Virus record (IMG/VR): IMGVR_UViG_3300003312_000001
Span: 1-61,588 of that record
Length of the DNA stretch: 61,588 nucleotides
Strand: one strand, 5' to 3'
From: a virus
Lineage: Duplodnaviria; Caudoviricetes
Shown: positions 1 through 61,588 of the stretch, one piece after another
Numbering within the stretch: the stretch's first letter is position 1
How the letters are laid out: every line of letters begins with the position of its first letter
The notes under the pieces: model-generated
Told to the model about the DNA's origin: nothing
The model's database searches: none
Seen by the model: only the letters and a program-made list of their open reading frames with translations
Position numbers and translations under genes: made by a program

Positions 1-99
1 GCCGCGAACTCGGCGCTCTGCCGCCAGGCGACCAGCGTGACGAAGTCGGTTTCTTTCTCGCCATTCGCGCTCTTGAACGGCCGATCTACGGCGATACGC
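1..99. repeat. Terminal direct repeat, copy 1 (circular assembly overlap)
   Basis: Bases 1-99 are identical to 61490-61588; the ssb ORF reads through the join. Confidence 0.97.
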
Positions 100-185
100 A
101 GCGTGGCCACACTGTGCCCGCTCTGCGTCGTCTTCAGTTCCGCATCGGCGCACATCCGGCCGACGAGGACAACTCTGTTCAACAT
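1..185 (-). CDS. ssb: Single-stranded DNA-binding protein, 5' part (continues across the circular join to 61273)
   Basis: Manual translation from ATG at 185: MLNRVVLVGRMCADAELKTTQSGHSVATLRIAVDRPFKSANGEKETDFVTLVAWRQSAEFAA; absent from the ORF track because it is split. Confidence 0.95.
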   Translation of the reverse strand, partial: MLNRVVLVGRMCADAELKTTQSGHSVATLRIAVDRPFKSANGEKETDFVTLVAWRQSAEFA

Positions 186-283
186 TCCACTCTCTCCCGA
201 GCCACCACGGGTGATCTATACGCGGCCGTGGCTACACTCCGCGCACCCCCATTCTACCACAACCAATTTATTGTGGCGGGAGT

Positions 284-302
284 CTAACGCTGCGTGTATA
301 AT
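284..302 (+). promoter_or_regulatory. Early promoter/operator motif copy 1 (CTAACGCTGCGTGTATAAT)
   Basis: TATAAT -10 preceded by CTAACGCWGSGTG, shared with 5123 and 8574. Confidence 0.7.
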
Positions 303-324
303 AGGCGCAGAGGTAGCAACTCCG

Positions 325-1590
325 ATGGCGAAGGTGACGATCACCCACTCGTGTGGGCACGAAGAGAGGCACGCTCTTTACGGACGCGCCAGCGACCGGA
401 AGTGGCTGGAGAAGACACTATCCGAGCGGTTGTGCGGCGACTGCTATGAAGCTGATGTAGCGGCCAAACGCGAGGCCGCCGCAGCGCAGGCAGAGGCGGA
501 TGCCCGCGAAGTCGGGCTGCCGGAACTGGTCGGCACGCCGAAGCAGGTGACGTGGGCGCTTCAACTCCGCGCCGAGTTTATGGCGCAGACAAGCGAGCGG
601 TTCCGGGAGATCATCGCGAAGATTGCGCGCAACCCCTTCGCTGATCGCGACGAGGGCGCGGCCAGGTTGAGAGGAGCGCTTCAAGCCCCGGGGGCGCTGG
701 ATGCGCTCCACTCCGTCCTGGAGACGAGCATCTGTGCCATCGCGGCCCAGCACACGAACGCATCCTACTGGATCGACAACCGACGCCTGAATCTGGACGC
801 CACGGTAGAAGCTGCTCTGAACGAGGTTTTCGACCCGGTGGCCGAGCGCGGTTTGAGCATTACCGACGCCATCACTGAGATCTCTTCTGCCGCAGCCAGA
901 GAGATTGCGGAAGAGAAGGTTGCCGCGTCCGAGGCGGCGCAGGCGGATGCAGAAGCGACGATCCGGCCGGAGAATGATCGCGGCCCGGCGGCGGCACGGG
1001 TCGTGTTGACGGGCAACAACATCAATGTCAGCTACCCAGACCGTAGCGATGCTCTCCTGGCTATCGTGCATCGCTACGACTCCGAATGGGATCACGCCGC
1101 GCGAGTGCATCAGATCGCGGCGTGGGTGCGTCCGCGCGATTGCGCCGCCCAACTGGCGCACGAACTGCTCACCGCCGGATTCCGCGTCATCATCTCTGAC
1201 GAGAATCTGCGCGAGATGGCGGCTAGCGGCAATTACACGCCCTGGACCGGCCGCGTCATCGCGAACCTCAAGGACCGGTCGGCCTTCACGGTGCGCTGGC
1301 TCGCGCGCGAGGACTGGTTCAATGCGGCTCGCCGTATTCCCGCCTACTACAAGGGCGTGCGCCATCAAGTGTCGGTATCGCCGGCCCGGTGGCAGGAACT
1401 GGAAGACTTTGCCCAGGCGCACGGTTTCGAGTTCACCTCTCCTGCTCGTCGCTGGATGGGCGAGCTCGCCGAGATTGAAGCGAGTATCCTGCCGCAGCCC
1501 ATAGGACCTGCGCCGGAACCGGATGACGAGGCCGAGCCCCCTGCCCCTACAGCGGAAGTGCCCGAGCACCTGATGGACAGCCCGTCGTGA
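325..1590 (+). CDS. Hypothetical protein with N-terminal Zn-ribbon (HSCGH...CxxC) and LPELxGTxKQxxWA motif; first gene of the SNF2/Ibr operon
   Basis: RBS GAGG, ATG at 325; stop overlaps SNF2 start; ORF-track start at 37 overlaps ssb. Confidence 0.75.
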   Translation: MAKVTITHSCGHEERHALYGRASDRKWLEKTLSERLCGDCYEADVAAKREAAAAQAEADAREVGLPELVGTPKQVTWALQLRAEFMAQTSERFREIIAKIARNPFADRDEGAARLRGALQAPGALDALHSVLETSICAIAAQHTNASYWIDNRRLNLDATVEAALNEVFDPVAERGLSITDAITEISSAAAREIAEEKVAASEAAQADAEATIRPENDRGPAAARVVLTGNNINVSYPDRSDALLAIVHRYDSEWDHAARVHQIAAWVRPRDCAAQLAHELLTAGFRVIISDENLREMAASGNYTPWTGRVIANLKDRSAFTVRWLAREDWFNAARRIPAYYKGVRHQVSVSPARWQELEDFAQAHGFEFTSPARRWMGELAEIEASILPQPIGPAPEPDDEAEPPAPTAEVPEHLMDSPS

Positions 1591-2999
1591 GGCCGGTGCC
1601 GCTGGCGACGGAGCTGATGCCGCATCAGCGCGAGGCGGTGGAGAAGCTGTCGCCCGTCCGCGTCGGCGCGCTCTTCATGGAGATGGGGACGGGCAAGAGC
1701 CGAACGGCTATCGAACTGGCGGCCCGACGGGCCGAGCGAATTAGCCGCGTCGTCTGGTTCTGCCCGGTCTCGCTGATGCGGACCGTCCGCGACGAGATTT
1801 ACAAGCACGTTCGAGGTGCGCGGGTCTACGTATTCGACGAGAAGAGCCGCGAAGGGTGCATCCCGTCGGCAGACTGGTATGTCGTCGGGATCGAGGGCAT
1901 GTCGCTGTCTGATCGGATCATTCTCGCGGTCAACTCGATCATTGAGGACGACACCATGGTGGTGCTGGACGAATCCAGTTACATCAAAGGCCACCGCGCC
2001 AGCCGGACCCAGTGGATAACGCGCGTCGGTGCGCGTGCGCACTACCGCCTCATCCTGACTGGCACTCCGATCAGCCAGGGGATTGAGGACCTCTACACGC
2101 AGATGCGGTTTCTCTCACCGGACATCCTGGGCTACCGCTCCTGGTACTCCTTTCAGCGCAATCACCTCGAATACCATCCGGAGCGGCGCGGCCAGGTGGT
2201 GCGCGCGAAGAACGAGGCGCTCGTGGCGGCCCGGATCGCGCCTTACACCTACCAGGTGACGAAAGAAGAGTGCCTCAACCTGCCAGCGAAGATCCACGTC
2301 GAGCGGACCTGCTGGATGACGGCCGAGCAGCGCGCGTTGTACGAGCGCGCGAAAGAGGAGATTCTGCTTTCGGTGCCCGAAGACGATTGGACGAGCACGA
2401 CCATCTACCGACTCTTCGGCGCGCTGCAGCAGATCACGTGCGGGTTCTGGAACCGCTACGCCAAGGGCGAGGGACCGGAACTGATCGAGGTCGAGCATCA
2501 CCGCCTGTCCCTGCTGCAGGAGACGCTGGCGCAGCTCGCGGGCGACAAGCGGGTGATCATCTGGACGAAGTACCGGCGCTGTCTCCACGAGATCAGCGAC
2601 ATGCTTGCGCGCGAGTTCGGCGCGCCGCCCGTCACGTTCTACGGCGACCTCAATCCAGAGCAGCGCCAGCAAGAGTTGCAGCGTTGGCGCGAGGGGGGAA
2701 CCCGCTTCTTCGTCTCGACGCCATCCTGTGGCGGGCACGGGCTTACGCTCAATGAAGCGGATCACGCCGTGTTCTTCACGAACGGGTTCAAATACTCGGA
2801 GCGTATACAGGCCGAGGACCGCTGCCACCGGATCGGGCAGACGATGCCCGTCACCTATGTCGATATCACCTGCGAAGATAGCATCGACGAGCGCATCAGC
2901 GCAGCGATTCGGCGCAAAGAGAACGTCGTCGAGGCGTTCAAGTCGGAACTGACCGGCGCGGATGGAGGAGGGCGGCGTGCTCTCCTGGATACGCTCTGA
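1587..2999 (+). CDS. SNF2-family (SF2) helicase/ATPase
   Basis: MEMGTGKS Walker A, VLDES, LILTGTP, GGHGLTL, QAEDRCHRIGQ. Confidence 0.93.
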   Translation: MRPVPLATELMPHQREAVEKLSPVRVGALFMEMGTGKSRTAIELAARRAERISRVVWFCPVSLMRTVRDEIYKHVRGARVYVFDEKSREGCIPSADWYVVGIEGMSLSDRIILAVNSIIEDDTMVVLDESSYIKGHRASRTQWITRVGARAHYRLILTGTPISQGIEDLYTQMRFLSPDILGYRSWYSFQRNHLEYHPERRGQVVRAKNEALVAARIAPYTYQVTKEECLNLPAKIHVERTCWMTAEQRALYERAKEEILLSVPEDDWTSTTIYRLFGALQQITCGFWNRYAKGEGPELIEVEHHRLSLLQETLAQLAGDKRVIIWTKYRRCLHEISDMLAREFGAPPVTFYGDLNPEQRQQELQRWREGGTRFFVSTPSCGGHGLTLNEADHAVFFTNGFKYSERIQAEDRCHRIGQTMPVTYVDITCEDSIDERISAAIRRKENVVEAFKSELTGADGGGRRALLDTL

Positions 3000-4378
3000 T
3001 GGGCAAGGTTTACCGGGAAGAGGACGTGCTGACGGCCGCACGGAAGCGCGTCAGCTTCGTATTCGACCATTTTGAGCAGGTGGTCGTCTCGTTCTCCGGC
3101 GGCAAGGACTCGACGGTCCTGCTCCACCTGGCGCGCGAGGAAGCACGTCGGCGCGGCCGGCAGGTTCACGCGATGTTCATCGACCTGGAATCGCAGTATC
3201 GCGTCACGATAGAGCACGTCGAGGCGGTGATGTTGGCAGATCCCGTGGTGGTGCCGATCTGGATCGCGCTCCCGCTCAACCTTCGGAACGCCGTCTCCGT
3301 CTTTCAGCCGCACTGGTGCCCGTGGGACCCGGGAGAGCGTGACATCTGGGTGCGTGATCTGCCCGCACACGAAGGCGTGGTGAGCGATCCCGAGGCGCTG
3401 CCCTGGTTCCGGCCCAGGATGGAGTTCGAGGAGTTCATCGTGCTCTACCCGAAGTGGGCCGCAGAGGGGCGGACCTATGCGAGCCTGGTCGGGAACTGCG
3501 CTGACGAGTCGCTCCACCGCTACTACTCAATCAAGGCGGTGGACAAGAAATGCGCCTGGTGGCACGACGGCAAGCGCGTCCAGTGGAGTGCGCAGATGAC
3601 CCCGAAGGACCCCAACGTCGTGACCTTCTTCCCGATCTACGACTGGACGGTGTCCGACATCTGGACCTACCACGGCGACGAGGGCATCAGGCACAACGAG
3701 ATTTACGACCTGATGCACCTTGCCGGAACGCCACTGACGGAGCAGCGTATCTGCCAGCCTTACGGCGACGATCAGCGGCGCGGGCTGGACCTATGGGCGA
3801 AGTGCGAGCCGGACACGTGGGAAGCGGTGCTGAACCGGGTCACGGGGGTGAACTACGGAGCACGCTATGCGGGCGATCAATTGCTCGGCTACCGGCGCGG
3901 CGTAGGGCTGCCCGCCGGCCACACGTGGAAGAGCTACACGTTCCTGCTGCTGGCCACCCTGCCGGACGTGCTGCGGGAGCGCTACCTATCGAACTTCGCT
4001 GTCTTCCTGGAGTGGTGGATGCGGCACGGCTATCCGGACATCCGCGCGGTTCACGACGACGAGACGGAGACGCTGAAGGAGAGCACGAGTCGGCGGCTTC
4101 CGTCGTGGCGTCGGCTCGCTCTGACCGTGCTCAAGAATGACTTCCTGGGCAAGAGCCTCTCCATTGGCCAGGTCAAGCACGTCTGGGCCGACGTGTACGA
4201 TCGCGTCGAGGCCGGAGAGCCCGTCAAGGTGCGGAAGAGCGTCCGACCGGTCTACGCCTACCTGCGCGACGAGTATGAGGCGTATCTGCGCCGTGGGGTC
4301 GAGGGCACGACCGTCGAATTGGCGGAATGTCGCGGCAGCCACATCGAGGCGATTAAGGAGCGGTACCGTGACCTTTAA
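2999..4378 (+). CDS. IbrA/YbdN-like PAPS-reductase-fold protein (DUF3440)
   Basis: SFSGGKDS PP-loop, PIYDW, QRICQPYG, GHTWKSY, PSWRR. Confidence 0.9.
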   Translation: MGKVYREEDVLTAARKRVSFVFDHFEQVVVSFSGGKDSTVLLHLAREEARRRGRQVHAMFIDLESQYRVTIEHVEAVMLADPVVVPIWIALPLNLRNAVSVFQPHWCPWDPGERDIWVRDLPAHEGVVSDPEALPWFRPRMEFEEFIVLYPKWAAEGRTYASLVGNCADESLHRYYSIKAVDKKCAWWHDGKRVQWSAQMTPKDPNVVTFFPIYDWTVSDIWTYHGDEGIRHNEIYDLMHLAGTPLTEQRICQPYGDDQRRGLDLWAKCEPDTWEAVLNRVTGVNYGARYAGDQLLGYRRGVGLPAGHTWKSYTFLLLATLPDVLRERYLSNFAVFLEWWMRHGYPDIRAVHDDETETLKESTSRRLPSWRRLALTVLKNDFLGKSLSIGQVKHVWADVYDRVEAGEPVKVRKSVRPVYAYLRDEYEAYLRRGVEGTTVELAECRGSHIEAIKERYRDL

Positions 4379-5117
4379 GCCGATCCGCGTCGGGGTCGAG
4401 ATCGAGTGCGTAATCGCTCGCGATCAGGCCGTCGAGTTGCTCTCGGCGCGCTACGGCGTCCGCGTGGAAGGCGTTCGCAAACTCCACCACGGGTTTATGG
4501 ACGTGTACCTGACGGGCGGCTGGGCCGTGCATGCGGAGCCGACTGTTCGCGTTGATGGCACTCCGAATGAGCACGCCGTGGAGATCATCAGCCCTCCCCT
4601 GCCGCCGGACAGCCCGCTTCTCGTGGGGCTCGGCGAGGAGCTGGCTGCCGCTGGCGCGGTGATCACGCCGACGTGCGCTCTGCACGTTCACGTGTCGGGG
4701 CCGCTCGTGCATCCGGCGGGGCTGGTGGCGATGTGTCGAGCGAGCCGAGTTTTCGAGCACCTGGTGAACAAGGAGCGTCGCCGGTGGGCAAAGCCTGTGC
4801 CCGAGAACGTGACGATGCTGGGGCGCCCTTCGCTGGACGAGCTGCGCCGCGAGTGGTTCGCTGCCCATCCGGCCTATCGCATCCCGGAGATGGGCGGCGG
4901 GCGCCGGCATCCCGCCCGGCGGCGGATGATCAACCTCGGCAGCATGTGGCATCGCGGCACGATGGAGGCGCGGTGGTTCAACGGCAGTCTCTCCACCGCC
5001 GACCTGCAGAAAGCCATACGTGACGCTGTCTTCGTCTTCGGCGAAGGGCCGGCTCCACGCTACCCTCCCCCAACCTACAGCATACCTGGACCTTCGATAG
5101 GGCGCGGCCACCGTTGA
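4368..5117 (+). CDS. Putative amidoligase (COOH-NH2 ligase, Amidoligase_2-like)
   Basis: GVEIE, EIISP, CALHVHV, N...GTMEARWFNGS motifs; AAGGAG RBS before GTG 4368. Confidence 0.78.
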   Translation: MTFKPIRVGVEIECVIARDQAVELLSARYGVRVEGVRKLHHGFMDVYLTGGWAVHAEPTVRVDGTPNEHAVEIISPPLPPDSPLLVGLGEELAAAGAVITPTCALHVHVSGPLVHPAGLVAMCRASRVFEHLVNKERRRWAKPVPENVTMLGRPSLDELRREWFAAHPAYRIPEMGGGRRHPARRRMINLGSMWHRGTMEARWFNGSLSTADLQKAIRDAVFVFGEGPAPRYPPPTYSIPGPSIGRGHR

Positions 5118-5141
5118 CAATACTAACGCTGGGTGTATAAT
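5114..5141 (+). promoter_or_regulatory. Sigma70-type promoter TTGACA-N16-TATAAT containing motif copy 2
   Basis: TTGACAATACTAACGCTGGGTGTATAAT. Confidence 0.8.
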
Positions 5142-5186
5142 GCCTCTGTCGCCGCAGGTGGCTGGCGATTATCACGAGGTAGCACG

Positions 5187-5603
5187 ATGAGAATGGAACT
5201 GAAAACCTACGAGGAGAAGACGCCCAAGTTTTGGTCGGTGATGGGGCCGCAGTTCGCGAGTCGCGCCATCCGCCGGGCGATGCCCTATCTGGCGGACGGA
5301 CCGGGACACGTCTGGTTTGTGCTCTCGGACCGGCGCGACCCGGACAATGTGCAGGCGTTCATGGCTGCGCACATCGACGACGAGGGCATCGGGCGTCTGC
5401 ACGAGCCTTACGCCGCATCCGATGCCGACACGCTTGCGCCGCTCGTCATCGAGGCGGCGATCCAGTGGCTTGTGCGCTCCGGAGTTAAGGAGATGCGCGC
5501 GAGCTGGAGCGGCAAGAGCGCGAAGTGGTTGACGGCGCTCGGGTTCGAGACTACTGACAGCAAGGGCGGCTACCAGAGGATGCGGAAGGTGATCGCGTCG
5601 TGA
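5187..5603 (+). CDS. GNAT-fold acyltransferase-like protein
   Basis: Size and pattern (WFV, FMAA, ...KWLTALGF) fit a GNAT fold; FWSVMGPQFASRAIRR N-terminus; lies just before IbrB. Confidence 0.6.
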   Translation: MRMELKTYEEKTPKFWSVMGPQFASRAIRRAMPYLADGPGHVWFVLSDRRDPDNVQAFMAAHIDDEGIGRLHEPYAASDADTLAPLVIEAAIQWLVRSGVKEMRASWSGKSAKWLTALGFETTDSKGGYQRMRKVIAS

Positions 5604-6238
5604 GCAGCATCGAGCGCAGCGCTATCGCGGATATGGCGCGCGAGTTGCGAGACGCCCTGGGCGCGCTGCCGACCGACGAGCGAATTACCGCTCTCAATGA
5701 GGTGCGGGCGCTGCTGCACGAGGTATCCCCCTTTGCCGGAGAGCCTGTGGATTTGGTGCAGTGGCTCCCGGCGGCGTTGGTCGCGCCCAACGACTACAAC
5801 CCGAACAAGGTTGCGCCTCCAGAGATGCGGTTGCTCCAGCACAGCATCCGCGCCGACGGCTACACGCAGCCGGTGGTTGCTTCGCCTGCCGAAGGGGGCT
5901 TCGAGGTGGTTGACGGATTCCATCGGACGCGGATCGGCAAGGAGTGTCGGGCCGTGCGTGACCGGGTGCTCGGGCACTTGCCGGTAGTCGTCCTGGCGGA
6001 GAGCCGGCGAGAAGTCGCGGACCGGATGGCGGCGACGATCCGGCACAACCGGGCGCGAGGCGTGCATGGCGTGCGCCCAATGGCTGACCTGGTCGCGGAG
6101 CTCATCCTGCAGGGCTGGGACGATACGCAGGTGGCGAAGGAGTTAGGTATGGACGCTGACGAGGTGCTCCGGTTCAAGCAGACCAAGGGCCTGCCTGAGC
6201 TGTTCAAAGGGAGCGGTTACAGCCGCTCGTGGGAGTAG
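5600..6238 (+). CDS. IbrB/YbdM-like ParB/Srx-domain protein
   Basis: NDYNPNKVAPPEM, GYTQPVV, VVDGFHR, ATIRHNRARG, LGMDADEVLR. Confidence 0.93.
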   Translation: MSSIERSAIADMARELRDALGALPTDERITALNEVRALLHEVSPFAGEPVDLVQWLPAALVAPNDYNPNKVAPPEMRLLQHSIRADGYTQPVVASPAEGGFEVVDGFHRTRIGKECRAVRDRVLGHLPVVVLAESRREVADRMAATIRHNRARGVHGVRPMADLVAELILQGWDDTQVAKELGMDADEVLRFKQTKGLPELFKGSGYSRSWE

Positions 6239-6241
6239 CAG

Positions 6242-6487
6242 ATGAGTGATGAGATGACTACCGCGGAAGTGGCGGAACGGCTCGGGGTTGACAGATCCCG
6301 GGTGCGCCAGCTCGCTATCGAGGGGCGGTTTCCGGGCGCGTACAATACGAGCCCCGGCACACCGCGTGGGGAGTGGCGCATCCCGACCGCCGGGCTTGCG
6401 TCCTACACCGAATGGGCTGCCCAGCAGCAGCCGAGCGTGCGCGAAACACGACCCGGCCGGCCGCCACGTGTCGGCGATGGAGACTAA
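6242..6487 (+). CDS. Excisionase-like HTH_17 DNA-binding protein
   Basis: MTTAEVAERLGVDRSRVRQLAIEGRFPGA...WRIP, C-terminal PGRPP. Confidence 0.8.
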   Translation: MSDEMTTAEVAERLGVDRSRVRQLAIEGRFPGAYNTSPGTPRGEWRIPTAGLASYTEWAAQQQPSVRETRPGRPPRVGDGD

Positions 6488-6490
6488 CAG

Positions 6491-6817
6491 ATGAACCAGC
6501 ACCCGATTGTCACGAGGGAGTTCACGTCCGAAGAGACGGAAGCTCTGACGGCGCTGGCGGACCAGGCCGACGAAGTGCTGTGGGACGAGAAATACGAGAA
6601 CCGGACTTTCCGGAACGGAATCGCGTGCCACAGCCCGATGATGGGGAAGCGGGCGGAAATGCTCGCTAATCGCATCACGGAGCGTCAGGCCGGGCTTTCG
6701 GAAGAGGACAAGGCGACCCACATACGAGCAGTGCTCGCCGGTTACAGGATGAAGATGCCGTCGCGGGGACTGCTGCTCCGGCGCTGCACGGATGAAGAGG
6801 ACGACGACGATGCTTGA
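6491..6817 (+). CDS. Hypothetical protein
   Basis: ORF in a co-directional, tightly packed run. Confidence 0.6.
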   Translation: MNQHPIVTREFTSEETEALTALADQADEVLWDEKYENRTFRNGIACHSPMMGKRAEMLANRITERQAGLSEEDKATHIRAVLAGYRMKMPSRGLLLRRCTDEEDDDDA

Positions 6818-7349
6818 ATTCGAGGTTGGGAAGCCCCGTCCGGACACAATGGCGCCGCCCATCGACACGTGGCAGTTCAACGTCACGGTGGTTGGCTACA
6901 CGCTCGATGCTTGGCTATCGCGGCCGAGCACGGCGGAGGTAGAGGCTGCGCGCGTGGGAGACGCCCGGTTCGGGCTCTACGTGCGCGATGATCTTCTGAT
7001 TCTCTTGCACAAGTTCGGGCGCGGCCAGTGGGGCGATAGTCCGTTCAACTGGCACGCCGTCCCGGAAGAGGGCCGGTGGCAGCCCGATCCGGAGCTAGGA
7101 CCTGCGCAGCGTGCGCCGCTTCAGGTGATGATGATGGACCGCGTCACGGGCATCATCGAGACGATGAGGCTCGTGACGTTCTCGCCCCAGTTCTCGACGG
7201 CGCTGAACCGCGCCATCGCCCGGCAGATCGCGCGCGGACCGTGCAGCGAGGCCGATTACGACGCCCAGCTCGCGCGGGCGTACCGGCTCTATCCCACGAC
7301 CGACGCCATGGCGAAGGCCGCCGACATCACGTGCAAAGGTGGCGAGTGA
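6810..7349 (+). CDS. Hypothetical phage protein
   Basis: ORF overlapping both neighbours. Confidence 0.7.
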   Translation: MLEFEVGKPRPDTMAPPIDTWQFNVTVVGYTLDAWLSRPSTAEVEAARVGDARFGLYVRDDLLILLHKFGRGQWGDSPFNWHAVPEEGRWQPDPELGPAQRAPLQVMMMDRVTGIIETMRLVTFSPQFSTALNRAIARQIARGPCSEADYDAQLARAYRLYPTTDAMAKAADITCKGGE

Positions 7350-7711
7350 TGATCCGCACTCGCGTTACATGCCCAACCGAGAGGTGCCGCGACTCGCTGG
7401 TGAGTGCCCTGCGGATTCTGGACGTGCCAGCAACCACGCTGGTGCCCGATCCTCTGCCGGAGGTGCTCTCGATACTCGCCCCGCAATCATTCCTGCCCAA
7501 GATCACCCGTCACCTGCGGAACAGCCCGTACGTGAAGTCTTACTTCTGCGGCCTCCCCGACGGCGAAAGCGAGCACGGCTTCGGGCGCGCAGGCAGCTTC
7601 CCTGGGACGGTATGCACTATCACGCGCACGGGACCTGATAGCTTCTACGCTCAGGCCGGGCCAGGGCGATTGCCCGCCGAGGACGACGAGGAAGAGCGGG
7701 CCCAGCCGTGA
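7349..7711 (+). CDS. Hypothetical protein
   Basis: TGATG coupling to the upstream gene. Confidence 0.6.
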   Translation: MIRTRVTCPTERCRDSLVSALRILDVPATTLVPDPLPEVLSILAPQSFLPKITRHLRNSPYVKSYFCGLPDGESEHGFGRAGSFPGTVCTITRTGPDSFYAQAGPGRLPAEDDEEERAQP

Positions 7712-8238
7712 GCACCACCACACTCGACGACGCCACGCGCGCCGTAATCGCAGCGTGGGAGCGCCTCGCGGAGCCGGCGGGGCTGCTGGAGTGGCTGGAG
7801 CAGAGGCCGAGAGGCCGTCGGCGATACGTCGCATACCCCCTCCATGTCACCGAGCGCGAGTTCCATCGCTACCTCAATGATGGGCGCGAGGCTGATGTCC
7901 GGCTCACTCTCTACTTGGGTCGCATCTACATCGAGTTAGCCGAGTTCAGCCCCGCCTTAATCGTGCAATTGCCAGCGTCGCAATGGGTCTCGCGCCTCGT
8001 CCAACGGCTTCTCAAATCGGAAGGTCACGACGCAGAGATGAAAGGGAGCTCCCTCGCAGCGCTGATCCGCGAGACGCTAGCGGAGGAGACCGCAGCAGCT
8101 GGGTTGCCGCCAGCGCGGCGCACCACGCAGGCAATGCTAGACGCCATAGATTCCGTTCGGACTTTGCAAGATGGGATGCAATCGGCGTCCGGCGAAGATA
8201 CGCCTCGACTGATTAGGCAGGCTAGAGGTGGCGAATGA
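7708..8238 (+). CDS. Hypothetical protein, diverged paralog of 33052/33501
   Basis: LAEPAGLLEWLEQR resembles VQDPAQLLAWLRER. Confidence 0.6.
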   Translation: MSTTTLDDATRAVIAAWERLAEPAGLLEWLEQRPRGRRRYVAYPLHVTEREFHRYLNDGREADVRLTLYLGRIYIELAEFSPALIVQLPASQWVSRLVQRLLKSEGHDAEMKGSSLAALIRETLAEETAAAGLPPARRTTQAMLDAIDSVRTLQDGMQSASGEDTPRLIRQARGGE

Positions 8239-8534
8239 CAGAAGCAGAAATCGCGGAGCTGCGCGCAACCTGGGAGAGCGACGCCGCCGCCGCTCGGCAG
8301 GCGCGGATCGAGGTGAGCGAGGCCGAGGAGCGCTGGCGGGATGCTTACTTCAAGGCGCAGCCGGCGTACGAAGCGCTCAAAGCTGCGGAGCAAGCGGCGG
8401 CGCGCGAGTCGCCGAGCTGGCCGGGGATCGGTCTCTACGAGGTGACTGTGACGCACGGCACGCCTGTCGCCGCGACGCGAGGCTTGGCGCGCGACTTCCC
8501 GGGCGATGCAGAGGGGCCGGACGAGGGCGAATGA
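8235..8534 (+). CDS. Hypothetical helical protein
   Basis: GAGGTG RBS, ATGA coupling. Confidence 0.6.
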   Translation: MTEAEIAELRATWESDAAAARQARIEVSEAEERWRDAYFKAQPAYEALKAAEQAAARESPSWPGIGLYEVTVTHGTPVAATRGLARDFPGDAEGPDEGE

Positions 8535-8564
8535 TCGCCCCTCAGAAAAAACTTCTGCGGATAG

Positions 8565-8592
8565 TTGCTATTACTAACGCAGGGTGTATAAT
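8565..8592 (+). promoter_or_regulatory. Sigma70-type promoter TTGCTA-N16-TATAAT containing motif copy 3
   Basis: TTGCTATTACTAACGCAGGGTGTATAAT. Confidence 0.75.
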
Positions 8593-8656
8593 GAGGTGTA
8601 GCCGGCCGGAGCGATCAGGCCCCGACCGGCCGAGCGCCCCACAGGAGGGGGCACAC

Positions 8657-9529
8657 ATGGATAGTATCAGCAGACTGGTCCGAATCTGCCATCAGGCGGC
8701 GGAGGGCGCACATGCCGCACGGAGGGAAGCCATCGACCACGCCGAGGGCCTGCGAATCTCGTCCGGCGCTCTTTCCGAGCAGGAGCGCTCCATGGGCGCT
8801 TCCAAGGCCCTGATTGCTGCCGAGCGCGCCGAGGCGGCGAAGCAGTTCGCGCGGCGGTGCATGGGAGCCGCCAGCCGGGCTCGTCGGCTCAGGCCTGAGG
8901 CGACTTACAGTCTCACCTTGCTGATCGCAGACTGCAAGCACGCTGCTGATTGCGCTGGTGTGGCTGCCACCCGGGCACGCATGTCTGTCCACCACCCGGA
9001 AGATTACGCGGCGCTGCACGCCGAGACGCTCCCGCCTACGGATTGGCTGGACAAGTGGAGTGAGGGATTCCTCGGCCGCACGCATGATGGCTGCCCCCCG
9101 GCTGCCACGCAGGATCAAGAGGCCGGGGAGAGAGGCGGCCCGATGAAAACGACCCACACCGGTTACGCCTTCGACGACCGCCCCTGCCACGTCACGCTCG
9201 ACAACGATTGCGCGCTCCCCGAGCATGCCGAGGCCCGCGTTTCGATCACCATGAGTGATGACGAGCTGGCGGGCATGCTGCTCACCCCAGCGGAAATCGA
9301 GCGCCTGGCGCGTGTGCCGGGAACGCGTCTCCGGCGGCTCGACGGCGATCTGCTTCGCGAGGCTGCCCGTATGTGCGGCTGCGGGATGCTTCTTCACCGC
9401 GACGGCGAGTGGTTCGCGACGTATCTGCCGACGGCGCGACAGATGGGAGTGGCGGCGGCGACCGAGTGGCACGGCCGCGCGGCAGCGGTGGCCGGCTTCC
9501 GCAAAGAGTTCAGTGAGGTGGCGCTGTGA
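8657..9529 (+). CDS. Hypothetical protein (possibly two in-frame units, second start at 9143)
   Basis: AGGAGG RBS before ATG 8657; second RBS and ATG at 9143. Confidence 0.55.
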   Translation: MDSISRLVRICHQAAEGAHAARREAIDHAEGLRISSGALSEQERSMGASKALIAAERAEAAKQFARRCMGAASRARRLRPEATYSLTLLIADCKHAADCAGVAATRARMSVHHPEDYAALHAETLPPTDWLDKWSEGFLGRTHDGCPPAATQDQEAGERGGPMKTTHTGYAFDDRPCHVTLDNDCALPEHAEARVSITMSDDELAGMLLTPAEIERLARVPGTRLRRLDGDLLREAARMCGCGMLLHRDGEWFATYLPTARQMGVAAATEWHGRAAAVAGFRKEFSEVAL

Positions 9530-10137
9530 ACGACACATTCCGACGCCAGATCTACACCGCCCAGCTTCTTGCCGAGCACCTCGGCCACGAGTGGGCATGC
9601 GCACTTACGCCCGAAGATCTGCACGAGATCATGGCTGACTGCAGCGACATTCACACTGCTGTCGCCGCGATCTCGGATGCGACCTTTGCGCGGCGCAGCG
9701 AGTACTCGCTGCCGTGCGGCATCACCGCGCCGCACGTCCAGCCGGATGGCGTTATTACCCACGCCACGGGGACGGGCCGGCTGCGGTGGCGGATCGACAC
9801 CGAGCGGTCGATCTGGCTCTCGGTGTGGCGCCCTCGCCGCATTGAGGCCGCCTGGACAGACGGGGCGCTGGAGGCGGTGGAATGGGGACATCCCCTCTGC
9901 TGCCATTTTGACAGCTCCGACCTGGCCCTGTGCGCTTTCCAGCGCGACGGGGCGGATTGGATCTTGATCAGGCCCGTCGGCGGCCCGGCTGTCGAAATCC
10001 GCCACAGCCTGGCGCTCGCCAATGCGCTGTGCGCCCTGAGTCCTTCCGGCGATGTCAACGAAGCGTTCTACCGCGCGGGGGTTGAACTCCCCGCCCTTTG
10101 GGACGCTGATCCATTGCCTGAGGTGGTGCATGCCTGA
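9526..10137 (+). CDS. Hypothetical protein
   Basis: GTGA coupling, GAGGTG RBS. Confidence 0.6.
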   Translation: MNDTFRRQIYTAQLLAEHLGHEWACALTPEDLHEIMADCSDIHTAVAAISDATFARRSEYSLPCGITAPHVQPDGVITHATGTGRLRWRIDTERSIWLSVWRPRRIEAAWTDGALEAVEWGHPLCCHFDSSDLALCAFQRDGADWILIRPVGGPAVEIRHSLALANALCALSPSGDVNEAFYRAGVELPALWDADPLPEVVHA

Positions 10138-10151
10138 GCTCGACGAGGCAC

Positions 10152-10367
10152 ATGAGACAGCAGACTTCTGAAGAAACAGCCTGGTGGAATGCGGCCTGCG
10201 CTTTTGACGACGCGAGAATGCAGCGGGACGATGCAGATGAAACCTTCCGACGCCATGGCGGGGTGAAGGCCTGGAGCCGACTGCAAGCCGCCGAAGCCAG
10301 GACCGTTGCGACTCTCGCTGTTCTCCGCGCAGCCGAAAGGTCCGTCGGGTTCAACGAACCACGCTAA
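10152..10367 (+). CDS. Small hypothetical protein
   Basis: GAGG RBS; last gene of the run. Confidence 0.5.
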   Translation: MRQQTSEETAWWNAACAFDDARMQRDDADETFRRHGGVKAWSRLQAAEARTVATLAVLRAAERSVGFNEPR

Positions 10368-10452
10368 CTCCCGATCTCACATTCATGGATGTGGCTGTCA
10401 CGAATTGCTGACAACATGCCTCTAAGACATGAATCCGCACTGATAGGAGTAG

Positions 10453-10491
10453 AGGCGTGAACTGTCAAGTAATCCTTGACAGTTCACGCCT
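10453..10491. terminator. 17-bp perfect inverted repeat between convergent genes
   Basis: AGGCGTGAACTGTCAAG-TAATC-CTTGACAGTTCACGCCT; no clear U-tract. Confidence 0.6.
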
Positions 10492-11434
10492 AACGCAGCG
10501 TCCAATCCGCCGGCCATCCGTTCTGACAGAAGATCCAGACTTTGTTCTGCGCCTGCGCTTCGGCGGCACTTCGTATCGCCGCGCGCTGCGCCTCGACGCC
10601 GGCAGCGCCGAGCTTGCCGTAATCGAGCGAGATGGCGCCGACGTGCTGGCCGCGTGGCGAGATGGCGCGGACCGACGCAAGCTGCCCATCCCACCGCCAT
10701 GAGGCGTAGGTGTAACCATCCTCGGCCCACCATGTCCCGCCGGCGCCGGAGTCGAGGATCGGCCGCGCGAAATCGCGGCAGCCCTCGCGCCGCCCTTCAA
10801 GGATGAGGCTGCCGGCGATGCCGGACGGGAGCCCGTGATGACCTGCGCAGGCCACAAGTTGCTCGGCGCGCATGGCGATTTGCGGATGTGGCTGCCAGTT
10901 CGCAGGGTCGCCGGGCGAGGCCTCGCGCTCGACGTTCCAGATCATGGAGCGCGCGCCGTACTCGCGCCCGATGCGGGCGATTGCGTCGATGTGCGCGAGG
11001 TAGGTTCCCCACGCGCCGGAATCTGACCACTCCGGAAAGAGCCCCCACGCGTTGCCCCGCACCATACCGTGCGTCTCCGCCTGGAGCGCCACGTGCAGTT
11101 CCCCGCCTGCAGGCAGCGCGTCGGCTGCACGTGCCACGAATTCCTTGATCCGCCCGACCTTGCCGTACTCCGGGTGGCACGGGTCCAGCCGGAGCAGGAA
11201 TCCGGTCACACCTGCGGCGGTCCACTGCTCGCGGGTCAGCGCGCCGACGCGTGACTGGCTGCCGTAGTAGAGCAGATTCACCGGTCCGGCGTAGTCGCTG
11301 GACGGCAGCGCCCGCACATCATCCTCGACCCGGTCGCGCTCCTCGCGCCGCGCCTGCCGCCGCGCTCTCCGCCGCTCCGCGATCTCACGCGCACTGCGCT
11401 TTACTTTCGCCACTGCCGCTCCCAGGTTACACAT
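10490..11434 (-). CDS. Hypothetical protein, possible TIM-barrel glycoside-hydrolase-like fold
   Basis: Alternating beta/alpha pattern, Trp-rich, IWNVE motif; fold call is inference. Confidence 0.5.
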   Translation of the reverse strand: MCNLGAAVAKVKRSAREIAERRRARRQARREERDRVEDDVRALPSSDYAGPVNLLYYGSQSRVGALTREQWTAAGVTGFLLRLDPCHPEYGKVGRIKEFVARAADALPAGGELHVALQAETHGMVRGNAWGLFPEWSDSGAWGTYLAHIDAIARIGREYGARSMIWNVEREASPGDPANWQPHPQIAMRAEQLVACAGHHGLPSGIAGSLILEGRREGCRDFARPILDSGAGGTWWAEDGYTYASWRWDGQLASVRAISPRGQHVGAISLDYGKLGAAGVEAQRAAIRSAAEAQAQNKVWIFCQNGWPADWTLR

Positions 11435-11442
11435 GCCTCAAT

Positions 11443-11478
11443 CTGCCGATCTAGCGTGCGCGGGATGGGTAGTGGGTG
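11443..11478 (+). promoter_or_regulatory. Bipartite late motif copy 1, CTGCCGAT-N15-TGGGTAGTGGGTG
   Basis: Exact match, directly upstream of the 11492 tail operon. Confidence 0.75.
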
Positions 11479-11491
11479 AGTCCGACGCCAC

Positions 11492-13603
11492 ATGCCACCA
11501 GTCCGAGCCACCCCCGCCGCCTCCTGCCTGCTCTATACGCCGGGCAGCGAGGGCTACGCGATTGAGCAGGGTTTCGACATCTACGACGTGCCCGCGCACA
11601 GGCTACCTCGCGAGCGCGACTACCGGAGCGGGCTGCAGGCGTGGAGCTACACGCCGAGCATTCGCGCGGTGCCCGGACGGCCGGGGAAGTGGGAGCCGTC
11701 GGTTGAAGCCATTCCCGAAATCGGCGTAGTCTGCCCACGGCCGCGACTCGTGATGGCCGGCGTGATCCTAAGCCAATTCGCATTCTACGGCGGCTCATGG
11801 GAGACGCTGGCGCGCGCGCATCCGCCCAGGGTGACGCAGCTCATCCAGTACAAGACGGCCGCCGATGCCGTCTGGCGCGCGGAGACGGTAGCGAACCTCG
11901 TCGCGAACCCGAGTATCGCCTTCCTCATCCACCGGATGGAGAGCCACCACAACCACACGGAGACGAGCCTCCCGAGCTACGCCGAAATCGTCGTCGGCGG
12001 TGAATGGTCGATCCGCTTCAGCGCCTCACAGACGGCGGGCATCTGGCGCTACATCGACGGGCAGTGGCGACAGGTCGCCCCAATCCGGATCGATGCGCGA
12101 GAGCCGACGATGGTCTGGTTCTGCGTCCGGCGCGGCGCGGTCTGCATCAGCCTCGACCAGGGCGAAAGCTGGAACATCGTGCGCGGTGAGACGGCGATCT
12201 CCGTCCCGGCTGCAAAAGTCGTGCTCGAAGGCGTCGGCGGCCAGGTCGCCTTCTCGGCGCATCAGCTCGCCTTCGACGACTGCAGCTACACGACCTACCC
12301 ACATCCCGTGATGGAAGAGCATATGGGGCCGCTCCACCTGGAGCTAACGGCCGTCTCCCGGCCCCTGGGAACGTCGATCCGTATCGTTGAGGTGGCAAGC
12401 CCGCCGGCTTCGGTCGCCTACCGCGTGGAGATGACATCCGCCATCGAGGCGACCGGCGCCTTCGGGTTCAACAACTATCGAGTGCCCGAGGTTTACGCCA
12501 CGCGCTGTTACTACCAGACGGCGCTCCAGTCCGTCACGCCGACGAGCGTCGATCTAGCGAGCACTGGCCAGCTCGTGGGGATCGAGCTCCACGAGGACGC
12601 CGACATCACGAACGGCGCGCGGAGCGGCTCGATCTCGATTCACGTCGATGCCGGCGACACATTCAGCGGAGTCTACGGGTTCCGGATGGTCGGAATCAGC
12701 TTCGGGCACCGGATGGACGACGGCACCTACCAGCTCACGAGCCGGGCCACCATGTACATGATGCATCCGGAGCCGACGGCGAGCGACGACTGGCGGGCAG
12801 GGGCGACGTTCGACCTGGCGGACCTCTGGATACGCGCGACGAGTATGGTCGTCGATGAAGGCTGGCGACCGCTTGATGGGCTCACGACGACGGCGGCGCG
12901 AGACTACATCCTACGGAAGATGGGCCTCGACACGGCGCGGAGGAGCTGGCTCGCGACGGGCGTCGTGCTGCCGGCCGGACCGCCGGACGATCCGCGTTGG
13001 TGGCCGGAGCCGGGGATGACCGCGGCCGACCTCTTCGGGGCGCTGGACGTGTTGGAGAACACGGAGACCTACGTGAACGCCAACGCGATCTGGACGAACC
13101 GCGTAGCGCGCTACACCGATGCGGCCGTAGGTTGGATCTACGACGGAGAAGCCGTCAACCCTGACGTGGCGGTGCGCGGAATCCGCTACCGGGCCGAGCA
13201 TCGTGACGTGAAAACGGCGACACTCGTTCACGCGCGCGACTCCCGAGGCGGCGCGCTCTGGGCAACGTCGATCAACTACGGGCTGGAGCGCGCGCCTGCC
13301 ACGTCGGGGTTTGTCGGCTGGCGCAGGTGGAACCGGCTGGACGGAGCGGCGGTGACCTCGCTCGCCCAGGCAATGGCCATCGCGGGCTACCAGCAGGCAC
13401 TCATCGACGACGTTCCGCTTGTCGCGGAGTTCGACACTCCGGCCGATCCGGCGATTACGCGCGGATCGCGTATCCAGATCGTCAACTGCGAGCAGGTTGG
13501 GATTACCGGTACGGAGCATTTTCGGGTCGAGGAGATCACCCACCGCTGGTCTCCGGTGAACACTGACACAGTTCAGACGATCCGCGCGCGGAGGATCTGG
13601 TAA
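11492..13603 (+). CDS. Putative tail tip/hub (Tal-like) structural protein
   Basis: Beta-rich; C-terminal ADPAITRGSRIQI...FRVEEITHRW typical of tail hub proteins; heads the tail cluster. Confidence 0.6.
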   Translation: MPPVRATPAASCLLYTPGSEGYAIEQGFDIYDVPAHRLPRERDYRSGLQAWSYTPSIRAVPGRPGKWEPSVEAIPEIGVVCPRPRLVMAGVILSQFAFYGGSWETLARAHPPRVTQLIQYKTAADAVWRAETVANLVANPSIAFLIHRMESHHNHTETSLPSYAEIVVGGEWSIRFSASQTAGIWRYIDGQWRQVAPIRIDAREPTMVWFCVRRGAVCISLDQGESWNIVRGETAISVPAAKVVLEGVGGQVAFSAHQLAFDDCSYTTYPHPVMEEHMGPLHLELTAVSRPLGTSIRIVEVASPPASVAYRVEMTSAIEATGAFGFNNYRVPEVYATRCYYQTALQSVTPTSVDLASTGQLVGIELHEDADITNGARSGSISIHVDAGDTFSGVYGFRMVGISFGHRMDDGTYQLTSRATMYMMHPEPTASDDWRAGATFDLADLWIRATSMVVDEGWRPLDGLTTTAARDYILRKMGLDTARRSWLATGVVLPAGPPDDPRWWPEPGMTAADLFGALDVLENTETYVNANAIWTNRVARYTDAAVGWIYDGEAVNPDVAVRGIRYRAEHRDVKTATLVHARDSRGGALWATSINYGLERAPATSGFVGWRRWNRLDGAAVTSLAQAMAIAGYQQALIDDVPLVAEFDTPADPAITRGSRIQIVNCEQVGITGTEHFRVEEITHRWSPVNTDTVQTIRARRIW

Positions 13604-14499
13604 TGAGTTGGTCCGGTCTCTCGAAGACGCTGCCGGCAGCGCAACCGCTGTCGAGCGCGGCCGCTCGGATGGGCGCGCAGCCGATTCCCGGCGGGGGCGG
13701 GGGGCTACCCGTCACGACATTCAACCCTCTCACCGGCGCATCCGCCCGGAACGCGATCTGGGACCTGACGGGCTCGGGCTGGGATCAAGGCGTCTGGGGC
13801 GGTCAGATTCCCTGGTTCATCGCGCGCTTGAACGATAGCCTCGAACTGCGCGCGGGCCAGGGCAGCGGGACTTACACACGCAGCGGCACGACGACGCGCG
13901 TGAACGACCAGGGCACGACGGACACCGTGGCAGCGAACACGGCTCCCTTCGACTGGATCGCGGGCCCGGCGGGCATCTCCAGGTATGCCTTGCGGTGCGA
14001 TCTGTCCGGAGCGGCGCTCTCCTACCCGACGGATCGCAACATCCGGCGCACGCAAGGCGGGATCAGCCTGTGGTTCCGAACGGTAGCGTCCGGCGGTGGG
14101 CCGTTTCCGACTCCCCTGTACGATCGCGTGCTCTGGAGCTGCGGTGACTGGAAGCTTTCCATCCCGGCCAGCACGACTACCCTCAGGTGGCAGGTCACAC
14201 TGCAGGACGGCACAACGGCCTCTGCCGATTTTGGCGTGAGTGCGTGGGTAGTGGGTGAGTGGCGCCACGTGGCGGCGGACTGGAGCAGGGTTGATGGATC
14301 GGTGCGCATCTGGACTGATGGCGTGCTCCGAACCACGACAGCCACAGCGCAGCGGTATGCCGAGTTGGCGGACCAATGCACGGTGGGCCACGCCGCGACA
14401 ACGTCGCAGCAGTGCGACGGCTACATCGTCGATGCCAGAGTGTGGCCGGTGCGGTTTACAACCACCCTGGCGTCAGCAGTTTTTGCTGTGAAAGCCTGA
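13603..14499 (+). CDS. Tail protein with LamG/ConA-like domain
   Basis: GGISLWF...GEWRHVAADW...RIWTDG...DGYIVDARVW. Confidence 0.75.
   Translation: MSWSGLSKTLPAAQPLSSAAARMGAQPIPGGGGGLPVTTFNPLTGASARNAIWDLTGSGWDQGVWGGQIPWFIARLNDSLELRAGQGSGTYTRSGTTTRVNDQGTTDTVAANTAPFDWIAGPAGISRYALRCDLSGAALSYPTDRNIRRTQGGISLWFRTVASGGGPFPTPLYDRVLWSCGDWKLSIPASTTTLRWQVTLQDGTTASADFGVSAWVVGEWRHVAADWSRVDGSVRIWTDGVLRTTTATAQRYAELADQCTVGHAATTSQQCDGYIVDARVWPVRFTTTLASAVFAVKA
14222..14257 (+). promoter_or_regulatory. Bipartite late motif copy 2 (inside the LamG CDS)
   Basis: CTGCCGAT-TTTGGCGTGAGTGCG-TGGGTAGTGGGTG, 15-nt spacer. Confidence 0.65.
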
Positions 14500-14503
14500 A
14501 CCT

Positions 14504-14791
14504 ATGCCGATTTCCTCTGGAACGCCAGTCAACCGAAGCGGGAGCATCACCCTGGGCGGCACGGCCCAGGAACTCGCCGCCGCGAACACGAGCCGCAGCT
14601 ATCTCTTCGTGATGAACATCGCGGGCGAGGATCTCTGGGTCAACTTCGGGGCCGTCGCCGTGGCCGACCAGCCGAGCATCCGTCTCTACCCGGGCGAGGC
14701 GTACGAGAACCCGCCGCACTGGTGCCCGACGGGCTCTGTGAGCATCATCGGCGCGACCACCGGCAGCAAGTTCGTCGCGAAGGAAGCCTAA
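14504..14791 (+). CDS. Small beta-rich virion-associated protein
   Basis: AANTSRSYLFVMN...LWVNFG pattern; tail cluster context. Confidence 0.6.
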   Translation: MPISSGTPVNRSGSITLGGTAQELAAANTSRSYLFVMNIAGEDLWVNFGAVAVADQPSIRLYPGEAYENPPHWCPTGSVSIIGATTGSKFVAKEA

Positions 14792-14794
14792 CCG

Positions 14795-15613
14795 ATGCCC
14801 ATCTCCAGCTCACTCATTCGGCCGATCCCGCTCACCACCGCGCAGCGGCTCGCCATGACGCTGCCGGAAGGCGCGATGGTCTGGGACGCCGATTTGAACA
14901 TGATGTTCGCTCACGACGGGACCGGCTGGCAGTGCCTCACCGAAAGCCTGCTCACCGGCTGCCGCGCCTTCTGGAAATTGGATGAAGCGTCCGGGACCCG
15001 CGCCGATGCGACAGGCAACGGGCATACGCTCACCGACAACAACACCGTAACGTCCGCCGCCGGCAAGGTGGGCAATGCTGCGTCGTTCGCGGCCGTGAAC
15101 AGCGAGCGGCTGACTGAGGCGAATACCGCGAGCCTTCAGTTCGGTGACCAGAGCTGGACACTCAGCGCCTGGGTCAACCTGACGACGAAGACCGCGATCC
15201 GTCCGATCTACGCCAGGGATAACAACGCCGCAGGCCAGCGCGAGGCGTTCCTGATGTATGACAACACCCCGGATCGGTTCAGCCTCTACGTTTTCCACAG
15301 CGGCGGCAGCGATTTGCTGAACGCTGATGTGCTGGGCATCCCGGCGGTCTCCACCTGGTACCACGTCCTGGCCTGGAAAGACAAAGATCGAGGCACGATC
15401 AACATCCGGGTCAATATGGGAGCTGCAAATACGATGGTGGCCAGCGGTCCGGGGCTCGCGGTGGCCATAGAAACCCAGATCGGCGCATGGTCCGGGAACT
15501 TCATGGACGGGTTGATCGACGCTGTCGGTTTCTGGGCGCGGACACTGACCGAGCCCGAGATGGCGACCCTCTACGCCGCCGGGCGCGGGAGCCAATTCCC
15601 CTTCCGGAGCTAG
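14795..15613 (+). CDS. LamG-domain tail/receptor-binding protein
   Basis: AFWKLDEASGTRAD, WTLSAWV, TWYHV, DGLIDAVGFWARTL. Confidence 0.8.
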   Translation: MPISSSLIRPIPLTTAQRLAMTLPEGAMVWDADLNMMFAHDGTGWQCLTESLLTGCRAFWKLDEASGTRADATGNGHTLTDNNTVTSAAGKVGNAASFAAVNSERLTEANTASLQFGDQSWTLSAWVNLTTKTAIRPIYARDNNAAGQREAFLMYDNTPDRFSLYVFHSGGSDLLNADVLGIPAVSTWYHVLAWKDKDRGTINIRVNMGAANTMVASGPGLAVAIETQIGAWSGNFMDGLIDAVGFWARTLTEPEMATLYAAGRGSQFPFRS

Positions 15614-15619
15614 TAGACG

Positions 15620-15991
15620 ATGGCAGCTAAAGACGCTGACGGCGACGTGGCGGGTGTGATCGCGGCCGTTCGCGCGTTTCAGGGCAAGCGCTCCGGCCGC
15701 TTCCTGCAGCTCCCCAAGTCGCACGCCGTCCCGCCGGACGCTACCACACCTGCCCCGCCGGACGGCGCGCTGACGACGATAGCGGGCGAGGACGGCAAGT
15801 GGCTCGATACCGCGGCTCTGCCGGCCTTGATGCGGTGCGCGGTTGAAGTCCACATCTACGAAGGGCCGGACGGCGTGGGATGGGTGGCCGAGGCGCGCAC
15901 GCGCTCCGGCGGGAAGCGTTACGTGAAACGCGCCAACTTCGGGCCGGAGCGGTGGCGGTCGCACGAGTGGCGTGAGGAGCGGATAGCCTGA
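15620..15991 (+). CDS. Hypothetical protein
   Basis: Packed within the tail operon. Confidence 0.6.
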   Translation: MAAKDADGDVAGVIAAVRAFQGKRSGRFLQLPKSHAVPPDATTPAPPDGALTTIAGEDGKWLDTAALPALMRCAVEVHIYEGPDGVGWVAEARTRSGGKRYVKRANFGPERWRSHEWREERIA

Positions 15992-16530
15992 TGGCGAACG
16001 AAATCCAGGCGGTCTCCGCAACCGGGATCACGCTCTACGCTGTCATCCGGCGCGCATCCGACGGTCAGTTCTACAACACCGTCACCCCGGGCTTCGAGGC
16101 GTACAACGCCGCCAACTGGGTCAACTACGATTTTCCGATGGCGGAGCAGGGCGCAAGCGGCACCTACTACGCGACGATGCCCGCCGTGGCTGCCGGCGTC
16201 TATCAGCTCGACGTTCGGATCAGGGTCGGCGGCGCGGTGGCCGTCAGTGATCCAACAGTCGGGGCCGGCGAGCTCGATTGGGACGGCACGGCCCCGACTG
16301 TGGCCGCAAGCCGTGGCCAGATCGCGGACAGCGTGTGGGACGAGGCGGTGGCGGATCACGTCACGGCCGGGAGCACGGGCGCGGCTATCCGCCTTTCGCG
16401 GAGCCTGGCGGGCAAGTGGGTCGTCTCGGCAAACCAGCTACTCATCTATGACACCGACGGCGTGACGCTTCTGGCCACCCAGAACCTTACGCCGGCCGGA
16501 GGGCCGTTCACCGCGAGAACGCCTGTCTGA
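15991..16530 (+). CDS. Hypothetical virion protein
   Basis: IADSVWDEAVADHVTAGSTG motif; TGATG coupling. Confidence 0.65.
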   Translation: MANEIQAVSATGITLYAVIRRASDGQFYNTVTPGFEAYNAANWVNYDFPMAEQGASGTYYATMPAVAAGVYQLDVRIRVGGAVAVSDPTVGAGELDWDGTAPTVAASRGQIADSVWDEAVADHVTAGSTGAAIRLSRSLAGKWVVSANQLLIYDTDGVTLLATQNLTPAGGPFTARTPV

Positions 16531-16871
16531 TGAGCATCAACGCTATCGAGGCGGTCTTGCTGCTCGGGCTCGCTCCGACGGCGGCAGGAACGGCCTCGGC
16601 ATCGCTGTGTCGCATCTCGGACACCCTGTACCTCAATGACTCACCGGTGTCCGGCGCGACCGTTTCCGCCGCCCTGTCCAGTCCTCCAGGAGAAAGCGGG
16701 AGTTGGCAACTCTCCGCCGGGGCGGAGGAAACAACCACGGACGCCACCGGCGCGTGGCATCTGGACCTGGTGCGCGGGCTCTCCTACCGCCTACGCATCC
16801 CCGCCGCCGCAGTCAACAGCCTGGTCACCGTGCCTGCGCAGGCGACGGCGACACTCCGGGATCTGATCTAG
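16530..16871 (+). CDS. Hypothetical protein (prealbumin/CnaB-like beta sandwich)
   Basis: PVSGATVSA...TTTDATGAW.L.L..G..YRLRI. Confidence 0.55.
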   Translation: MSINAIEAVLLLGLAPTAAGTASASLCRISDTLYLNDSPVSGATVSAALSSPPGESGSWQLSAGAEETTTDATGAWHLDLVRGLSYRLRIPAAAVNSLVTVPAQATATLRDLI

Positions 16872-16875
16872 TCGG

Positions 16876-18018
16876 ATGCCTACCTCTGATTACGTCCTCA
16901 ACCCGTCGGTCGCGAGCACACTGGTCGCCAGCGCCGACTACAACGAAAACATCCACGACGTAGAGGACACGCTGCTTGCCACGGCGACGGGCGTCCTGTC
17001 CGGCGCGGCCGTGACGAACGGCGGAGGGCTGGTCGCCAACGTCGCGCTCGGCTCTTTCCTGCTGGGCGTCAAGGTGACCAAGGCCGCGACGACGGTCGCT
17101 CTGGCGGCATCGGCTACCAACTACATCTTTGTAGTCACGGACCCCGACCACGCGGAGAAGGCGGTCTACGTCGCCAACACCACGGGGACCCCACCGGCCC
17201 GGTCGGCGCTGGTGGCGACGGTCATTACAGGCGCCGCCACGATCACGACGATTGACAACGCGCCGGCTGGCCGGAACGACGTGACGGAGCTGGGCGCGCT
17301 CTCCGAGCGGGTTGACGGCACGCTGGCGAAAGCGATCTCCGGCGCCACCGTCCTGACGGCGGCGGAAGCGGCGCATCTCGTGATCACGCTCACGGGCACG
17401 CTTGCGGCGGGAGCCGATCTGACGCTGCCGACGACGGCGGGCAGGCGGTGGATCGTCGTCAACAGCACGACGGGCGGATTTGCGGTCACGGCGCGGACGG
17501 CTGCCGGTACGGGAATCGCTATCGCCGCCGGTTTTGCGGGGGCGGTGCGCTGCGACGGGACGAACATCGTCGCGGATGGGCCGCTGGTCACGGCGGCGGG
17601 CGCGGTCTCGATCCTCGGCGCGCTTACAGTCAGTGGCGCTCTGACGGCGAGCGGCGCGCTCACGGTTACCGGCGCTCTTACGCTCCAGGCGGACAGCACG
17701 CTGAACGACGGGGTAGACCTGGCGCTTGGGACGACGACGGGCACCAAGGTCGGGACCGGGCCAACGCAGAAGTTCGGGCTCTACGGTGTCGGGCCCGTGG
17801 TCCAGCCTGCGGGAGCCGATCAGGCTGCCGTGGTGCTCGGTAACACCGACAACGAGATCGGCGGCCTTGTGATCAGCGCCGCTTACAGCCAGGCCGAGGT
17901 AACGGCGCTGCGGGACAAGTGCGAGGAGCTGGCGGACGACGTGCGCGCACTCTCAACGCTGATCCATGCAGAGCGAACGGCGCTCGTGGCCGTGGGCGTG
18001 ATGAAGGGCGCAGCGTAG
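16876..18018 (+). CDS. Tail fibre-like protein
   Basis: Ala/Thr/Gly-rich, GALTVSGALT repeats, VRCDGTNIV; last gene of the tail cluster. Confidence 0.7.
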   Translation: MPTSDYVLNPSVASTLVASADYNENIHDVEDTLLATATGVLSGAAVTNGGGLVANVALGSFLLGVKVTKAATTVALAASATNYIFVVTDPDHAEKAVYVANTTGTPPARSALVATVITGAATITTIDNAPAGRNDVTELGALSERVDGTLAKAISGATVLTAAEAAHLVITLTGTLAAGADLTLPTTAGRRWIVVNSTTGGFAVTARTAAGTGIAIAAGFAGAVRCDGTNIVADGPLVTAAGAVSILGALTVSGALTASGALTVTGALTLQADSTLNDGVDLALGTTTGTKVGTGPTQKFGLYGVGPVVQPAGADQAAVVLGNTDNEIGGLVISAAYSQAEVTALRDKCEELADDVRALSTLIHAERTALVAVGVMKGAA

Positions 18019-18019
18019 G

Positions 18020-18580
18020 CTAGAATCTCCAAGGCCCGCTCTCGATGCGCTTAATCTCGACGTGGGCCACGTGGGGCATACCGAAGGCGAAAGAAGCCGT
18101 GTGGCCTTCGCCCCTCGGCTCGATGTAGCGGTCGCCTGGTTGCACACACCCTGCGTCGGTCTCTGCAACGAACACGCAGAACTCATCAGTCTCCTGCAGC
18201 GTGTTCCCTTCGCGGTCCTTGACTACGATGGATGCGTGAACCTCGCCTATGGGGGTCTGGCCTGTGTTCGTCCAGTCGATGTAGACCATCGCCATCTGTC
18301 GTCCGCTCGGGTTGGTCCAGGGCTCCAGCCTCACTCGGTCCAGCCTTACCGCCGTGACGGGGTCGGGAACTGGCGCGGGTGGCGGTGGCGTCCAGCCCGG
18401 CACGACGATGTTCGGCGGCGGCGTCGGATCTGGCGGCGGGGGGGTCGCGGGCGCGGATGGGGCGGGCGAGTAGTCGGGGCCCGGATCGGGCACTGGGATG
18501 GGGATACAGCAGCAGCCCGACAGCAGCAGGGATGCTGCGGCTGCGGCGACGGCAAAGAGGAAGGACGTTCGCAGGCGCAT
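18020..18580 (-). CDS. Lipoprotein with Pro-rich linker and Ig-like domain (moron)
   Basis: Signal peptide with lipobox LLSGC. Confidence 0.75.
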   Translation of the reverse strand: MRLRTSFLFAVAAAAASLLLSGCCCIPIPVPDPGPDYSPAPSAPATPPPPDPTPPPNIVVPGWTPPPPAPVPDPVTAVRLDRVRLEPWTNPSGRQMAMVYIDWTNTGQTPIGEVHASIVVKDREGNTLQETDEFCVFVAETDAGCVQPGDRYIEPRGEGHTASFAFGMPHVAHVEIKRIESGPWRF

Positions 18581-18703
18581 CTCTGGCTCCTGGGTGGGAC
18601 AGGAGTCTGATTATGAGAGGCGCGCGCGAATCCCTCCCCTGTTCACCAACTCTGACTAGACCGGAGATCTATTAAGGGTTCGGGGCGAAGGCTGAATAGC
18701 GGG

Positions 18704-19216
18704 TCACTCGCGCCCCCAGCCCTTCTTCATCCTGCGGGCCTGGTCGGACATCACGACCCATTCGAGCGAGGTGATACCGAGAAGACGGTGGGCAAGAGGA
18801 ACGGTGTCCGGTTCGTCGGACCATCCGGCATCCTCAAGATGCTGCTCGACGGTCCGCGCTATCGTGAGCATCGCGCGGTCATCCTGCGTCGTGTCCATCG
18901 AGAGCGCCTGCATCGCGGGCGAATACTCGCGCATCAGCGCGTCCATGATCGCGCGGATTTCGCGAGCGGTGAAGCGCTCGTGGATGGCCTTCACGGACTT
19001 CTCCGTGATCATGAACCAGTCGAGCATGTGATCTTCAATGGACTGGCCGTAGGTGTCCTGAACGAACGTGACCGTCGAGATCATCTGCCGCAGGTAGCGC
19101 GACCTGGTCAGGCCGGCGACTACAGCGCGCTCGGCGATCTTGTCTGCCATCGGGCGGGGCAGGCGGATCGTGACCGAGCGCATCGCTCGACTCGTGGGGG
19201 AGATTCCATATTTCAC
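18704..19216 (-). CDS. Ribbon-helix-helix (CopG-like) protein co-transcribed with the integrase
   Basis: SVTIRLPRPMADKIAERAVVAGLTRSRYLRQMI; GTG overlaps the int stop. Confidence 0.7.
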   Translation of the reverse strand: MKYGISPTSRAMRSVTIRLPRPMADKIAERAVVAGLTRSRYLRQMISTVTFVQDTYGQSIEDHMLDWFMITEKSVKAIHERFTAREIRAIMDALMREYSPAMQALSMDTTQDDRAMLTIARTVEQHLEDAGWSDEPDTVPLAHRLLGITSLEWVVMSDQARRMKKGWGRE

Positions 19217-20247
19217 CTACGTGACCTCCAGTCCTGGCCTGGCCCGTTACGGCGCGTGCGGCGTCGATCCCGGCTCTTTTCGGGCTGCTGCGACTCCGTC
19301 TGTCCGCGAGACTCAGGGGGGCTATTCCGCATCTCCGTCCAGATCCCTTCGACGGCGCTGTTGATTCGGTGCTCGTTCGTGCCGAGGTACTGGAACGTCG
19401 TCTCCATCCGGCTGTGGCGGAGCAGCGCTTGCGCAGTGGCCACGTCGCCGCACCTGGCCACCACTTCGCCGAACCAGTGGCGCAGGCAGTGGGGGGTGAG
19501 GTTGCGATGCGAGAGACCCGCCATGGCGATCACCTCCTGCCAGATCGTCGTGAGCCCCAGGTCCGCCAGGCGGCGTTTGCTATCGACGGGGAAGAGCGCC
19601 TCGCCGGTGTAGCGATGGACAGCGCACCAGAGTTCGCGCGTCTCCAGCCACTCCGCAATGATCGCCTGCGTTTCCGGTCCGATGGGCACCATCCCGGACT
19701 GCGCGCCTTTGCCGCATCGCACGTGAATCCGCCACGGCGACATGTCCGTTCGGATGTCGGAGATGTTCAGCGCCAGCAGCTCCGCGCGCCGCAGTCCGGC
19801 CCCGATCAGGATTCCGATGATGCAGAGCGCCCGGCCCCGGAGATACCGCTTCCGGAGCGTGTGCGCCGGCATCCGCTCGGCCGCTTCGATGAGCCCCATC
19901 GCCTCCGCGCCAGTGAACCGCTGGCGGAGCGCCTTGTCCAGGCGCGGGAGTTGCACGTCGCCGATTCGCGGCAGGCCGGTCGCCGCGCCCGTGCGCTCCA
20001 GGTAGCGGAAGAAGTCGTAGATCGCCGTGAAATCACCCCTGATCGTGCGCGGCCGTCGCCCTTCGCGCTGCCGGGCGATGCGGTAGGCATACATCAGCGA
20101 CGCAGTCACCTCCCGCTCGGGCTGCTCATCGAGCCAGCGCAAGAACTGGCTGACCTTGTGCCAGTACTGATGGATCGTCCGCTTCCCAACCGGCTTCGGC
20201 TTCCGGTTGGCGAGATCACTCATCCACCCCGCGAGCGACTCCCTCAT
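19213..20247 (-). CDS. int: Tyrosine integrase
   Basis: GLRRAEL (R), GKG (K), HCLRH (HxxR), LRHS...TFQY (H, Y); GGAGG RBS before ATG 20247. Confidence 0.93.
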   Translation of the reverse strand: MRESLAGWMSDLANRKPKPVGKRTIHQYWHKVSQFLRWLDEQPEREVTASLMYAYRIARQREGRRPRTIRGDFTAIYDFFRYLERTGAATGLPRIGDVQLPRLDKALRQRFTGAEAMGLIEAAERMPAHTLRKRYLRGRALCIIGILIGAGLRRAELLALNISDIRTDMSPWRIHVRCGKGAQSGMVPIGPETQAIIAEWLETRELWCAVHRYTGEALFPVDSKRRLADLGLTTIWQEVIAMAGLSHRNLTPHCLRHWFGEVVARCGDVATAQALLRHSRMETTFQYLGTNEHRINSAVEGIWTEMRNSPPESRGQTESQQPEKSRDRRRTRRNGPGQDWRSRR

Positions 20248-20267
20248 AGCACCTCCAGCAGCGAAAC

Positions 20268-20287
20268 TATAGAACAACTGTTCTATA
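20268..20287. promoter_or_regulatory. LexA-type SOS box in a palindrome upstream of int
   Basis: TATAGAAC-AACT-GTTCTATA matches GAAC-N4-GTTC. Confidence 0.7.
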
Positions 20288-20363
20288 CCATGATGCGATG
20301 CCCGGATCGCATACGGGAGCGGGCAATCGAACGGTAGAAGGGGGGCAGAGAGTGGCAGGCTCA

Positions 20364-20414
20364 AGCGCCGCGTTCGCATCGCGGAGGTCGGGGGTTCGAA
20401 TCCCCCCAGGTCCA
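20364..20414 (+). other. attP core: 3' portion of tRNA-Ala(CGC)
   Basis: Anticodon arm CCGCG-TTCGCAT-CGCGG, T arm GGGGG-TTCGAAT-CCCCC, acceptor 3' strand CAGGTCC-A; 5' half absent; next to int. Confidence 0.85.
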
Positions 20415-20550
20415 TCGAAACTCGCCTTCGCCCCGGGTGTGGCGATGCGATGCTCCGATTTCCCCTCTGACCTTCACCACGTCAAACATACGGGCCGCTC
20501 TCACGGCCTCCAACTGAGTCACAGGTGGGCAGATCGAGCTGCGGCGCTCG

Positions 20551-20850
20551 TTAGGCCGCGAGCGCAGCTCCGCAGCTCCGTCTTACACGGGCGAGCTCCA
20601 GGTTCCGGGGTCCAGTGTAGGCGTAGTCGAACCCGGCAAGCCGAAGGTACTCGTTCGGGTCATCACCGAGGGTGATGGCCAGTATCGTAAGCTTCGGAAT
20701 GCTCGGCACTGCACCGTGCGCCGCCAGGTTCAAGACCGTCTGGGCGCTCACCCTTCCTCCGGACTTCTGCTGCACGGCCTGATAGCTCAACCCTTGGTCG
20801 TCCATTCGCTGACGGACACGTTCCCCCAGGGGCACGCACGTCATCGGCAT
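20551..20850 (-). CDS. XRE-HTH immunity repressor (CI-like, no peptidase domain)
   Basis: LGERVRQRMDDQGLSYQAV...PSIPKLTILAITLG...YLRLAG; AGGAG RBS; divergent from the Cro-like gene. Confidence 0.8.
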   Translation of the reverse strand: MPMTCVPLGERVRQRMDDQGLSYQAVQQKSGGRVSAQTVLNLAAHGAVPSIPKLTILAITLGDDPNEYLRLAGFDYAYTGPRNLELARVRRSCGAALAA

Positions 20851-20887
20851 GGTTATGCTCCTCTCTGCGGTCTGATACCGCCGCACC

Positions 20888-20969
20888 GAGCATAACAATA
20901 TTCTGGTGAGCCGACAACAACATTTTGTCAAACGGGGGCTTGACGGACCCGACCGCATAGCAATATAAT
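20888..20969. promoter_or_regulatory. Divergent promoters of the lysis/lysogeny switch
   Basis: Rightward TTGACG-N18-TATAAT (20940-20969); leftward TTGTCG-N17-TATGCT with TG extension. Confidence 0.65.
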
Positions 20970-20994
20970 TTTGGGTGTGAAGGGGGAAGCGCAG

Positions 20995-21252
20995 ATGAAC
21001 CGATTCCAGTTGAAGGACGCACGGCGAGATGCCGGTCTCTCTCAGTCCCGCGTGGCGCGGGCCGCAGGGAAGCCGCTCGTCTGGCTCTCTGAGATCGAGC
21101 GTGGAGACCGCGAGTGCTCCGAGGAGCAGATGTGCGCTCTCGTCAAGCTGATGATCGCCATCAGCGAGGCGCGCCACCAGCGGCTTCAGGAGACCTTGCG
21201 GCAGTGCGATCCGCAGCGCGAGATGCCGAGACGAGCCAGGAGGGCAGCCTAG
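20995..21252 (+). CDS. Cro-like XRE-HTH protein
   Basis: LKDARRDAGLSQSRVARAAG...LSEIERG. Confidence 0.85.
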   Translation: MNRFQLKDARRDAGLSQSRVARAAGKPLVWLSEIERGDRECSEEQMCALVKLMIAISEARHQRLQETLRQCDPQREMPRRARRAA

Positions 21253-21409
21253 CGAACATCCGCCCTGAGTAGCGCAGCGGACCGGCCTAGTAGGTGGCTG
21301 ACCGGTCCGCTGCTGCGAGGTAGCACTCGCATCTGCATGATACGCGGCGCGCCTCGATGCGCGCAAGCCACCGCCAAGCACGGCCCTCACGGGGCCGAGG
21401 AGAAACGGA

Positions 21410-22579
21410 ATGTTTAAGCGAGCAACACGCTCTGACTCGAAGGTGAAGGTGGCGCTGGCCGGACCCAGTGGGAGCGGCAAGACATACAGCGCGCTCAAGA
21501 TTGCGCGGGGGCTTGTCGGCCCCGGTGGCCGGATCGCGGTGATCGACACGGAGGCGGGCAGCGCCAGCCTCTACGCGCACCTGACCGAATTCGACGCGGG
21601 CGAGCTGACCGCGCCTTACTCGCCTGCCCGCTACCTGGAGATGATCCACGGCGCGGTTCGGGACGGCTACGACTGCGTGATCATCGACTCGATTACGCAC
21701 GAGTGGGACAGCAGCGGCGGCATCCTCGACATGAAGAACGCTTACGACCGGAGCCATCCGCAGTCGAACTCGTTCACCAACTGGTCGCAGTTCTCGGCCG
21801 TCCACACGCAGTTCATTCAGAACATCGTGCAGCTCCCGATCCACGTGATCGCGACGATCCGCACGAAGACCGAGTGGGTGATCGAAGAGAACGACCGGGG
21901 GAAGAAGACGCCTCGGAAGATCGGGACCGCCCCGGTCCAGCGTGGCGGGATCGAGTACGAGTTCACCGTCGTGTTCGACATCGACCAGGCCACGCACAAC
22001 GCGACACCGTCAAAGGACCGGACGAGCCTGTTCGATGGCAAGTCCGAGATCCTCTCCGAGCGGACCGGCGAACGGCTGGCCGAATGGCTGCGCCACGATC
22101 CGTCCGTGATCGACGCGGACTCCTACTCCACACCGGCTCCGGCGCCTGCGGAGATCAAGGCGACCCAGGCGCTTGCCGAGCCTGCGGAAGCCGACCCGGA
22201 CCGCCACCGCAAGGCGTTCTTCGCCGGGTTGACCGAGCACTTCGGCAAGGTGACGGACGCCGAGCGCCGGGCTATCGCCGGTGCGCTGGCGGGGATGGCG
22301 GAGCCGCCGGCCTCGATGTCCGATTGGGGGCCGGGCCACTACATCAGCCTCCTCAAGCGCCTCTCGTCGCACACCGACGAGTGCGAGGGGGAGTGCTCGC
22401 TCCTCGCGTCTGTGCGCGGCGCGGCGCTGGCGAATGCGACGCCGGCTGCCGCGGCAAAGGCCGAGTGCCACTCCTGCGGCAAGACGGTGAGCGCTTCCCA
22501 GGCGACCCTCACGAAGCGCCAGGGCGGCGCGGTCACCTGCACGACCTGCCAGCGGGCTGCTACGGCGATGGCTGCCTAG
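21410..22579 (+). CDS. AAA_24 / Sak4-like recombination ATPase with C-terminal Zn ribbon
   Basis: GPSGSGKT, IDTE, IIDSITHEW, EYEFTVV, KDRT; CHSC...CTTC. Confidence 0.88.
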   Translation: MFKRATRSDSKVKVALAGPSGSGKTYSALKIARGLVGPGGRIAVIDTEAGSASLYAHLTEFDAGELTAPYSPARYLEMIHGAVRDGYDCVIIDSITHEWDSSGGILDMKNAYDRSHPQSNSFTNWSQFSAVHTQFIQNIVQLPIHVIATIRTKTEWVIEENDRGKKTPRKIGTAPVQRGGIEYEFTVVFDIDQATHNATPSKDRTSLFDGKSEILSERTGERLAEWLRHDPSVIDADSYSTPAPAPAEIKATQALAEPAEADPDRHRKAFFAGLTEHFGKVTDAERRAIAGALAGMAEPPASMSDWGPGHYISLLKRLSSHTDECEGECSLLASVRGAALANATPAAAAKAECHSCGKTVSASQATLTKRQGGAVTCTTCQRAATAMAA

Positions 22580-22658
22580 CCTCGCCCTTCGGCCGGGCGT
22601 GGTGCTCTCGCGCTGCGCCCGGCTCCCCCCTCTCGTCCGACCCCGAAGGACTACTTAC

Positions 22659-23150
22659 ATGAATACCAAGTCTCCACCCCCGCTCCACGAACGCGTCAGG
22701 GACTCCGTAAGGCGAGCGATTCGCGCCGCCGGCGCTTCGGGCGACTGCGCCGATGAGGCATTCGAGCTTGCTGACGAGGTTCGGCGTCTCGTCTTGCGGC
22801 GCGCGCAGGAAGCGGTAATCTTCCGCCAGATCAAGGACGTGGGCACTGATGCCCTCAATGCCAGGCACATCGCCGGCTTTGCTGACATCGCATCGACTGA
22901 AGCCCGTTCCGCTAGTCGTTGTGCGGCTCACGCTGAGACCCTGTCCATTCGCGCGATCAAATCCTCTGACCTGGGCGAGCTGGAGTTCGCGGAGAAGCTC
23001 GCTCATTTGTGCGAGCGCTACGCGAGCTACGCCGAAGATCACGCCAGCAACGCCCGGCTCCGCTGCATCGACTGCAAGGACCACGCCAAGTCCTGCGAGA
23101 TCTTCCGCGACAAGGACACCGCACCAGCGGCAGAAGAGGCAGCCCGATGA
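22659..23150 (+). CDS. Hypothetical helical protein
   Basis: AAGGA RBS; ATGA coupling to the next gene. Confidence 0.6.
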   Translation: MNTKSPPPLHERVRDSVRRAIRAAGASGDCADEAFELADEVRRLVLRRAQEAVIFRQIKDVGTDALNARHIAGFADIASTEARSASRCAAHAETLSIRAIKSSDLGELEFAEKLAHLCERYASYAEDHASNARLRCIDCKDHAKSCEIFRDKDTAPAAEEAAR

Positions 23151-23851
23151 CGCACCAGAACGACGACTACTACCTGACGGTGGAGCGCAGCGTGGATTGG
23201 AGAGATAGCGAGTGCCTTCACAGATTGAGAGAGTGGATAGGACCGCTCAGGATCTCCATAGCGGCCGGCCGACATTCCTACGCCCAGCCTCGCGACGAGA
23301 AGCTGGCGAGCCTGGATGACTACTACCAGTGGGAAGTCGCTCTCTGCATCGAGGACCGATCTCGACGGATGGGCTGGCGCTTCGCGCTCCCTTCGGAGTT
23401 CGGGTGCCCTGAATACGACCACCTGTTCAGCGCATTCGAGGGGCTTGCACCTTACGCTCCGCAAAACGAGGTGCAGGCCATGCGCCAGGCGCTGCGGACG
23501 GCTCACGCCGAAGGGCGGTTTCCGCCGAAAGAGCCGAGGCCCTCGCGCCCCGTGGTGACAGACGCGTCGGACATGGTGCTCGTCCCGTGGCCGCTCATCC
23601 AGACCGCATGGGACGCAGTAGCTCACCTGCTGGAGAAGGGGAACGGTTACGGCCTGGATCATCCCTGCTCCCACTGCCAGGGTAAGGCCGCCGAATCAGG
23701 CGGCGGGATCGATCACGAGCCCACGTGCGCCATGGTGCTCGTGCATGTGGCGTTCAGCCATATCGCCGAGGATGTGCGAGTCACGGCTGCGGCTACGTCG
23801 CCGCAAATGGCGCACCTCTTCGGCAAGCAGACGGAAGGCGGTGCGCGATGA
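23147..23851 (+). CDS. Hypothetical protein with C-terminal CxxC...HxxxC module
   Basis: CSHC...HEPTC. Confidence 0.65.
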   Translation: MTHQNDDYYLTVERSVDWRDSECLHRLREWIGPLRISIAAGRHSYAQPRDEKLASLDDYYQWEVALCIEDRSRRMGWRFALPSEFGCPEYDHLFSAFEGLAPYAPQNEVQAMRQALRTAHAEGRFPPKEPRPSRPVVTDASDMVLVPWPLIQTAWDAVAHLLEKGNGYGLDHPCSHCQGKAAESGGGIDHEPTCAMVLVHVAFSHIAEDVRVTAAATSPQMAHLFGKQTEGGAR

Positions 23852-24093
23852 CGGAAGAGATGATCACCCTGACGCTGACCATCCCGCGCGAGGATGCAGA
23901 GTGGCTCGCCTGTGGCGGCGCGAGCTACCACGAGGGAACCTGCGACTGGTGCCAGGGGGACTACCACACCAACCCCCGCTGCCCTTACAGCATGCTCCCG
24001 CAAATCGCCGAGGAAGCGACAGGCGCATCACGCGAAGCAATGGAATGGTGGGAGCAAAAGCTGGCGAAGAGGAAGGAAGGCGGCACCCCATGA
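23848..24093 (+). CDS. Small Zn-finger-like protein
   Basis: CDWC...HTNPRC. Confidence 0.6.
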   Translation: MTEEMITLTLTIPREDAEWLACGGASYHEGTCDWCQGDYHTNPRCPYSMLPQIAEEATGASREAMEWWEQKLAKRKEGGTP

Positions 24094-24809
24094 CCCTACC
24101 GCAGCCGATCTTCACCGAGGAGCAGCTCCGTCTCCAGGGACACGACGATGACAACATCGCCCGGATACGCGAAGCCGGTCTCGTCTTCCCCGAGCCGGAG
24201 CCGGCGCACCCGCCCGCTCCCGATCCCAAGGCCGAGCCCGCGCCGGATGCACCGCCCGCGCCGCCCGTCAAGCAACCCTGGCGACCGACGACGCTCGGGC
24301 ATCTCGAATGGGTCATTGGTGAGTTGAAGGCGATCAAGGCACAGCGCGCCGAGCGGCTCGCGGCCTATCAGGCATATGACAAGCGCCTGGCCCGCGAGGA
24401 GAAGCTCTTCGAGTTCTACGTGACGCAATGCGACGACCTCGTTCGCGAGCACCTCCCCAAGGCTGCCAACGGCGTGCCCCTCAAGAAATCGCTGGTCGTG
24501 CCGACCGGGATCGTGACGCTTCGCAAAGTGCCGGCCGATATCAAGGCCGAGGATCAGCCGGGACTGCTCACCCACATCGTCAAGGAAGGCATCACCGCCC
24601 TCATCCCCTACGTCCGCGCGACCCTCACCCGGACGTTCAGCGGCAGCGAGGCGGCGAGCCTACTGAGTCGTGGCGCCCCAGACGTGACGGGCGATATCGA
24701 GTGGGGCGAGATCAAGAAGTTACTGAAGAGCGAGCGCCCACCGGTCGATCCCGACGGGCTGCCCGGCATCTACCGCCAACCCGAATCCGAGAAGATTGAG
24801 ATCAAGTAA
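24090..24809 (+). CDS. Gam-like / Gp157-like DNA end-protection protein
   Basis: Coiled coil followed by KKSLVVPTGIVTLRK; located in the recombination module. Confidence 0.6.
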   Translation: MTLPQPIFTEEQLRLQGHDDDNIARIREAGLVFPEPEPAHPPAPDPKAEPAPDAPPAPPVKQPWRPTTLGHLEWVIGELKAIKAQRAERLAAYQAYDKRLAREEKLFEFYVTQCDDLVREHLPKAANGVPLKKSLVVPTGIVTLRKVPADIKAEDQPGLLTHIVKEGITALIPYVRATLTRTFSGSEAASLLSRGAPDVTGDIEWGEIKKLLKSERPPVDPDGLPGIYRQPESEKIEIK

Positions 24810-24811
24810 AA

Positions 24812-27800
24812 GTGCTTGACACCTCCCCCCTCGACGCCGCCCTCTCCTACGCCGCGAGAGGGTGGCTGGTATTTCCGGCGCACAGCATCACCGCCAGGAA
24901 GAAATGCACTTGCGCCCGCACGGGCTGCGGTAGCCCCGGCAAACACCCAAGAACCGTAAAGGGCGTCCTGGATGCGACTACCGACGCTGCGCAGATCCGC
25001 ACCTGGTGGAAGCGCTGGCCGGAAGCGAACATCGGCCTCGCGACCGGGGCGGAGAGCGGGCTCGTCGTCGTCGATCTGGACGGCGACATCGGGCGAGAGA
25101 GCCTGCTGGCCGAAGCGAAGCTCGACCTGCCCGAGACGCCGATCTCCCTCACCGGCGGCGGAGGAGAACACCTACTTTTCCGCCATCCTGGGGCGCGCGT
25201 CAGCAACCGGCAGAATGTCTGCCCGGGCGTGGATGTGCGCGGGGACGGGGGGTACATCATCGCGCCGCCGTCGATCCACGAGACGGGGACACGCTACGAG
25301 TGGGAGTGCTCCAGCCATCCGGACGATGTGCCCGTCGCGGATCTGCCCGGCTGGATCGTGGATCGGATCTGCAACGGCGCGGCCGGCAGCGGCCAGATCA
25401 GCAGCCGCCGGCCGAAGGACGAAGGGCCACCGCTTCCCGCCGGTCCGGTCATCAACGGGTGCGGGTGGCTGCTGTCGCAGATCACCAACCAGCCGGCGCA
25501 GACGGAGGCGAGCTGGACCGGGCTGCTTACCATCGCCGGCCGGCTCGAAGACGGCGAGCGCCTGGCGCACGAGTGGAGCAAGCAGCATCCCGGCTACAAG
25601 CCTGCCGACACCGACCGAAAGCTCAAGCACGCCCGCGAGCATCTCCGCCCCGTCACCTGCAACTACGTCCGCCACAGCCTCGGCGGCGAAGGCGAGTGCG
25701 CGGACTGCCCTCATTGGGGACGCGTGAAGTCGCCCGTCGTGCTATCCCGCCTGGAGCAGCGTAAGATCGAGCGCGCGGATCTGCAGGCGCGCCAGGCGGA
25801 GCAAGAGCAGGCGAGCGAGGAGACGGACGAAAGCACGGCGACCGAGAAGGCGCCGGCCCAGGGGATGCGGATGGCCGAGGCGATCAGCATCGCCCTCGAT
25901 CTCGGGCAGCAGGCGAAGCGCGATCCGGGGCTGCTCGTCGATCAGCAGTTCCTCACGGCTCTCGCCCTGGTACGATCGTGGGACGCGGCGAACTGGCTGC
26001 GGGTCCGCGAGCTAATCCGCAGCGTCCGGGTGCCGCTCGCGGACATCACGAAGCGGTTCCCGGCGGTCCAACTCCACCCGGACGACCGGGCGACCTACAG
26101 CGCCGACGAAGGCGCGGAATCGTCGATCCCGAGCAACCTTGTCGGCGACCACCTGCCCGAGAGCCCCGCGCCGACGCTCCAGGTGCCGGGCGGGTACGCC
26201 CTGCGGTGGAACGGCGTGATCCGGGAAGCGCGCGACCAGGAAGGCGGCGCGGTAGAACAGCACCTCGCCTACGCGCCGGTTCTCATTACCGGCCGGCTAC
26301 GCGACGTGGCGAGCCACGATGAGAACTTGCTCGTCTCCTGGCGCTGGCCGAAGCAATCCTGGCAAAGCCGGATTGTGCCGCGTTCGACGCTCTTTTCTAC
26401 CCGGAGCATCGTGCAGCTTTCCGCCATCGGGTTCCCGGTAGCCGACGACAACTCACGGCCGCTCGTGGGCTACCTTCACCGCTTCGAGGCCATGAACCGG
26501 CCGAAGCTGCCTTGCGCGGCCGTCAGCTCGCATCTCGGCTGGCAGGGAAAGGACGGAGAGGCGGGATTCCTCGCCGGCCGGACGCTCATTCTCCCCGACG
26601 GCGAGATTGAGGACACGCGCCTCGTCGATAACGAGAAGCCGGAAAACTGGAGCGAGCGCACCATCCAGTTTCGCGGCCAGGACGGCGGCGACGAGCAGAT
26701 ATGCGACGGCTACCACGCCGCCGGCAGCCTGGATGAATGGTGCGAAGCGCTCGCGGAGCTGCAGAACTACCCGCGCGCCTTGCTCGCGCTCTACGCGGGG
26801 CTCGCCGCGCCGCTGCTGCAGATCCTCGGCGCGCCGAACTTCGTCATGAACTGGTCGAACCGGACGACCACGGGCAAGACCACGACGCTTCGGGTGGCGG
26901 GGAGTTGCTGGGGCTATCCGGACGAAAGGTCCCCGGCGACGAGCGTCCAGACCTGGGGCGCGTCTCAAGTCTGGGGGGAGCGAGCCTCGCAGGTCGTCCA
27001 GAGCTTGCCGCTGATCCTCGACGATACGAAGAAGGTCGCCGTCCGCGACCAGGCGCTCATCGGGCAGACCATCTACATGGTGGCGTCCGGCCGCGGAAAG
27101 GGGCGCGGCTCCATCCACGGGCTTGCGCGCACACCGACATGGCGCACGATCCTCCTGTCGAGCGGCGAGTCCCCTATCGCGAGCTACTCGCACGACGGAG
27201 GATCCCGCCTTCGTGTGCTTGAGGTGCGCGGAGTCCCGTTCGAGGACCAGTCGCGCGAGAGCGAGGCGGCGGTCAAGCGGATCAACGCGGCGGTCACGAC
27301 GCATTACGGACACGCGGGGCCGGAGTTCGTTCGCTATCTGATGCAGCACCGCGACATGTGGCCGGCATACCGCGACTACGTGAGCGAGCACGCTACGGCG
27401 CTGGGTGAGGAAGTGCCCACCCCCGAGGCGGGCCGGCTGGCGCAATATGCGGCCGTGGTCCATCTGGCCGGGGTGATCGCGCATCAGGCGCTTCCGCTGC
27501 CGTGGGACTTCGCCGACCCGCTCTTGCCGCTCTGGTATGGGATCGCGGCCCAGGTGGCGGATGCGGCGCCTGAAATCCGAGCCATGCAGCACGTGGTGAG
27601 CTGGGCATACAGCCACAGCCACTCCTTCCACGGACGTTTGCCCATCGACGGCATTTCGCGCCCCCGCCCGCCTCACGCCGTTTCGGGCCGCTGGGACGAC
27701 GGCGAGGACTGGCGGTGGATCGGATTCTACCCGAACGTCCTCCGCGAGATTCTCCGAATCGAAGGCTACGAGTATGACGCCGTCCTGTCCGGCTGGATGG

Positions 27801-27937
27801 ATCGCGGGTGGCTGATCGCTAAGGCCGGACACTTCACGACTACACAGCGCACCGGGCCGAAAGGGGACAGGTCGGAGGTCGTCCGGATGGTCTGTATCAC
27901 CCGCGAAGCGGCTGAAGGAGCCCACAATGCGCTCTAA
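24812..27937 (+). CDS. Bifunctional primase-polymerase fused to DUF927/helicase
   Basis: GWLVFP, PGKHP, ANIGLATG, VVDLD, GGGEHLLF, DVRGDGGYIIAPPS; TTGKTT Walker A, LPLILDD, SSGE. Confidence 0.92.
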   Translation: MLDTSPLDAALSYAARGWLVFPAHSITARKKCTCARTGCGSPGKHPRTVKGVLDATTDAAQIRTWWKRWPEANIGLATGAESGLVVVDLDGDIGRESLLAEAKLDLPETPISLTGGGGEHLLFRHPGARVSNRQNVCPGVDVRGDGGYIIAPPSIHETGTRYEWECSSHPDDVPVADLPGWIVDRICNGAAGSGQISSRRPKDEGPPLPAGPVINGCGWLLSQITNQPAQTEASWTGLLTIAGRLEDGERLAHEWSKQHPGYKPADTDRKLKHAREHLRPVTCNYVRHSLGGEGECADCPHWGRVKSPVVLSRLEQRKIERADLQARQAEQEQASEETDESTATEKAPAQGMRMAEAISIALDLGQQAKRDPGLLVDQQFLTALALVRSWDAANWLRVRELIRSVRVPLADITKRFPAVQLHPDDRATYSADEGAESSIPSNLVGDHLPESPAPTLQVPGGYALRWNGVIREARDQEGGAVEQHLAYAPVLITGRLRDVASHDENLLVSWRWPKQSWQSRIVPRSTLFSTRSIVQLSAIGFPVADDNSRPLVGYLHRFEAMNRPKLPCAAVSSHLGWQGKDGEAGFLAGRTLILPDGEIEDTRLVDNEKPENWSERTIQFRGQDGGDEQICDGYHAAGSLDEWCEALAELQNYPRALLALYAGLAAPLLQILGAPNFVMNWSNRTTTGKTTTLRVAGSCWGYPDERSPATSVQTWGASQVWGERASQVVQSLPLILDDTKKVAVRDQALIGQTIYMVASGRGKGRGSIHGLARTPTWRTILLSSGESPIASYSHDGGSRLRVLEVRGVPFEDQSRESEAAVKRINAAVTTHYGHAGPEFVRYLMQHRDMWPAYRDYVSEHATALGEEVPTPEAGRLAQYAAVVHLAGVIAHQALPLPWDFADPLLPLWYGIAAQVADAAPEIRAMQHVVSWAYSHSHSFHGRLPIDGISRPRPPHAVSGRWDDGEDWRWIGFYPNVLREILRIEGYEYDAVLSGWMDRGWLIAKAGHFTTTQRTGPKGDRSEVVRMVCITREAAEGAHNAL

Positions 27938-27948
27938 ACCCCGGTTTT

Positions 27949-28268
27949 GTAACCGCCCCGGATACAAAACCGAGAGGCTGTTTTTGGCCGATTTGAGCAC
28001 GTTTTCAGCCGTTCCGGGGGCTCGTAACCGTGTAACCGCTTGCGGGGGGTGTGTGCGGACAGGTGGGGGAGAGAGAGACGGAGAGAGGGAGAGAAAGAGG
28101 CTTAGGGGATTCCTTCATGTAAAGTCTCTCTCTCCCCCACCCTGTACACGGATCAGCCAAAAGTGCGGTTACGCGGTTACAGAACGCGTTTTAGGCCCGA
28201 AAACGTGCTCAAATTCTGAAAATCCGTGTAACCGCTCGCGTTCCGGCCAGGCACGCGGCTTTGTAACC
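27949..28268. other. Putative replication origin: nested palindrome with GTAACC iterons
   Basis: Seven GTAACC/GGTTAC copies; 16-bp IR 27991-28006/28199-28214; 18-bp IR 28062-28079/28124-28141. Confidence 0.75.
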
Positions 28269-28285
28269 TGGCAGGCGGTGGGGCG

Positions 28286-29974
28286 ATGAAACTGCGCCCG
28301 TACCAGGTAGACGCGGTAGACGCGATTGTGGCCGCGAAGGCGCGGGGGGTGAAGCGCGCTCTCTACTGCCTGCCCACGGGGACGGGCAAGACTCAGATCT
28401 TCGTGGGGGTGCAGTCACGGCTTGCTGTGCCGGCGCTGGTGCTGGCGCATCGTGAGGAGCTGCTGGAGCAGGCGGCTGCCCGCTTCCGCCAGGCCGATCC
28501 GTCGGTTCACGTCGGCATCGAACAGGGCGCCCGGACAGCCCCCGGGTGGAGTGGCATCATCGCCGCCAGTGTGCAGACGGTATGCCGGGGCCGGCGGCTG
28601 GAGTGGTTCAAGCCGGGCCTGATCATCGTAGACGAGGCGCATCACGCGGTCGCCAAGAGCTACGTCAACGCGCTCCACCGGTTCAATGCGTTCGCGGACG
28701 ATGGGCCGCTCGTCGTCGGATGTACAGCCACGCCGAAGCGGCTCGACCGCCTGAATCTGCAGAGCGTCTTCCAGGAGCAGGTCTACAGCTACACGATCCG
28801 GGACGCGATCAGGGATGGGTGGCTGTGCGACATCCGAGGATTCCGCGTCAAGACGACGACGGACCTGACGGGGGTGAAGCGCACAGCCGGCGACTACAAC
28901 CAGGCGCAGTTGCAGGACGCCGTGGATGTCGATGTGCGCACCGAAGACACGATCAAGCATTGGGAGCAGGTGGCCGGCGACCGGCCGACCATCGTCTTCT
29001 GCGCCGGGGTGAAGCACGCCCGGAACGCCGCCACGGCTTGGAGCGAGAAGGGCTATCCGGCCGAGCACATCCACGGTGGGATGGGGAGCGATGAGCGGCG
29101 CGCCGTGCTGGATCGCTTCCGCTCAGGTGAGACGCAGGTGCTCACGAACGTCGAGGTACTCACCGAAGGCTTCGATTACCCGGGGATCGGATGCGTTGTG
29201 ATGATGCGGCCGACGCAGAGCTGGGCGCTTTACGTGCAGTGCGTCGGCCGGGGGATGCGGCTCGCGCCCGACAAAGCGGATTGCGTCGTTATCGACGTTG
29301 TCGATAACTGCGGCCGCCACACCCTGGCGACGGTGCCCGCGATCCTCGATCTGCCGCCGTCCCTTGACCTGGAAGGGCACACCCTGGCGCAGGCCGCAGC
29401 CAAGGTCGCCGAGATCGTGGACTCAGGCGCCGGCTTCGCGGAGCTGATGGATAAGCGCCAGCCCAAGACATTCCACGATCTGAACACCATCCTCGAAACC
29501 GTCGATCTTCTGGCGGATGTGTCGATGAAGAAGGAGTGGATCGAGGCGGGGTGTAAACTTCGTTGGACCTCGTTGACGCAGAACTTATTGTTATGTATAC
29601 TGTTCACGGGTGGAGTCAAGCGAGAAGCGAGGCTGACCCGGGACCAGTTAGGCAAGTGGACCTTGACCATGCTGGAAGCCGGGAAGGTGGTTGCTCAAGG
29701 GGTCTGCCCGCTCCGGCCTGATGCGGATGAGGCGGCTGTTCTAGCCCTCTCGGATGCGAGGGTCCGGAGACAGTGGCCGGACGCTGAATGGAGCGGCGGT
29801 CACGAGGCGGTTTGGCGGTCCAGAGAGGCGACAGAGCGGCAGGTGGCGGCTCTAGTTCGGTTCGGGATCGACCGGGGGGTGGCGAGAAGCCTCACCCGGG
29901 ACAGGGCGAGTGCTCTGCTCGACCGCTTCTTTCACACAAAGCGCTCCCGGCAGCCAGCCGGAGCGAGGAGGTAG
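28286..29974 (+). CDS. SF2 DEAD/DEAH helicase (ResIII + helicase C)
   Basis: LRPYQ, PTGTGKT, DEAHH, TATP, TEGFD, QCVGRGMR. Confidence 0.93.
   Translation: MKLRPYQVDAVDAIVAAKARGVKRALYCLPTGTGKTQIFVGVQSRLAVPALVLAHREELLEQAAARFRQADPSVHVGIEQGARTAPGWSGIIAASVQTVCRGRRLEWFKPGLIIVDEAHHAVAKSYVNALHRFNAFADDGPLVVGCTATPKRLDRLNLQSVFQEQVYSYTIRDAIRDGWLCDIRGFRVKTTTDLTGVKRTAGDYNQAQLQDAVDVDVRTEDTIKHWEQVAGDRPTIVFCAGVKHARNAATAWSEKGYPAEHIHGGMGSDERRAVLDRFRSGETQVLTNVEVLTEGFDYPGIGCVVMMRPTQSWALYVQCVGRGMRLAPDKADCVVIDVVDNCGRHTLATVPAILDLPPSLDLEGHTLAQAAAKVAEIVDSGAGFAELMDKRQPKTFHDLNTILETVDLLADVSMKKEWIEAGCKLRWTSLTQNLLLCILFTGGVKREARLTRDQLGKWTLTMLEAGKVVAQGVCPLRPDADEAAVLALSDARVRRQWPDAEWSGGHEAVWRSREATERQVAALVRFGIDRGVARSLTRDRASALLDRFFHTKRSRQPAGARR
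29573..29601 (+). promoter_or_regulatory. Internal sigma70 promoter TTGACG-N17-TATACT inside the helicase CDS
   Basis: Near-consensus hexamers in a local AT-rich patch of a high-GC gene. Confidence 0.55.
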
Positions 29975-29980
29975 CACGAG

Positions 29981-30280
29981 ATGGCGCCAGCAGCGCTAAG
30001 AGCGAAATCCGGGGTCCAGGCATCCCACGCGGCATCGACCGCCATCGGGTGGTTCGACTCCCCCGAGAGCCTTCGCAGGGCTCACTGCATCTACAGCAGC
30101 GACATCGAGTTCACGTTCGAGGTCTCCGGCTGTGATCTTTACCTGACGTATTACGGCCGCGAGTTTAGCCTGACCGACGAGGATCTCGACCAGCTCATCG
30201 AGGACGGTCGGGGCGACGACGACATCTTCGAGTTGCTCGCCCTCAAGGCGACGGCCGCCCGGGATCGGAGGGTCTGGTGA
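29981..30280 (+). CDS. Hypothetical protein
   Basis: GGAGG RBS. Confidence 0.55.
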   Translation: MAPAALRAKSGVQASHAASTAIGWFDSPESLRRAHCIYSSDIEFTFEVSGCDLYLTYYGREFSLTDEDLDQLIEDGRGDDDIFELLALKATAARDRRVW

Positions 30281-30612
30281 TGTTCCCTCGCACCGGAACC
30301 CCCGTCCTGTTCCGTGGCCGGACTGGCCGCGTCGAGCGCGTCATCTACAGCCACGCCTTCGCCTGTCACCGCGCCTGGGTGCGCTGGCAAGACGGTAGCT
30401 GCTCCCTGGTCCGGGCCGAGCAGCTTGAGGCCGTCCCGTGCCCGTTCGGGTTCGGCGACCGCGTCACGAACCGCACATCCGACGACGTCGGCTCCGTGGA
30501 TCAGGTGGAGCCTGACGGCAAGGTGATCGTCTACTGGGGCCGCTCCGCCGAGCTGGACCGGTCCGCTTGGTCAATCCACCACTGGAGCGACCTGGAGAGA
30601 GCGAATGTGTAG
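30277..30612 (+). CDS. Hypothetical protein with tandem SH3/KOW-like barrels
   Basis: GTPV..GRTGRV..WVRW repeated as GDRV..VGSV..VYW. Confidence 0.55.
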   Translation: MMFPRTGTPVLFRGRTGRVERVIYSHAFACHRAWVRWQDGSCSLVRAEQLEAVPCPFGFGDRVTNRTSDDVGSVDQVEPDGKVIVYWGRSAELDRSAWSIHHWSDLERANV

Positions 30613-31126
30613 CAGCACTCACACCAATCACAGCCGGATCGGGCTGATCAAGCTCGTCCTGCGGCGCGTCCGCCTCAATGCGCAGAGCGTGACGCGGGAA
30701 GAGATCCGCGACATGGAAGCGGCCGTCGAGCTGCTCCGGATGGAGCCGGCCGGCTGCCTGCTGTCGCAGTTCATCGGGGGCAGATCGCTGGAAGGCGGGC
30801 TGGACAGCCTGTGGCGTGTGGGCCGCCTCTTGCGGATCGCGCACCAGAGGGGCGATTACGAGGCCGCGTCTTCCCTGGCCACTGTCGCGCTGTCGGCGCT
30901 GAACACGGGCGTCCTGGGCCACCGGCCGGACAGCCTGTGCGGCGGGTGCGGCGAGAGCGTGGATGGCAACGTGCTGCCGTTCTGCCCGGGCTGCGGCCGG
31001 AAGGCTTACGCCGATCCGTTCACGGACTCCGGGAGTGCCGTTCTGACGGATGGCGCGAGGCTCGCTCCGCTGGTGGAGAGCGGGGCCTACGACCTGGAAC
31101 CTGAGCTGGAAGAGGTGGCGGCATGA
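30605..31126 (+). CDS. Zn-ribbon hypothetical protein
   Basis: CGGCG...FCPGCG. Confidence 0.6.
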   Translation: MCSSTHTNHSRIGLIKLVLRRVRLNAQSVTREEIRDMEAAVELLRMEPAGCLLSQFIGGRSLEGGLDSLWRVGRLLRIAHQRGDYEAASSLATVALSALNTGVLGHRPDSLCGGCGESVDGNVLPFCPGCGRKAYADPFTDSGSAVLTDGARLAPLVESGAYDLEPELEEVAA

Positions 31127-31407
31127 AGCTACCTGACGACATCCGCAAGATGATCGACTCCGCCTACCCGGACGAGCCGCTGACCTGCGACTGTGCCCGG
31201 GAACGCGACCTGCTCACAGCCTGGACCTTCGATCTCACCGCCCGGCAGCGCGCACTGGAGAAGCGCGAGGCGGCGCTGAAAGCCGAGATGAGGGAGCGCG
31301 AGGGGTGGGTCCGAGCCTGCCTTGCGCTCTGCGTGGCGACACTCGCGGGCGTGTGGTGGGCCGGCTCGATGATCGCCGAGGCCGTGGCCAGTCAGGGGGC
31401 GAGATGA
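31123..31407 (+). CDS. Hypothetical membrane-anchored protein
   Basis: C-terminal hydrophobic helix; ATGA coupling. Confidence 0.6.
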   Translation: MKLPDDIRKMIDSAYPDEPLTCDCARERDLLTAWTFDLTARQRALEKREAALKAEMREREGWVRACLALCVATLAGVWWAGSMIAEAVASQGAR

Positions 31408-31541
31408 ACCGTCCACTCGATGAGATGAGCGGGGACGAGATTGTGATCGATCTGCTGGACACCGTCTACCGCATCATCCTGGCCGGCGAACTCGCTGTGC
31501 TCCTGGTCGTGCTGCTCTTCGTGTTCGGAGTCATCCGATGA
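31404..31541 (+). CDS. Small membrane protein
   Basis: IILAGELAVLLVVLLFVFGVI; ATGA coupling. Confidence 0.5.
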   Translation: MNRPLDEMSGDEIVIDLLDTVYRIILAGELAVLLVVLLFVFGVIR

Positions 31542-32122
31542 GCACACCCGAGACGCCCAGGGAGATTGAGGCCCGCGCCTATGCCGCCTTCTGCCGTGCC
31601 GCATCGGAGATCCGGACATCCGAGGACCGGGCAGCCGCCGAGGCGCGGCGAGACCAGGCGCGCCATGCATGGCTCACGGCCCGACGGGCTGCCAGAACGA
31701 CGGACGCCGCCACCAAGCGCGCCGAGGCTGCCGTCGCAGCAGCGAAGGGCTTGCGCGCACTCCTCTTCGCGACAGGCGGCTACGGACTGTCCGAAGTTGC
31801 CGATCTGGTGCGGGCTTACGCCGATGCCCGCGTCACCGAGTTGGCTCCCATCGAGCAGTGCTTCTGCATCCGCATCGAAGGCCGGACCGTCGGCTTCACG
31901 GACACCCGAAGCGTCCAGGGGATGCTCTTGCACTACTGGTTGCTCGATTACCCGCCTGGCTGCGAGCCGGAGTTCACGTGCAGGGTTTGCTTCGCTGGAT
32001 CTGGCGCGCCAGGCACTTGCGGGAAGTGCGGACTCGCGAGCTACTCGACCCTATCCCGCAGCCAGGTTGAGTGCTGGCTGCAGGAGCTTGCCGACGTGCT
32101 GAAAGCGAGTGCGCCGCGATGA
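31538..32122 (+). CDS. Hypothetical protein with Zn ribbon
   Basis: CRVC...CGKC. Confidence 0.6.
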   Translation: MSTPETPREIEARAYAAFCRAASEIRTSEDRAAAEARRDQARHAWLTARRAARTTDAATKRAEAAVAAAKGLRALLFATGGYGLSEVADLVRAYADARVTELAPIEQCFCIRIEGRTVGFTDTRSVQGMLLHYWLLDYPPGCEPEFTCRVCFAGSGAPGTCGKCGLASYSTLSRSQVECWLQELADVLKASAPR

Positions 32123-32592
32123 GCGACGACAAGGTTCTCATCAGCCGCCGGGCGCTGAAGGCGCTCCTGAGCGAGTTCCACTGCTGCCCATCATCCTCCT
32201 GCAGGGTGCCACGGGGGAGTGGTCACTTCGACGACTGCCCCTTCGGTGAGGCGCTCAAGACCCCCGCGCCATCCGCTACTCCCGCCGACACCGCAGCCGA
32301 GCCCGTGCAGAGCGCGCCGCCGTCAGTGGACCTGGCGGCGGAGGTGGTGATGCTGCTGCAGCGGGTGGTTGATCTGGAGGCGGAGACCGAGACACTTGAT
32401 GCGCAGGTGACCAACCGGCTGGCGGAAATGGAGACGCGCATCACGAAGCTAACTGCGGCCCACAAGAACAGCGTGCTGGACGCTGTGTCCGTAGCCGAGG
32501 CACTGAAGGAGTTCAGTGAGCATGTCGGGGGCCGTGCCGAGAGCGCGTTCAGCAGCAACTTCACATCTCGTGAGAGTGAGCCGCAGCCATGA
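32119..32592 (+). CDS. Zn-finger/coiled-coil protein, paralog of 34396
   Basis: DDKVLISRRAL...HFDDCP...DLAAEV. Confidence 0.65.
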   Translation: MSDDKVLISRRALKALLSEFHCCPSSSCRVPRGSGHFDDCPFGEALKTPAPSATPADTAAEPVQSAPPSVDLAAEVVMLLQRVVDLEAETETLDAQVTNRLAEMETRITKLTAAHKNSVLDAVSVAEALKEFSEHVGGRAESAFSSNFTSRESEPQP

Positions 32593-32945
32593 CCCAGCAG
32601 CAACCGACGCAAGAGCACCGGGCGCGGCTGGTGCGCGAGGTGCGCGCTGTCGCCGAGCATTACCGAGAGGCGTTCGCGCTCAAACCGGGCCTGACGGTGG
32701 TTGCCGATGTGCGCCTGCGCGATAGGGAAGACACGACTGTCCAGCCCGCCATCCGCTTCTTTCGCGGATTGATCAGCCTCTCGGGCCGGTCCGAGGATGA
32801 TCCGGGCGTGATCCTGATCTTTCTCACGCCGACCGGCATTGATCTGATCACCCGCGCGCTCCGCGCCGATGACAGGCCGCACTCCTGCGCCGCCATCGCC
32901 GCGATAGCGAGCATCGAGCCGCACCGGCCGAGGAGCGAGCAGTGA
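32589..32945 (+). CDS. Hypothetical protein
   Basis: ATGA coupling. Confidence 0.55.
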   Translation: MTQQQPTQEHRARLVREVRAVAEHYREAFALKPGLTVVADVRLRDREDTTVQPAIRFFRGLISLSGRSEDDPGVILIFLTPTGIDLITRALRADDRPHSCAAIAAIASIEPHRPRSEQ

Positions 32946-33051
32946 TGCGCACTTTCCGCCGCGCTGTAGCCGTTCGCGGGTTCGCGCTGCTGGGCTGGAT
33001 CTTCGGCTGCGATTTCACGCTGATGCTTCCAGGCATCTTCGAGGAGAAGAG

Positions 33052-33504
33052 ATGAGCACGGACACACGAGCAGAACTGCAGGCGGCGCTCGAACAGGCCG
33101 TCGCCTCCGTGCAGGACCCGGCGCAGCTTCTAGCGTGGCTGCGGGAGCGGGAGGAGCGGCGGGAGTTTTTTTCGTCGTGCTCGGCGTATCCCAGCGATGC
33201 CGCATATGGGGAGCTTCGCCGGTATCTCAATCGCGACTTTTCACACGATAGTGATCTCGGGGCCACTGTCTGGAAATGGGGCAGGGAGGTCCTCCTTTCA
33301 GCCACATCACGAGACACGCTGGGCCGTAGAGCAATGATTGCCGTTGGCCCCCGGATAGTCGCACCACCATGGCTCGCCAGTCTAGTCTGCGAACTAGACC
33401 GGTTCGACGACGACTGGCACCGCCACAAGAAGCGGAACACCCGCGCCGAGCTAATCGCCCTCGTGGAGCGGATCGCGGCAGAGCACGCCGAGGCAGCGCG
33501 ATGA
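33052..33504 (+). CDS. Tandem paralog A (conserved ends, variable core)
   Basis: TRAELQAALEQAVASVQDPAQLLAWLRERE...TRAELIALVERIAAEHAEA. Confidence 0.75.
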   Translation: MSTDTRAELQAALEQAVASVQDPAQLLAWLREREERREFFSSCSAYPSDAAYGELRRYLNRDFSHDSDLGATVWKWGREVLLSATSRDTLGRRAMIAVGPRIVAPPWLASLVCELDRFDDDWHRHKKRNTRAELIALVERIAAEHAEAAR

Positions 33505-33917
33505 GCGACACCACACGAGCAGACCTGCAGGCGGCGCTCGATCAGGCCGTCGCGTCCGTCCAGGACCCGGCGCAGCTCCTGGCTTGGCTGCGAGAGCGCG
33601 AGGGGCGAAGGGAGGTGTTTCACCGAATGGACGGATACCACTCGGCCTCTCACACGGAGGTCTTCCGCTTCTACAACGAGGGCGTACGGGGCGAGCTGGC
33701 CTATATTGGTCGATGGCACGGAGGAGACATCGCTGCCTTCAACTTTGGCGGTAGCCCTGCGCAAGTTGTCGTCGCGGGATCTGTGCCCGAGTGGGCAAGG
33801 CAGCTCCTCGCCTGGATCCTCGCCAGCCGCAGCCGCGGCCCCGCCACCCGCGCAGAGCTAATCGCCCTCGTCGAGCGGATCGCGGCAGAGCACGCCGAGG
33901 CACCGCCATGCGCATAG
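33501..33917 (+). CDS. Tandem paralog B (conserved ends, variable core)
   Basis: TRADLQAALDQAVASVQDPAQLLAWLRERE...TRAELIALVERIAAEHAEA. Confidence 0.75.
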   Translation: MSDTTRADLQAALDQAVASVQDPAQLLAWLREREGRREVFHRMDGYHSASHTEVFRFYNEGVRGELAYIGRWHGGDIAAFNFGGSPAQVVVAGSVPEWARQLLAWILASRSRGPATRAELIALVERIAAEHAEAPPCA

Positions 33918-34399
33918 CAGGCATCGACCCCGGCAGGACCGGCGCGATAGCGCTGGTCGAGGACGGGCGCTGCGTGGCGATCCACGATCTGCCGCACGTG
34001 CTGAGCGGCACGCAGGGCGGCAGCCGGCGCATCGACATCGTGGAACTGCGGCTGCTGCTGGCGAGCCTCGACCTGTCGGAGATCGTGATCGAGGAGCCGA
34101 CCCCCAGGCCCGGCAACAGCGCGAAGGGCGCGTGGACGAGCGGCTACGGCTTCGGCGTGATCTGCGCGACCGCTAGCGCTCTCGTGCTGCCCGTGCGCCG
34201 CGTCCTGCCCAGCCGGTGGACCGCTGCGCTACGACTGCCCGGCAAGAGCAAAGCGCCGTCGGCTGCGCGGGCGCTGGCGCTGGAGCTTTACCCGCACGCC
34301 GCGCCGATGCTGACCGGGCCGAAAGGCGGGGCGAAGGACGGGAGAGTTGACGCGCTGCTGATCGCACATTGGGGAGCGACGAAGGGAGAGGGGAGATGA
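33908..34399 (+). CDS. RuvC-like Holliday junction resolvase
   Basis: IAGIDPG, VIEE, GYGFG, PSRW, DGRVDALLIA. Confidence 0.88.
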   Translation: MRIAGIDPGRTGAIALVEDGRCVAIHDLPHVLSGTQGGSRRIDIVELRLLLASLDLSEIVIEEPTPRPGNSAKGAWTSGYGFGVICATASALVLPVRRVLPSRWTAALRLPGKSKAPSAARALALELYPHAAPMLTGPKGGAKDGRVDALLIAHWGATKGEGR

Positions 34400-34854
34400 G
34401 CATCGACGACAAGGTGACCATCAGCCGTAGGGCGCTGGAGAAGTTGGTCGAGGGCTGCGAATTGGACGTGATCATCCATTGCCTTTGGTGCAATCGGGCT
34501 GTGGGGGGCAGTGAAGGTCCGCACAATGCCGCTTGCCCCGTCGGGCAGGCGCTTGCCGCTCTCCGCGCCGCCCCCGTCCCCGACGAGGACCACGCGCCGC
34601 AGCCGCACACGCTGGACCTGGCGGCGGAGGTGCGCGCGCTGCGGTCACGTGTGGCGGCGCTGGGGCAGAATGATGACCTTCACGACAAGAGACTGCACGC
34701 ACTTGAAGCCAACAACAAAAACGCCTCGCTAGATAACCTACGCGCCATGAATGCGCTGCAGGAGTTTTACGAGACGGCATCGGCCGCCGCAGAAAGCGCG
34801 AACCGGCGCTGCTTCACATCCAGCGTCACGATGCCGGACGAGGCGGGCGAATGA
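34396..34854 (+). CDS. Zn-finger/coiled-coil protein, paralog of 32119
   Basis: DDKVTISRRAL...CLWC...HNAACP...DLAAEV. Confidence 0.65.
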   Translation: MSIDDKVTISRRALEKLVEGCELDVIIHCLWCNRAVGGSEGPHNAACPVGQALAALRAAPVPDEDHAPQPHTLDLAAEVRALRSRVAALGQNDDLHDKRLHALEANNKNASLDNLRAMNALQEFYETASAAAESANRRCFTSSVTMPDEAGE

Positions 34855-35165
34855 CCACACGGCTTGAGATCGCGCTAGAGGCGCTGCGTGAGATCGCGGC
34901 CCACGATCCGCACATCGCCGTCTACCGCTGCTCCTGCTGGAAGCGGGCGGAGCAAGCGCTGGCCGACATCGCCGCCGCGCCGCCGGAGATCGTACTGACG
35001 CGCGAGGAGGCGGAGCTGTGTGTTCAGGCGATGGCCGTGGCAAACGGCGACTTCAGATGCCTCTCCGACACCGATCTTATCGGAGTCTGCACATTGCGAG
35101 CCCGGCTCTCTGAAGCGCTCTACCGGTGGCGACAGGCAGACATGGAGGCGAAGGAGACGGAATGA
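34851..35165 (+). CDS. Hypothetical protein
   Basis: ATGA coupling. Confidence 0.6.
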   Translation: MTTRLEIALEALREIAAHDPHIAVYRCSCWKRAEQALADIAAAPPEIVLTREEAELCVQAMAVANGDFRCLSDTDLIGVCTLRARLSEALYRWRQADMEAKETE

Positions 35166-35563
35166 CGAGCACGGACCGCATCCCCGTGATGCTCACGCTC
35201 GACGAGGCGGAGACGCTCCTAGAGCTGGGGCTAGAGCACCACGGAACCCGCTGCATGGAGTGCCGCGCCTACTGGCACGACGAGACCGGATACGACCACG
35301 ATCCCGGCTGCACGCTGCTCAGCCTCCGAAAGGCTGCGCAAGCAGCGCTGCCTGACACGCCGAGGAACCGGGCTTACGCGGAGTATCTCGACGCACAGGC
35401 CGAGGCGGCGAGCGCTACCACGGCGCGCGCGATAGCCAGGCGAGACGAGATCGGGATCGACCAGGCACAAGCGCGCCTAGAGGCAGCCTGGAAGCGAGAG
35501 GCCGAGATACGCGCACGCTACGAGGCGATACGCGCAGCAGAGGCGGAAGGCGGGGAGCGATGA
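35162..35563 (+). CDS. CxxC...HxxxC protein with helical C-terminus
   Basis: CMEC...HDPGC. Confidence 0.6.
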   Translation: MTSTDRIPVMLTLDEAETLLELGLEHHGTRCMECRAYWHDETGYDHDPGCTLLSLRKAAQAALPDTPRNRAYAEYLDAQAEAASATTARAIARRDEIGIDQAQARLEAAWKREAEIRARYEAIRAAEAEGGER

Positions 35564-35835
35564 CGACGCGCGTGACCCTGACCCCTGACGAGCTGGCCGG
35601 CGGGCAAGCCTTGGGGGCTTACGTCAAAGCGCAGGATGAGCTTGATGCAGCCTGCCGCCATCTGGAACGCATGGAGATCGAGCGCCCTGATGGCATTGGG
35701 AAGGCAGAGTGGCGAATGCATAGGGCCCTGCGGCGACGCAACCGGGCATACGCTGCTTACCGAGCGGCTTGGGATGCGGCGCAAGCGGCGATACGTGCAG
35801 CAGAGGCAGCAGAGGCGGAAGGCGGCGAGCGATGA
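35560..35835 (+). CDS. Hypothetical helical protein sharing a C-terminus with 35162
   Basis: RNRAYA...AIRAAEAEGGER-like end in both. Confidence 0.6.
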   Translation: MTTRVTLTPDELAGGQALGAYVKAQDELDAACRHLERMEIERPDGIGKAEWRMHRALRRRNRAYAAYRAAWDAAQAAIRAAEAAEAEGGER

Positions 35836-36008
35836 GAACAGTTCGCGAATGCACTGAGTGCGGGGAGCGCGAGATCCCTGACTTTCACTACGTCATCGGC
35901 GGGTTCGTGTGGGTCGATGGCGAGGTGCTCTGTGAGTCGTGCTGGGGCGAGCGGAAGATCATCCGCAAGCTGCTGGATGAAGCAGCATCAGCCGAAGCCG
36001 ACCGATGA
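35832..36008 (+). CDS. Small Zn-finger protein
   Basis: CTECG...LCESCW. Confidence 0.55.
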   Translation: MRTVRECTECGEREIPDFHYVIGGFVWVDGEVLCESCWGERKIIRKLLDEAASAEADR

Positions 36009-36442
36009 ATCGCCCACTCTCACCGCAACACGAAGCGCTCGCCGTGCTCGATGGCCTCTATCGCCTGGTGGAGACGCCGGAGCCGATGGTGCGCTGGGTT
36101 CTCCAGAACTTCACGCTGGACGGCGCCCACGACAGCTTCGAACCGATCACCGGCGAAGAAGCGTTTTACACGTGGGTCGATCACTGCATCCACACGGCGC
36201 CCGATGGGTATCTGGTCGAACGAGTTGTCAACGGGATCGAGATGCGCGCCCCAGGCGGCCGCCGATACAGCTTTTCGTGGTCGCCATGGGTCTGGCGGTT
36301 CTTCAAGCGACACTACCGCAACCGCGAAGAGCTACTCGACGAGTTCGAGAACTACCTCGACTCCATCCTGATTGACGCTGCCTTTGATGACGCCGGCCCG
36401 ACTCAGGTTGCTGCCGGCAACCCCTGGAAGGTAGTGCGATGA
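36005..36442 (+). CDS. Hypothetical protein
   Basis: ATGA coupling. Confidence 0.6.
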   Translation: MNRPLSPQHEALAVLDGLYRLVETPEPMVRWVLQNFTLDGAHDSFEPITGEEAFYTWVDHCIHTAPDGYLVERVVNGIEMRAPGGRRYSFSWSPWVWRFFKRHYRNREELLDEFENYLDSILIDAAFDDAGPTQVAAGNPWKVVR

Positions 36443-36605
36443 TCCCTGACGCAGCTACGACACCCTACGAGGCCTGGGCGAAGGACGCCCGGCTGCGGGA
36501 GCCCGCCACGGTCACCGTCGGCGACGGCTGGCGGATGACCTGGAGCCACCGCCTCCCCGCCGCCGGCTACCGGCTGTCCGTGGGGCGAGTGCAGGAGGCC
36601 CAGCA

Positions 36606-37049
36606 GTGAGCGTCACTCTGCTGGTATGCCTGCACGTGCAGGTGCTCGGCGACCTCGCAGCCGCTTTCCTCGACGCCGTAGAGGCAGAGGAGCAGGCGCG
36701 GGCGGAATGCGACACCGCCGAGCCGGAGAGCGTCGAGTGGCTGCGGCTCAAGGATGCCTGCGCGTTCCACGCGGAGCGGCGCTACAAGATCGGCTGCCTG
36801 ATCGCGCAGACGCTCGGGCTACCTGCGACATCGACGAGGGGCGAGCTGCTGGATGCGATCGACCATCTCAGGCAGGTCGGCGAGAAGCTGGAGCGCCGCA
36901 TCGGGAAGCAGGCGCCACATCCCGCCAGGCTGGCGGAGCGCACGCTCACACGCGCGGAGCTGGAGCGGCCGTTCGACGCAGCCGCGATCCGCCGGCAGAA
37001 CGAGCAGCGCCGGGCGATCTACCGCGACGACGAGGAGCTGGGGGAATGA
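36606..37049 (+). CDS. Hypothetical protein
   Basis: GGAGG RBS, GTGA coupling. Confidence 0.55.
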   Translation: MSVTLLVCLHVQVLGDLAAAFLDAVEAEEQARAECDTAEPESVEWLRLKDACAFHAERRYKIGCLIAQTLGLPATSTRGELLDAIDHLRQVGEKLERRIGKQAPHPARLAERTLTRAELERPFDAAAIRRQNEQRRAIYRDDEELGE

Positions 37050-37612
37050 GCGACTCCACCCAGCGAGAGGCCGAGATCAACCGCCTCGCCGAGATAGCCG
37101 ACCGAGCCAAGGCGCTGCACGAGCAGGCCGAAGCAGCAGAGCGCGCTGCCTGGAAGGAGTGCAAGGCTGCGCGGGATGCGTTCTTCGACTACCTCCACAA
37201 GAAGGATGAGACGCCGCCCCCGCTTCCCGTCTGGCTGCGCAACCACGGCGGCGGGCTCTACAGCGCCGGATACGCGAGCATCCCGACCGCCGACGAGCTA
37301 GGGCAGGCGGCCGTGGCGCTCGATGCGGTAGTCGTCGATATCCGTATGCGAGCCTGGAGCGGCAAGCCGGGCTGGAGCAAGGTCGCTCTGCTGCAGACCA
37401 TCGGCCCGGGCTACTACACGCACATCCCGGCGCTCGGTAACACGAACTACAAGGGCGGCCCGATCAAGCTCAGCGACCCGCAATCGGGGCTGACGCTGTT
37501 CGGCTCTCACGTGGGCCGCGAGCGCCGCGCCGCGATCTTGCTCTGCGGCTGCGCGGACTACGAGCGCTGCCACCGGAAGACGGTGGTGGAACTGCTGCAG
37601 GCTGCGCGATGA
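37046..37612 (+). CDS. DUF488-family protein with N-terminal helical extension
   Basis: LYSAGY, VVDIR, SGKPGWSK, YTHIPALG, LLC...CHR. Confidence 0.75.
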   Translation: MSDSTQREAEINRLAEIADRAKALHEQAEAAERAAWKECKAARDAFFDYLHKKDETPPPLPVWLRNHGGGLYSAGYASIPTADELGQAAVALDAVVVDIRMRAWSGKPGWSKVALLQTIGPGYYTHIPALGNTNYKGGPIKLSDPQSGLTLFGSHVGRERRAAILLCGCADYERCHRKTVVELLQAAR

Positions 37613-37833
37613 GGATGGACGTGAAAAGCATCACGCTCACGCCCGAGGAGATGGAGGCGTTTTACGATATCTGCTACACCCGGCGTGAGTGGGAGTGCCG
37701 TTACTGCAAGACGCTGGCTGAATACGAGTGGAAGGATTGCAGCCACAAACCCGATTGCCTCGCGTTCGTCACTTACAGGCGCGTACGAGCTTGGCTCGAC
37801 TCCTGCAGGGATGCAAAGGCGGCGGCCCAATGA
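37609..37833 (+). CDS. Small CxxC...HxxxC protein
   Basis: CRYC...HKPDC. Confidence 0.6.
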   Translation: MRMDVKSITLTPEEMEAFYDICYTRREWECRYCKTLAEYEWKDCSHKPDCLAFVTYRRVRAWLDSCRDAKAAAQ

Positions 37834-38531
37834 GCATCCGCATCCTCTCCCTCTGGCAGCCCTGGGCGTCGGCTATCGCCCACGGGGCCAAGCGCTACGA
37901 GACACGCTCCTGGGCCACCGACTACCGGGGCTGGATCGCCATCCACGCAGCCAAGCGATCCGCCGACGTTCCGTATCCGGACGAGTGGGGCAAGCTGCCG
38001 TCCGGAGCCGTGGTAGCCATCGCCTGGCTCCAGGACATCCACGCGATCCGCCCCGAGTTCACAGCCGATCTCACACTGGCGGAGCGCTACTGGGGCGACT
38101 ACACGACCGGCCGCTTCGCGTGGGAACTGCGCGACGTGCGCCCCCTCGCCCAGCCATTCCCGTACCGCGGATCCCAGGGACTCCGCGCCTACGCGCCCCC
38201 GCTTCCTGGCGAGCTGCGCCGAGCCTGCAAGGAGCACTACCCCGCCAACTGGCCGGAACTGCGCCGCCAGGTGCTCGAACGGGCCGGGCACAAGTGCGAG
38301 TGGTGCGGCATCCCCAACTACACGCCGCTTCCGTCGGGACAGAAGGTCGTCCTGACCACCGCCCACATCATCAACCCCGACCCGGCCTGCGATGACCTGA
38401 ACGGTCTTCAATCGTTATGTCAGCGCTGTCACCTTCGGTACGATCGGCCGCTGCATCTCGCGGTCCAGGCACACCAGCGACGGGCACAGCGATACGCGAA
38501 GCAGCTTCTCCTGACGGGGACGGATCAATGA
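37830..38531 (+). CDS. ASCH domain fused to HNH-like Zn-binding domain
   Basis: LSLWQPWA...GAKRYETRSW...IAIHAA; CEWC...LTTAHI...LCQRCH. Confidence 0.8.
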   Translation: MSIRILSLWQPWASAIAHGAKRYETRSWATDYRGWIAIHAAKRSADVPYPDEWGKLPSGAVVAIAWLQDIHAIRPEFTADLTLAERYWGDYTTGRFAWELRDVRPLAQPFPYRGSQGLRAYAPPLPGELRRACKEHYPANWPELRRQVLERAGHKCEWCGIPNYTPLPSGQKVVLTTAHIINPDPACDDLNGLQSLCQRCHLRYDRPLHLAVQAHQRRAQRYAKQLLLTGTDQ

Positions 38532-39139
38532 GCCGAACCACGCGCTGCCTGCTGATCCCCGATCCCGACTGGACGCCTACCCCGCCGGCCACGGAATCCC
38601 GCAAGCCGACCTTGCTCCAGCCCGGGCACCCGGACAACTTCCAGACGCCCCCTTCGGCCCTCGACCCTCTCTGGGCGCACATCCCGGCCGGCGCTCGGGT
38701 ATGGGAGCCGGCCTGCGGCCAGGGCAACCTCGCGAGCGCCTTCGAGCAGCGCGGGCATCCGGTGGTGGCCAGCGACATCCTGACCGGGCAAGACTTCCTG
38801 ACGTGGGAGCCGGCAGGCTGGGACGTCATCATCACCAATCCGCCCTATTCGATCAAGGATCGGTGGATCGGCCGCTGCTATGAGCTCGGCAAGCCGTTCG
38901 CTCTGCTACTGCCGCTCACGGCCCTGGAAGGGCAGCGGCGCCAGGCGCTCTACCGCCGGCACGGGGTGCAGCTCATCCTGATGCCGAAGCGCGTCAACTT
39001 CCAGACCCCGAACGACCGGGGCTCGTCCGCGTGGTTCGCTACGGCCTGGTTTTTGGGCGGATTCGATCTCCCGTCGGACCTGCTCTTCTGGCAGCCGCCG
39101 GCCGAGCCGGATGGGCTGTTCGCCGAGGCGGCCCGATGA
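38528..39139 (+). CDS. Amino (N6A/N4C) DNA methyltransferase-like protein
   Basis: FQTP, WEPACGQG (motif I), IITNPPYS (motif IV). Confidence 0.8.
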   Translation: MSRTTRCLLIPDPDWTPTPPATESRKPTLLQPGHPDNFQTPPSALDPLWAHIPAGARVWEPACGQGNLASAFEQRGHPVVASDILTGQDFLTWEPAGWDVIITNPPYSIKDRWIGRCYELGKPFALLLPLTALEGQRRQALYRRHGVQLILMPKRVNFQTPNDRGSSAWFATAWFLGGFDLPSDLLFWQPPAEPDGLFAEAAR

Positions 39140-39636
39140 CGCAGTTCATCCTCACGGACGCGGAGCGAACCATCTGCCGGAAGATGCTCGCGCGCTACAG
39201 GCACCCCCGCGCCGACCATGCGCAACTCGAACTGGTCGCTCACCTGGCCGTCTGGCAAGCCAGGACCAGCCACGCCGCGACCCTGCCGCAGATAGCAAGC
39301 ATCGTCCGCAACCACGTCGTCGCCGAGCTCCGCCATCAGTGCGGCGACCAGAGGAACCACGCCGGTAAGCTCAGGTCCGAGACGCTCCGCGAATCCGATC
39401 TCGACACGCTCTCCGGCTGGCCGATCCCCCGCACCAACCCTGCGCTAGATCACGCCCTGGCCGTCCGCGCCGCACTCTGCGCACTGAAGCCACTGCACCA
39501 ACGGGTTGCCTGGCTGCTCGCTGACGGGTTCACCTACGTCGAAGCGGCCCGGATCATCGGCTGCAGCCCGTCCTACATCCAGAAGATTCGCCAGAGCATC
39601 CAGCAAGCCTTAGCGGATGTGGTCACTCTCCACTGA
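39136..39636 (+). CDS. ECF-sigma-like protein (region 4 HTH, degenerate region 2)
   Basis: ALKPLHQRVAWLLADGFTYVEAARIIGCS. Confidence 0.65.
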   Translation: MTQFILTDAERTICRKMLARYRHPRADHAQLELVAHLAVWQARTSHAATLPQIASIVRNHVVAELRHQCGDQRNHAGKLRSETLRESDLDTLSGWPIPRTNPALDHALAVRAALCALKPLHQRVAWLLADGFTYVEAARIIGCSPSYIQKIRQSIQQALADVVTLH

Positions 39637-39653
39637 AAGCACCACACCCCGCC

Positions 39654-40229
39654 ATGAACTACCCCACGTCCACCGATACCCGCCTCGTTGCAGCCGCCCA
39701 GCGCGGCGACATCCGCGCCGCCGACGAGCTCGTCACCCGCAACCGGCCGCTCGTCCGCAAGCTCGCGGCCCGCTGGAAGGTGCCCGGGCTCGAACAGGGC
39801 GACCTCACCCAGGAACTCTCGCTCGCCATCCTCACAGCCATTGAGCACTACACCCCGAGGCGCGGGGCCACCTTCCACACCTACCTGCGCGCCGTGCTCT
39901 ACCGGCGCTACCTCACCACACTCCGCAGCGCCGCGACAGGAGGACGCGCGATCTTGACGAACGCCGCCGAGCATAAGGACGAGCTGGACCAGGGCAGCAT
40001 CGAGAACGATGACATCATCGCCGCCACGGAACTGCGCGAGGAGTTCGACGCCTCGCTCAAATCCGTCTTCACGGAGCTCGAACGCCGCCTCTTCTGGACG
40101 CTGGTAGACACCGGCTGTACCGCAACCGAACTCGCGCCCCACTTCGGGCTCTCTCCCGACCACGCCCGGCGGATCATCCGCCGATGCCGCCAGCACCTCT
40201 CAACCACCACAATGGAGACCTTGCACTAA
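39654..40229 (+). CDS. RNA polymerase sigma factor (SigH/ECF-like)
   Basis: LVAAAQRGD..A.DELV..NRPLV, DLTQE, AIEHY...RGATFHTY; region 4 FTELERR...ELAPHFGLS. Confidence 0.85.
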   Translation: MNYPTSTDTRLVAAAQRGDIRAADELVTRNRPLVRKLAARWKVPGLEQGDLTQELSLAILTAIEHYTPRRGATFHTYLRAVLYRRYLTTLRSAATGGRAILTNAAEHKDELDQGSIENDDIIAATELREEFDASLKSVFTELERRLFWTLVDTGCTATELAPHFGLSPDHARRIIRRCRQHLSTTTMETLH

Positions 40230-41360
40230 ATGACCACCTTAGAAACCGCGCGCCTCAAAGCCGCACTCAGCCTCGCTGACGGCAACATCACGCTCGAACA
40301 GATGGGCAACCGCCTGACGCTCAAATCCGACGAGTTTCCGATCCGCCTGGAGCAGCAGATCCCTGTAGAAGACCCATCCCCCAACGGCGACTTCAAGAGC
40401 GTCTACATCAAAGCGTCCGCACTCGCCCCGATCATCAAGGGCATCCGCGCCGAGCAAATGCAACTAGGCACGGCCCACGACGGCGAAGCGCCCCCAAAGA
40501 TCAAGGTCGCCTACGGCTCCGTCGATGTGTCCGCCATCGGGATCGCGGAGCCGAGTAAAATCCCGTGGATCGCCACCGACTCCGAGCCGACAGCGACGTT
40601 CGACGCGGCCGAGTTCAGGCAGGCGCTCCGCACGGCGCTCGAATTCGCCGTGGACGGCAACGGACTGCGCCCTGCCCTGGAAGCGATCCACATCCGGCCC
40701 GACGGCACCCACACCATCTTCGAGGCGACGGACCAACACCGCCTCATCCAGATCCGCCTGACCGAGGAGCAACTGGGATCGTTCAGCGGCGAGATGCTCA
40801 TCCCGCGCGATGCAGCCGCGATGCTCGTCAAGCTGATCGGAAACGACACCGGGAGCGTCGATGTCCGAAACCTCGATTACGTCTACATCTTCACCGGCGA
40901 GCACTGGTCACTCGAATGCCGGACGATTGAGGGCCGCTTCCCGGACTGTGGCAGAGTCATCCAATCGGCGCGCGACGGGATCAAGTTCAAGGTCTACGTG
41001 GACCGCCAGGCCCTCATCGACGTGATCGCCTACCAGAAAGGCGCAGTCACGCCCGACGAGCGCATCAGCGCGTCTGCATCATCCGTGCTCTCGTCCGACG
41101 GTGAAGAGCTCGTCATCACCGCGTCCAACAACATGAGCAATCTCGCCGCCCGTATTCCGCTGCGTCACCCGGACTCCGAGAACAGGCATCCTGACGGCCT
41201 GCTCTTCTGCGCCGCGCCCGAGTACCTGCTCTCGATCCTCAAGGCCTTCGACTCACCAGAGATTCGCTTCTGCCTGGCGGGCGATCCGCTCTGCCCCATC
41301 GTGGTCACCGCGCCCGACGGCAACGACGCCTTCTGTATCCTGATGCCGAGGCACCAGTGA
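40230..41360 (+). CDS. dnaN: DNA polymerase III beta sliding clamp homolog
   Basis: 376 aa; RPALEAI, ATDQHRL, IEGRFPD, YLLSILKA, ILMPR. Confidence 0.88.
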   Translation: MTTLETARLKAALSLADGNITLEQMGNRLTLKSDEFPIRLEQQIPVEDPSPNGDFKSVYIKASALAPIIKGIRAEQMQLGTAHDGEAPPKIKVAYGSVDVSAIGIAEPSKIPWIATDSEPTATFDAAEFRQALRTALEFAVDGNGLRPALEAIHIRPDGTHTIFEATDQHRLIQIRLTEEQLGSFSGEMLIPRDAAAMLVKLIGNDTGSVDVRNLDYVYIFTGEHWSLECRTIEGRFPDCGRVIQSARDGIKFKVYVDRQALIDVIAYQKGAVTPDERISASASSVLSSDGEELVITASNNMSNLAARIPLRHPDSENRHPDGLLFCAAPEYLLSILKAFDSPEIRFCLAGDPLCPIVVTAPDGNDAFCILMPRHQ

Positions 41361-41779
41361 TGCCCGACACCTACCGCGCCGAACCAGCGCTTCCGGACAC
41401 CTGCACCGTCATCGTCACCGACAGCGCCGTCCAGGCCGCACGCAACCACCTCGGGATGTCGGGCGAACCAGTGGACGTGAAAGCCGCGCTCTCGACCGCC
41501 ATCCGGCACCACCTCTTCCGCGCTCCCGACCGGTCAGGAAACAAGACGCTCTGGGGCTCAAACCTCGCCGGTCGTTGCCTCGTGCTGGTGACCACGAAAG
41601 CGCCCGAGAACCCGTCACACCTCGTGGTCACCACCGCCGGCCCGCCGCACTACTACCGCGAGTTGCGCCAGCTCTGGCGCGATGCGATGGGCAAGCGCAC
41701 GCAGGCGCAGCGCGACGCACGGCGGCAGTACCGCGCCCGGAAGAGGCAGAGCGACCGTAACAAGCACGTGATGCGGTAA
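41357..41779 (+). CDS. Hypothetical protein
   Basis: GTGA coupling, basic C-terminus. Confidence 0.55.
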   Translation: MMPDTYRAEPALPDTCTVIVTDSAVQAARNHLGMSGEPVDVKAALSTAIRHHLFRAPDRSGNKTLWGSNLAGRCLVLVTTKAPENPSHLVVTTAGPPHYYRELRQLWRDAMGKRTQAQRDARRQYRARKRQSDRNKHVMR

Positions 41780-41914
41780 AGTGCGCTCAACCCCCTCGCA
41801 CGCACCCGCACGCACGTAGAGCGCCACTCACCGCGTATAGGCTGACCGGATACCCCCGGCAGCCTCGATGCACCCCGCTACTCCCCCACCCCCGCTCGCA
41901 CAGGATGCGGCCTG

Positions 41915-43258
41915 ATGCCCGCGCCCGTCGTCACCCTGCTCGGGACGGCGTCCGCCAACGACGCTACCACTGTCTCGACGATCACGACGGCCGTCGCTGT
42001 GCCCGCCGGGAGTCTGGTCGTGCTGCTGCATACCCCATCGGTCAGTCTCCCTCCGGTTACGGACAGCGTGGGGAACACCTACACGCCTGAAGTCCTCGGG
42101 ACAACCCGGGGAATGGGCTACTGGTGCAGGCGGTGCCTCGCGATGCCGGCGGGTACCGTGATCACCGTGAACTACGGCGCTTACCCCCTAAACCCCAGGG
42201 TCATGGCTGCTTACGCCGTGACAAACGTACTCGAAGACATCATCGAGAGCGTCAGGTCCCACGTGCGGGACCCAGTTTTCCCTGCTACCGTCCACAACTT
42301 CACCCAGCAGGACGGAATCCCGACGCCGAACGGTCGCAAGTGGGCGGCCATCGCCTGCTGGGAGTGGGACCCGACAGCCGCGGCCCTGGCGGGGCAGAGC
42401 GTCACCGGCGAGCTTACGTTCAACGGGTCGGGCACCGCCGGCGTTTACGGGATGGCCTACGCTTCGGGCGACGGCGACAACGCCGGCAGCCCGGTTGGGA
42501 TCCTGAGTCCGTCAACCGGCGCGTGGGCGACCGACGAAGACTTTCAGATCACGCTCTCCGCGTCCACATACGCTGACGGGGTCGCCTTCGTTTGGTGGGA
42601 GCGCCACCCCGCCAGCGCCGGGCACGCGATCCACCCTCTGACGAAACAGCGCCTCGTAGCGCGCCTCTCCGGCGACAACCTCGTTGTCGATGTGACCGAC
42701 GCCCCGGAGAGCGGTACGGTGGTGCGGAGCGTAACTGTGGACGCCACCCGGCCCTGCCGCGTGCCACGGATCATCATCGGGAGCGACGGTATCGCGGACC
42801 TGATCTACACGGGCGTCGATCGTACCTACAGCATTTCCGATCCGACCGTGATCGAGAACGAGTCGAAGACGATCTATCTCGCAGAGAGCGAGGACATTGG
42901 GCGCACGTGGATACTGCGCGGCGCGATCTATGGATTGGCTGGCATGCAAGGCGAACTGGCTACCTACGCAATCGGAGAGGCGCTCGACGGCCGCAGGCTG
43001 TTCGTCATCGCGGTCTACAGCGAGTACAGCGGCGAGTGGCAGATCACCGTCGGTTATCGCGGCTCCAGCGGCGACGGCATCACCTTCTCGTCACCGCTGA
43101 CCGTCGCCACTGCCGCGCGGCCCGTGCAAGGCGAGCTGCGCCAGGACACGGACACCGGAGCGTGGGAGCTCCTCTACCTACCGCAGGCGGCCGGTTCCAA
43201 TTGGTCCATCGTCCGCTGTTACGACCTTTCCGCCGACGGGACGGGCACCTGGAGCTAA
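41915..43258 (+). CDS. Beta-rich putative virion protein with Asp-box
   Basis: VTDSVGNTYT N-terminal module; SEDIGRTW Asp-box. Confidence 0.55.
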   Translation: MPAPVVTLLGTASANDATTVSTITTAVAVPAGSLVVLLHTPSVSLPPVTDSVGNTYTPEVLGTTRGMGYWCRRCLAMPAGTVITVNYGAYPLNPRVMAAYAVTNVLEDIIESVRSHVRDPVFPATVHNFTQQDGIPTPNGRKWAAIACWEWDPTAAALAGQSVTGELTFNGSGTAGVYGMAYASGDGDNAGSPVGILSPSTGAWATDEDFQITLSASTYADGVAFVWWERHPASAGHAIHPLTKQRLVARLSGDNLVVDVTDAPESGTVVRSVTVDATRPCRVPRIIIGSDGIADLIYTGVDRTYSISDPTVIENESKTIYLAESEDIGRTWILRGAIYGLAGMQGELATYAIGEALDGRRLFVIAVYSEYSGEWQITVGYRGSSGDGITFSSPLTVATAARPVQGELRQDTDTGAWELLYLPQAAGSNWSIVRCYDLSADGTGTWS

Positions 43259-43262
43259 AGCG

Positions 43263-43694
43263 ATGACTGACAGGATGAGTGACAGCACCTTCTACAAGTT
43301 CCGACGCAACTACAGCAGGGAAGACGAAGCGGATCGGCTGCTCATCAAGGCCGGGGCCGGCCGGGACCCGGAGTATCCGGCCTATGCTCGACACGACACG
43401 CCTCGCCACTATCGCTGGCGTGAGCCGGGCGACATCGCCGAGTTCGAGATCATCGCGCCCGACCCGTTCACTAGCCTCGAAGCGATGGACATGGTGGACT
43501 CGATCATGCGCGAGGCGAAGCTTACGGACCGCGAGCGCTGCGCCTACGCGCTCCACCACTACGCGCAAGCGCCGCCGCCCGACGGGGCGAAGCTGATGGG
43601 CGTCAGCCTGCGCAGCTACTTCGACTACCGTGCTAACGCACAACGCAAGCTAGCGGCAGTCGTCGCCGAGAAGGAGGGTGAACACGATGGGTAG
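43263..43694 (+). CDS. Sigma region-4 HTH protein (late activator-like)
   Basis: LTDRERCAY...GAKLMGVSLRSYFDYRANAQRKL; directly upstream of terS. Confidence 0.65.
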   Translation: MTDRMSDSTFYKFRRNYSREDEADRLLIKAGAGRDPEYPAYARHDTPRHYRWREPGDIAEFEIIAPDPFTSLEAMDMVDSIMREAKLTDRERCAYALHHYAQAPPPDGAKLMGVSLRSYFDYRANAQRKLAAVVAEKEGEHDG

Positions 43695-44262
43695 GACAGG
43701 CAGCTTCCTGTGGACGCACCCACGCGAAGAAGCGGCGTTCCTTGTCGCCGAGGACAGGCTGACGGATCAGGCCATCGCCGACAAGGTGGGCGTCTGCGAG
43801 CGCACGTTGGACAAATGGAAGGCGCGCCCGGAGTTCCGCCTGCGCGTCGATGAGCACGTCGCCGAATTCAAGCGCCTCGTCCGCTCCCGGGGACTTGCCA
43901 TCCTGGAGCGCCGCGTCGATCAGATGAACGACCGGTGGAAGCGGATGCAGCAGCTAATCTTGGAGCGCGCGGAGTCCACCGAGAACGGCGGTTTTGCCGG
44001 CCGCACGACGGGACTCCTGGTCGTGCAATACAAACAGCTTGGCGAGGACATCGTGAAGGAGGTGGCCGTAGACACGGGGCTGCTCAAGGAGATGCGGGAG
44101 TTGGAGAAGCAGGCCAGCCAAGAGCTGGGCCAATGGGCTGAGAACACGGTAGTCGAGCACAGGGATGGATCGGGGATCGTAGATGCAATACAGCGCAAGT
44201 TGGATAGCCTCGCAGCCGCCGCAGGCGCGACAGAGGTTCATCCAAAGCCTGAACCAGACTGA
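43687..44262 (+). CDS. terS: Terminase small subunit (HTH)
   Basis: TDQAIADKVGVCERTLDKWK..PEF; EKQASQELGQW; precedes terL. Confidence 0.75.
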   Translation: MGRTGSFLWTHPREEAAFLVAEDRLTDQAIADKVGVCERTLDKWKARPEFRLRVDEHVAEFKRLVRSRGLAILERRVDQMNDRWKRMQQLILERAESTENGGFAGRTTGLLVVQYKQLGEDIVKEVAVDTGLLKEMRELEKQASQELGQWAENTVVEHRDGSGIVDAIQRKLDSLAAAAGATEVHPKPEPD

Positions 44263-45463
44263 AGCGGAGCGGCTCCTCTACCTCTGGCCGTTCTGGGCGC
44301 GGCACAACCAGTTGCCGCCGGCTACTGCCTGGCGGACCTGGCTCATTCTCGCCGGCCGGGGCTGGGGCAAGACGCGCACTGGTGCGGAGTGGGTCTGCCA
44401 GCTCGCGGAGTCGGGCAAGGCGAAGCGGATCGCGCTCGTCGCACGCACGACGCCGGACGTGCGCGACGTGATGGTCATGGGCGAATCCGGCATCCTGGCG
44501 ATATCCCCGCCGTGGAATAAGCCGAAGTACGAGCGGACCATGCGCCGGATCATCTGGCCGTCCGGCACTATCGCCACGACCTACTCCAGCGAGGAGCCCG
44601 ACCAGCTCCGCGGCCCGCAGCACGACGCGGCTTGGGCCGATGAGCTTGCGACCTGGAGGTATGAGGATGCGTGGTCGAACCTGCGCCTCGGTCTCCGCCT
44701 CGGCACCGATCCGCGCTGCGTCGTCACGACTACTCCGCGCCCGACGAAGACGATCAAACAGCTCGCCGCCGCACCGGACACCGTGGTGACCAGGGGGAGC
44801 ACCTACGAGAATCGCGGCAATATGGCCGACGCCTTCTTCGACACGATCATTCGTCAATATGAAGGGACCCGCCTCGGTCGCCAGGAGCTCCACGCCGAGA
44901 TACTCGACGACAACCCGAACGCCATGTGGAGCCGGGACACGCTTGATGACTGCCGCCGCATCGCGCTCCCGGCCCTTCAGCGCGTCGTCGTCGCGGTCGA
45001 TCCGCAGGCCGGCGACATGGAGGCCGTGAACGGTGCGGAGACGGGCATCGTCGCGGCCGGCCTGGGCGAGGACGGGCACGCTTACGTCATCGACGATGCG
45101 AGCCTGCGCGCCAGCCCTGCGGAATGGGCGAGGCAGGTCGTCGCCGTCTACCACAAGCACCGCTGCGACCGCATCATCGCCGAGACGAACCAGGGCGGAG
45201 CGATGGTCCAGCACACGATCCGCACGGCCGATGCCAGCGTCAGCTACAAAGGCGTTCACGCCAAGCGGGGCAAGCATCTGCGCGCCGAACCCGTGGCGGC
45301 ACTCTACGAGCAGCGCCGCGTTCATCACGTCGGCACGTTCGCGGCGCTCGAAGACCAGATGTGCGAATGGACGCCCGGAGACGAGAGCCCGGACAGGCTA
45401 GACGCGCTCGTTTACGCGATTACCGAGCTGATGCTCAATCGAACACAAGGGGAGTTTCACTGA
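44183..45463 (+). CDS. terL: Terminase large subunit
   Basis: AGRGWGKT, LRGPQ, WADE, TTTP, VAVDP, AETNQGG, SPDRLDA; start uncertain. Confidence 0.95.
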   Translation: MQYSASWIASQPPQARQRFIQSLNQTEAERLLYLWPFWARHNQLPPATAWRTWLILAGRGWGKTRTGAEWVCQLAESGKAKRIALVARTTPDVRDVMVMGESGILAISPPWNKPKYERTMRRIIWPSGTIATTYSSEEPDQLRGPQHDAAWADELATWRYEDAWSNLRLGLRLGTDPRCVVTTTPRPTKTIKQLAAAPDTVVTRGSTYENRGNMADAFFDTIIRQYEGTRLGRQELHAEILDDNPNAMWSRDTLDDCRRIALPALQRVVVAVDPQAGDMEAVNGAETGIVAAGLGEDGHAYVIDDASLRASPAEWARQVVAVYHKHRCDRIIAETNQGGAMVQHTIRTADASVSYKGVHAKRGKHLRAEPVAALYEQRRVHHVGTFAALEDQMCEWTPGDESPDRLDALVYAITELMLNRTQGEFH

Positions 45464-46887
45464 TGAAGACTGTCTCTCAAAATAGTACTGGTACAGAGCA
45501 TTCTGTGTACCTCTCTAGATTCAAAACGCTTACGCGCGCGCCTCAGATCAGCCTATTGTCCGCGCTGAAAAGCTTGATCTGGACATCCGGCAGAGGCTTC
45601 GGCGGGTGGCTGATGATCGGCGACAGCAGCCACGACTTTTCGCCCGAACTGGCGCACGCTGACCGCAATGTCGTGGTGGGCGCGTGCCTGCGGTGGGTCT
45701 TCGACAACCTACCGGAGCCGGAACTGCAGGTTATCGAGCCGGACGGCAAAGGCGGGATGGTGCCCGATCCGGGCCACAAGCTGCTGGCCCTGATGGCGAA
45801 GCCCAACGACGACTACGACGGCGAGACGCTGATCGCGGCTGTCGCCATGAGCTACCTCCTGTCCGGCAACGCCTGGATTTACAAGGCACGTGGCGACAGC
45901 GGGCGGGGGGTCGTCCGTGCGCTCCAGTGGCTCCCGCACTGGTCCGTCCAGCCATGGCTAGACAAGGACGGCCGTTTGCTCGGATGGAAGTGCTCAATCC
46001 CAGGACGGCAGGAGCAGACGATCCCGAAGGACGACGTGATCCACATCCGGAGCGGCATTGACCCGGATCAGCCGCACCTCGGCTTCAACCGGCTCCGCGC
46101 CGCCGCGCCGTCCATCGGCAGCGACAACATCGGCGACCAGTATGAATACGCGATCCTGAAGAACATGGGGGTGCCCGGGGTGTTCATCTCGCCGAAGTCC
46201 GAGAACCAATCGTTCACTGGCGAGCAGATCCTTCGCCTGAAAGAGCTCTGGAAGCAGGCGACGACCGGCGACCAGCGCGGCTCCCCAGTCGGCAGCACGA
46301 TCCCGGCGGATTTCAAGTCCGTCGGATTTTCGCCGGAGCAGATGGCGCTCGACAAGCTCCGCATCCAGCCGATGACCCGCATCTGTGCGGCATTCGGCAT
46401 CCACCCGGCGGCTCTCGGGCTTGTGGTGGCCGGCGGGCCGAGCGCGTTCGACAACGGCGGGCAGCACGAAGCGGCGCGTGAGGCCAGCTACCACGACTGC
46501 ATCATCCCGATGCAGAAGCGGATCGCGAGGGCGCTGACCGTGAGCCTGCTGCCCGAGTTCGACACCAGGTCGGATCGGATGGTGCATTGGTGCTACGACG
46601 ATGTGACCGTGATGCAGGAGGACACCGACGCTATCCACGAACGCGCGCGCTCCAACTACATGGCGGGGCTGATCTCCCTCAACGAGGCGAGAGCTGACCT
46701 GGGGCTAAAGGCGATAGCCGGCGGGGACGAGATCACGCCGCACAGCGCGCCGGATCAGAGCAGCGGTGGCGACGAGGAGATGGACGAGGCGACCGAGCAG
46801 GAGAAGATCCTCTGCCGGCGGGTCGATCTGATCCGCAGGCTGAGGCAGGCGCGGACGGCGGCGGGGTTGAATGGCCGCACTGACTGA
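45463..46887 (+). CDS. Portal protein (HK97-like)
   Basis: LLSGNAWI, DVIHIR, NMGVPG, RICAAFGIHP, SLNEAR. Confidence 0.92.
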   Translation: MKTVSQNSTGTEHSVYLSRFKTLTRAPQISLLSALKSLIWTSGRGFGGWLMIGDSSHDFSPELAHADRNVVVGACLRWVFDNLPEPELQVIEPDGKGGMVPDPGHKLLALMAKPNDDYDGETLIAAVAMSYLLSGNAWIYKARGDSGRGVVRALQWLPHWSVQPWLDKDGRLLGWKCSIPGRQEQTIPKDDVIHIRSGIDPDQPHLGFNRLRAAAPSIGSDNIGDQYEYAILKNMGVPGVFISPKSENQSFTGEQILRLKELWKQATTGDQRGSPVGSTIPADFKSVGFSPEQMALDKLRIQPMTRICAAFGIHPAALGLVVAGGPSAFDNGGQHEAAREASYHDCIIPMQKRIARALTVSLLPEFDTRSDRMVHWCYDDVTVMQEDTDAIHERARSNYMAGLISLNEARADLGLKAIAGGDEITPHSAPDQSSGGDEEMDEATEQEKILCRRVDLIRRLRQARTAAGLNGRTD

Positions 46888-47863
46888 CGAGCAGCGCTCC
46901 TGGTCCGGTGACCGGGGCGACGAGTTCGCCCGGTTGATCGTCTCCTGTCAGCGCGACGTGGCGCTGGCAGGGCGCGCGCACGCTTCCAGGCTCGATGAGG
47001 CGATCCGCGAACGCGGGCTGCCGAGCGGATTCGACATCCCGGAAGCGGTGGCAAGCCTGGTCGCGTGGCGCATCTCGCTGCTCCCGCTGGAGAACACGCT
47101 CCGCCGGCACGTCTACTACGAGCCCGCGATTCAGCGGAGCGACATCGTCTCCGAATACCTCGACTGGTCCGACCGGCGCCTGACGATGCCTGACGAAGAC
47201 CGGGAGCGGCTCCACCAGCTCGTCGGGCTGATGATCTTCTCCCTGCTCGGGAACGCGAAGGCGGGCGGAGGAATGTCCGGCCTGTGGCGGCTGGCGGCCG
47301 AAGGGCTCTCGGCATTTACCGATGAGCTTGTCGGCGTTATGCAGCGCGTTCTGCCCAGGGCGGCGCAGGCGGGAGCCGACGCGTTCCTGGCGCAGTTCGC
47401 GCCCGACGCGACGTTTGACCTGGTCGATACCGGCGCTGATGCGGCGCTCCGGGAGTTCGCGCTCTCGTTCAGCCAGCGTACCGCGGCGGGAAGCGAGGAG
47501 CAGATACGCAAACGGCTCCTGCGCAGCGTGAACGAAGGCCACACGCCGGCTCAGGCGGCTGACGCGGTGATGGAAGAGCGCGCCTCGCTCTGGCGCTACG
47601 AGGCGGAGCGGATTGCCCGGACGGAGACGGTGCGCGCGCACTCGATGGGCCAGCTCGACACCATGGCGGATCTCGGCTACAAGACCTGGATCTGGATCAC
47701 GCACAAGGACGAGCGGACCTGCACGATCTGCGGGCCGCGCAATGGTGTCGTCTACAAGATCGGCGCTCCTCCGCCTCCGGCACACCCCAACTGCCGCTGC
47801 GGCGTGGGCGCTCCGGCCGAGGCCACGGAGTCCATCCTCGACCTGATTTTGGTCGGCTCATAG
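46871..47863 (+). CDS. Minor head protein (MuF / SPP1 gp7-like)
   Basis: AERIARTE, DERTC..C, PPAHPNCRC. Confidence 0.9.
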   Translation: MAALTDEQRSWSGDRGDEFARLIVSCQRDVALAGRAHASRLDEAIRERGLPSGFDIPEAVASLVAWRISLLPLENTLRRHVYYEPAIQRSDIVSEYLDWSDRRLTMPDEDRERLHQLVGLMIFSLLGNAKAGGGMSGLWRLAAEGLSAFTDELVGVMQRVLPRAAQAGADAFLAQFAPDATFDLVDTGADAALREFALSFSQRTAAGSEEQIRKRLLRSVNEGHTPAQAADAVMEERASLWRYEAERIARTETVRAHSMGQLDTMADLGYKTWIWITHKDERTCTICGPRNGVVYKIGAPPPPAHPNCRCGVGAPAEATESILDLILVGS

Positions 47864-47869
47864 CCGGCT

Positions 47870-47905
47870 CTGCCGATTTCTGCGGCGCTCCGTGGGTAGT
47901 GGGTG
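47870..47905 (+). promoter_or_regulatory. Bipartite late motif copy 3
   Basis: CTGCCGAT-TTCTGCGGCGCTCCG-TGGGTAGTGGGTG before the protease/capsid genes. Confidence 0.75.
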
Positions 47906-48769
47906 AGCACGCGCATTGCGGGCTCCATCCGGTCCCCACGCGAGATGACTCGAATTCTGAGCAAGCAGGGCGTTCGCCACTGTAGCGCGGCGCTGCTCCC
48001 CCAGGCAAAGGCGGCTGACGATGGTTCCGGCGCGGCCGGCATCATCGAGGCTGTCGTCTCGGTGTTCAACAACGTCGATGCGGTCGGGGATCGCATCCGG
48101 CCCGGGGCATTTACTCGCAGCCTGGCCCGCAAGCTGCCGAAGGGCGTCTGGGGCCACGACTGGGAGACCCCGGTCGCCAAGACGCTGGAAGCGCGCGAAC
48201 TGCTGGCCGGCGACACACTGCTGCCGCAGTCGCTCGCGGAGCTGGGCGGGCTTTACATCAAGGCGCAGTTCAACCTGTCCACCCAGCGGGGACGGGAAGC
48301 GTTCAGCGACATCGAGTTCGGGATCGTAGACGAGTTCTCCATCGGCTACCGCGTCAAAGACGCCGCCTTCGACGAAGAGACCGGCATCTACGAGCTGCTG
48401 GAGATCGAGCTTTACGAATGGTCCCCGGTGCTCGTTGGGATGAACCCGGCGACGGCGCTCATCTCGTGCAAGGGGCAGCCGTTCCTTACAGCCGACGCCA
48501 GCGACCTGATAGCCCGGATCACGGACGCCAGTCTGACGCAGGACGAGCGCAAGGCCGCTTTTGCGCAGTGGTGCGCGCCGGTCCTATCGGCGCTGGACGC
48601 CAAGGGTTCCCCACCGATTTCCCACCCAGACGGGGGTGAGGCCGACACCAACACTTTGCCGGAACGGCCCCGGCACGACCAGGACGCCGCCCGTAAGGCA
48701 CGGGTGCGATTTCTGGCCACGCTCGCGGCGCAAAACGGCGTTGCACTGGAAAAACAGGCACGGATATGA
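47903..48769 (+). CDS. HK97-family prohead protease
   Basis: VFNNVDAVGD.I.PGAF, WGHD, FSIGY, LYEWSPV..GMNP. Confidence 0.92.
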   Translation: MSTRIAGSIRSPREMTRILSKQGVRHCSAALLPQAKAADDGSGAAGIIEAVVSVFNNVDAVGDRIRPGAFTRSLARKLPKGVWGHDWETPVAKTLEARELLAGDTLLPQSLAELGGLYIKAQFNLSTQRGREAFSDIEFGIVDEFSIGYRVKDAAFDEETGIYELLEIELYEWSPVLVGMNPATALISCKGQPFLTADASDLIARITDASLTQDERKAAFAQWCAPVLSALDAKGSPPISHPDGGEADTNTLPERPRHDQDAARKARVRFLATLAAQNGVALEKQARI

Positions 48770-50016
48770 CGCACAAGGAACTGGCCGCATCCCTCGAAGC
48801 GAAGCGGAACGAGCTTGCGGCACTCTTCGACAAGCACAAGACCGAGGCGGGCGACTATGACATGCCCGTTGAGGTCATTGAGGAAGTCAACAAGCGGAAC
48901 GATGATCTGACGGAGATGGGAAAGCAGTTCGACGCGAGCTATCGCGCCCTGCAGGCCCAGGAGCAGATCAAGCGTGACGCCGAGAACGCGTCCAAGGTCG
49001 CGATGCTCCCGGTAGCCGGCCGGCCGGCCGGTGACGGCGAGAAGCGGCACATCGGCGCTGTTGACCAGATGATCGAGCTGCCGGAATACAAGGCATTCGC
49101 GCAGCGGGTCAAGGATAACGGCGACTTCGGTCGGCCGGGTCTGCGCTTCGACGTGACGCTCGATGGGCTGACGCTCAAGACGCTGATGACGACCACGACC
49201 AGCTACGCGCCCTTCGTCGGGCGTGATGATCGGCTCGTCCTGACGGCCCAGCGCCGGCCCGTCGTGGCCGATCTGATCCCGGATGACGAGACGGACGCTG
49301 GCAGCGTGAAATGGATGGAGGAAACGACCTTCACCAACGCCGCAGCCCCTGTTGTGGAAGGCGGGGCCTACCCCGAGGCAGCGCTCGTCTACACGGAGCG
49401 GACGACCCCGGTCGAGAAGATCGCCGTCTGGATTCCGGCGACCGATGAGCAGCTCGCCGACGTGGGCCAGCTCCGGAACCTGATCGAAAACAGGCTTCGC
49501 CTGATGCTCCAGCTCGCCGAGGAGAATCAGCTTCTCACCGGCACGGGCGTCAGCCCGCAGCTCACCGGATTCCTGAACAAGGCCGGCATCCAGACGCAGG
49601 CGAAGGGAACCGATCCGATTCCGGACGCCATCTTCAAGGCGATGACCAAGGTTCGTTGGACGGCGTTCGCCGAGCCCACGGGCCTAGTGATCCACCCGAA
49701 CGACTGGCAGTCTGTGCGGCTCTTGAGGACGAACGACGGCAACTACATCTGGGGCCACCCGGCCGAGCAGGGACCGGAGCGCATCTGGGCGATGCCGATT
49801 GTTCCCACGCCTGCCATCACGGAAGGCACGGCTCTGACCGGCGACTTCCAGATGTTCAGCCACATCAGCCGCCGGAAGGGCATCTCGTTCAGCAGCTCCG
49901 ACTCGCACGGCACCTTCTTCATTGAAGGGAAGGTCGCCATCCGCGCAGAGGAGCGGCTGTCGCTCGAAATCTACCGAGCGGCTGCCTTCGCGACGATCAC
50001 CGGACTGAACGCCTAG
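48766..50016 (+). CDS. Major capsid protein (HK97 fold with delta domain)
   Basis: N-terminal coiled coil; VEGGAYPE, KIAVWI, IHPNDW, AIRAEERL. Confidence 0.95.
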   Translation: MTHKELAASLEAKRNELAALFDKHKTEAGDYDMPVEVIEEVNKRNDDLTEMGKQFDASYRALQAQEQIKRDAENASKVAMLPVAGRPAGDGEKRHIGAVDQMIELPEYKAFAQRVKDNGDFGRPGLRFDVTLDGLTLKTLMTTTTSYAPFVGRDDRLVLTAQRRPVVADLIPDDETDAGSVKWMEETTFTNAAAPVVEGGAYPEAALVYTERTTPVEKIAVWIPATDEQLADVGQLRNLIENRLRLMLQLAEENQLLTGTGVSPQLTGFLNKAGIQTQAKGTDPIPDAIFKAMTKVRWTAFAEPTGLVIHPNDWQSVRLLRTNDGNYIWGHPAEQGPERIWAMPIVPTPAITEGTALTGDFQMFSHISRRKGISFSSSDSHGTFFIEGKVAIRAEERLSLEIYRAAAFATITGLNA

Positions 50017-50022
50017 TAGCAA

Positions 50023-50063
50023 GCTGCAGGGTGGGGTGGACTGATGCCGCCCCACCCTGCAGC
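50023..50063 (+). terminator. 17-bp GC stem-loop after the capsid gene (attenuator or mRNA stabiliser)
   Basis: GCTGCAGGGTGGGGTGG/CCGCCCCACCCTGCAGC; no U-tract. Confidence 0.55.
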
Positions 50064-50077
50064 GAGCGGAGAAATCA

Positions 50078-50818
50078 ATGCCTGTAATCAGCAATGCTAC
50101 GAAGCGGACCGTCCAGCCGAGGCCGTCGCGGATCTTCTCCAATTTCCGGCAGGAGCCCTTCTCCTCGAAGCGGGGTGGCGGCGCGGCGACCGGGGCGACC
50201 GGAGACCGCAACACTCTCCTCGTCCCGAACGGCAGCGACCACGCCGCCGGCTTCGAGTGGCACGTCAAGGGAACGCAGACGATCCTCGCGCCATCGCTCG
50301 GAACGAACGGGCTTGATATCGGGATGGATCAGTTCCTGGCCGACGGGCTGGAACTCCACAACGGGCTGACCAGCAGGTGCCCGGTAGCGCTCACGGTCGG
50401 CACCCACTCCGGCTTCGTGTCGGCGAAGGTGAAGATTGAGGACGTTTCCGGCTGCGCCAACCTGCTCGTGGGTTTCCGGGCGGCGGCGGCCTATGCGGCT
50501 GACCACAACGACTACACCGACCTCGCGGCTCTGGGCTGCGTGGCCGGCGCCATCCACTGCGTGACGATCCTGAACAACGCGGCGACCGTTTCGACGGACA
50601 CCACGAACACCTGGGCAGACCTGGCAGAGAAGCGCATCTCGGTGCTCGTGTCCAGAAGCGGCGTTGTCAGCTTCGAGGTGGACGAGGCGAAGCCGACGAC
50701 CGTGCCGTCGTTCACCTTCGACAGCGGCGACGTGCTCGTGCCCTTCCTCGTGTTCACCCACGCGGCGGACCTGGCGGGCGCGGTGGAGCTCACCGAGTGG
50801 AATGCGGAGCGCTACTGA
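50078..50818 (+). CDS. Putative capsid decoration / structural protein
   Basis: Beta-rich; follows the major capsid gene. Confidence 0.55.
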   Translation: MPVISNATKRTVQPRPSRIFSNFRQEPFSSKRGGGAATGATGDRNTLLVPNGSDHAAGFEWHVKGTQTILAPSLGTNGLDIGMDQFLADGLELHNGLTSRCPVALTVGTHSGFVSAKVKIEDVSGCANLLVGFRAAAAYAADHNDYTDLAALGCVAGAIHCVTILNNAATVSTDTTNTWADLAEKRISVLVSRSGVVSFEVDEAKPTTVPSFTFDSGDVLVPFLVFTHAADLAGAVELTEWNAERY

Positions 50819-51177
50819 TGATCAGCGACAAGAGGCTATACCTCGCGGCCGACGGCGAGACCGTCGTAGAGGACGGGGACGCGCGCGCCAACACGCTCCT
50901 GGTCGGCGCGGGGAGCGAGATCGCCGACGACGACGCCAGGCGCTACGGACTGCTGCCAAAGGCGGCGGACCCCGTGCCGGCAGCCCGCGACGTGCCCGAC
51001 TGGAGCGGCGAGGCCGAGAATCTGGCGCAGGATGCCGAGAAGAAGGCTGAGGGAGAGGCCGACGGCGAGACCGTCGTAGAGGACGGGGACCCGAAGCCCG
51101 AGGCCGAGGGAAAGGCGATCCATCATCCTCCGGCAACGAAAGCGCGGATCGGGCCTTCGCGCGGACGAGGGCGGTAG
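50818..51177 (+). CDS. Acidic hypothetical protein with internal repeat
   Basis: ADGETVVEDGD twice; 34-bp direct repeat 50847-50880/51057-51090. Confidence 0.65.
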   Translation: MISDKRLYLAADGETVVEDGDARANTLLVGAGSEIADDDARRYGLLPKAADPVPAARDVPDWSGEAENLAQDAEKKAEGEADGETVVEDGDPKPEAEGKAIHHPPATKARIGPSRGRGR

Positions 51178-51183
51178 TAGACC

Positions 51184-51846
51184 GTGGCCGTCGGCGATGC
51201 CTACCCGACGAGGGCGGATGTTCAGAGCCGGATCGACGCATTCGGCCTGACGCTGACGGCTGCGCAGTCTGACGAGCTCGACGCGCTGGTGGAGGCGGCG
51301 GTGCGCGACTTCGAGCAGCGGGTCGGGCGGAAGATGCTCGCGCCTGTGGCGACGGAGCAGAGGCGCTACGATCCGCCGATCAACACGCGGGGGCTACTGC
51401 TCATCGACGACCTCGCGCGAGGTGCGGCCGCCGTCGTTACCTACCAGCCCGAGGGCGCTACGTCGGAAAGCCTGGTCCAGGGGACGGATTACTTCCTGGA
51501 GCCGGTGACGGATTGGGCGGGGGGTCCATACACCGCGCTCCGGACAACGCGGCGGTGGAGCTCGCCGATGTCGTTTCCGGTCTACGGCAGCCTGAAGATC
51601 ACGGGCCGCTGGGGCTACGCGACGAGCATCCCGGCCGACGCCTGGTCCGCGATGGTGCATTCGGCGGTGGCCGCCGTCATCACGTTCGCGTCCGGGGCCG
51701 TGAGCTCGGTGGCGGCCGGCGTGAAGCGGAAGAAGATCGAAGATTTCGAGGTGGAGTACGCCACGACGAGCTACGACTCGATGGTGAGCGGGCTGCGCCG
51801 CCAGGTTGACGACGTGGTCAACCGCTACAAGCGGGTGGTGATGTGA
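51184..51846 (+). CDS. Head-tail connector/adaptor
   Basis: KITGRWGYA..IPAD, KKIEDFEVEY. Confidence 0.75.
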   Translation: MAVGDAYPTRADVQSRIDAFGLTLTAAQSDELDALVEAAVRDFEQRVGRKMLAPVATEQRRYDPPINTRGLLLIDDLARGAAAVVTYQPEGATSESLVQGTDYFLEPVTDWAGGPYTALRTTRRWSSPMSFPVYGSLKITGRWGYATSIPADAWSAMVHSAVAAVITFASGAVSSVAAGVKRKKIEDFEVEYATTSYDSMVSGLRRQVDDVVNRYKRVVM

Positions 51847-52304
51847 TGCCTATAGATCCCGGCAGCATCAGCCAGTGGGTTCAGACGCTCGCGATGACAG
51901 CCGGCTTCCTCGCTGGAGTGGTCGCCTCACATCAGCGGATCGTCGCGGGGATGCAGCGGCTCGACGAGCGGATGCGCGAGCACTCGACCGTTGTGAGCAA
52001 CCGGCTGGAGCACGTGGAACGCGAGCTGGACATGCACGGACGGCAGCTCCAGGAGCACGCGCTAGTGCTGGCCAGGCTGGAGCAAGCTCTTGGGTCCAGC
52101 AGCATTCCGTTCCCCGTCATCGTTGAGCGTCTGGCCGAGATGAAAGAGGAGATCGAGAAGCTCCGTGATTGGCGGCACGAGACAGGCACCACGCTGCAGC
52201 ACATCGTGTCGGAGCAGGCGATCTGGAAGCTGCGGCAGGAGAGTCCTGCCCCTGCCCCTGCCGCCCGTGCCAGCCGGCGGACTGCTGTGAAGGCGAGCGG
52301 GTGA
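51846..52304 (+). CDS. Membrane-anchored coiled-coil protein (lysis cluster)
   Basis: N-terminal TM helix followed by a coiled coil. Confidence 0.55.
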   Translation: MPIDPGSISQWVQTLAMTAGFLAGVVASHQRIVAGMQRLDERMREHSTVVSNRLEHVERELDMHGRQLQEHALVLARLEQALGSSSIPFPVIVERLAEMKEEIEKLRDWRHETGTTLQHIVSEQAIWKLRQESPAPAPAARASRRTAVKASG

Positions 52305-52519
52305 TGGAAGGCAAGCGCACCAAGGCATCGGCGATGACGCTGCTTATCGTCGCTGTGGCGCAGATGGCGGAGGCCATGGGCTGGCTGCCGCACATCAGCG
52401 AAGATATGCTCCGCGCCGTGGCTGACGCAGCTATCGGGGCGGGACTACTGGGCGTGTGGCTGAAGGTGGACCGCGACACGACGGACACGCTTCAGACGAT
52501 AGGAGACAGGCAAGTATGA
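52304..52519 (+). CDS. Putative holin (2 TM)
   Basis: 71 aa, two hydrophobic segments. Confidence 0.55.
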   Translation: MEGKRTKASAMTLLIVAVAQMAEAMGWLPHISEDMLRAVADAAIGAGLLGVWLKVDRDTTDTLQTIGDRQV

Positions 52520-52803
52520 ACATCAAGAACGCTTTGGAGTGGGTGATACGCTGGCTGCCGACACTCGGAGGACTGGTTGCCATCATCGAGATTGACCCCA
52601 GGACGGTAGTGGGGGCAGAGAAGAAGGCGTGGGTAATTGAGCAGTTCAAGATCATTGCTGGGGAATTGCTTCCCGCGAACCTCGTTCCCATCGGTGTCGC
52701 TCTTGCCCCGCTTGCCGTTGATGCGCTAGTAGCGCTCGCGAACGCCACGGGTTTTTTCAAATCATCCGCCGGGCCCTCCGTCGCGCCCTCGCCCGAGGGA
52801 TAG
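52516..52803 (+). CDS. Holin-like protein
   Basis: GAEKKAWV...VDALVALANATGFFK pattern. Confidence 0.5.
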   Translation: MNIKNALEWVIRWLPTLGGLVAIIEIDPRTVVGAEKKAWVIEQFKIIAGELLPANLVPIGVALAPLAVDALVALANATGFFKSSAGPSVAPSPEG

Positions 52804-53010
52804 AGCAGGCCATCGTGGACAGGGCTATACGCCACTTCGGCGACCGGCCGACGCGCGAGGGCTTCAGCACGACGATAGGCGGCGACGGCACGAAGTGGCT
52901 GTGGTTTCACCGGAGGTTCTGATGCACTGGAGCGACGAGGATTACGCGCGGTCGATGGTGTGCTTCTTCATCGTCGTCGCGATCCTCTGGTATTTCCTGG
53001 TGCTGCGAGG

Positions 53011-53208
53011 ATGATGGCGCCCGCGATGAGCTACACCCCGCGCGGGACCAGCGACCTGCACGCCCGCCGCCGGCGCGAGGCGATCCGCCGCTTCGTCGGC
53101 AAGGTCACCTTCCGCTCGGCGCTCGACGCTACCATCGTCGCGCTCACCATTGCGCTCGCCGCCGCTTTCGCCGTCCTCGGCTGGCTGATAGGACTGGAGC
53201 CGCGATGA
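53011..53208 (+). CDS. Small membrane protein
   Basis: C-terminal TM helix. Confidence 0.45.
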   Translation: MMAPAMSYTPRGTSDLHARRRREAIRRFVGKVTFRSALDATIVALTIALAAAFAVLGWLIGLEPR

Positions 53209-53777
53209 CCCTGCTGAGCAACGCCATGCTGCGCCGGGTGATCGCGGCCAAAGGCTGGCCGGAGCCCGAGCCCGGGATCATCCACGTCTTCGGCATCCGA
53301 GGCGCGATGCCCATCAACCCGACGGCCGTCACACGCGTAGCCCAGCGCCTCGACGCGTGGGATGACACGGTGGGCGTCTTCGGCTCGGAGCTGCGCGTCT
53401 GGCGCGCCACGACCGATCCCGGCCACTACTACACGCGCACGCCGCTGAACCCCATCGGCGCGGCTCGCCTGGAGCCGGGAGCCTACACCTACCGGCGCGG
53501 GCTGCATCAGGGCCGAGTGCCAGCGTTGGTCCAGGCCGGACCGGTTCTGGTGGCGCGCGACAGCAACCGCGACGGTCAGGCGCAGGTCTACGAGCCTCGC
53601 TTCAAAGGCTGGTTCGGAATCAACATCCATCCAGGGCGGGGCTCGAGCATTGGCCGTTGGTCCGCCGGCTGCCAGGTGATCCCGGAGCCCGGCTGGGCCG
53701 ACTTCTGGGCGACGATCAACGCTCATCCGCAGCCGCTTTACCGGTACTACCTTCTCCGCGCGGAAGACCTGCCATGA
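53205..53777 (+). CDS. Putative endolysin with YkuD/L,D-peptidase-like His-Cys motif
   Basis: ATTDPG, FGINIH-x11-SAGCQV; lies among holin-like genes. Confidence 0.6.
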   Translation: MTLLSNAMLRRVIAAKGWPEPEPGIIHVFGIRGAMPINPTAVTRVAQRLDAWDDTVGVFGSELRVWRATTDPGHYYTRTPLNPIGAARLEPGAYTYRRGLHQGRVPALVQAGPVLVARDSNRDGQAQVYEPRFKGWFGINIHPGRGSSIGRWSAGCQVIPEPGWADFWATINAHPQPLYRYYLLRAEDLP

Positions 53778-54121
53778 CCGACGCCGTCTTCCAGAGCTTG
53801 CTGCCCCACACCGTCACCATCCAGCGGCCGACGGACACGATAGGCGGGGCGAAAGCGCCCACGGTCACGTACGTAACGCAGGCGACGGGCGTCGTCTGCC
53901 GCATCAAGCCGGTGCGCGCGGACACGAAGCAGGCCATCGCTGGGATGGTGTTCGACAGCACGCACAAGGGCTACTTCCTGCCGGCCGCGGTGATCCGCGA
54001 GCAAGACCGCGTGATCAAGGGCGCGGAGACCTACCGGGTCGTCGGGGTCGAGCCTGCCATTGAGCAGAGCGCGCTCCATCATCAGACGGTCCATCTCCTG
54101 AAGGAAGGGCCGGTAGCGTGA
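53774..54121 (+). CDS. Head closure protein
   Basis: HTVTIQR, IREQDRV...YRVVGV. Confidence 0.75.
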   Translation: MTDAVFQSLLPHTVTIQRPTDTIGGAKAPTVTYVTQATGVVCRIKPVRADTKQAIAGMVFDSTHKGYFLPAAVIREQDRVIKGAETYRVVGVEPAIEQSALHHQTVHLLKEGPVA

Positions 54122-54675
54122 TCAGCCTGGAGTTCCGTGAGAAGGGAGCCGGCTGGAATCCGCGCAAGTGGCGCGATCTGCCGGAAGGGCTGGAGCGCGA
54201 CCTGGCGCGGCTGATCGCCGTCTGGGCGCAGCGGCTCATGACGGAGGCAAAGCAGACGGTCGCCGTGGATACCGGCAGCCTCCGGGCCAGCATCAACGCG
54301 CAGCTCTACGAGAAGGCGCGCGAGACCGTGGCACGGGTCGGCACCAACAAGAAGCACGGGCCGTACGTCGAGTACGGCACGGGGCTTTACACGACCTATC
54401 CCGGCAAGACGAAGAAGCGGATCACCGCCAAGCTCGGCAAGGCGCTCCGTATCCCGGTGGGTCGCTTCCGGAGTGTGCGGGCAGCCGTGACGGCCCAGCC
54501 CGGCCTCGCGGGCGTTGACCAGGTCGGGCCGCGCAGCGTCGATGCTTACATCTTCCGCCGCAGCATTCGGGGTATGCGGGCGAGGCCGTTTATGCAGGGT
54601 CTGCTCAAAAGGCACGCGGGTGACATCGAGCGAAGCATCCTGCTGCTCGTCTCGAACCACGCCAACCGACTCTAG
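54118..54675 (+). CDS. HK97 gp10-like tail completion protein
   Basis: VDTGSLRASI, YVEYGTG, GMRARPFM. Confidence 0.88.
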   Translation: MISLEFREKGAGWNPRKWRDLPEGLERDLARLIAVWAQRLMTEAKQTVAVDTGSLRASINAQLYEKARETVARVGTNKKHGPYVEYGTGLYTTYPGKTKKRITAKLGKALRIPVGRFRSVRAAVTAQPGLAGVDQVGPRSVDAYIFRRSIRGMRARPFMQGLLKRHAGDIERSILLLVSNHANRL

Positions 54676-54676
54676 C

Positions 54677-54712
54677 CTGCCGATTTCCGGGCAGCAGCGT
54701 GGGTAGTGGGTG
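54677..54712 (+). promoter_or_regulatory. Bipartite late motif copy 4
   Basis: CTGCCGAT-TTCCGGGCAGCAGCG-TGGGTAGTGGGTG before the tail terminator/tube genes. Confidence 0.75.
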
Positions 54713-54737
54713 GAGAGCGACAGCATGAGGTGGGTTA

Positions 54738-55208
54738 GTGGCGAGACTGCTCGCGTCGGAGATCAGCCTGGAGTTGAGGCAGTCGCTCGCCAGTGCGGCG
54801 TTCTCGTTCGCCATCGCGACGATACCGACGGGGCGCGATCCGCGAGCGTTCGAGGCGGACACCGACCGGTTCCCGGCGGTGGTCGTGCAGGTGGCGCAGA
54901 CGGACGTTCTGCCGATGGGGATCGGCGGCGGGCTGAAGGTCCAGCACGATTTCTCGATCTACCTGCTCTTCCTGCAGTCCGCCGGCGCGGACCTGAACTT
55001 GCTGAAGCTCGGCTACGGCGCGGAGCTGGTGGACTGGCTCTGCGTGAACAAGGCCGGCGTGAACTACAAGCTCAGCCTGGAGTCGGGCAGCGGTATCCGG
55101 GTGGACTACGAGCCGCGTGAGGAGGCGATCTATCAGGCCGCCGGCCAAGCGCTTTCCATGCTGCGAATTGATTTCAGCGTTCATCAGAAGTTGAGCGTTG
55201 CGCTGTGA
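54738..55208 (+). CDS. Putative tail terminator protein
   Basis: Position between gp10 and the tube gene; FPAVVV motif. Confidence 0.6.
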   Translation: MARLLASEISLELRQSLASAAFSFAIATIPTGRDPRAFEADTDRFPAVVVQVAQTDVLPMGIGGGLKVQHDFSIYLLFLQSAGADLNLLKLGYGAELVDWLCVNKAGVNYKLSLESGSGIRVDYEPREEAIYQAAGQALSMLRIDFSVHQKLSVAL

Positions 55209-55221
55209 GTGACGAGGTGAC

Positions 55222-55452
55222 GTGGTGACGACGAAGAGCAAACCGCACGGCCGCTGGTTCAAGTGCCTGGAGAAGTCCCGAGTCGTCTGCGCCGGCCTGC
55301 TCTGGGAGCCCGGCAAGGCGCAAGAGGTGCCCGAAGATGCGGTTCCGATGCTTGACGAGCATCCCGTTTTTGAGCGCGTAGACGCGCCGGCCTCAGCAGA
55401 AAAGGCCGCCGAGAAGGCTGACGAGAAGGAAACGGTGAAGACCAATGGCTGA
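55222..55452 (+). CDS. Small hypothetical protein
   Basis: GAGGTG RBS. Confidence 0.55.
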   Translation: MVTTKSKPHGRWFKCLEKSRVVCAGLLWEPGKAQEVPEDAVPMLDEHPVFERVDAPASAEKAAEKADEKETVKTNG

Positions 55453-56317
55453 GGTTTATTCCGGTTGGGAAGGCAGTCTGCTCTGGAAGGCGGAAGTCAC
55501 GCCCGGTACCCCGGTGGTGCCGGACACAGCGCTCGGCTACGTCAAGAACGTCCAGACGTCCGGCAACTCCGGGCTCGAAGAGGAGGGCGCGGTCGGCACG
55601 TGGAAACCCGCGAGACTCGAAGAAGGCGTGCTCGACATGACGGGATCCTGCGAGTTCCTGCCGATTGACGCGACGGCACTCGGGCTCGCGATGCGCAATA
55701 CCACGACCGGCAAGCTCAGCAGCTACTCCATCCATGCGGGTGGCGGCGGGCCGGGCGTCACGCAGACGGGTGTGAAAGTGAACCAGTTCCGCGGCACGGT
55801 GGATGCCGGCGGCCGGCTGCGCTGCTTCCTGGAGTGGATGGCGCTGGCGGACGCCGACGCGGCGGCAATCGCGGCCGTGGTGCCGACGGCGCAGATGTGG
55901 AACTGGGCGGAGTGCAGTCACAACCTCTCCGGCGAGATCGAGGGGATGGAGTTCACCGTCTCCCACAATGTCCAGCGTGTGCCCGTGATCTCGGGTACGG
56001 GCACTACCCTGCCGGTGCCGACGGCGGCCAGGGCGGCGTATCGCCTGGTCGAAGGGCGTCAGTCCATCCGGGCGACGATGCGTTTCTTCGCGCGTCCGTC
56101 GCAGACGGTTATCGGAGACGTGCTGACCGAGATCGCGTCAATGACACTGATCGCCAAGGCGCACGGATTCGCTGCGCTGTCGATCCCCCAGCTCACGTTC
56201 ACGTTCACTGAAGGCAAACCTGTGCGGCGCGAGAACAGCTTCAGCGAAGACGGGTTGTCCTCCTGGCCGCTCGAACTCGCGTTCAAGAACATGACGGTCG
56301 CATACGCGCTCGTTTAG
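55445..56317 (+). CDS. Major tail tube protein
   Basis: KAEVTPGTP N-terminus; size and synteny. Confidence 0.75.
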   Translation: MAEVYSGWEGSLLWKAEVTPGTPVVPDTALGYVKNVQTSGNSGLEEEGAVGTWKPARLEEGVLDMTGSCEFLPIDATALGLAMRNTTTGKLSSYSIHAGGGGPGVTQTGVKVNQFRGTVDAGGRLRCFLEWMALADADAAAIAAVVPTAQMWNWAECSHNLSGEIEGMEFTVSHNVQRVPVISGTGTTLPVPTAARAAYRLVEGRQSIRATMRFFARPSQTVIGDVLTEIASMTLIAKAHGFAALSIPQLTFTFTEGKPVRRENSFSEDGLSSWPLELAFKNMTVAYALV

Positions 56318-56331
56318 TAAGGTGAGGCTGA

Positions 56332-56901
56332 ATGAGGCAGTTTGGTTTGAGGGATGAAGAGCAGCCCGGCGCTTCGAGCAATTGCGCGCTGGTTGATACG
56401 GCGCAAGATGAAGCGTATCCGCCGGACCGGGAAGCGGTAGGCGATCAGGAGAGCGGCGAGTGGGACTTCAGCGCCGACGCGCTCTTCGTCGATGAAACGC
56501 GGCCGAGGCGCATCGAGGTGCCCGGCCGTCCCGGCGACTGGATCGAAGTGCGGGTGGCGCCGGACACCGTGGCCAAGGGACTCTCGCGGTTCACGAAGAC
56601 GATTGCGCAGTATCAGGCGGGGCGGAACGCGATTAGCAACGAGGCGAGCATCACGTTCGACGGCCGTGAGATGGCGCTCTACAAGCGCCGGGAGTGCATC
56701 ACAAACTTCAGCCTGACCAACCGTTCGACGGGGCAGGTAGTGACGCGACATCCGCGCGACGTGAGGGCCAACGACAGGGTCTACGGCTCCTGGACGGGCA
56801 AGTTCGCCGACTGGGTAGACGAGCAGATTCAGATCGTCAACGGGTGGGATGATGCGGGCCGGGCGGCCCGTGAGCACTTTTCTGACGAGGCTGGCGGCTA
56901 A
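56332..56901 (+). CDS. Tail assembly chaperone (G-like)
   Basis: Between the tube and tape measure genes. Confidence 0.6.
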   Translation: MRQFGLRDEEQPGASSNCALVDTAQDEAYPPDREAVGDQESGEWDFSADALFVDETRPRRIEVPGRPGDWIEVRVAPDTVAKGLSRFTKTIAQYQAGRNAISNEASITFDGREMALYKRRECITNFSLTNRSTGQVVTRHPRDVRANDRVYGSWTGKFADWVDEQIQIVNGWDDAGRAAREHFSDEAGG

Positions 56902-57121
56902 CTACCGCGCCATCCTCGCAGCAGGTGACAGCGGCGGGAGCGGCCCGCCGGTCACGCTCCTGGAAGCGCGGCTGATCGAGCTGCGGGGGTTCCTGGAGAA
57001 GGGCGTGCTCCTCCGGCCCGGGGGGATCGGGGACCAGCATCCCCTTTACGTGGATGCGATGTCGGCGCTGATGTCGGCTGAAGCCGAGTGGATGCAGGAG
57101 CAGCGAAAGCGGCAGGGATGA
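56870..57121 (+). CDS. Tail assembly chaperone extension (T-like)
   Basis: GVLLRPGGIGDQ motif; overlaps the G-like ORF; stop coupled to the TMP start. Confidence 0.5.
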   Translation: MSTFLTRLAANYRAILAAGDSGGSGPPVTLLEARLIELRGFLEKGVLLRPGGIGDQHPLYVDAMSALMSAEAEWMQEQRKRQG

Positions 57122-60100
57122 GCGACAAGGAACTAGCGATCGTACTGCGGGCACGGGCGGACATCGCGCCGGCCTTCAAGCAGCTTGAATCCGCGCTTTT
57201 GAACGTCAACCGTCACCTCGGGACGATCCGAGCGCAGGCGGTAACCTTCCGCGGCACGATGGTAGCGGCGCTCAACGCTGTCCGAGCAGCGGCGACGGGG
57301 ATGGCCATGGGCATCTCGCGCTCCACGCGCCAGAGCGGCATCTCTCTCCTTCGCCTGGCCGAGCAGATGCGCGCGCGGTCTGCCGCGATGTCAGGAGGCG
57401 CGCAGTTTCGCGGCGGCGCGGGCGGGATGCTGCAAGGTATGGCTGCGCGCGCCCTGGGTGGAGCTGGGGCGCTAACCGGCGGGATGGGGGCGGGGCTGCT
57501 GGGCGCGAGCACGGCTATGCCCGCGTTGTTCCGCTCGTTCGGGCAGCTTGGCACGGTGATCCGCAACGTCGCGGGGATCGCGGGCAGTCTCTTCGTGCCG
57601 ATGGTGACGGGGGCGCTGTCTCTGGCGCAGACCATCGGCGGCACACTTATGAGCGCCTTTAACGGGCTGCTCTCTTGGGTCCGGACTGCGGGCGGCGTCA
57701 TCCTGAATTGGCTGCATAAGGCGGCGCTGGGCGGTGCAGCACTGGCGGCGGCAATAGGCGGCGCGGCGGCGCTGGTCGCTCGGCACGGGCTACACATCAA
57801 CGAGTTGTTCAGCAGCGCCCAGATCGGCTTCAGCACATTGCTCAAGAGCTCGTCGCAGGCGACGGGTTTCATGGCTGCCTTGCGCAAGGAAGCGCGGACT
57901 AGCGCTTTCGAGTTTGTGAATCTGGTCGGATGGGCGCAGAGCCTCCTCGCGGCTGGGTACAGACTCAAAGACATCATCCCTACGATGCGAGCGCTTGGAG
58001 ACGCAGCGTTCATCCAGGGCAGCCACGGCGCGGCGGAACGAATGGAGCGGCTCGTGTACGTGTTCCGCGAGGTGATGAACAAGGGCCGCATGATGGGCAG
58101 TGAGATCATGCAGATGGCGAGTGCGGGGATCAACGCGCGCGCGCTGCTCAAGATCCCTCAGGGCCAGGATGTTGGGCTGCTAGACATATCAGGAGCTGCA
58201 GCCATCCCGCGCCTCATCGCTGGCATACAGAACCAGTTCGGGGGAATGCAGGCGAAGCTCGCCGAGACGATGACGGTCACCATTTCCAACATTCACGACG
58301 CCTGGAACGATTTCACAGCGCAGATTACTGAGGGGTTTTGGAAGAGTTGGACGCGCGCGCTCCAGGGCGTGCTCAAGATGTTCAACTCGATGAACGAGAG
58401 CGTGGCCGGCAAGAAGCTGATCGGGATGCTGACCAGTGGCTTTGATGCGCTGGGGGTGTTCGTAGAGAAGCTCGCGGGGCAGCTCCCCACGCTGACCGAG
58501 CAACTCGTCGATTTCCTCACGGGCGAACGCTGGCTGCGCTTCCTCGCCACGGCGCGCGCCGTCTTCGACGAGATCATGGCGGCGGCGGGCCGGCTCATCG
58601 CTTGGTTCATCGGGGCGTGGCCGTCGATGTGGTCTACGGCGCAGGGCGTGGCCGTCTCGGCGGTGCGCGTGATCGGCGGCGGCATCAGCGGCCTTATCGA
58701 GGTAGTGCGCGAGTTCTGGGGCAGCCTGGGTACCGGCGACAGCATCTGGGTGCGTTTCGCTCAGGCCGGCCTCGCCGTCATCCGGATGCTCATCCTCGCC
58801 GTCGGCGAGCTGTCCGCGCAGCTCATCGGCGCGCTCCACCCGTCGAAGATCATCGGCGACTTCGTGTCGAAGAAGTTCGGGGGCGTTTGGGGGAGTGAGG
58901 CGGCCAAGCATTTCGGCGGCGGAACGGTGCCGATCATGCAGGCTGCCGCGCGCGGTGGAGCCGGCCTGGCGGCGGCGGGCGTGGGTTCGATCAACCCTTT
59001 GCAGATCGTCGCGGCGATTAAGCCGGCTTTGGCGCAGATCGGTAGCGCGATGGTGCCCGCCAATCTCGCGGCTGCGGGACAGCGCGGATTCAACGCTTTC
59101 GGCGCGGGGATGGACGACTTCATGGCGCGTGTGGCGGGCAACGCTGACGCGCACTTACGAGGGATGCGCGCAGGGATCGGGCCTGCGGTGGCGGCAGCCT
59201 CGGGGTTGGCTCCGGCGCACGACATGTCCGGGCGCGGAGGTGGTGCTGGTGGCGGGGCCGGAGCAGCAGGCGGGCTGCCGCCGCTGGACTTCACGAAGAA
59301 GGCCAAGCCCGAGTCGGTGGCGCAGATCCTCTCCCTGACGGAGAGCATCATAGACGCGACGAAGGAAGGCGTGACGCTTGCCCAGGAGCAGGCAGCGGCG
59401 ATGGGCAACCAGCGCGAGGCCGCGATGCACGTCCTGCGCGTCCTGGAGCAGCAGGTCGGCTCGCTCAAGGCGGCAGAGCACGAGCAGCTTCGCTTGCTGG
59501 CCGTGACGCAGCCGTGGTCCGCCGACTGGATCAAGATCGCGAAAGCCGTCAGCGAGACCCGCAAGGAGATGCTCGGTGCGCGAGCTGCGGCGCGTGACCT
59601 AGCGGTGGACACGTCGAGGATAAGCGCGGCTCTCTCCACGTCGGAGAAGATGATGTCGCTGGCGCGGGATGCGGGGATGTCGAACGGCGCGGTGCAGTCC
59701 ATCGCGGCCGAGCAGCAGGGCATCCTCACGCAGCTCCTTTCGATGGAGCGTTCCCGGCTCGGGATGGTGGAAGCCGGGACCGAACAGTGGCACAAGCAGC
59801 GCGGGGTCATCGTCGATATCGTGTCGAAATTCGTCACGCTGCGGAAAGAGATCCAGGAAGCCAACGGCGAGGCCGGTAGGTTCCGTCCGTTTATGCCGGC
59901 GACACCCTTCGGGGTGCGCGGCGTGGGGCCGGAGATGGGGATGGGACCATCCGCCGGGGTGACCGGCCTGGCGAGGATGGCGGGCGAGATGCTGCGGCAG
60001 GCGTTGTCCGCTCCGTCCGGCGGACCGGGGATGCTGGCGACGGCTCCCGCAGGCGCGGGGCTGGTGGTGTCCCCGATGGCGACGATCAACGTTTCGACGC

Positions 60101-60213
60101 TCAACGACCTGACGACTATCGAGCAGGTGGCGCGCCGAGCGGCGGATCAGTCGGTAGACAAGGCGGTCCGGCGGCTGACGAGCATCGCGCGGGATCGCGG
60201 CCAGACGCGTTAG
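57118..60213 (+). CDS. Tape measure protein
   Basis: 1031 aa Ala/Gly-rich; tape-measure domain (SAFEF...IIPTMRALGDA...KGRMMGSEIMQM). Confidence 0.92.
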   Translation: MSDKELAIVLRARADIAPAFKQLESALLNVNRHLGTIRAQAVTFRGTMVAALNAVRAAATGMAMGISRSTRQSGISLLRLAEQMRARSAAMSGGAQFRGGAGGMLQGMAARALGGAGALTGGMGAGLLGASTAMPALFRSFGQLGTVIRNVAGIAGSLFVPMVTGALSLAQTIGGTLMSAFNGLLSWVRTAGGVILNWLHKAALGGAALAAAIGGAAALVARHGLHINELFSSAQIGFSTLLKSSSQATGFMAALRKEARTSAFEFVNLVGWAQSLLAAGYRLKDIIPTMRALGDAAFIQGSHGAAERMERLVYVFREVMNKGRMMGSEIMQMASAGINARALLKIPQGQDVGLLDISGAAAIPRLIAGIQNQFGGMQAKLAETMTVTISNIHDAWNDFTAQITEGFWKSWTRALQGVLKMFNSMNESVAGKKLIGMLTSGFDALGVFVEKLAGQLPTLTEQLVDFLTGERWLRFLATARAVFDEIMAAAGRLIAWFIGAWPSMWSTAQGVAVSAVRVIGGGISGLIEVVREFWGSLGTGDSIWVRFAQAGLAVIRMLILAVGELSAQLIGALHPSKIIGDFVSKKFGGVWGSEAAKHFGGGTVPIMQAAARGGAGLAAAGVGSINPLQIVAAIKPALAQIGSAMVPANLAAAGQRGFNAFGAGMDDFMARVAGNADAHLRGMRAGIGPAVAAASGLAPAHDMSGRGGGAGGGAGAAGGLPPLDFTKKAKPESVAQILSLTESIIDATKEGVTLAQEQAAAMGNQREAAMHVLRVLEQQVGSLKAAEHEQLRLLAVTQPWSADWIKIAKAVSETRKEMLGARAAARDLAVDTSRISAALSTSEKMMSLARDAGMSNGAVQSIAAEQQGILTQLLSMERSRLGMVEAGTEQWHKQRGVIVDIVSKFVTLRKEIQEANGEAGRFRPFMPATPFGVRGVGPEMGMGPSAGVTGLARMAGEMLRQALSAPSGGPGMLATAPAGAGLVVSPMATINVSTLNDLTTIEQVARRAADQSVDKAVRRLTSIARDRGQTR

Positions 60214-60566
60214 CGGACGCGCTGCCAGTAGGACGTATTGCCTTCTGCGTCTTTGTTCGCGAGGATGATCTTCTGGCCGTCCGGCGTGATCTCGCCGCTT
60301 GTCGTCGCCGGCTCGCCGCCATCCTTGCTGCTTACAATGAGGGTGACCGTGCTGCCGGTTTGGGTCCACGTGATGTCGAACATGGTGCCCATCGCCGCGA
60401 AGGTGCCTTTGCCGCCAGGCTGGAGTTCAATCTCGAAGGGGATCATCACCCACTTCCCTTCGGCCGACGGCGGCTTGCTGATGCTAGGCAGCTTGTTGCA
60501 GCCGGGCGAGAGCAGCGCGAGAGCGAGCACCAGGCAAAGCGCTAGTCGTAGATGCGGCGTGTTCAT
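60210..60566 (-). CDS. Lipoprotein (moron)
   Basis: Signal peptide ending LLSPGC; beta-barrel-like body (GKW...W). Confidence 0.75.
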   Translation of the reverse strand: MNTPHLRLALCLVLALALLSPGCNKLPSISKPPSAEGKWVMIPFEIELQPGGKGTFAAMGTMFDITWTQTGSTVTLIVSSKDGGEPATTSGEITPDGQKIILANKDAEGNTSYWQRVR

Positions 60567-60837
60567 ACCAGCTAGTAACGCTGGACCGGCGGAAAGTCCT
60601 CCATCGGGTGCCCGGGCGTGCTAGAATCCGGCAAGTCCTGCTCGGGTGATACGTACGCCCGTGGCTGGATGGGGGCGCGGGGCGCCCTCCCCTACTGGGG
60701 GATGTGCCAGGGCACTCCGGATTGCTCTGCTTTCGGACAACCCCGCGCTCCACACCATGCCGAGGTCCCCGGACACAGACGGCTCCGGCCGCGCAGGACA
60801 GGTCCACCGGAGCCCCGGGGCCTCGGCTCGGTCGCGC

Positions 60838-60911
60838 GCCGTTGTAGCTCAGTCTGGCAGAGCGGCTACCTCGTAAGTAGCGGGTCGCAGGTTCGAATCC
60901 TGCCGGCGGCT
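60838..60911 (+). tRNA. tRNA-Thr(CGT), CCA not encoded
   Basis: Acceptor GCCGTTG/CGGCGGC, D arm GCTC/GAGC, anticodon GCTAC-CTCGTAA-GTAGC, T arm GCAGG-TTCGAAT-CCTGC. Confidence 0.93.
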
Positions 60912-60915
60912 TCGG

Positions 60916-61269
60916 TTACTGCGGCTTCTCGCCGCTGATCGCATCCCGCGCCGCTTCCACCGCGCGCCTCGCCGCGTGCATCGCGTCTAGCGTCTCCTGG
61001 CAGGGCGTTTCGGCGTAGTCCTCCCGCCGCCAGCGGAACGCCGCCTCTGCTATGGACAGATCAGCCCGACGCATGGCCTCTTCGAGTCCGCTCGCCGCTC
61101 CCTCTCGCACCAGATCATCGACCCGCGCGCGCAGCTTCTCTTCCCGTCGGTTCGCTCCGTCGAGATTAGCCTGCGCCTCACGGATCTTCGCCTGCCAGTG
61201 GCCCGCGTCGTATTGCGCCTTCTTCCAGGCGTGGACGGCTCTGTCGAACTCCGTCTGCTCGTATGCCAT
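60916..61269 (-). CDS. Hypothetical helical protein downstream of ssb
   Basis: Starts immediately after the ssb stop. Confidence 0.6.
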   Translation of the reverse strand: MAYEQTEFDRAVHAWKKAQYDAGHWQAKIREAQANLDGANRREEKLRARVDDLVREGAASGLEEAMRRADLSIAEAAFRWRREDYAETPCQETLDAMHAARRAVEAARDAISGEKPQ

Positions 61270-61272
61270 CAC

Positions 61273-61588
61273 CTACTCACCGGCGAACGGGTCGATGTAG
61301 CCGTCACCGGGAGCCGGCGCAGCGCCAGCAGCCACGGGAGCGCCCCGATCCCCGGCAGGCTTGTCGAGGCCGCGCAGGTTATCGCACACCACTTCGTAGA
61401 CCGTGCGCCGGCCGCCGTCGTTCGCGTCGTAGGTGCGCACCTGCAGCCGGCCTTCAGCCGCGATCAGCCGGCCCTTGCCCAGGTAGTTGGCCGCGAACTC
61501 GGCGCTCTGCCGCCAGGCGACCAGCGTGACGAAGTCGGTTTCTTTCTCGCCATTCGCGCTCTTGAACGGCCGATCTACGGCGATACGC
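61273..61588 (-). CDS. ssb: Single-stranded DNA-binding protein, 3' part (133 aa in total)
   Basis: ...ANYLGKGRLIAAEGRLQVRTYDANDGGRRTVYEVVCDNL...GYIDPFAGE*; OB-fold motifs and acidic DPF tail. Confidence 0.95.
   Translation of the reverse strand, partial: RIAVDRPFKSANGEKETDFVTLVAWRQSAEFAANYLGKGRLIAAEGRLQVRTYDANDGGRRTVYEVVCDNLRGLDKPAGDRGAPVAAGAAPAPGDGYIDPFAGE
61490..61588. repeat. Terminal direct repeat, copy 2
   Basis: Identical to 1-99. Confidence 0.97.

What the first reader, a model, noticed from the sequence alone, without database searches (positions are those of the whole stretch)
325..6487. Candidate novel DNA-modification or anti-defence operon: SNF2 + IbrA (PAPS-reductase fold) + amidoligase + GNAT + IbrB (ParB/Srx) + HTH
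Seen: seven tightly coupled genes behind a dedicated repeated promoter. Known: IbrA/IbrB (YbdN/YbdM) were described as prophage gene co-activators without a defined biochemistry; PP-loop PAPS-reductase-fold proteins (DndC, SspD) act in DNA phosphorothioation; GNAT-fold Mom modifies phage DNA; COOH-NH2 ligases form amide bonds using ATP. Inference: an ATP-dependent activation enzyme, an amide ligase, an acyltransferase, a ParB-like nucleotide-binding protein and a DNA translocase together look like a pathway that installs a new sulfur/acyl/amide modification on phage DNA or on a host target. The amidoligase between ibrA and the GNAT is the unusual addition.
Basis: partly seen in the sequence, partly recalled or inferred. 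Interest (0 to 1): 0.9.

Follow-up and report, generated by a model that had tools for sequence, protein, structure and literature searches.

The report
Extended IbrA–IbrB phage module with amidoligase
A temperate phage carries the widespread but biochemically unsolved IbrA–IbrB gene pair in an extended form with a DNA motor and a GNAT-fold protein, plus a rare inserted amide-forming enzyme; this makes a testable candidate for a DNA-directed modification machine, but nothing here shows what it does.

Summary
The genes are real, with corrections. The window is a 61.5-kb circularly assembled temperate siphophage. Positions 325-6487 hold an unknown protein (G1), an SNF2 helicase, IbrA (PAPS-reductase fold + DUF3440), Amidoligase_2, a GNAT-fold protein, IbrB (ParB-like) and an HTH protein. 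It is not one operon. The same promoter (TAACGCTGNGTGTATAAT) occurs three times (285, 5124, 8575), so there are two units: G1-SNF2-IbrA-amidoligase, and GNAT-IbrB-HTH plus four more genes ending at 8534.

In 160 IbrA loci from other viruses and genomes, IbrB is adjacent in 158. The GNAT is adjacent in 76 and fused to IbrA in 2. G1 and SNF2 lie upstream in about 20 of 80 viral loci, and are fused to each other in several. The recurring core is therefore G1-SNF2-IbrA-GNAT-IbrB.

The amidoligase is not a regular partner: it is present in 1 of these 160 loci besides the window. It is catalytically intact and translationally coupled to IbrA. The window's GNAT lacks the acyl-CoA-binding loop.

The module is not a Dnd, Ssp, BREX or Dpd member. 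A DNA-directed, ParB-assisted ATP-pyrophosphatase reaction is the best guess (about 0.4) and is unproven. Verdict: a new variant of a known, uncharacterised kind.

The parts
285..302 (+). Promoter copy P1: shared extended -10 block TAACGCTGCGTGTATAAT, with a poor -35. It lies 22 nt upstream of the G1 start.
   Evidence: 3 matches, 0 expected; sequence and alignment. Promoter function is inferred, not shown.
325..1590 (+). G1: 421-aa protein of unknown function with a Cys/His-rich N-terminus. It is the accessory partner of the SNF2 helicase.
   Evidence: No Pfam or NCBIfam hit; phrog_16123 at 3.2e-23. Homologues lie directly upstream of SNF2 in 21 of 80 viral IbrA loci. G1 is fused to SNF2 in L003, an 874-aa ORF, and by ORF length also in L007, L008 and L018. 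The Atlas gave only hypothetical-protein clusters.
1587..2999 (+). SNF2-family ATPase/translocase, 470 aa. Motifs I (GTGKS), II (DESS) and VI (QAEDRCHRIGQ) are visible in the sequence.
   Evidence: PADLOC's nearest families are ZorD and DpdE, by partial matches only.
2999..4378 (+). IbrA-like protein, 459 aa. It has an N-terminal PP-loop ATP-pyrophosphatase domain (PAPS-reductase fold, SGGKDS) and an all-helical DUF3440 domain with an invariant R-x-C-Q-P-x-G-D-x-Q block.
   Evidence: Pfam. (51-sequence alignment: S33, G35, K36, D37, S38, D62, E64, R96, N97, E170, S171, R174, C252, Q253, P254, G256, D257 and Q259 invariant). (AF2 pLDDT 83.2; Foldseek matches CysH, FAD synthase, CysD, LarE and TilS over the N-domain only).
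4368..5117 (+). Amidoligase_2 (glutamine-synthetase-like COOH-NH2 ligase), 249 aa. GTG start with an AGGAG ribosome-binding site inside the IbrA 3' end. A lineage-specific insertion.
   Evidence: All nine fully invariant columns of a 121-sequence family alignment are kept: G9, E11, E13, E72, H106, H108, N189, E200, R202. No near homologue in the 5.8-billion-protein search, none in phage records, none in the PDB.
5114..5141 (+). Promoter copy P2: TTGACA, 16-nt spacer, TATAAT (12 of 12), containing the shared block.
5187..5603 (+). GNAT-fold protein, 138 aa. It belongs to a GNAT clade that sits between IbrA and IbrB. This copy lacks the R-G-x-G acyl-CoA loop.
5600..6238 (+). IbrB-like ParB/Srx-superfamily protein, 212 aa. 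Invariant D-G-x-H-R and H-N-R-A-R-G blocks.
   Evidence: Adjacent to IbrA in 158 of 160 loci.
6242..6487 (+). HTH_17 (excisionase/MerR-like) DNA-binding protein, 81 aa. Not a conserved member of the module.
   Evidence: A homologue was found only in L005.
6491..8534 (+). Four more genes of the second unit: 6491-6817, 6792-7349 (phrog_12389), 7708-8238 and 8235-8534. All are of unknown function.
   Evidence: Only 6792-7349 recurs near IbrAB modules, in L009, L014 and L019. The Atlas was inconclusive.
8565..8592 (+). Promoter copy P3 (TTGCTA, 16-nt spacer, TATAAT). It starts the next unit and marks the end of this one.

Best explanation
This is the extended form of the widespread phage and prophage IbrA-IbrB pair, G1-SNF2-IbrA-GNAT-IbrB. 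It sits in a self-promoted accessory island of a temperate siphophage, and one lineage-specific Amidoligase_2 gene has been inserted between IbrA and the GNAT gene.

Proposed working:
1. Host sigma-70 RNA polymerase reads the two units from copies of one promoter, independently of the late operon (sequence shown, function inferred).
2. IbrB, a ParB/Srx-type nucleotide- and DNA-binding protein, recruits or activates IbrA on double-stranded DNA, as ParB-like proteins do for DpdA and for a subclass of phage thymine dioxygenases (inferred by analogy).
3. IbrA uses its PP-loop to spend ATP as AMP + PPi and adenylates an oxygen of its target. The invariant Cys of the DUF3440 block or an external nucleophile then resolves the intermediate (inferred from superfamily chemistry).
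4. The GNAT-fold protein is a docked subunit of IbrA. In this phage it is more likely a substrate-binding adaptor than an acyl-CoA transferase.
5. G1-SNF2 supplies ATP-driven movement along DNA.
6. The amidoligase is active-looking and co-translated with IbrA. It either adds an amide-linked group to the product or is unrelated cargo. I rate these two options about equal, leaning towards cargo.

The target (phage DNA, host DNA or incoming DNA) and the chemistry are unknown.
For: Anatomy and families.

Promoter repeat: (3 observed, 0 expected).

Recurrence (on loci):
- IbrB adjacent to IbrA in 80 of 80 viral loci and 78 of 80 genome loci.
- GNAT adjacent in 15 of 80 and 61 of 80.
- SNF2 upstream in 20 of 80 and 4 of 80; G1 upstream in 21 of 80 and 2 of 80.

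Gene fusions:
- IbrA+GNAT in one 578-aa ORF in L120 and L132 (IbrA profile on residues 3-400, GNAT profile on 442-576).
- G1+SNF2 in L003.
- The module spans 31-65% G+C.

Enzyme competence:
- The PP-loop SGGKDS and other IbrA columns are invariant in 51 of 51 sequences.
- The IbrB DGxHR and HNRARG blocks are invariant in 47 of 47.
- All 9 invariant amidoligase residues are kept.

Complex prediction (IbrA+GNAT with IbrB as the scored partner):
- Verdict 'weak support'. Median score 0.59, best of 3 controls 0.00.
- The tool's mark was reached by 58 of 80 solved complexes and 2 of 110 mismatched pairs. At 0.60 or under it was reached by only 7 of those 80 solved complexes and by both mismatches.
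- The runs agree in at least 51% of contacts, and the partner's pLDDT is at least 67.
- My own alignments were used, so the calibration holds only roughly.

Precedent for ParB-type activators of DNA-modifying enzymes: PMC13229309 (abstract read) and a DpdA/DpdB passage in PMC12839542.
Against: - No experiment or sequencing-kinetics data bear on a DNA modification.
- IbrA is not a DndC, SspD or BrxP member: matches cover the P-loop only and are far below cut-offs.
- No cysteine desulfurase or other sulfur donor was seen among the ten proteins scanned.
- The only genetic work on IbrAB that I could trace (Sandt et al. 2002, title seen in a reference list; paper not held) concerns activation of prophage gene expression, not DNA chemistry.
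- The module sits at 'moron' positions: here between the tape measure and the tail genes; after the lysin gene in Streptococcus phage CHPC1230; next to antirepressors in Escherichia phage PhiR5_2. These positions fit a role in the lysogen as well as self-modification.
- The window's GNAT and most Clostridia-type copies lack the acyl-CoA loop.
- The amidoligase is absent from 159 of 160 other IbrA loci.
- Amidoligases of this clade often have a glutamine-amidotransferase-like neighbour: a C26-type gene in 12 of 80 amidoligase loci and a class-II GATase in L197. No such gene exists in this phage.
- The surveys are capped at 80 loci each, are seeded by short peptide patterns, and contain near-duplicate contigs and many related Clostridia genome bins, so the counts are not independent events.
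Confidence: 0.4

Rival explanations
1. The module is a transcription switch. IbrB (a ParB-like DNA clamp or binder) with IbrA, helped by the SNF2 remodeller and the HTH protein, activates prophage or host genes, as the 'co-activator of prophage gene expression' annotation says. The enzyme-like domains serve regulation, for example nucleotide sensing.
For: - The product names IbrA/IbrB 'co-activator of prophage gene expression' appear in deposited phage records.
- The title of Sandt et al. [quoted passage not shown]
- The module has its own sigma-70-type promoters and lies outside the replication module.
- An HTH protein lies directly downstream.
Against: - Catalytic signatures are strictly conserved: the PP-loop is invariant in 51 of 51 sequences and the SNF2 ATPase motifs are intact. 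This is unusual for a pure regulator.
- The HTH gene is not conserved with the module.
- Activation of genes could itself be a consequence of DNA modification, so the two readings are not exclusive.
- I could not read the primary paper.
Confidence: 0.25
2. The module is a conflict system expressed from the prophage. It either defends the lysogen against other phages or disarms a host defence early in infection. It would act through nuclease or NTPase activity of the ParB/Srx protein and the SNF2 motor, or on a nucleotide pool, rather than by marking DNA.
For: - It lies in a moron-like island with its own promoters between tail genes, beside a tRNA.
- The SNF2 protein's nearest defence-family profiles are ZorD (7.9e-35) and DpdE (5.6e-32).
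- ParB/Srx domains in conflict systems are described as nucleases or NTPases (passages of PMC5512222 and PMC10853773).
- The amidoligase loci often lie beside ParB, D12 methyltransferase and DUF932 genes, which are typical accessory or anti-restriction neighbourhoods.
Against: - No protein of the module belongs to a PADLOC system. IbrB, GNAT, G1 and the amidoligase give 0 PADLOC families.
- No nuclease domain other than the ParB-like one was found.
- In some phages the pair lies among replication and recombination genes, as in Microcystis phage Mwe-JY13.
Confidence: 0.2
3. The amidoligase is unrelated cargo. A mobile amidoligase gene landed in the IbrA-GNAT junction together with, or compensated by, a new copy of the phage's standard promoter. 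It has its own target, for example gamma-glutamylation-type chemistry on a small amine or a protein.
For: - It is absent between IbrA and GNAT in all relatives. Those junctions are tight, for example L003 at 9386/9392.
- It occurs in 1 of 160 other IbrA loci and 1 of 50 viral records.
- P2 lies exactly behind it.
- Amidoligases of this clade recur with GATase-like genes (12 of 80 loci with a C26-type gene; class-II GATase in L197), not with IbrA.
Against: - It is translationally coupled to IbrA by an 11-nt overlap.
- IbrA or IbrB genes lie within 7 kb in several amidoligase lineages (IbrA in 5 of 80 loci, IbrB-like in 7 of 80). That is above the background of 223 of 50,697 phage records.
- Its usual GATase partner is missing here, so it may have found a new partner.
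Confidence: 0.55
4. IbrA is an auxiliary sulfur-metabolism gene (CysH-type PAPS reductase) that boosts host sulfate assimilation, as the PHROG category suggests.
For: phrog_2302 is labelled 'phosphoadenosine phosphosulfate reductase' in the category 'moron, auxiliary metabolic gene and host takeover'. The N-domain has the CysH fold.
Against: - It scores 19.4 bits against the 154-bit cut-off of the CysH model, and 35.6-39.6 bits against 195-397 for CysD.
- It carries a 220-residue DUF3440 domain that CysH lacks.
- It is adjacent to a ParB-like gene in 158 of 160 loci.
Confidence: 0.02

Closest known systems
IbrA/IbrB of the Escherichia coli ECOR-9 IbrAB island (paralogues YbdN/YbdM in K-12; these paralogue names are recalled), and the 'IbrA/IbrB' genes annotated in many phages
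   Same: The domain pair is the same: PAPS_reduct + DUF3440 next to a ParB-like protein. tblastn gives 37-39% identity to IbrA of Escherichia phage PhiR5_2 and Streptococcus phage CHPC1230. The pair is always adjacent.
   Different: Here the pair is split by a GNAT-fold gene and an amidoligase, and is preceded by G1 and SNF2. The annotated phage examples I opened have only IbrA-IbrB. The biochemistry of the family is unknown: there are no solved relatives.
DndC/DndB of Dnd phosphorothioation, SspD of Ssp, BrxP of type-4 BREX
   Same: A PAPS-reductase-fold PP-loop protein is combined with a ParB-superfamily protein (DndB), and the systems act on DNA (passages of PMC10853773 and PMC12839542).
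   Different: IbrA matches DndC and BrxP only at the P-loop (TIGR03183 20.4 bits against a cut-off of 290.4; PADLOC E about 1e-4). No DndA, DndD, DndE, SspB or SspC-like gene is present among the ten proteins scanned. IbrA has DUF3440 instead of the DndC-specific parts.
ParB-like activators of DNA-modifying enzymes: DpdB with DpdA (7-deazaguanine in DNA), and ParB with a subclass of phage thymine dioxygenases
   Same: A short phage or island ParB-like protein is encoded next to, and needed by, an enzyme that modifies double-stranded DNA after replication (PMC13229309 abstract; PMC12839542 passage). The Dpd islands also hold SNF2 helicases, and DpdE is among the nearest profiles of this SNF2.
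   Different: The partner enzyme here is a PP-loop ATP-pyrophosphatase, not a transglycosylase or a dioxygenase. The dependence of IbrA on IbrB is only inferred from co-occurrence and a weak complex prediction.
Phage Amidoligase_2 + glutamine-amidotransferase-like cassettes
   Same: The family is the same (PF12224, 62.3 bits), and all invariant residues are kept.
   Different: Relatives sit beside a Peptidase_C26/GATase-I gene (L003; 12 of 80 loci) or a class-II GATase (L197). This phage has neither, and its copy is very divergent, with no near homologue.
GCN5-related N-acetyltransferases (PaiA, GCN5/PCAF, SpeG)
   Same: The fold is the same (Foldseek probability 1.0, TM 0.66-0.76). Of 36 sequence homologues, 32 match Acetyltransf_1.
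   Different: The window copy has no Pfam hit and lacks the R/Q-x-x-G-x-G/A loop. The family instead has a strongly conserved N-terminal F-W-x-x-M-G-P-F-F-A-S-R block. No relation to phage Mu Mom was tested.

Membership tests
IbrA family (PAPS_reduct + DUF3440) | Both Pfam domains score above their gathering cut-offs and occur in this order | tested here: met
   PF01507 55 bits (cut-off 22.5) and PF11922 104.1 bits (cut-off 25).
IbrA family (PAPS_reduct + DUF3440) | Intact PP-loop (S-G-G-x-D-S) | tested here: met
   SFSGGKDS at residues 31-38. S33, G35, K36, D37 and S38 are invariant in 51 of 51 sequences.
IbrB family (ParB/Srx-like partner of IbrA) | A ParB N-terminal-type domain, encoded next to IbrA | tested here: met
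   phrog_2159 at 2.1e-64. Pfam ParB_N scores only 23.2 bits, below its 26.3 cut-off. Adjacent to IbrA in 158 of 160 loci.
Dnd / Ssp / type-4 BREX phosphorothioation | A DndC, SspD or BrxP-type sulfurtransferase scoring above the family cut-off | tested here: not met
   TIGR03183 20.4 bits against a cut-off of 290.4. PADLOC DndC and BrxP have E about 1e-4 over 18-24 residues.
Dnd / Ssp / type-4 BREX phosphorothioation | Companion genes present (cysteine desulfurase DndA, DndD/DndE or SspB/SspC, PglZ/BrxL) | tested here: not met
   None appear among the ten proteins of 325-8238 in Pfam, NCBIfam or PADLOC. The rest of the phage was scanned only in part.
Dpd (7-deazaguanine DNA modification) | A DpdA-type transglycosylase together with DpdB and DpdC | tested here: not met
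   Only partial SNF2 matches to DpdE were found. No TGT-like hit appears.
GNAT acetyltransferases | GNAT fold | tested here: met
   AF2 pLDDT 96.6. Foldseek has 374 PDB matches at E<=0.001, and the top hits are all GNATs.
GNAT acetyltransferases | Acyl-CoA pyrophosphate-binding loop R/Q-x-x-G-x-G/A after strand 4 | tested here: not met
   The window has ...YAASDA--DTLAP... where relatives have R-G-x-G-V. There is no Pfam GNAT hit for the window copy.
Amidoligase_2 (PF12224) | A profile match above the cut-off, with the conserved metal- and ATP-binding residues | tested here: met
   62.3 bits against a cut-off of 22. All 9 fully invariant columns are kept.
SNF2 helicases | SNF2-rel_dom + Helicase_C with ATPase motifs | tested here: met
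   The motifs were read directly from the translation.
Single operon behind one dedicated promoter | One promoter upstream and none inside | tested here: not met
   A consensus promoter lies at 5114-5141, inside the cluster. Transcription itself was not measured.

The most novel reading that the evidence does not exclude
G1-SNF2-IbrA-GNAT-IbrB is a new class of post-replicative DNA modification machine. A ParB-type activator loads a PP-loop enzyme onto double-stranded DNA. The enzyme adenylates a base or backbone oxygen and replaces it with sulfur or an amine, while an SNF2 motor spreads the mark. In this phage the inserted amidoligase would extend the mark by an amide-linked group, giving a hypermodified base of a kind not yet described. 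If so, many virome 'cysH auxiliary metabolic genes' would really be DNA-modifying enzymes.
Probability: 0.15. Interest if true: 0.85.

Novelty: new variant of a known kind. Interest (0 to 1): 0.55.

Why it matters
IbrA/IbrB-type pairs are common. An IbrA relative was found in 223 of 50,697 deposited phage records, and further relatives occur in viral contigs and bacterial genome bins from 31% to 65% G+C. Yet I found no biochemical function and no solved structure for them.

Databases file IbrA as a sulfur 'auxiliary metabolic gene'. Its fixed pairing with a ParB-like protein makes that label unlikely.

The survey here defines a fuller unit to clone and test, G1-SNF2-IbrA-GNAT-IbrB, supported by two kinds of gene fusion. 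It also shows that the GNAT partner is often degenerate, and it separates the rare amidoligase add-on from the core.

If the module modifies DNA, it would add a new enzyme class to phage-host conflict biology and to DNA-labelling tools. If it is a regulator or a defence, the same constructs would show that.

Tried and rejected
Steps that led nowhere:
- The first 8 kb has no near-identical DNA in deposited phages.
- Single-sequence searches for the amidoligase and the GNAT protein returned only the proteins themselves in the 5.8-billion-protein set. They returned nothing in viral contigs or phage records.
- The GNAT question was settled instead by the exhaustive HMMER job. The amidoligase question was settled by a profile built from 120 homologues of the L003 amidoligase.
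- Sequencing runs: none was listed for 200-9000 and no RNA holder was listed. Read laying was therefore not used, and promoter use and expression remain untested.
- The Atlas gave only hypothetical clusters for G1 and was inconclusive for gene 6792-7349.
- The C-terminal DUF3440 domain found no structural match.
- PDB sequence searches for IbrA, IbrB and the amidoligase gave only P-loop or ParB-box fragments, or nothing.

Readings rejected:
- Membership in Dnd, Ssp, BREX or Dpd.
- A CysH-type metabolic gene.
- A single seven-gene operon.

Literature:
- Searches found no paper on the mechanism of IbrA/IbrB or on a GNAT or amidoligase partner.
- The Sandt 2002 paper and the Maindola 2014 paper are not held.
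- Supplements were closed and were not consulted. The neighbourhood tables of PMC12839542, PMC10853773 and PMC5512222 might list such modules.
- The Iyer et al. 2009 amidoligase paper, the Mom chemistry and the YbdN/YbdM names are recalled, not seen.

Survey limits:
- Each related-loci run is capped at 80 loci and seeded by short peptide patterns.
- PF12224 was run on 50 of the 80 viral records.
- My own HMMs saw only +/-7-8 kb around each hit.
- No rows were dropped from the counts. Near-duplicate contigs were not collapsed.
- The SNF2 and G1 profiles were cross-contaminated by fusion proteins. They were rebuilt cleanly before counting.

Full report
**What the window is.** The window is a complete-looking IMG/VR virus record of 61,588 bp with a 99-nt direct terminal repeat, which indicates a circular assembly. 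It has about 65% G+C. It encodes:
- an integrase (19213-20415, minus strand);
- a Sak4-like protein, a primase-helicase, a second helicase and a sliding-clamp-like protein;
- terminase, portal and major head protein, and a tape-measure protein at 57088-60213;
- lectin-fold and fibre-like tail proteins at 13.6-18 kb.

It is therefore a temperate siphophage. The finding lies in a stretch of about 12.7 kb (60.2 kb across the junction to 11.4 kb) between the tape-measure gene and the remaining tail genes. That stretch also holds a tRNA-Thr.

**Checking the observation.** The ORFs exist and are tightly packed.

| Gene | Coordinates | Identity and evidence |
|---|---|---|
| G1 | 325-1590 | Unknown; phrog_16123 only |
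| SNF2 | 1587-2999 | SNF2 helicase |
| IbrA | 2999-4378 | PAPS_reduct + DUF3440 |
| Amidoligase | 4368-5117 | Amidoligase_2 |
| GNAT | 5187-5603 | No family hit of its own |
| IbrB | 5600-6238 | ParB-like |
| HTH | 6242-6487 | HTH_17 |

The amidoligase probably starts at a GTG that overlaps the IbrA stop by 11 nt, behind an AGGAG.

The 'dedicated repeated promoter' is real. TAACGCTGNGTGTATAAT occurs at 285, 5124 and 8575, with none expected in shuffles. The copy at 5114-5141 is a perfect TTGACA-16-TATAAT and lies inside the cluster. So there are two units, not one operon:
- G1-SNF2-IbrA-amidoligase;
- GNAT-IbrB-HTH plus four further small genes, ending at 8534 just before the third promoter copy.

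Transcription itself was not measurable, because no sequencing run was listed.

**Is the small protein a GNAT?** The window protein has no family hit. An exhaustive HMMER search found 43 relatives. Of the 36 that I aligned, 32 match Acetyltransf_1. The AlphaFold model (pLDDT 96.6) matches PaiA, GCN5 and PCAF with probability 1.0.

However, the loop that binds the pyrophosphate of acyl-CoA is deleted in the window copy. This loop reads R-G-x-G-V in the proteobacterial-type relatives and in the closest relative, L084. It is also missing in most Clostridia-type copies. What the whole family does conserve is an N-terminal F-W-x-x-M-G-P-F-F-A-S-R block.

**Recurrence elsewhere.** An IbrA alignment retrieved 80 viral loci and 80 loci in bacterial genome bins. 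I called ORFs and scored them with profiles built here.

| Feature next to IbrA | Viral loci (of 80) | Genome loci (of 80) |
|---|---|---|
| IbrB adjacent | 80 | 78 |
| GNAT of this clade adjacent | 15 | 61 |
| SNF2 upstream | 20 | 4 |
| G1 homologue upstream | 21 | 2 |

Two architectures exist:
- IbrB then IbrA, in 55 viral loci;
- IbrA then IbrB, in 25 viral loci and 77 genome loci. The SNF2, G1 and GNAT genes go with this second order.

Fusions tie the parts together:
- IbrA+GNAT form one 578-aa ORF in L120 and L132.
- G1+SNF2 form one ORF in L003, and by ORF length also in L007, L008 and L018.

The closest relatives (62-69% IbrA identity: L003-L005 and L084) have IbrA and GNAT abutting, with no amidoligase between them. 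The HTH gene and the four trailing genes are not conserved, apart from 6792-7349, which recurs in three loci.

These counts are not independent events. The genome set is dominated by related Clostridia bins, and both sets contain near-duplicates.

**The amidoligase.** It looks active. All nine fully invariant columns of a 121-sequence family alignment are kept. But it is not a regular member of the module:
- My profile finds it in the window and in L003 only, among 161 loci.
- PF12224 finds it in 1 of the 50 viral records searched.

Starting from the amidoligase side (80 viral loci), an IbrA gene lies within 7 kb in 5 loci and an IbrB-like gene in 7. This is well above the 223 of 50,697 phage records that hold an IbrA relative. 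The distances are 1-2.5 kb, though, and the neighbourhoods also hold ParB, D12 methyltransferase, DUF932 and above all GATase-like genes: Peptidase_C26 in L003 and in 12 of 80 loci, and a class-II GATase in L197.

The window has no GATase-like gene. The simplest history is that an amidoligase inserted into the IbrA-GNAT junction, with promoter copy P2 restoring expression of the downstream genes. Translational coupling to IbrA keeps open the possibility that it now works with the module.

**What the core proteins are.**
- IbrA has an intact PP-loop and a set of residues invariant in 51 of 51 sequences, including a single invariant Cys in the DUF3440 block R-x-C-Q-P-x-G-D-x-Q. Its model (pLDDT 83.2) matches CysH, FAD synthase, CysD, LarE and TilS over the N-domain only. 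The helical C-domain matches nothing.
- IbrA is far below the cut-offs of CysH, CysD, DndC, BrxP and LarE. It is neither a sulfate-assimilation enzyme nor a Dnd, Ssp or BREX component.
- IbrB keeps D-G-x-H-R and H-N-R-A-R-G blocks in 47 of 47 sequences.
- No relative of either protein has a solved structure.
- A three-chain complex prediction with IbrB as the scored partner gave 'weak support'. The score was 0.59 against 0.00 for the best of three controls. The tool's mark was reached by 58 of 80 solved complexes and 2 of 110 mismatches, but scores of 0.60 or less were reached by only 7 of the 80 and by both mismatches. Run agreement was at least 51% of contacts and partner pLDDT at least 67. 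Given the near-perfect co-occurrence the prior was high, so I count this as mild support for a complex.

**How it most likely works.**
- Shown: the gene content, the conserved catalytic signatures, the co-occurrence and fusions, and the promoter repeats.
- Inferred: the module acts on DNA, because it combines an SNF2 translocase, a ParB-type protein and an HTH protein. IbrB would recruit or activate IbrA there. This follows the published pattern of ParB-like activators of DNA-modifying enzymes: phage thymine dioxygenases (PMC13229309, abstract) and DpdB with DpdA (PMC12839542 passage).
- Also inferred: IbrA does PP-loop chemistry, adenylating an oxygen that is then displaced by a thiol, persulfide or amine.
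- The GNAT-fold protein is a docked subunit. In this phage it probably binds rather than transfers an acyl group.

I put about 0.4 on this DNA-directed modification model.

**Rivals.**
- A transcription-activator role (0.25). This is the historical annotation, and the title of Sandt et al. 2002 was seen in a reference list. I could not read the paper.
- A prophage-expressed defence or anti-defence device (0.2). The accessory-island position, also seen in Streptococcus phage CHPC1230 and Escherichia phage PhiR5_2, and the ZorD/DpdE-like SNF2 fit this.
- These readings overlap. A DNA mark could be how genes are activated or how DNA is protected.

**Novelty.** The IbrA/IbrB pair is a known, widely annotated but uncharacterised kind. 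In eight full-text searches I found no description of the following:
- the five-gene core with its fusions;
- the frequent degeneration of the GNAT cofactor loop;
- the amidoligase insertion.

Supplements and several key papers were out of reach, so earlier mention cannot be excluded. I rate it a new variant of a known kind, with interest 0.55.

Noticed in passing
window 11432-11480, 14211-14259, 47859-47907, 54666-54714: A 49-nt repeat family (CTGCCGAT...GTGGGTAGTGGGTGAG). Three copies (11432, 47859, 54666) lie just upstream of plus-strand structural genes that start at 11492, 47903 and 54738. It looks like a late-gene regulatory or promoter element distinct from the sigma-70-type promoter of the module.
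   Followed up: no
window 60210-61588 and 1-11434: The module sits in an island of about 12.7 kb that interrupts the tail gene block between the tape-measure gene (57088-60213) and the next tail genes (11492 onward). The island has minus-strand small genes at both ends (60210-61440 and 10490-11434) and three copies of one promoter. This is an unusual place for accessory genes. A chimeric assembly cannot be excluded.
   Followed up: partly
window 60838-60911 and 20342-20414: A tRNA-Thr (CGT) lies inside the island and is confirmed by Rfam. ARAGORN alone also calls a tRNA-Ala (CGC) overlapping the 5' end of the integrase ORF. It might mark the attachment region or be spurious.
   Followed up: no
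window 33040-33913: Direct repeats of 132 nt (82% identical) and 69 nt (93% identical), spaced about 410-450 nt apart, suggest tandemly duplicated small early genes.
   Followed up: no
L003 12816-15475 (the same contig as L164): Amidoligase_2, then Peptidase_C26/GATase-I, then a full-length ParB with its HTH domain, 2.4 kb downstream of an IbrA-GNAT-IbrB module. The amidoligase-plus-C26 pairing resembles gamma-glutamyl ligase/hydrolase pairs (this resemblance is recalled, not tested).
   Followed up: partly
L197 2428-8602: The gene order is DUF932, unknown, a short IbrA-like PAPS_reduct protein (354 aa), ParB, two unknowns, Amidoligase_2, then a class-II GATase. This is a second, independent lineage in which an amidoligase lies close to an IbrA/IbrB pair.
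   Followed up: partly
L117 8001-10980: A contig labelled as a Methanobrevibacter genome bin carries IbrA-GNAT-IbrB plus a second IbrA fragment. This is either an archaeal provirus or a binning artefact.
   Followed up: no
window 2999-4378: PHROGs files this family (phrog_2302) as 'phosphoadenosine phosphosulfate reductase' in the auxiliary-metabolic-gene category. Its obligate pairing with a ParB-like gene suggests that many virome 'cysH AMG' calls of this type are mislabelled.
   Followed up: partly
window 28286-29974 and 24812-27937: The phage has a second SF2 helicase (phrog_16) and a primase-helicase in its replication block. The SNF2 of the module is therefore an extra motor, not the replicative helicase.
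   Followed up: no
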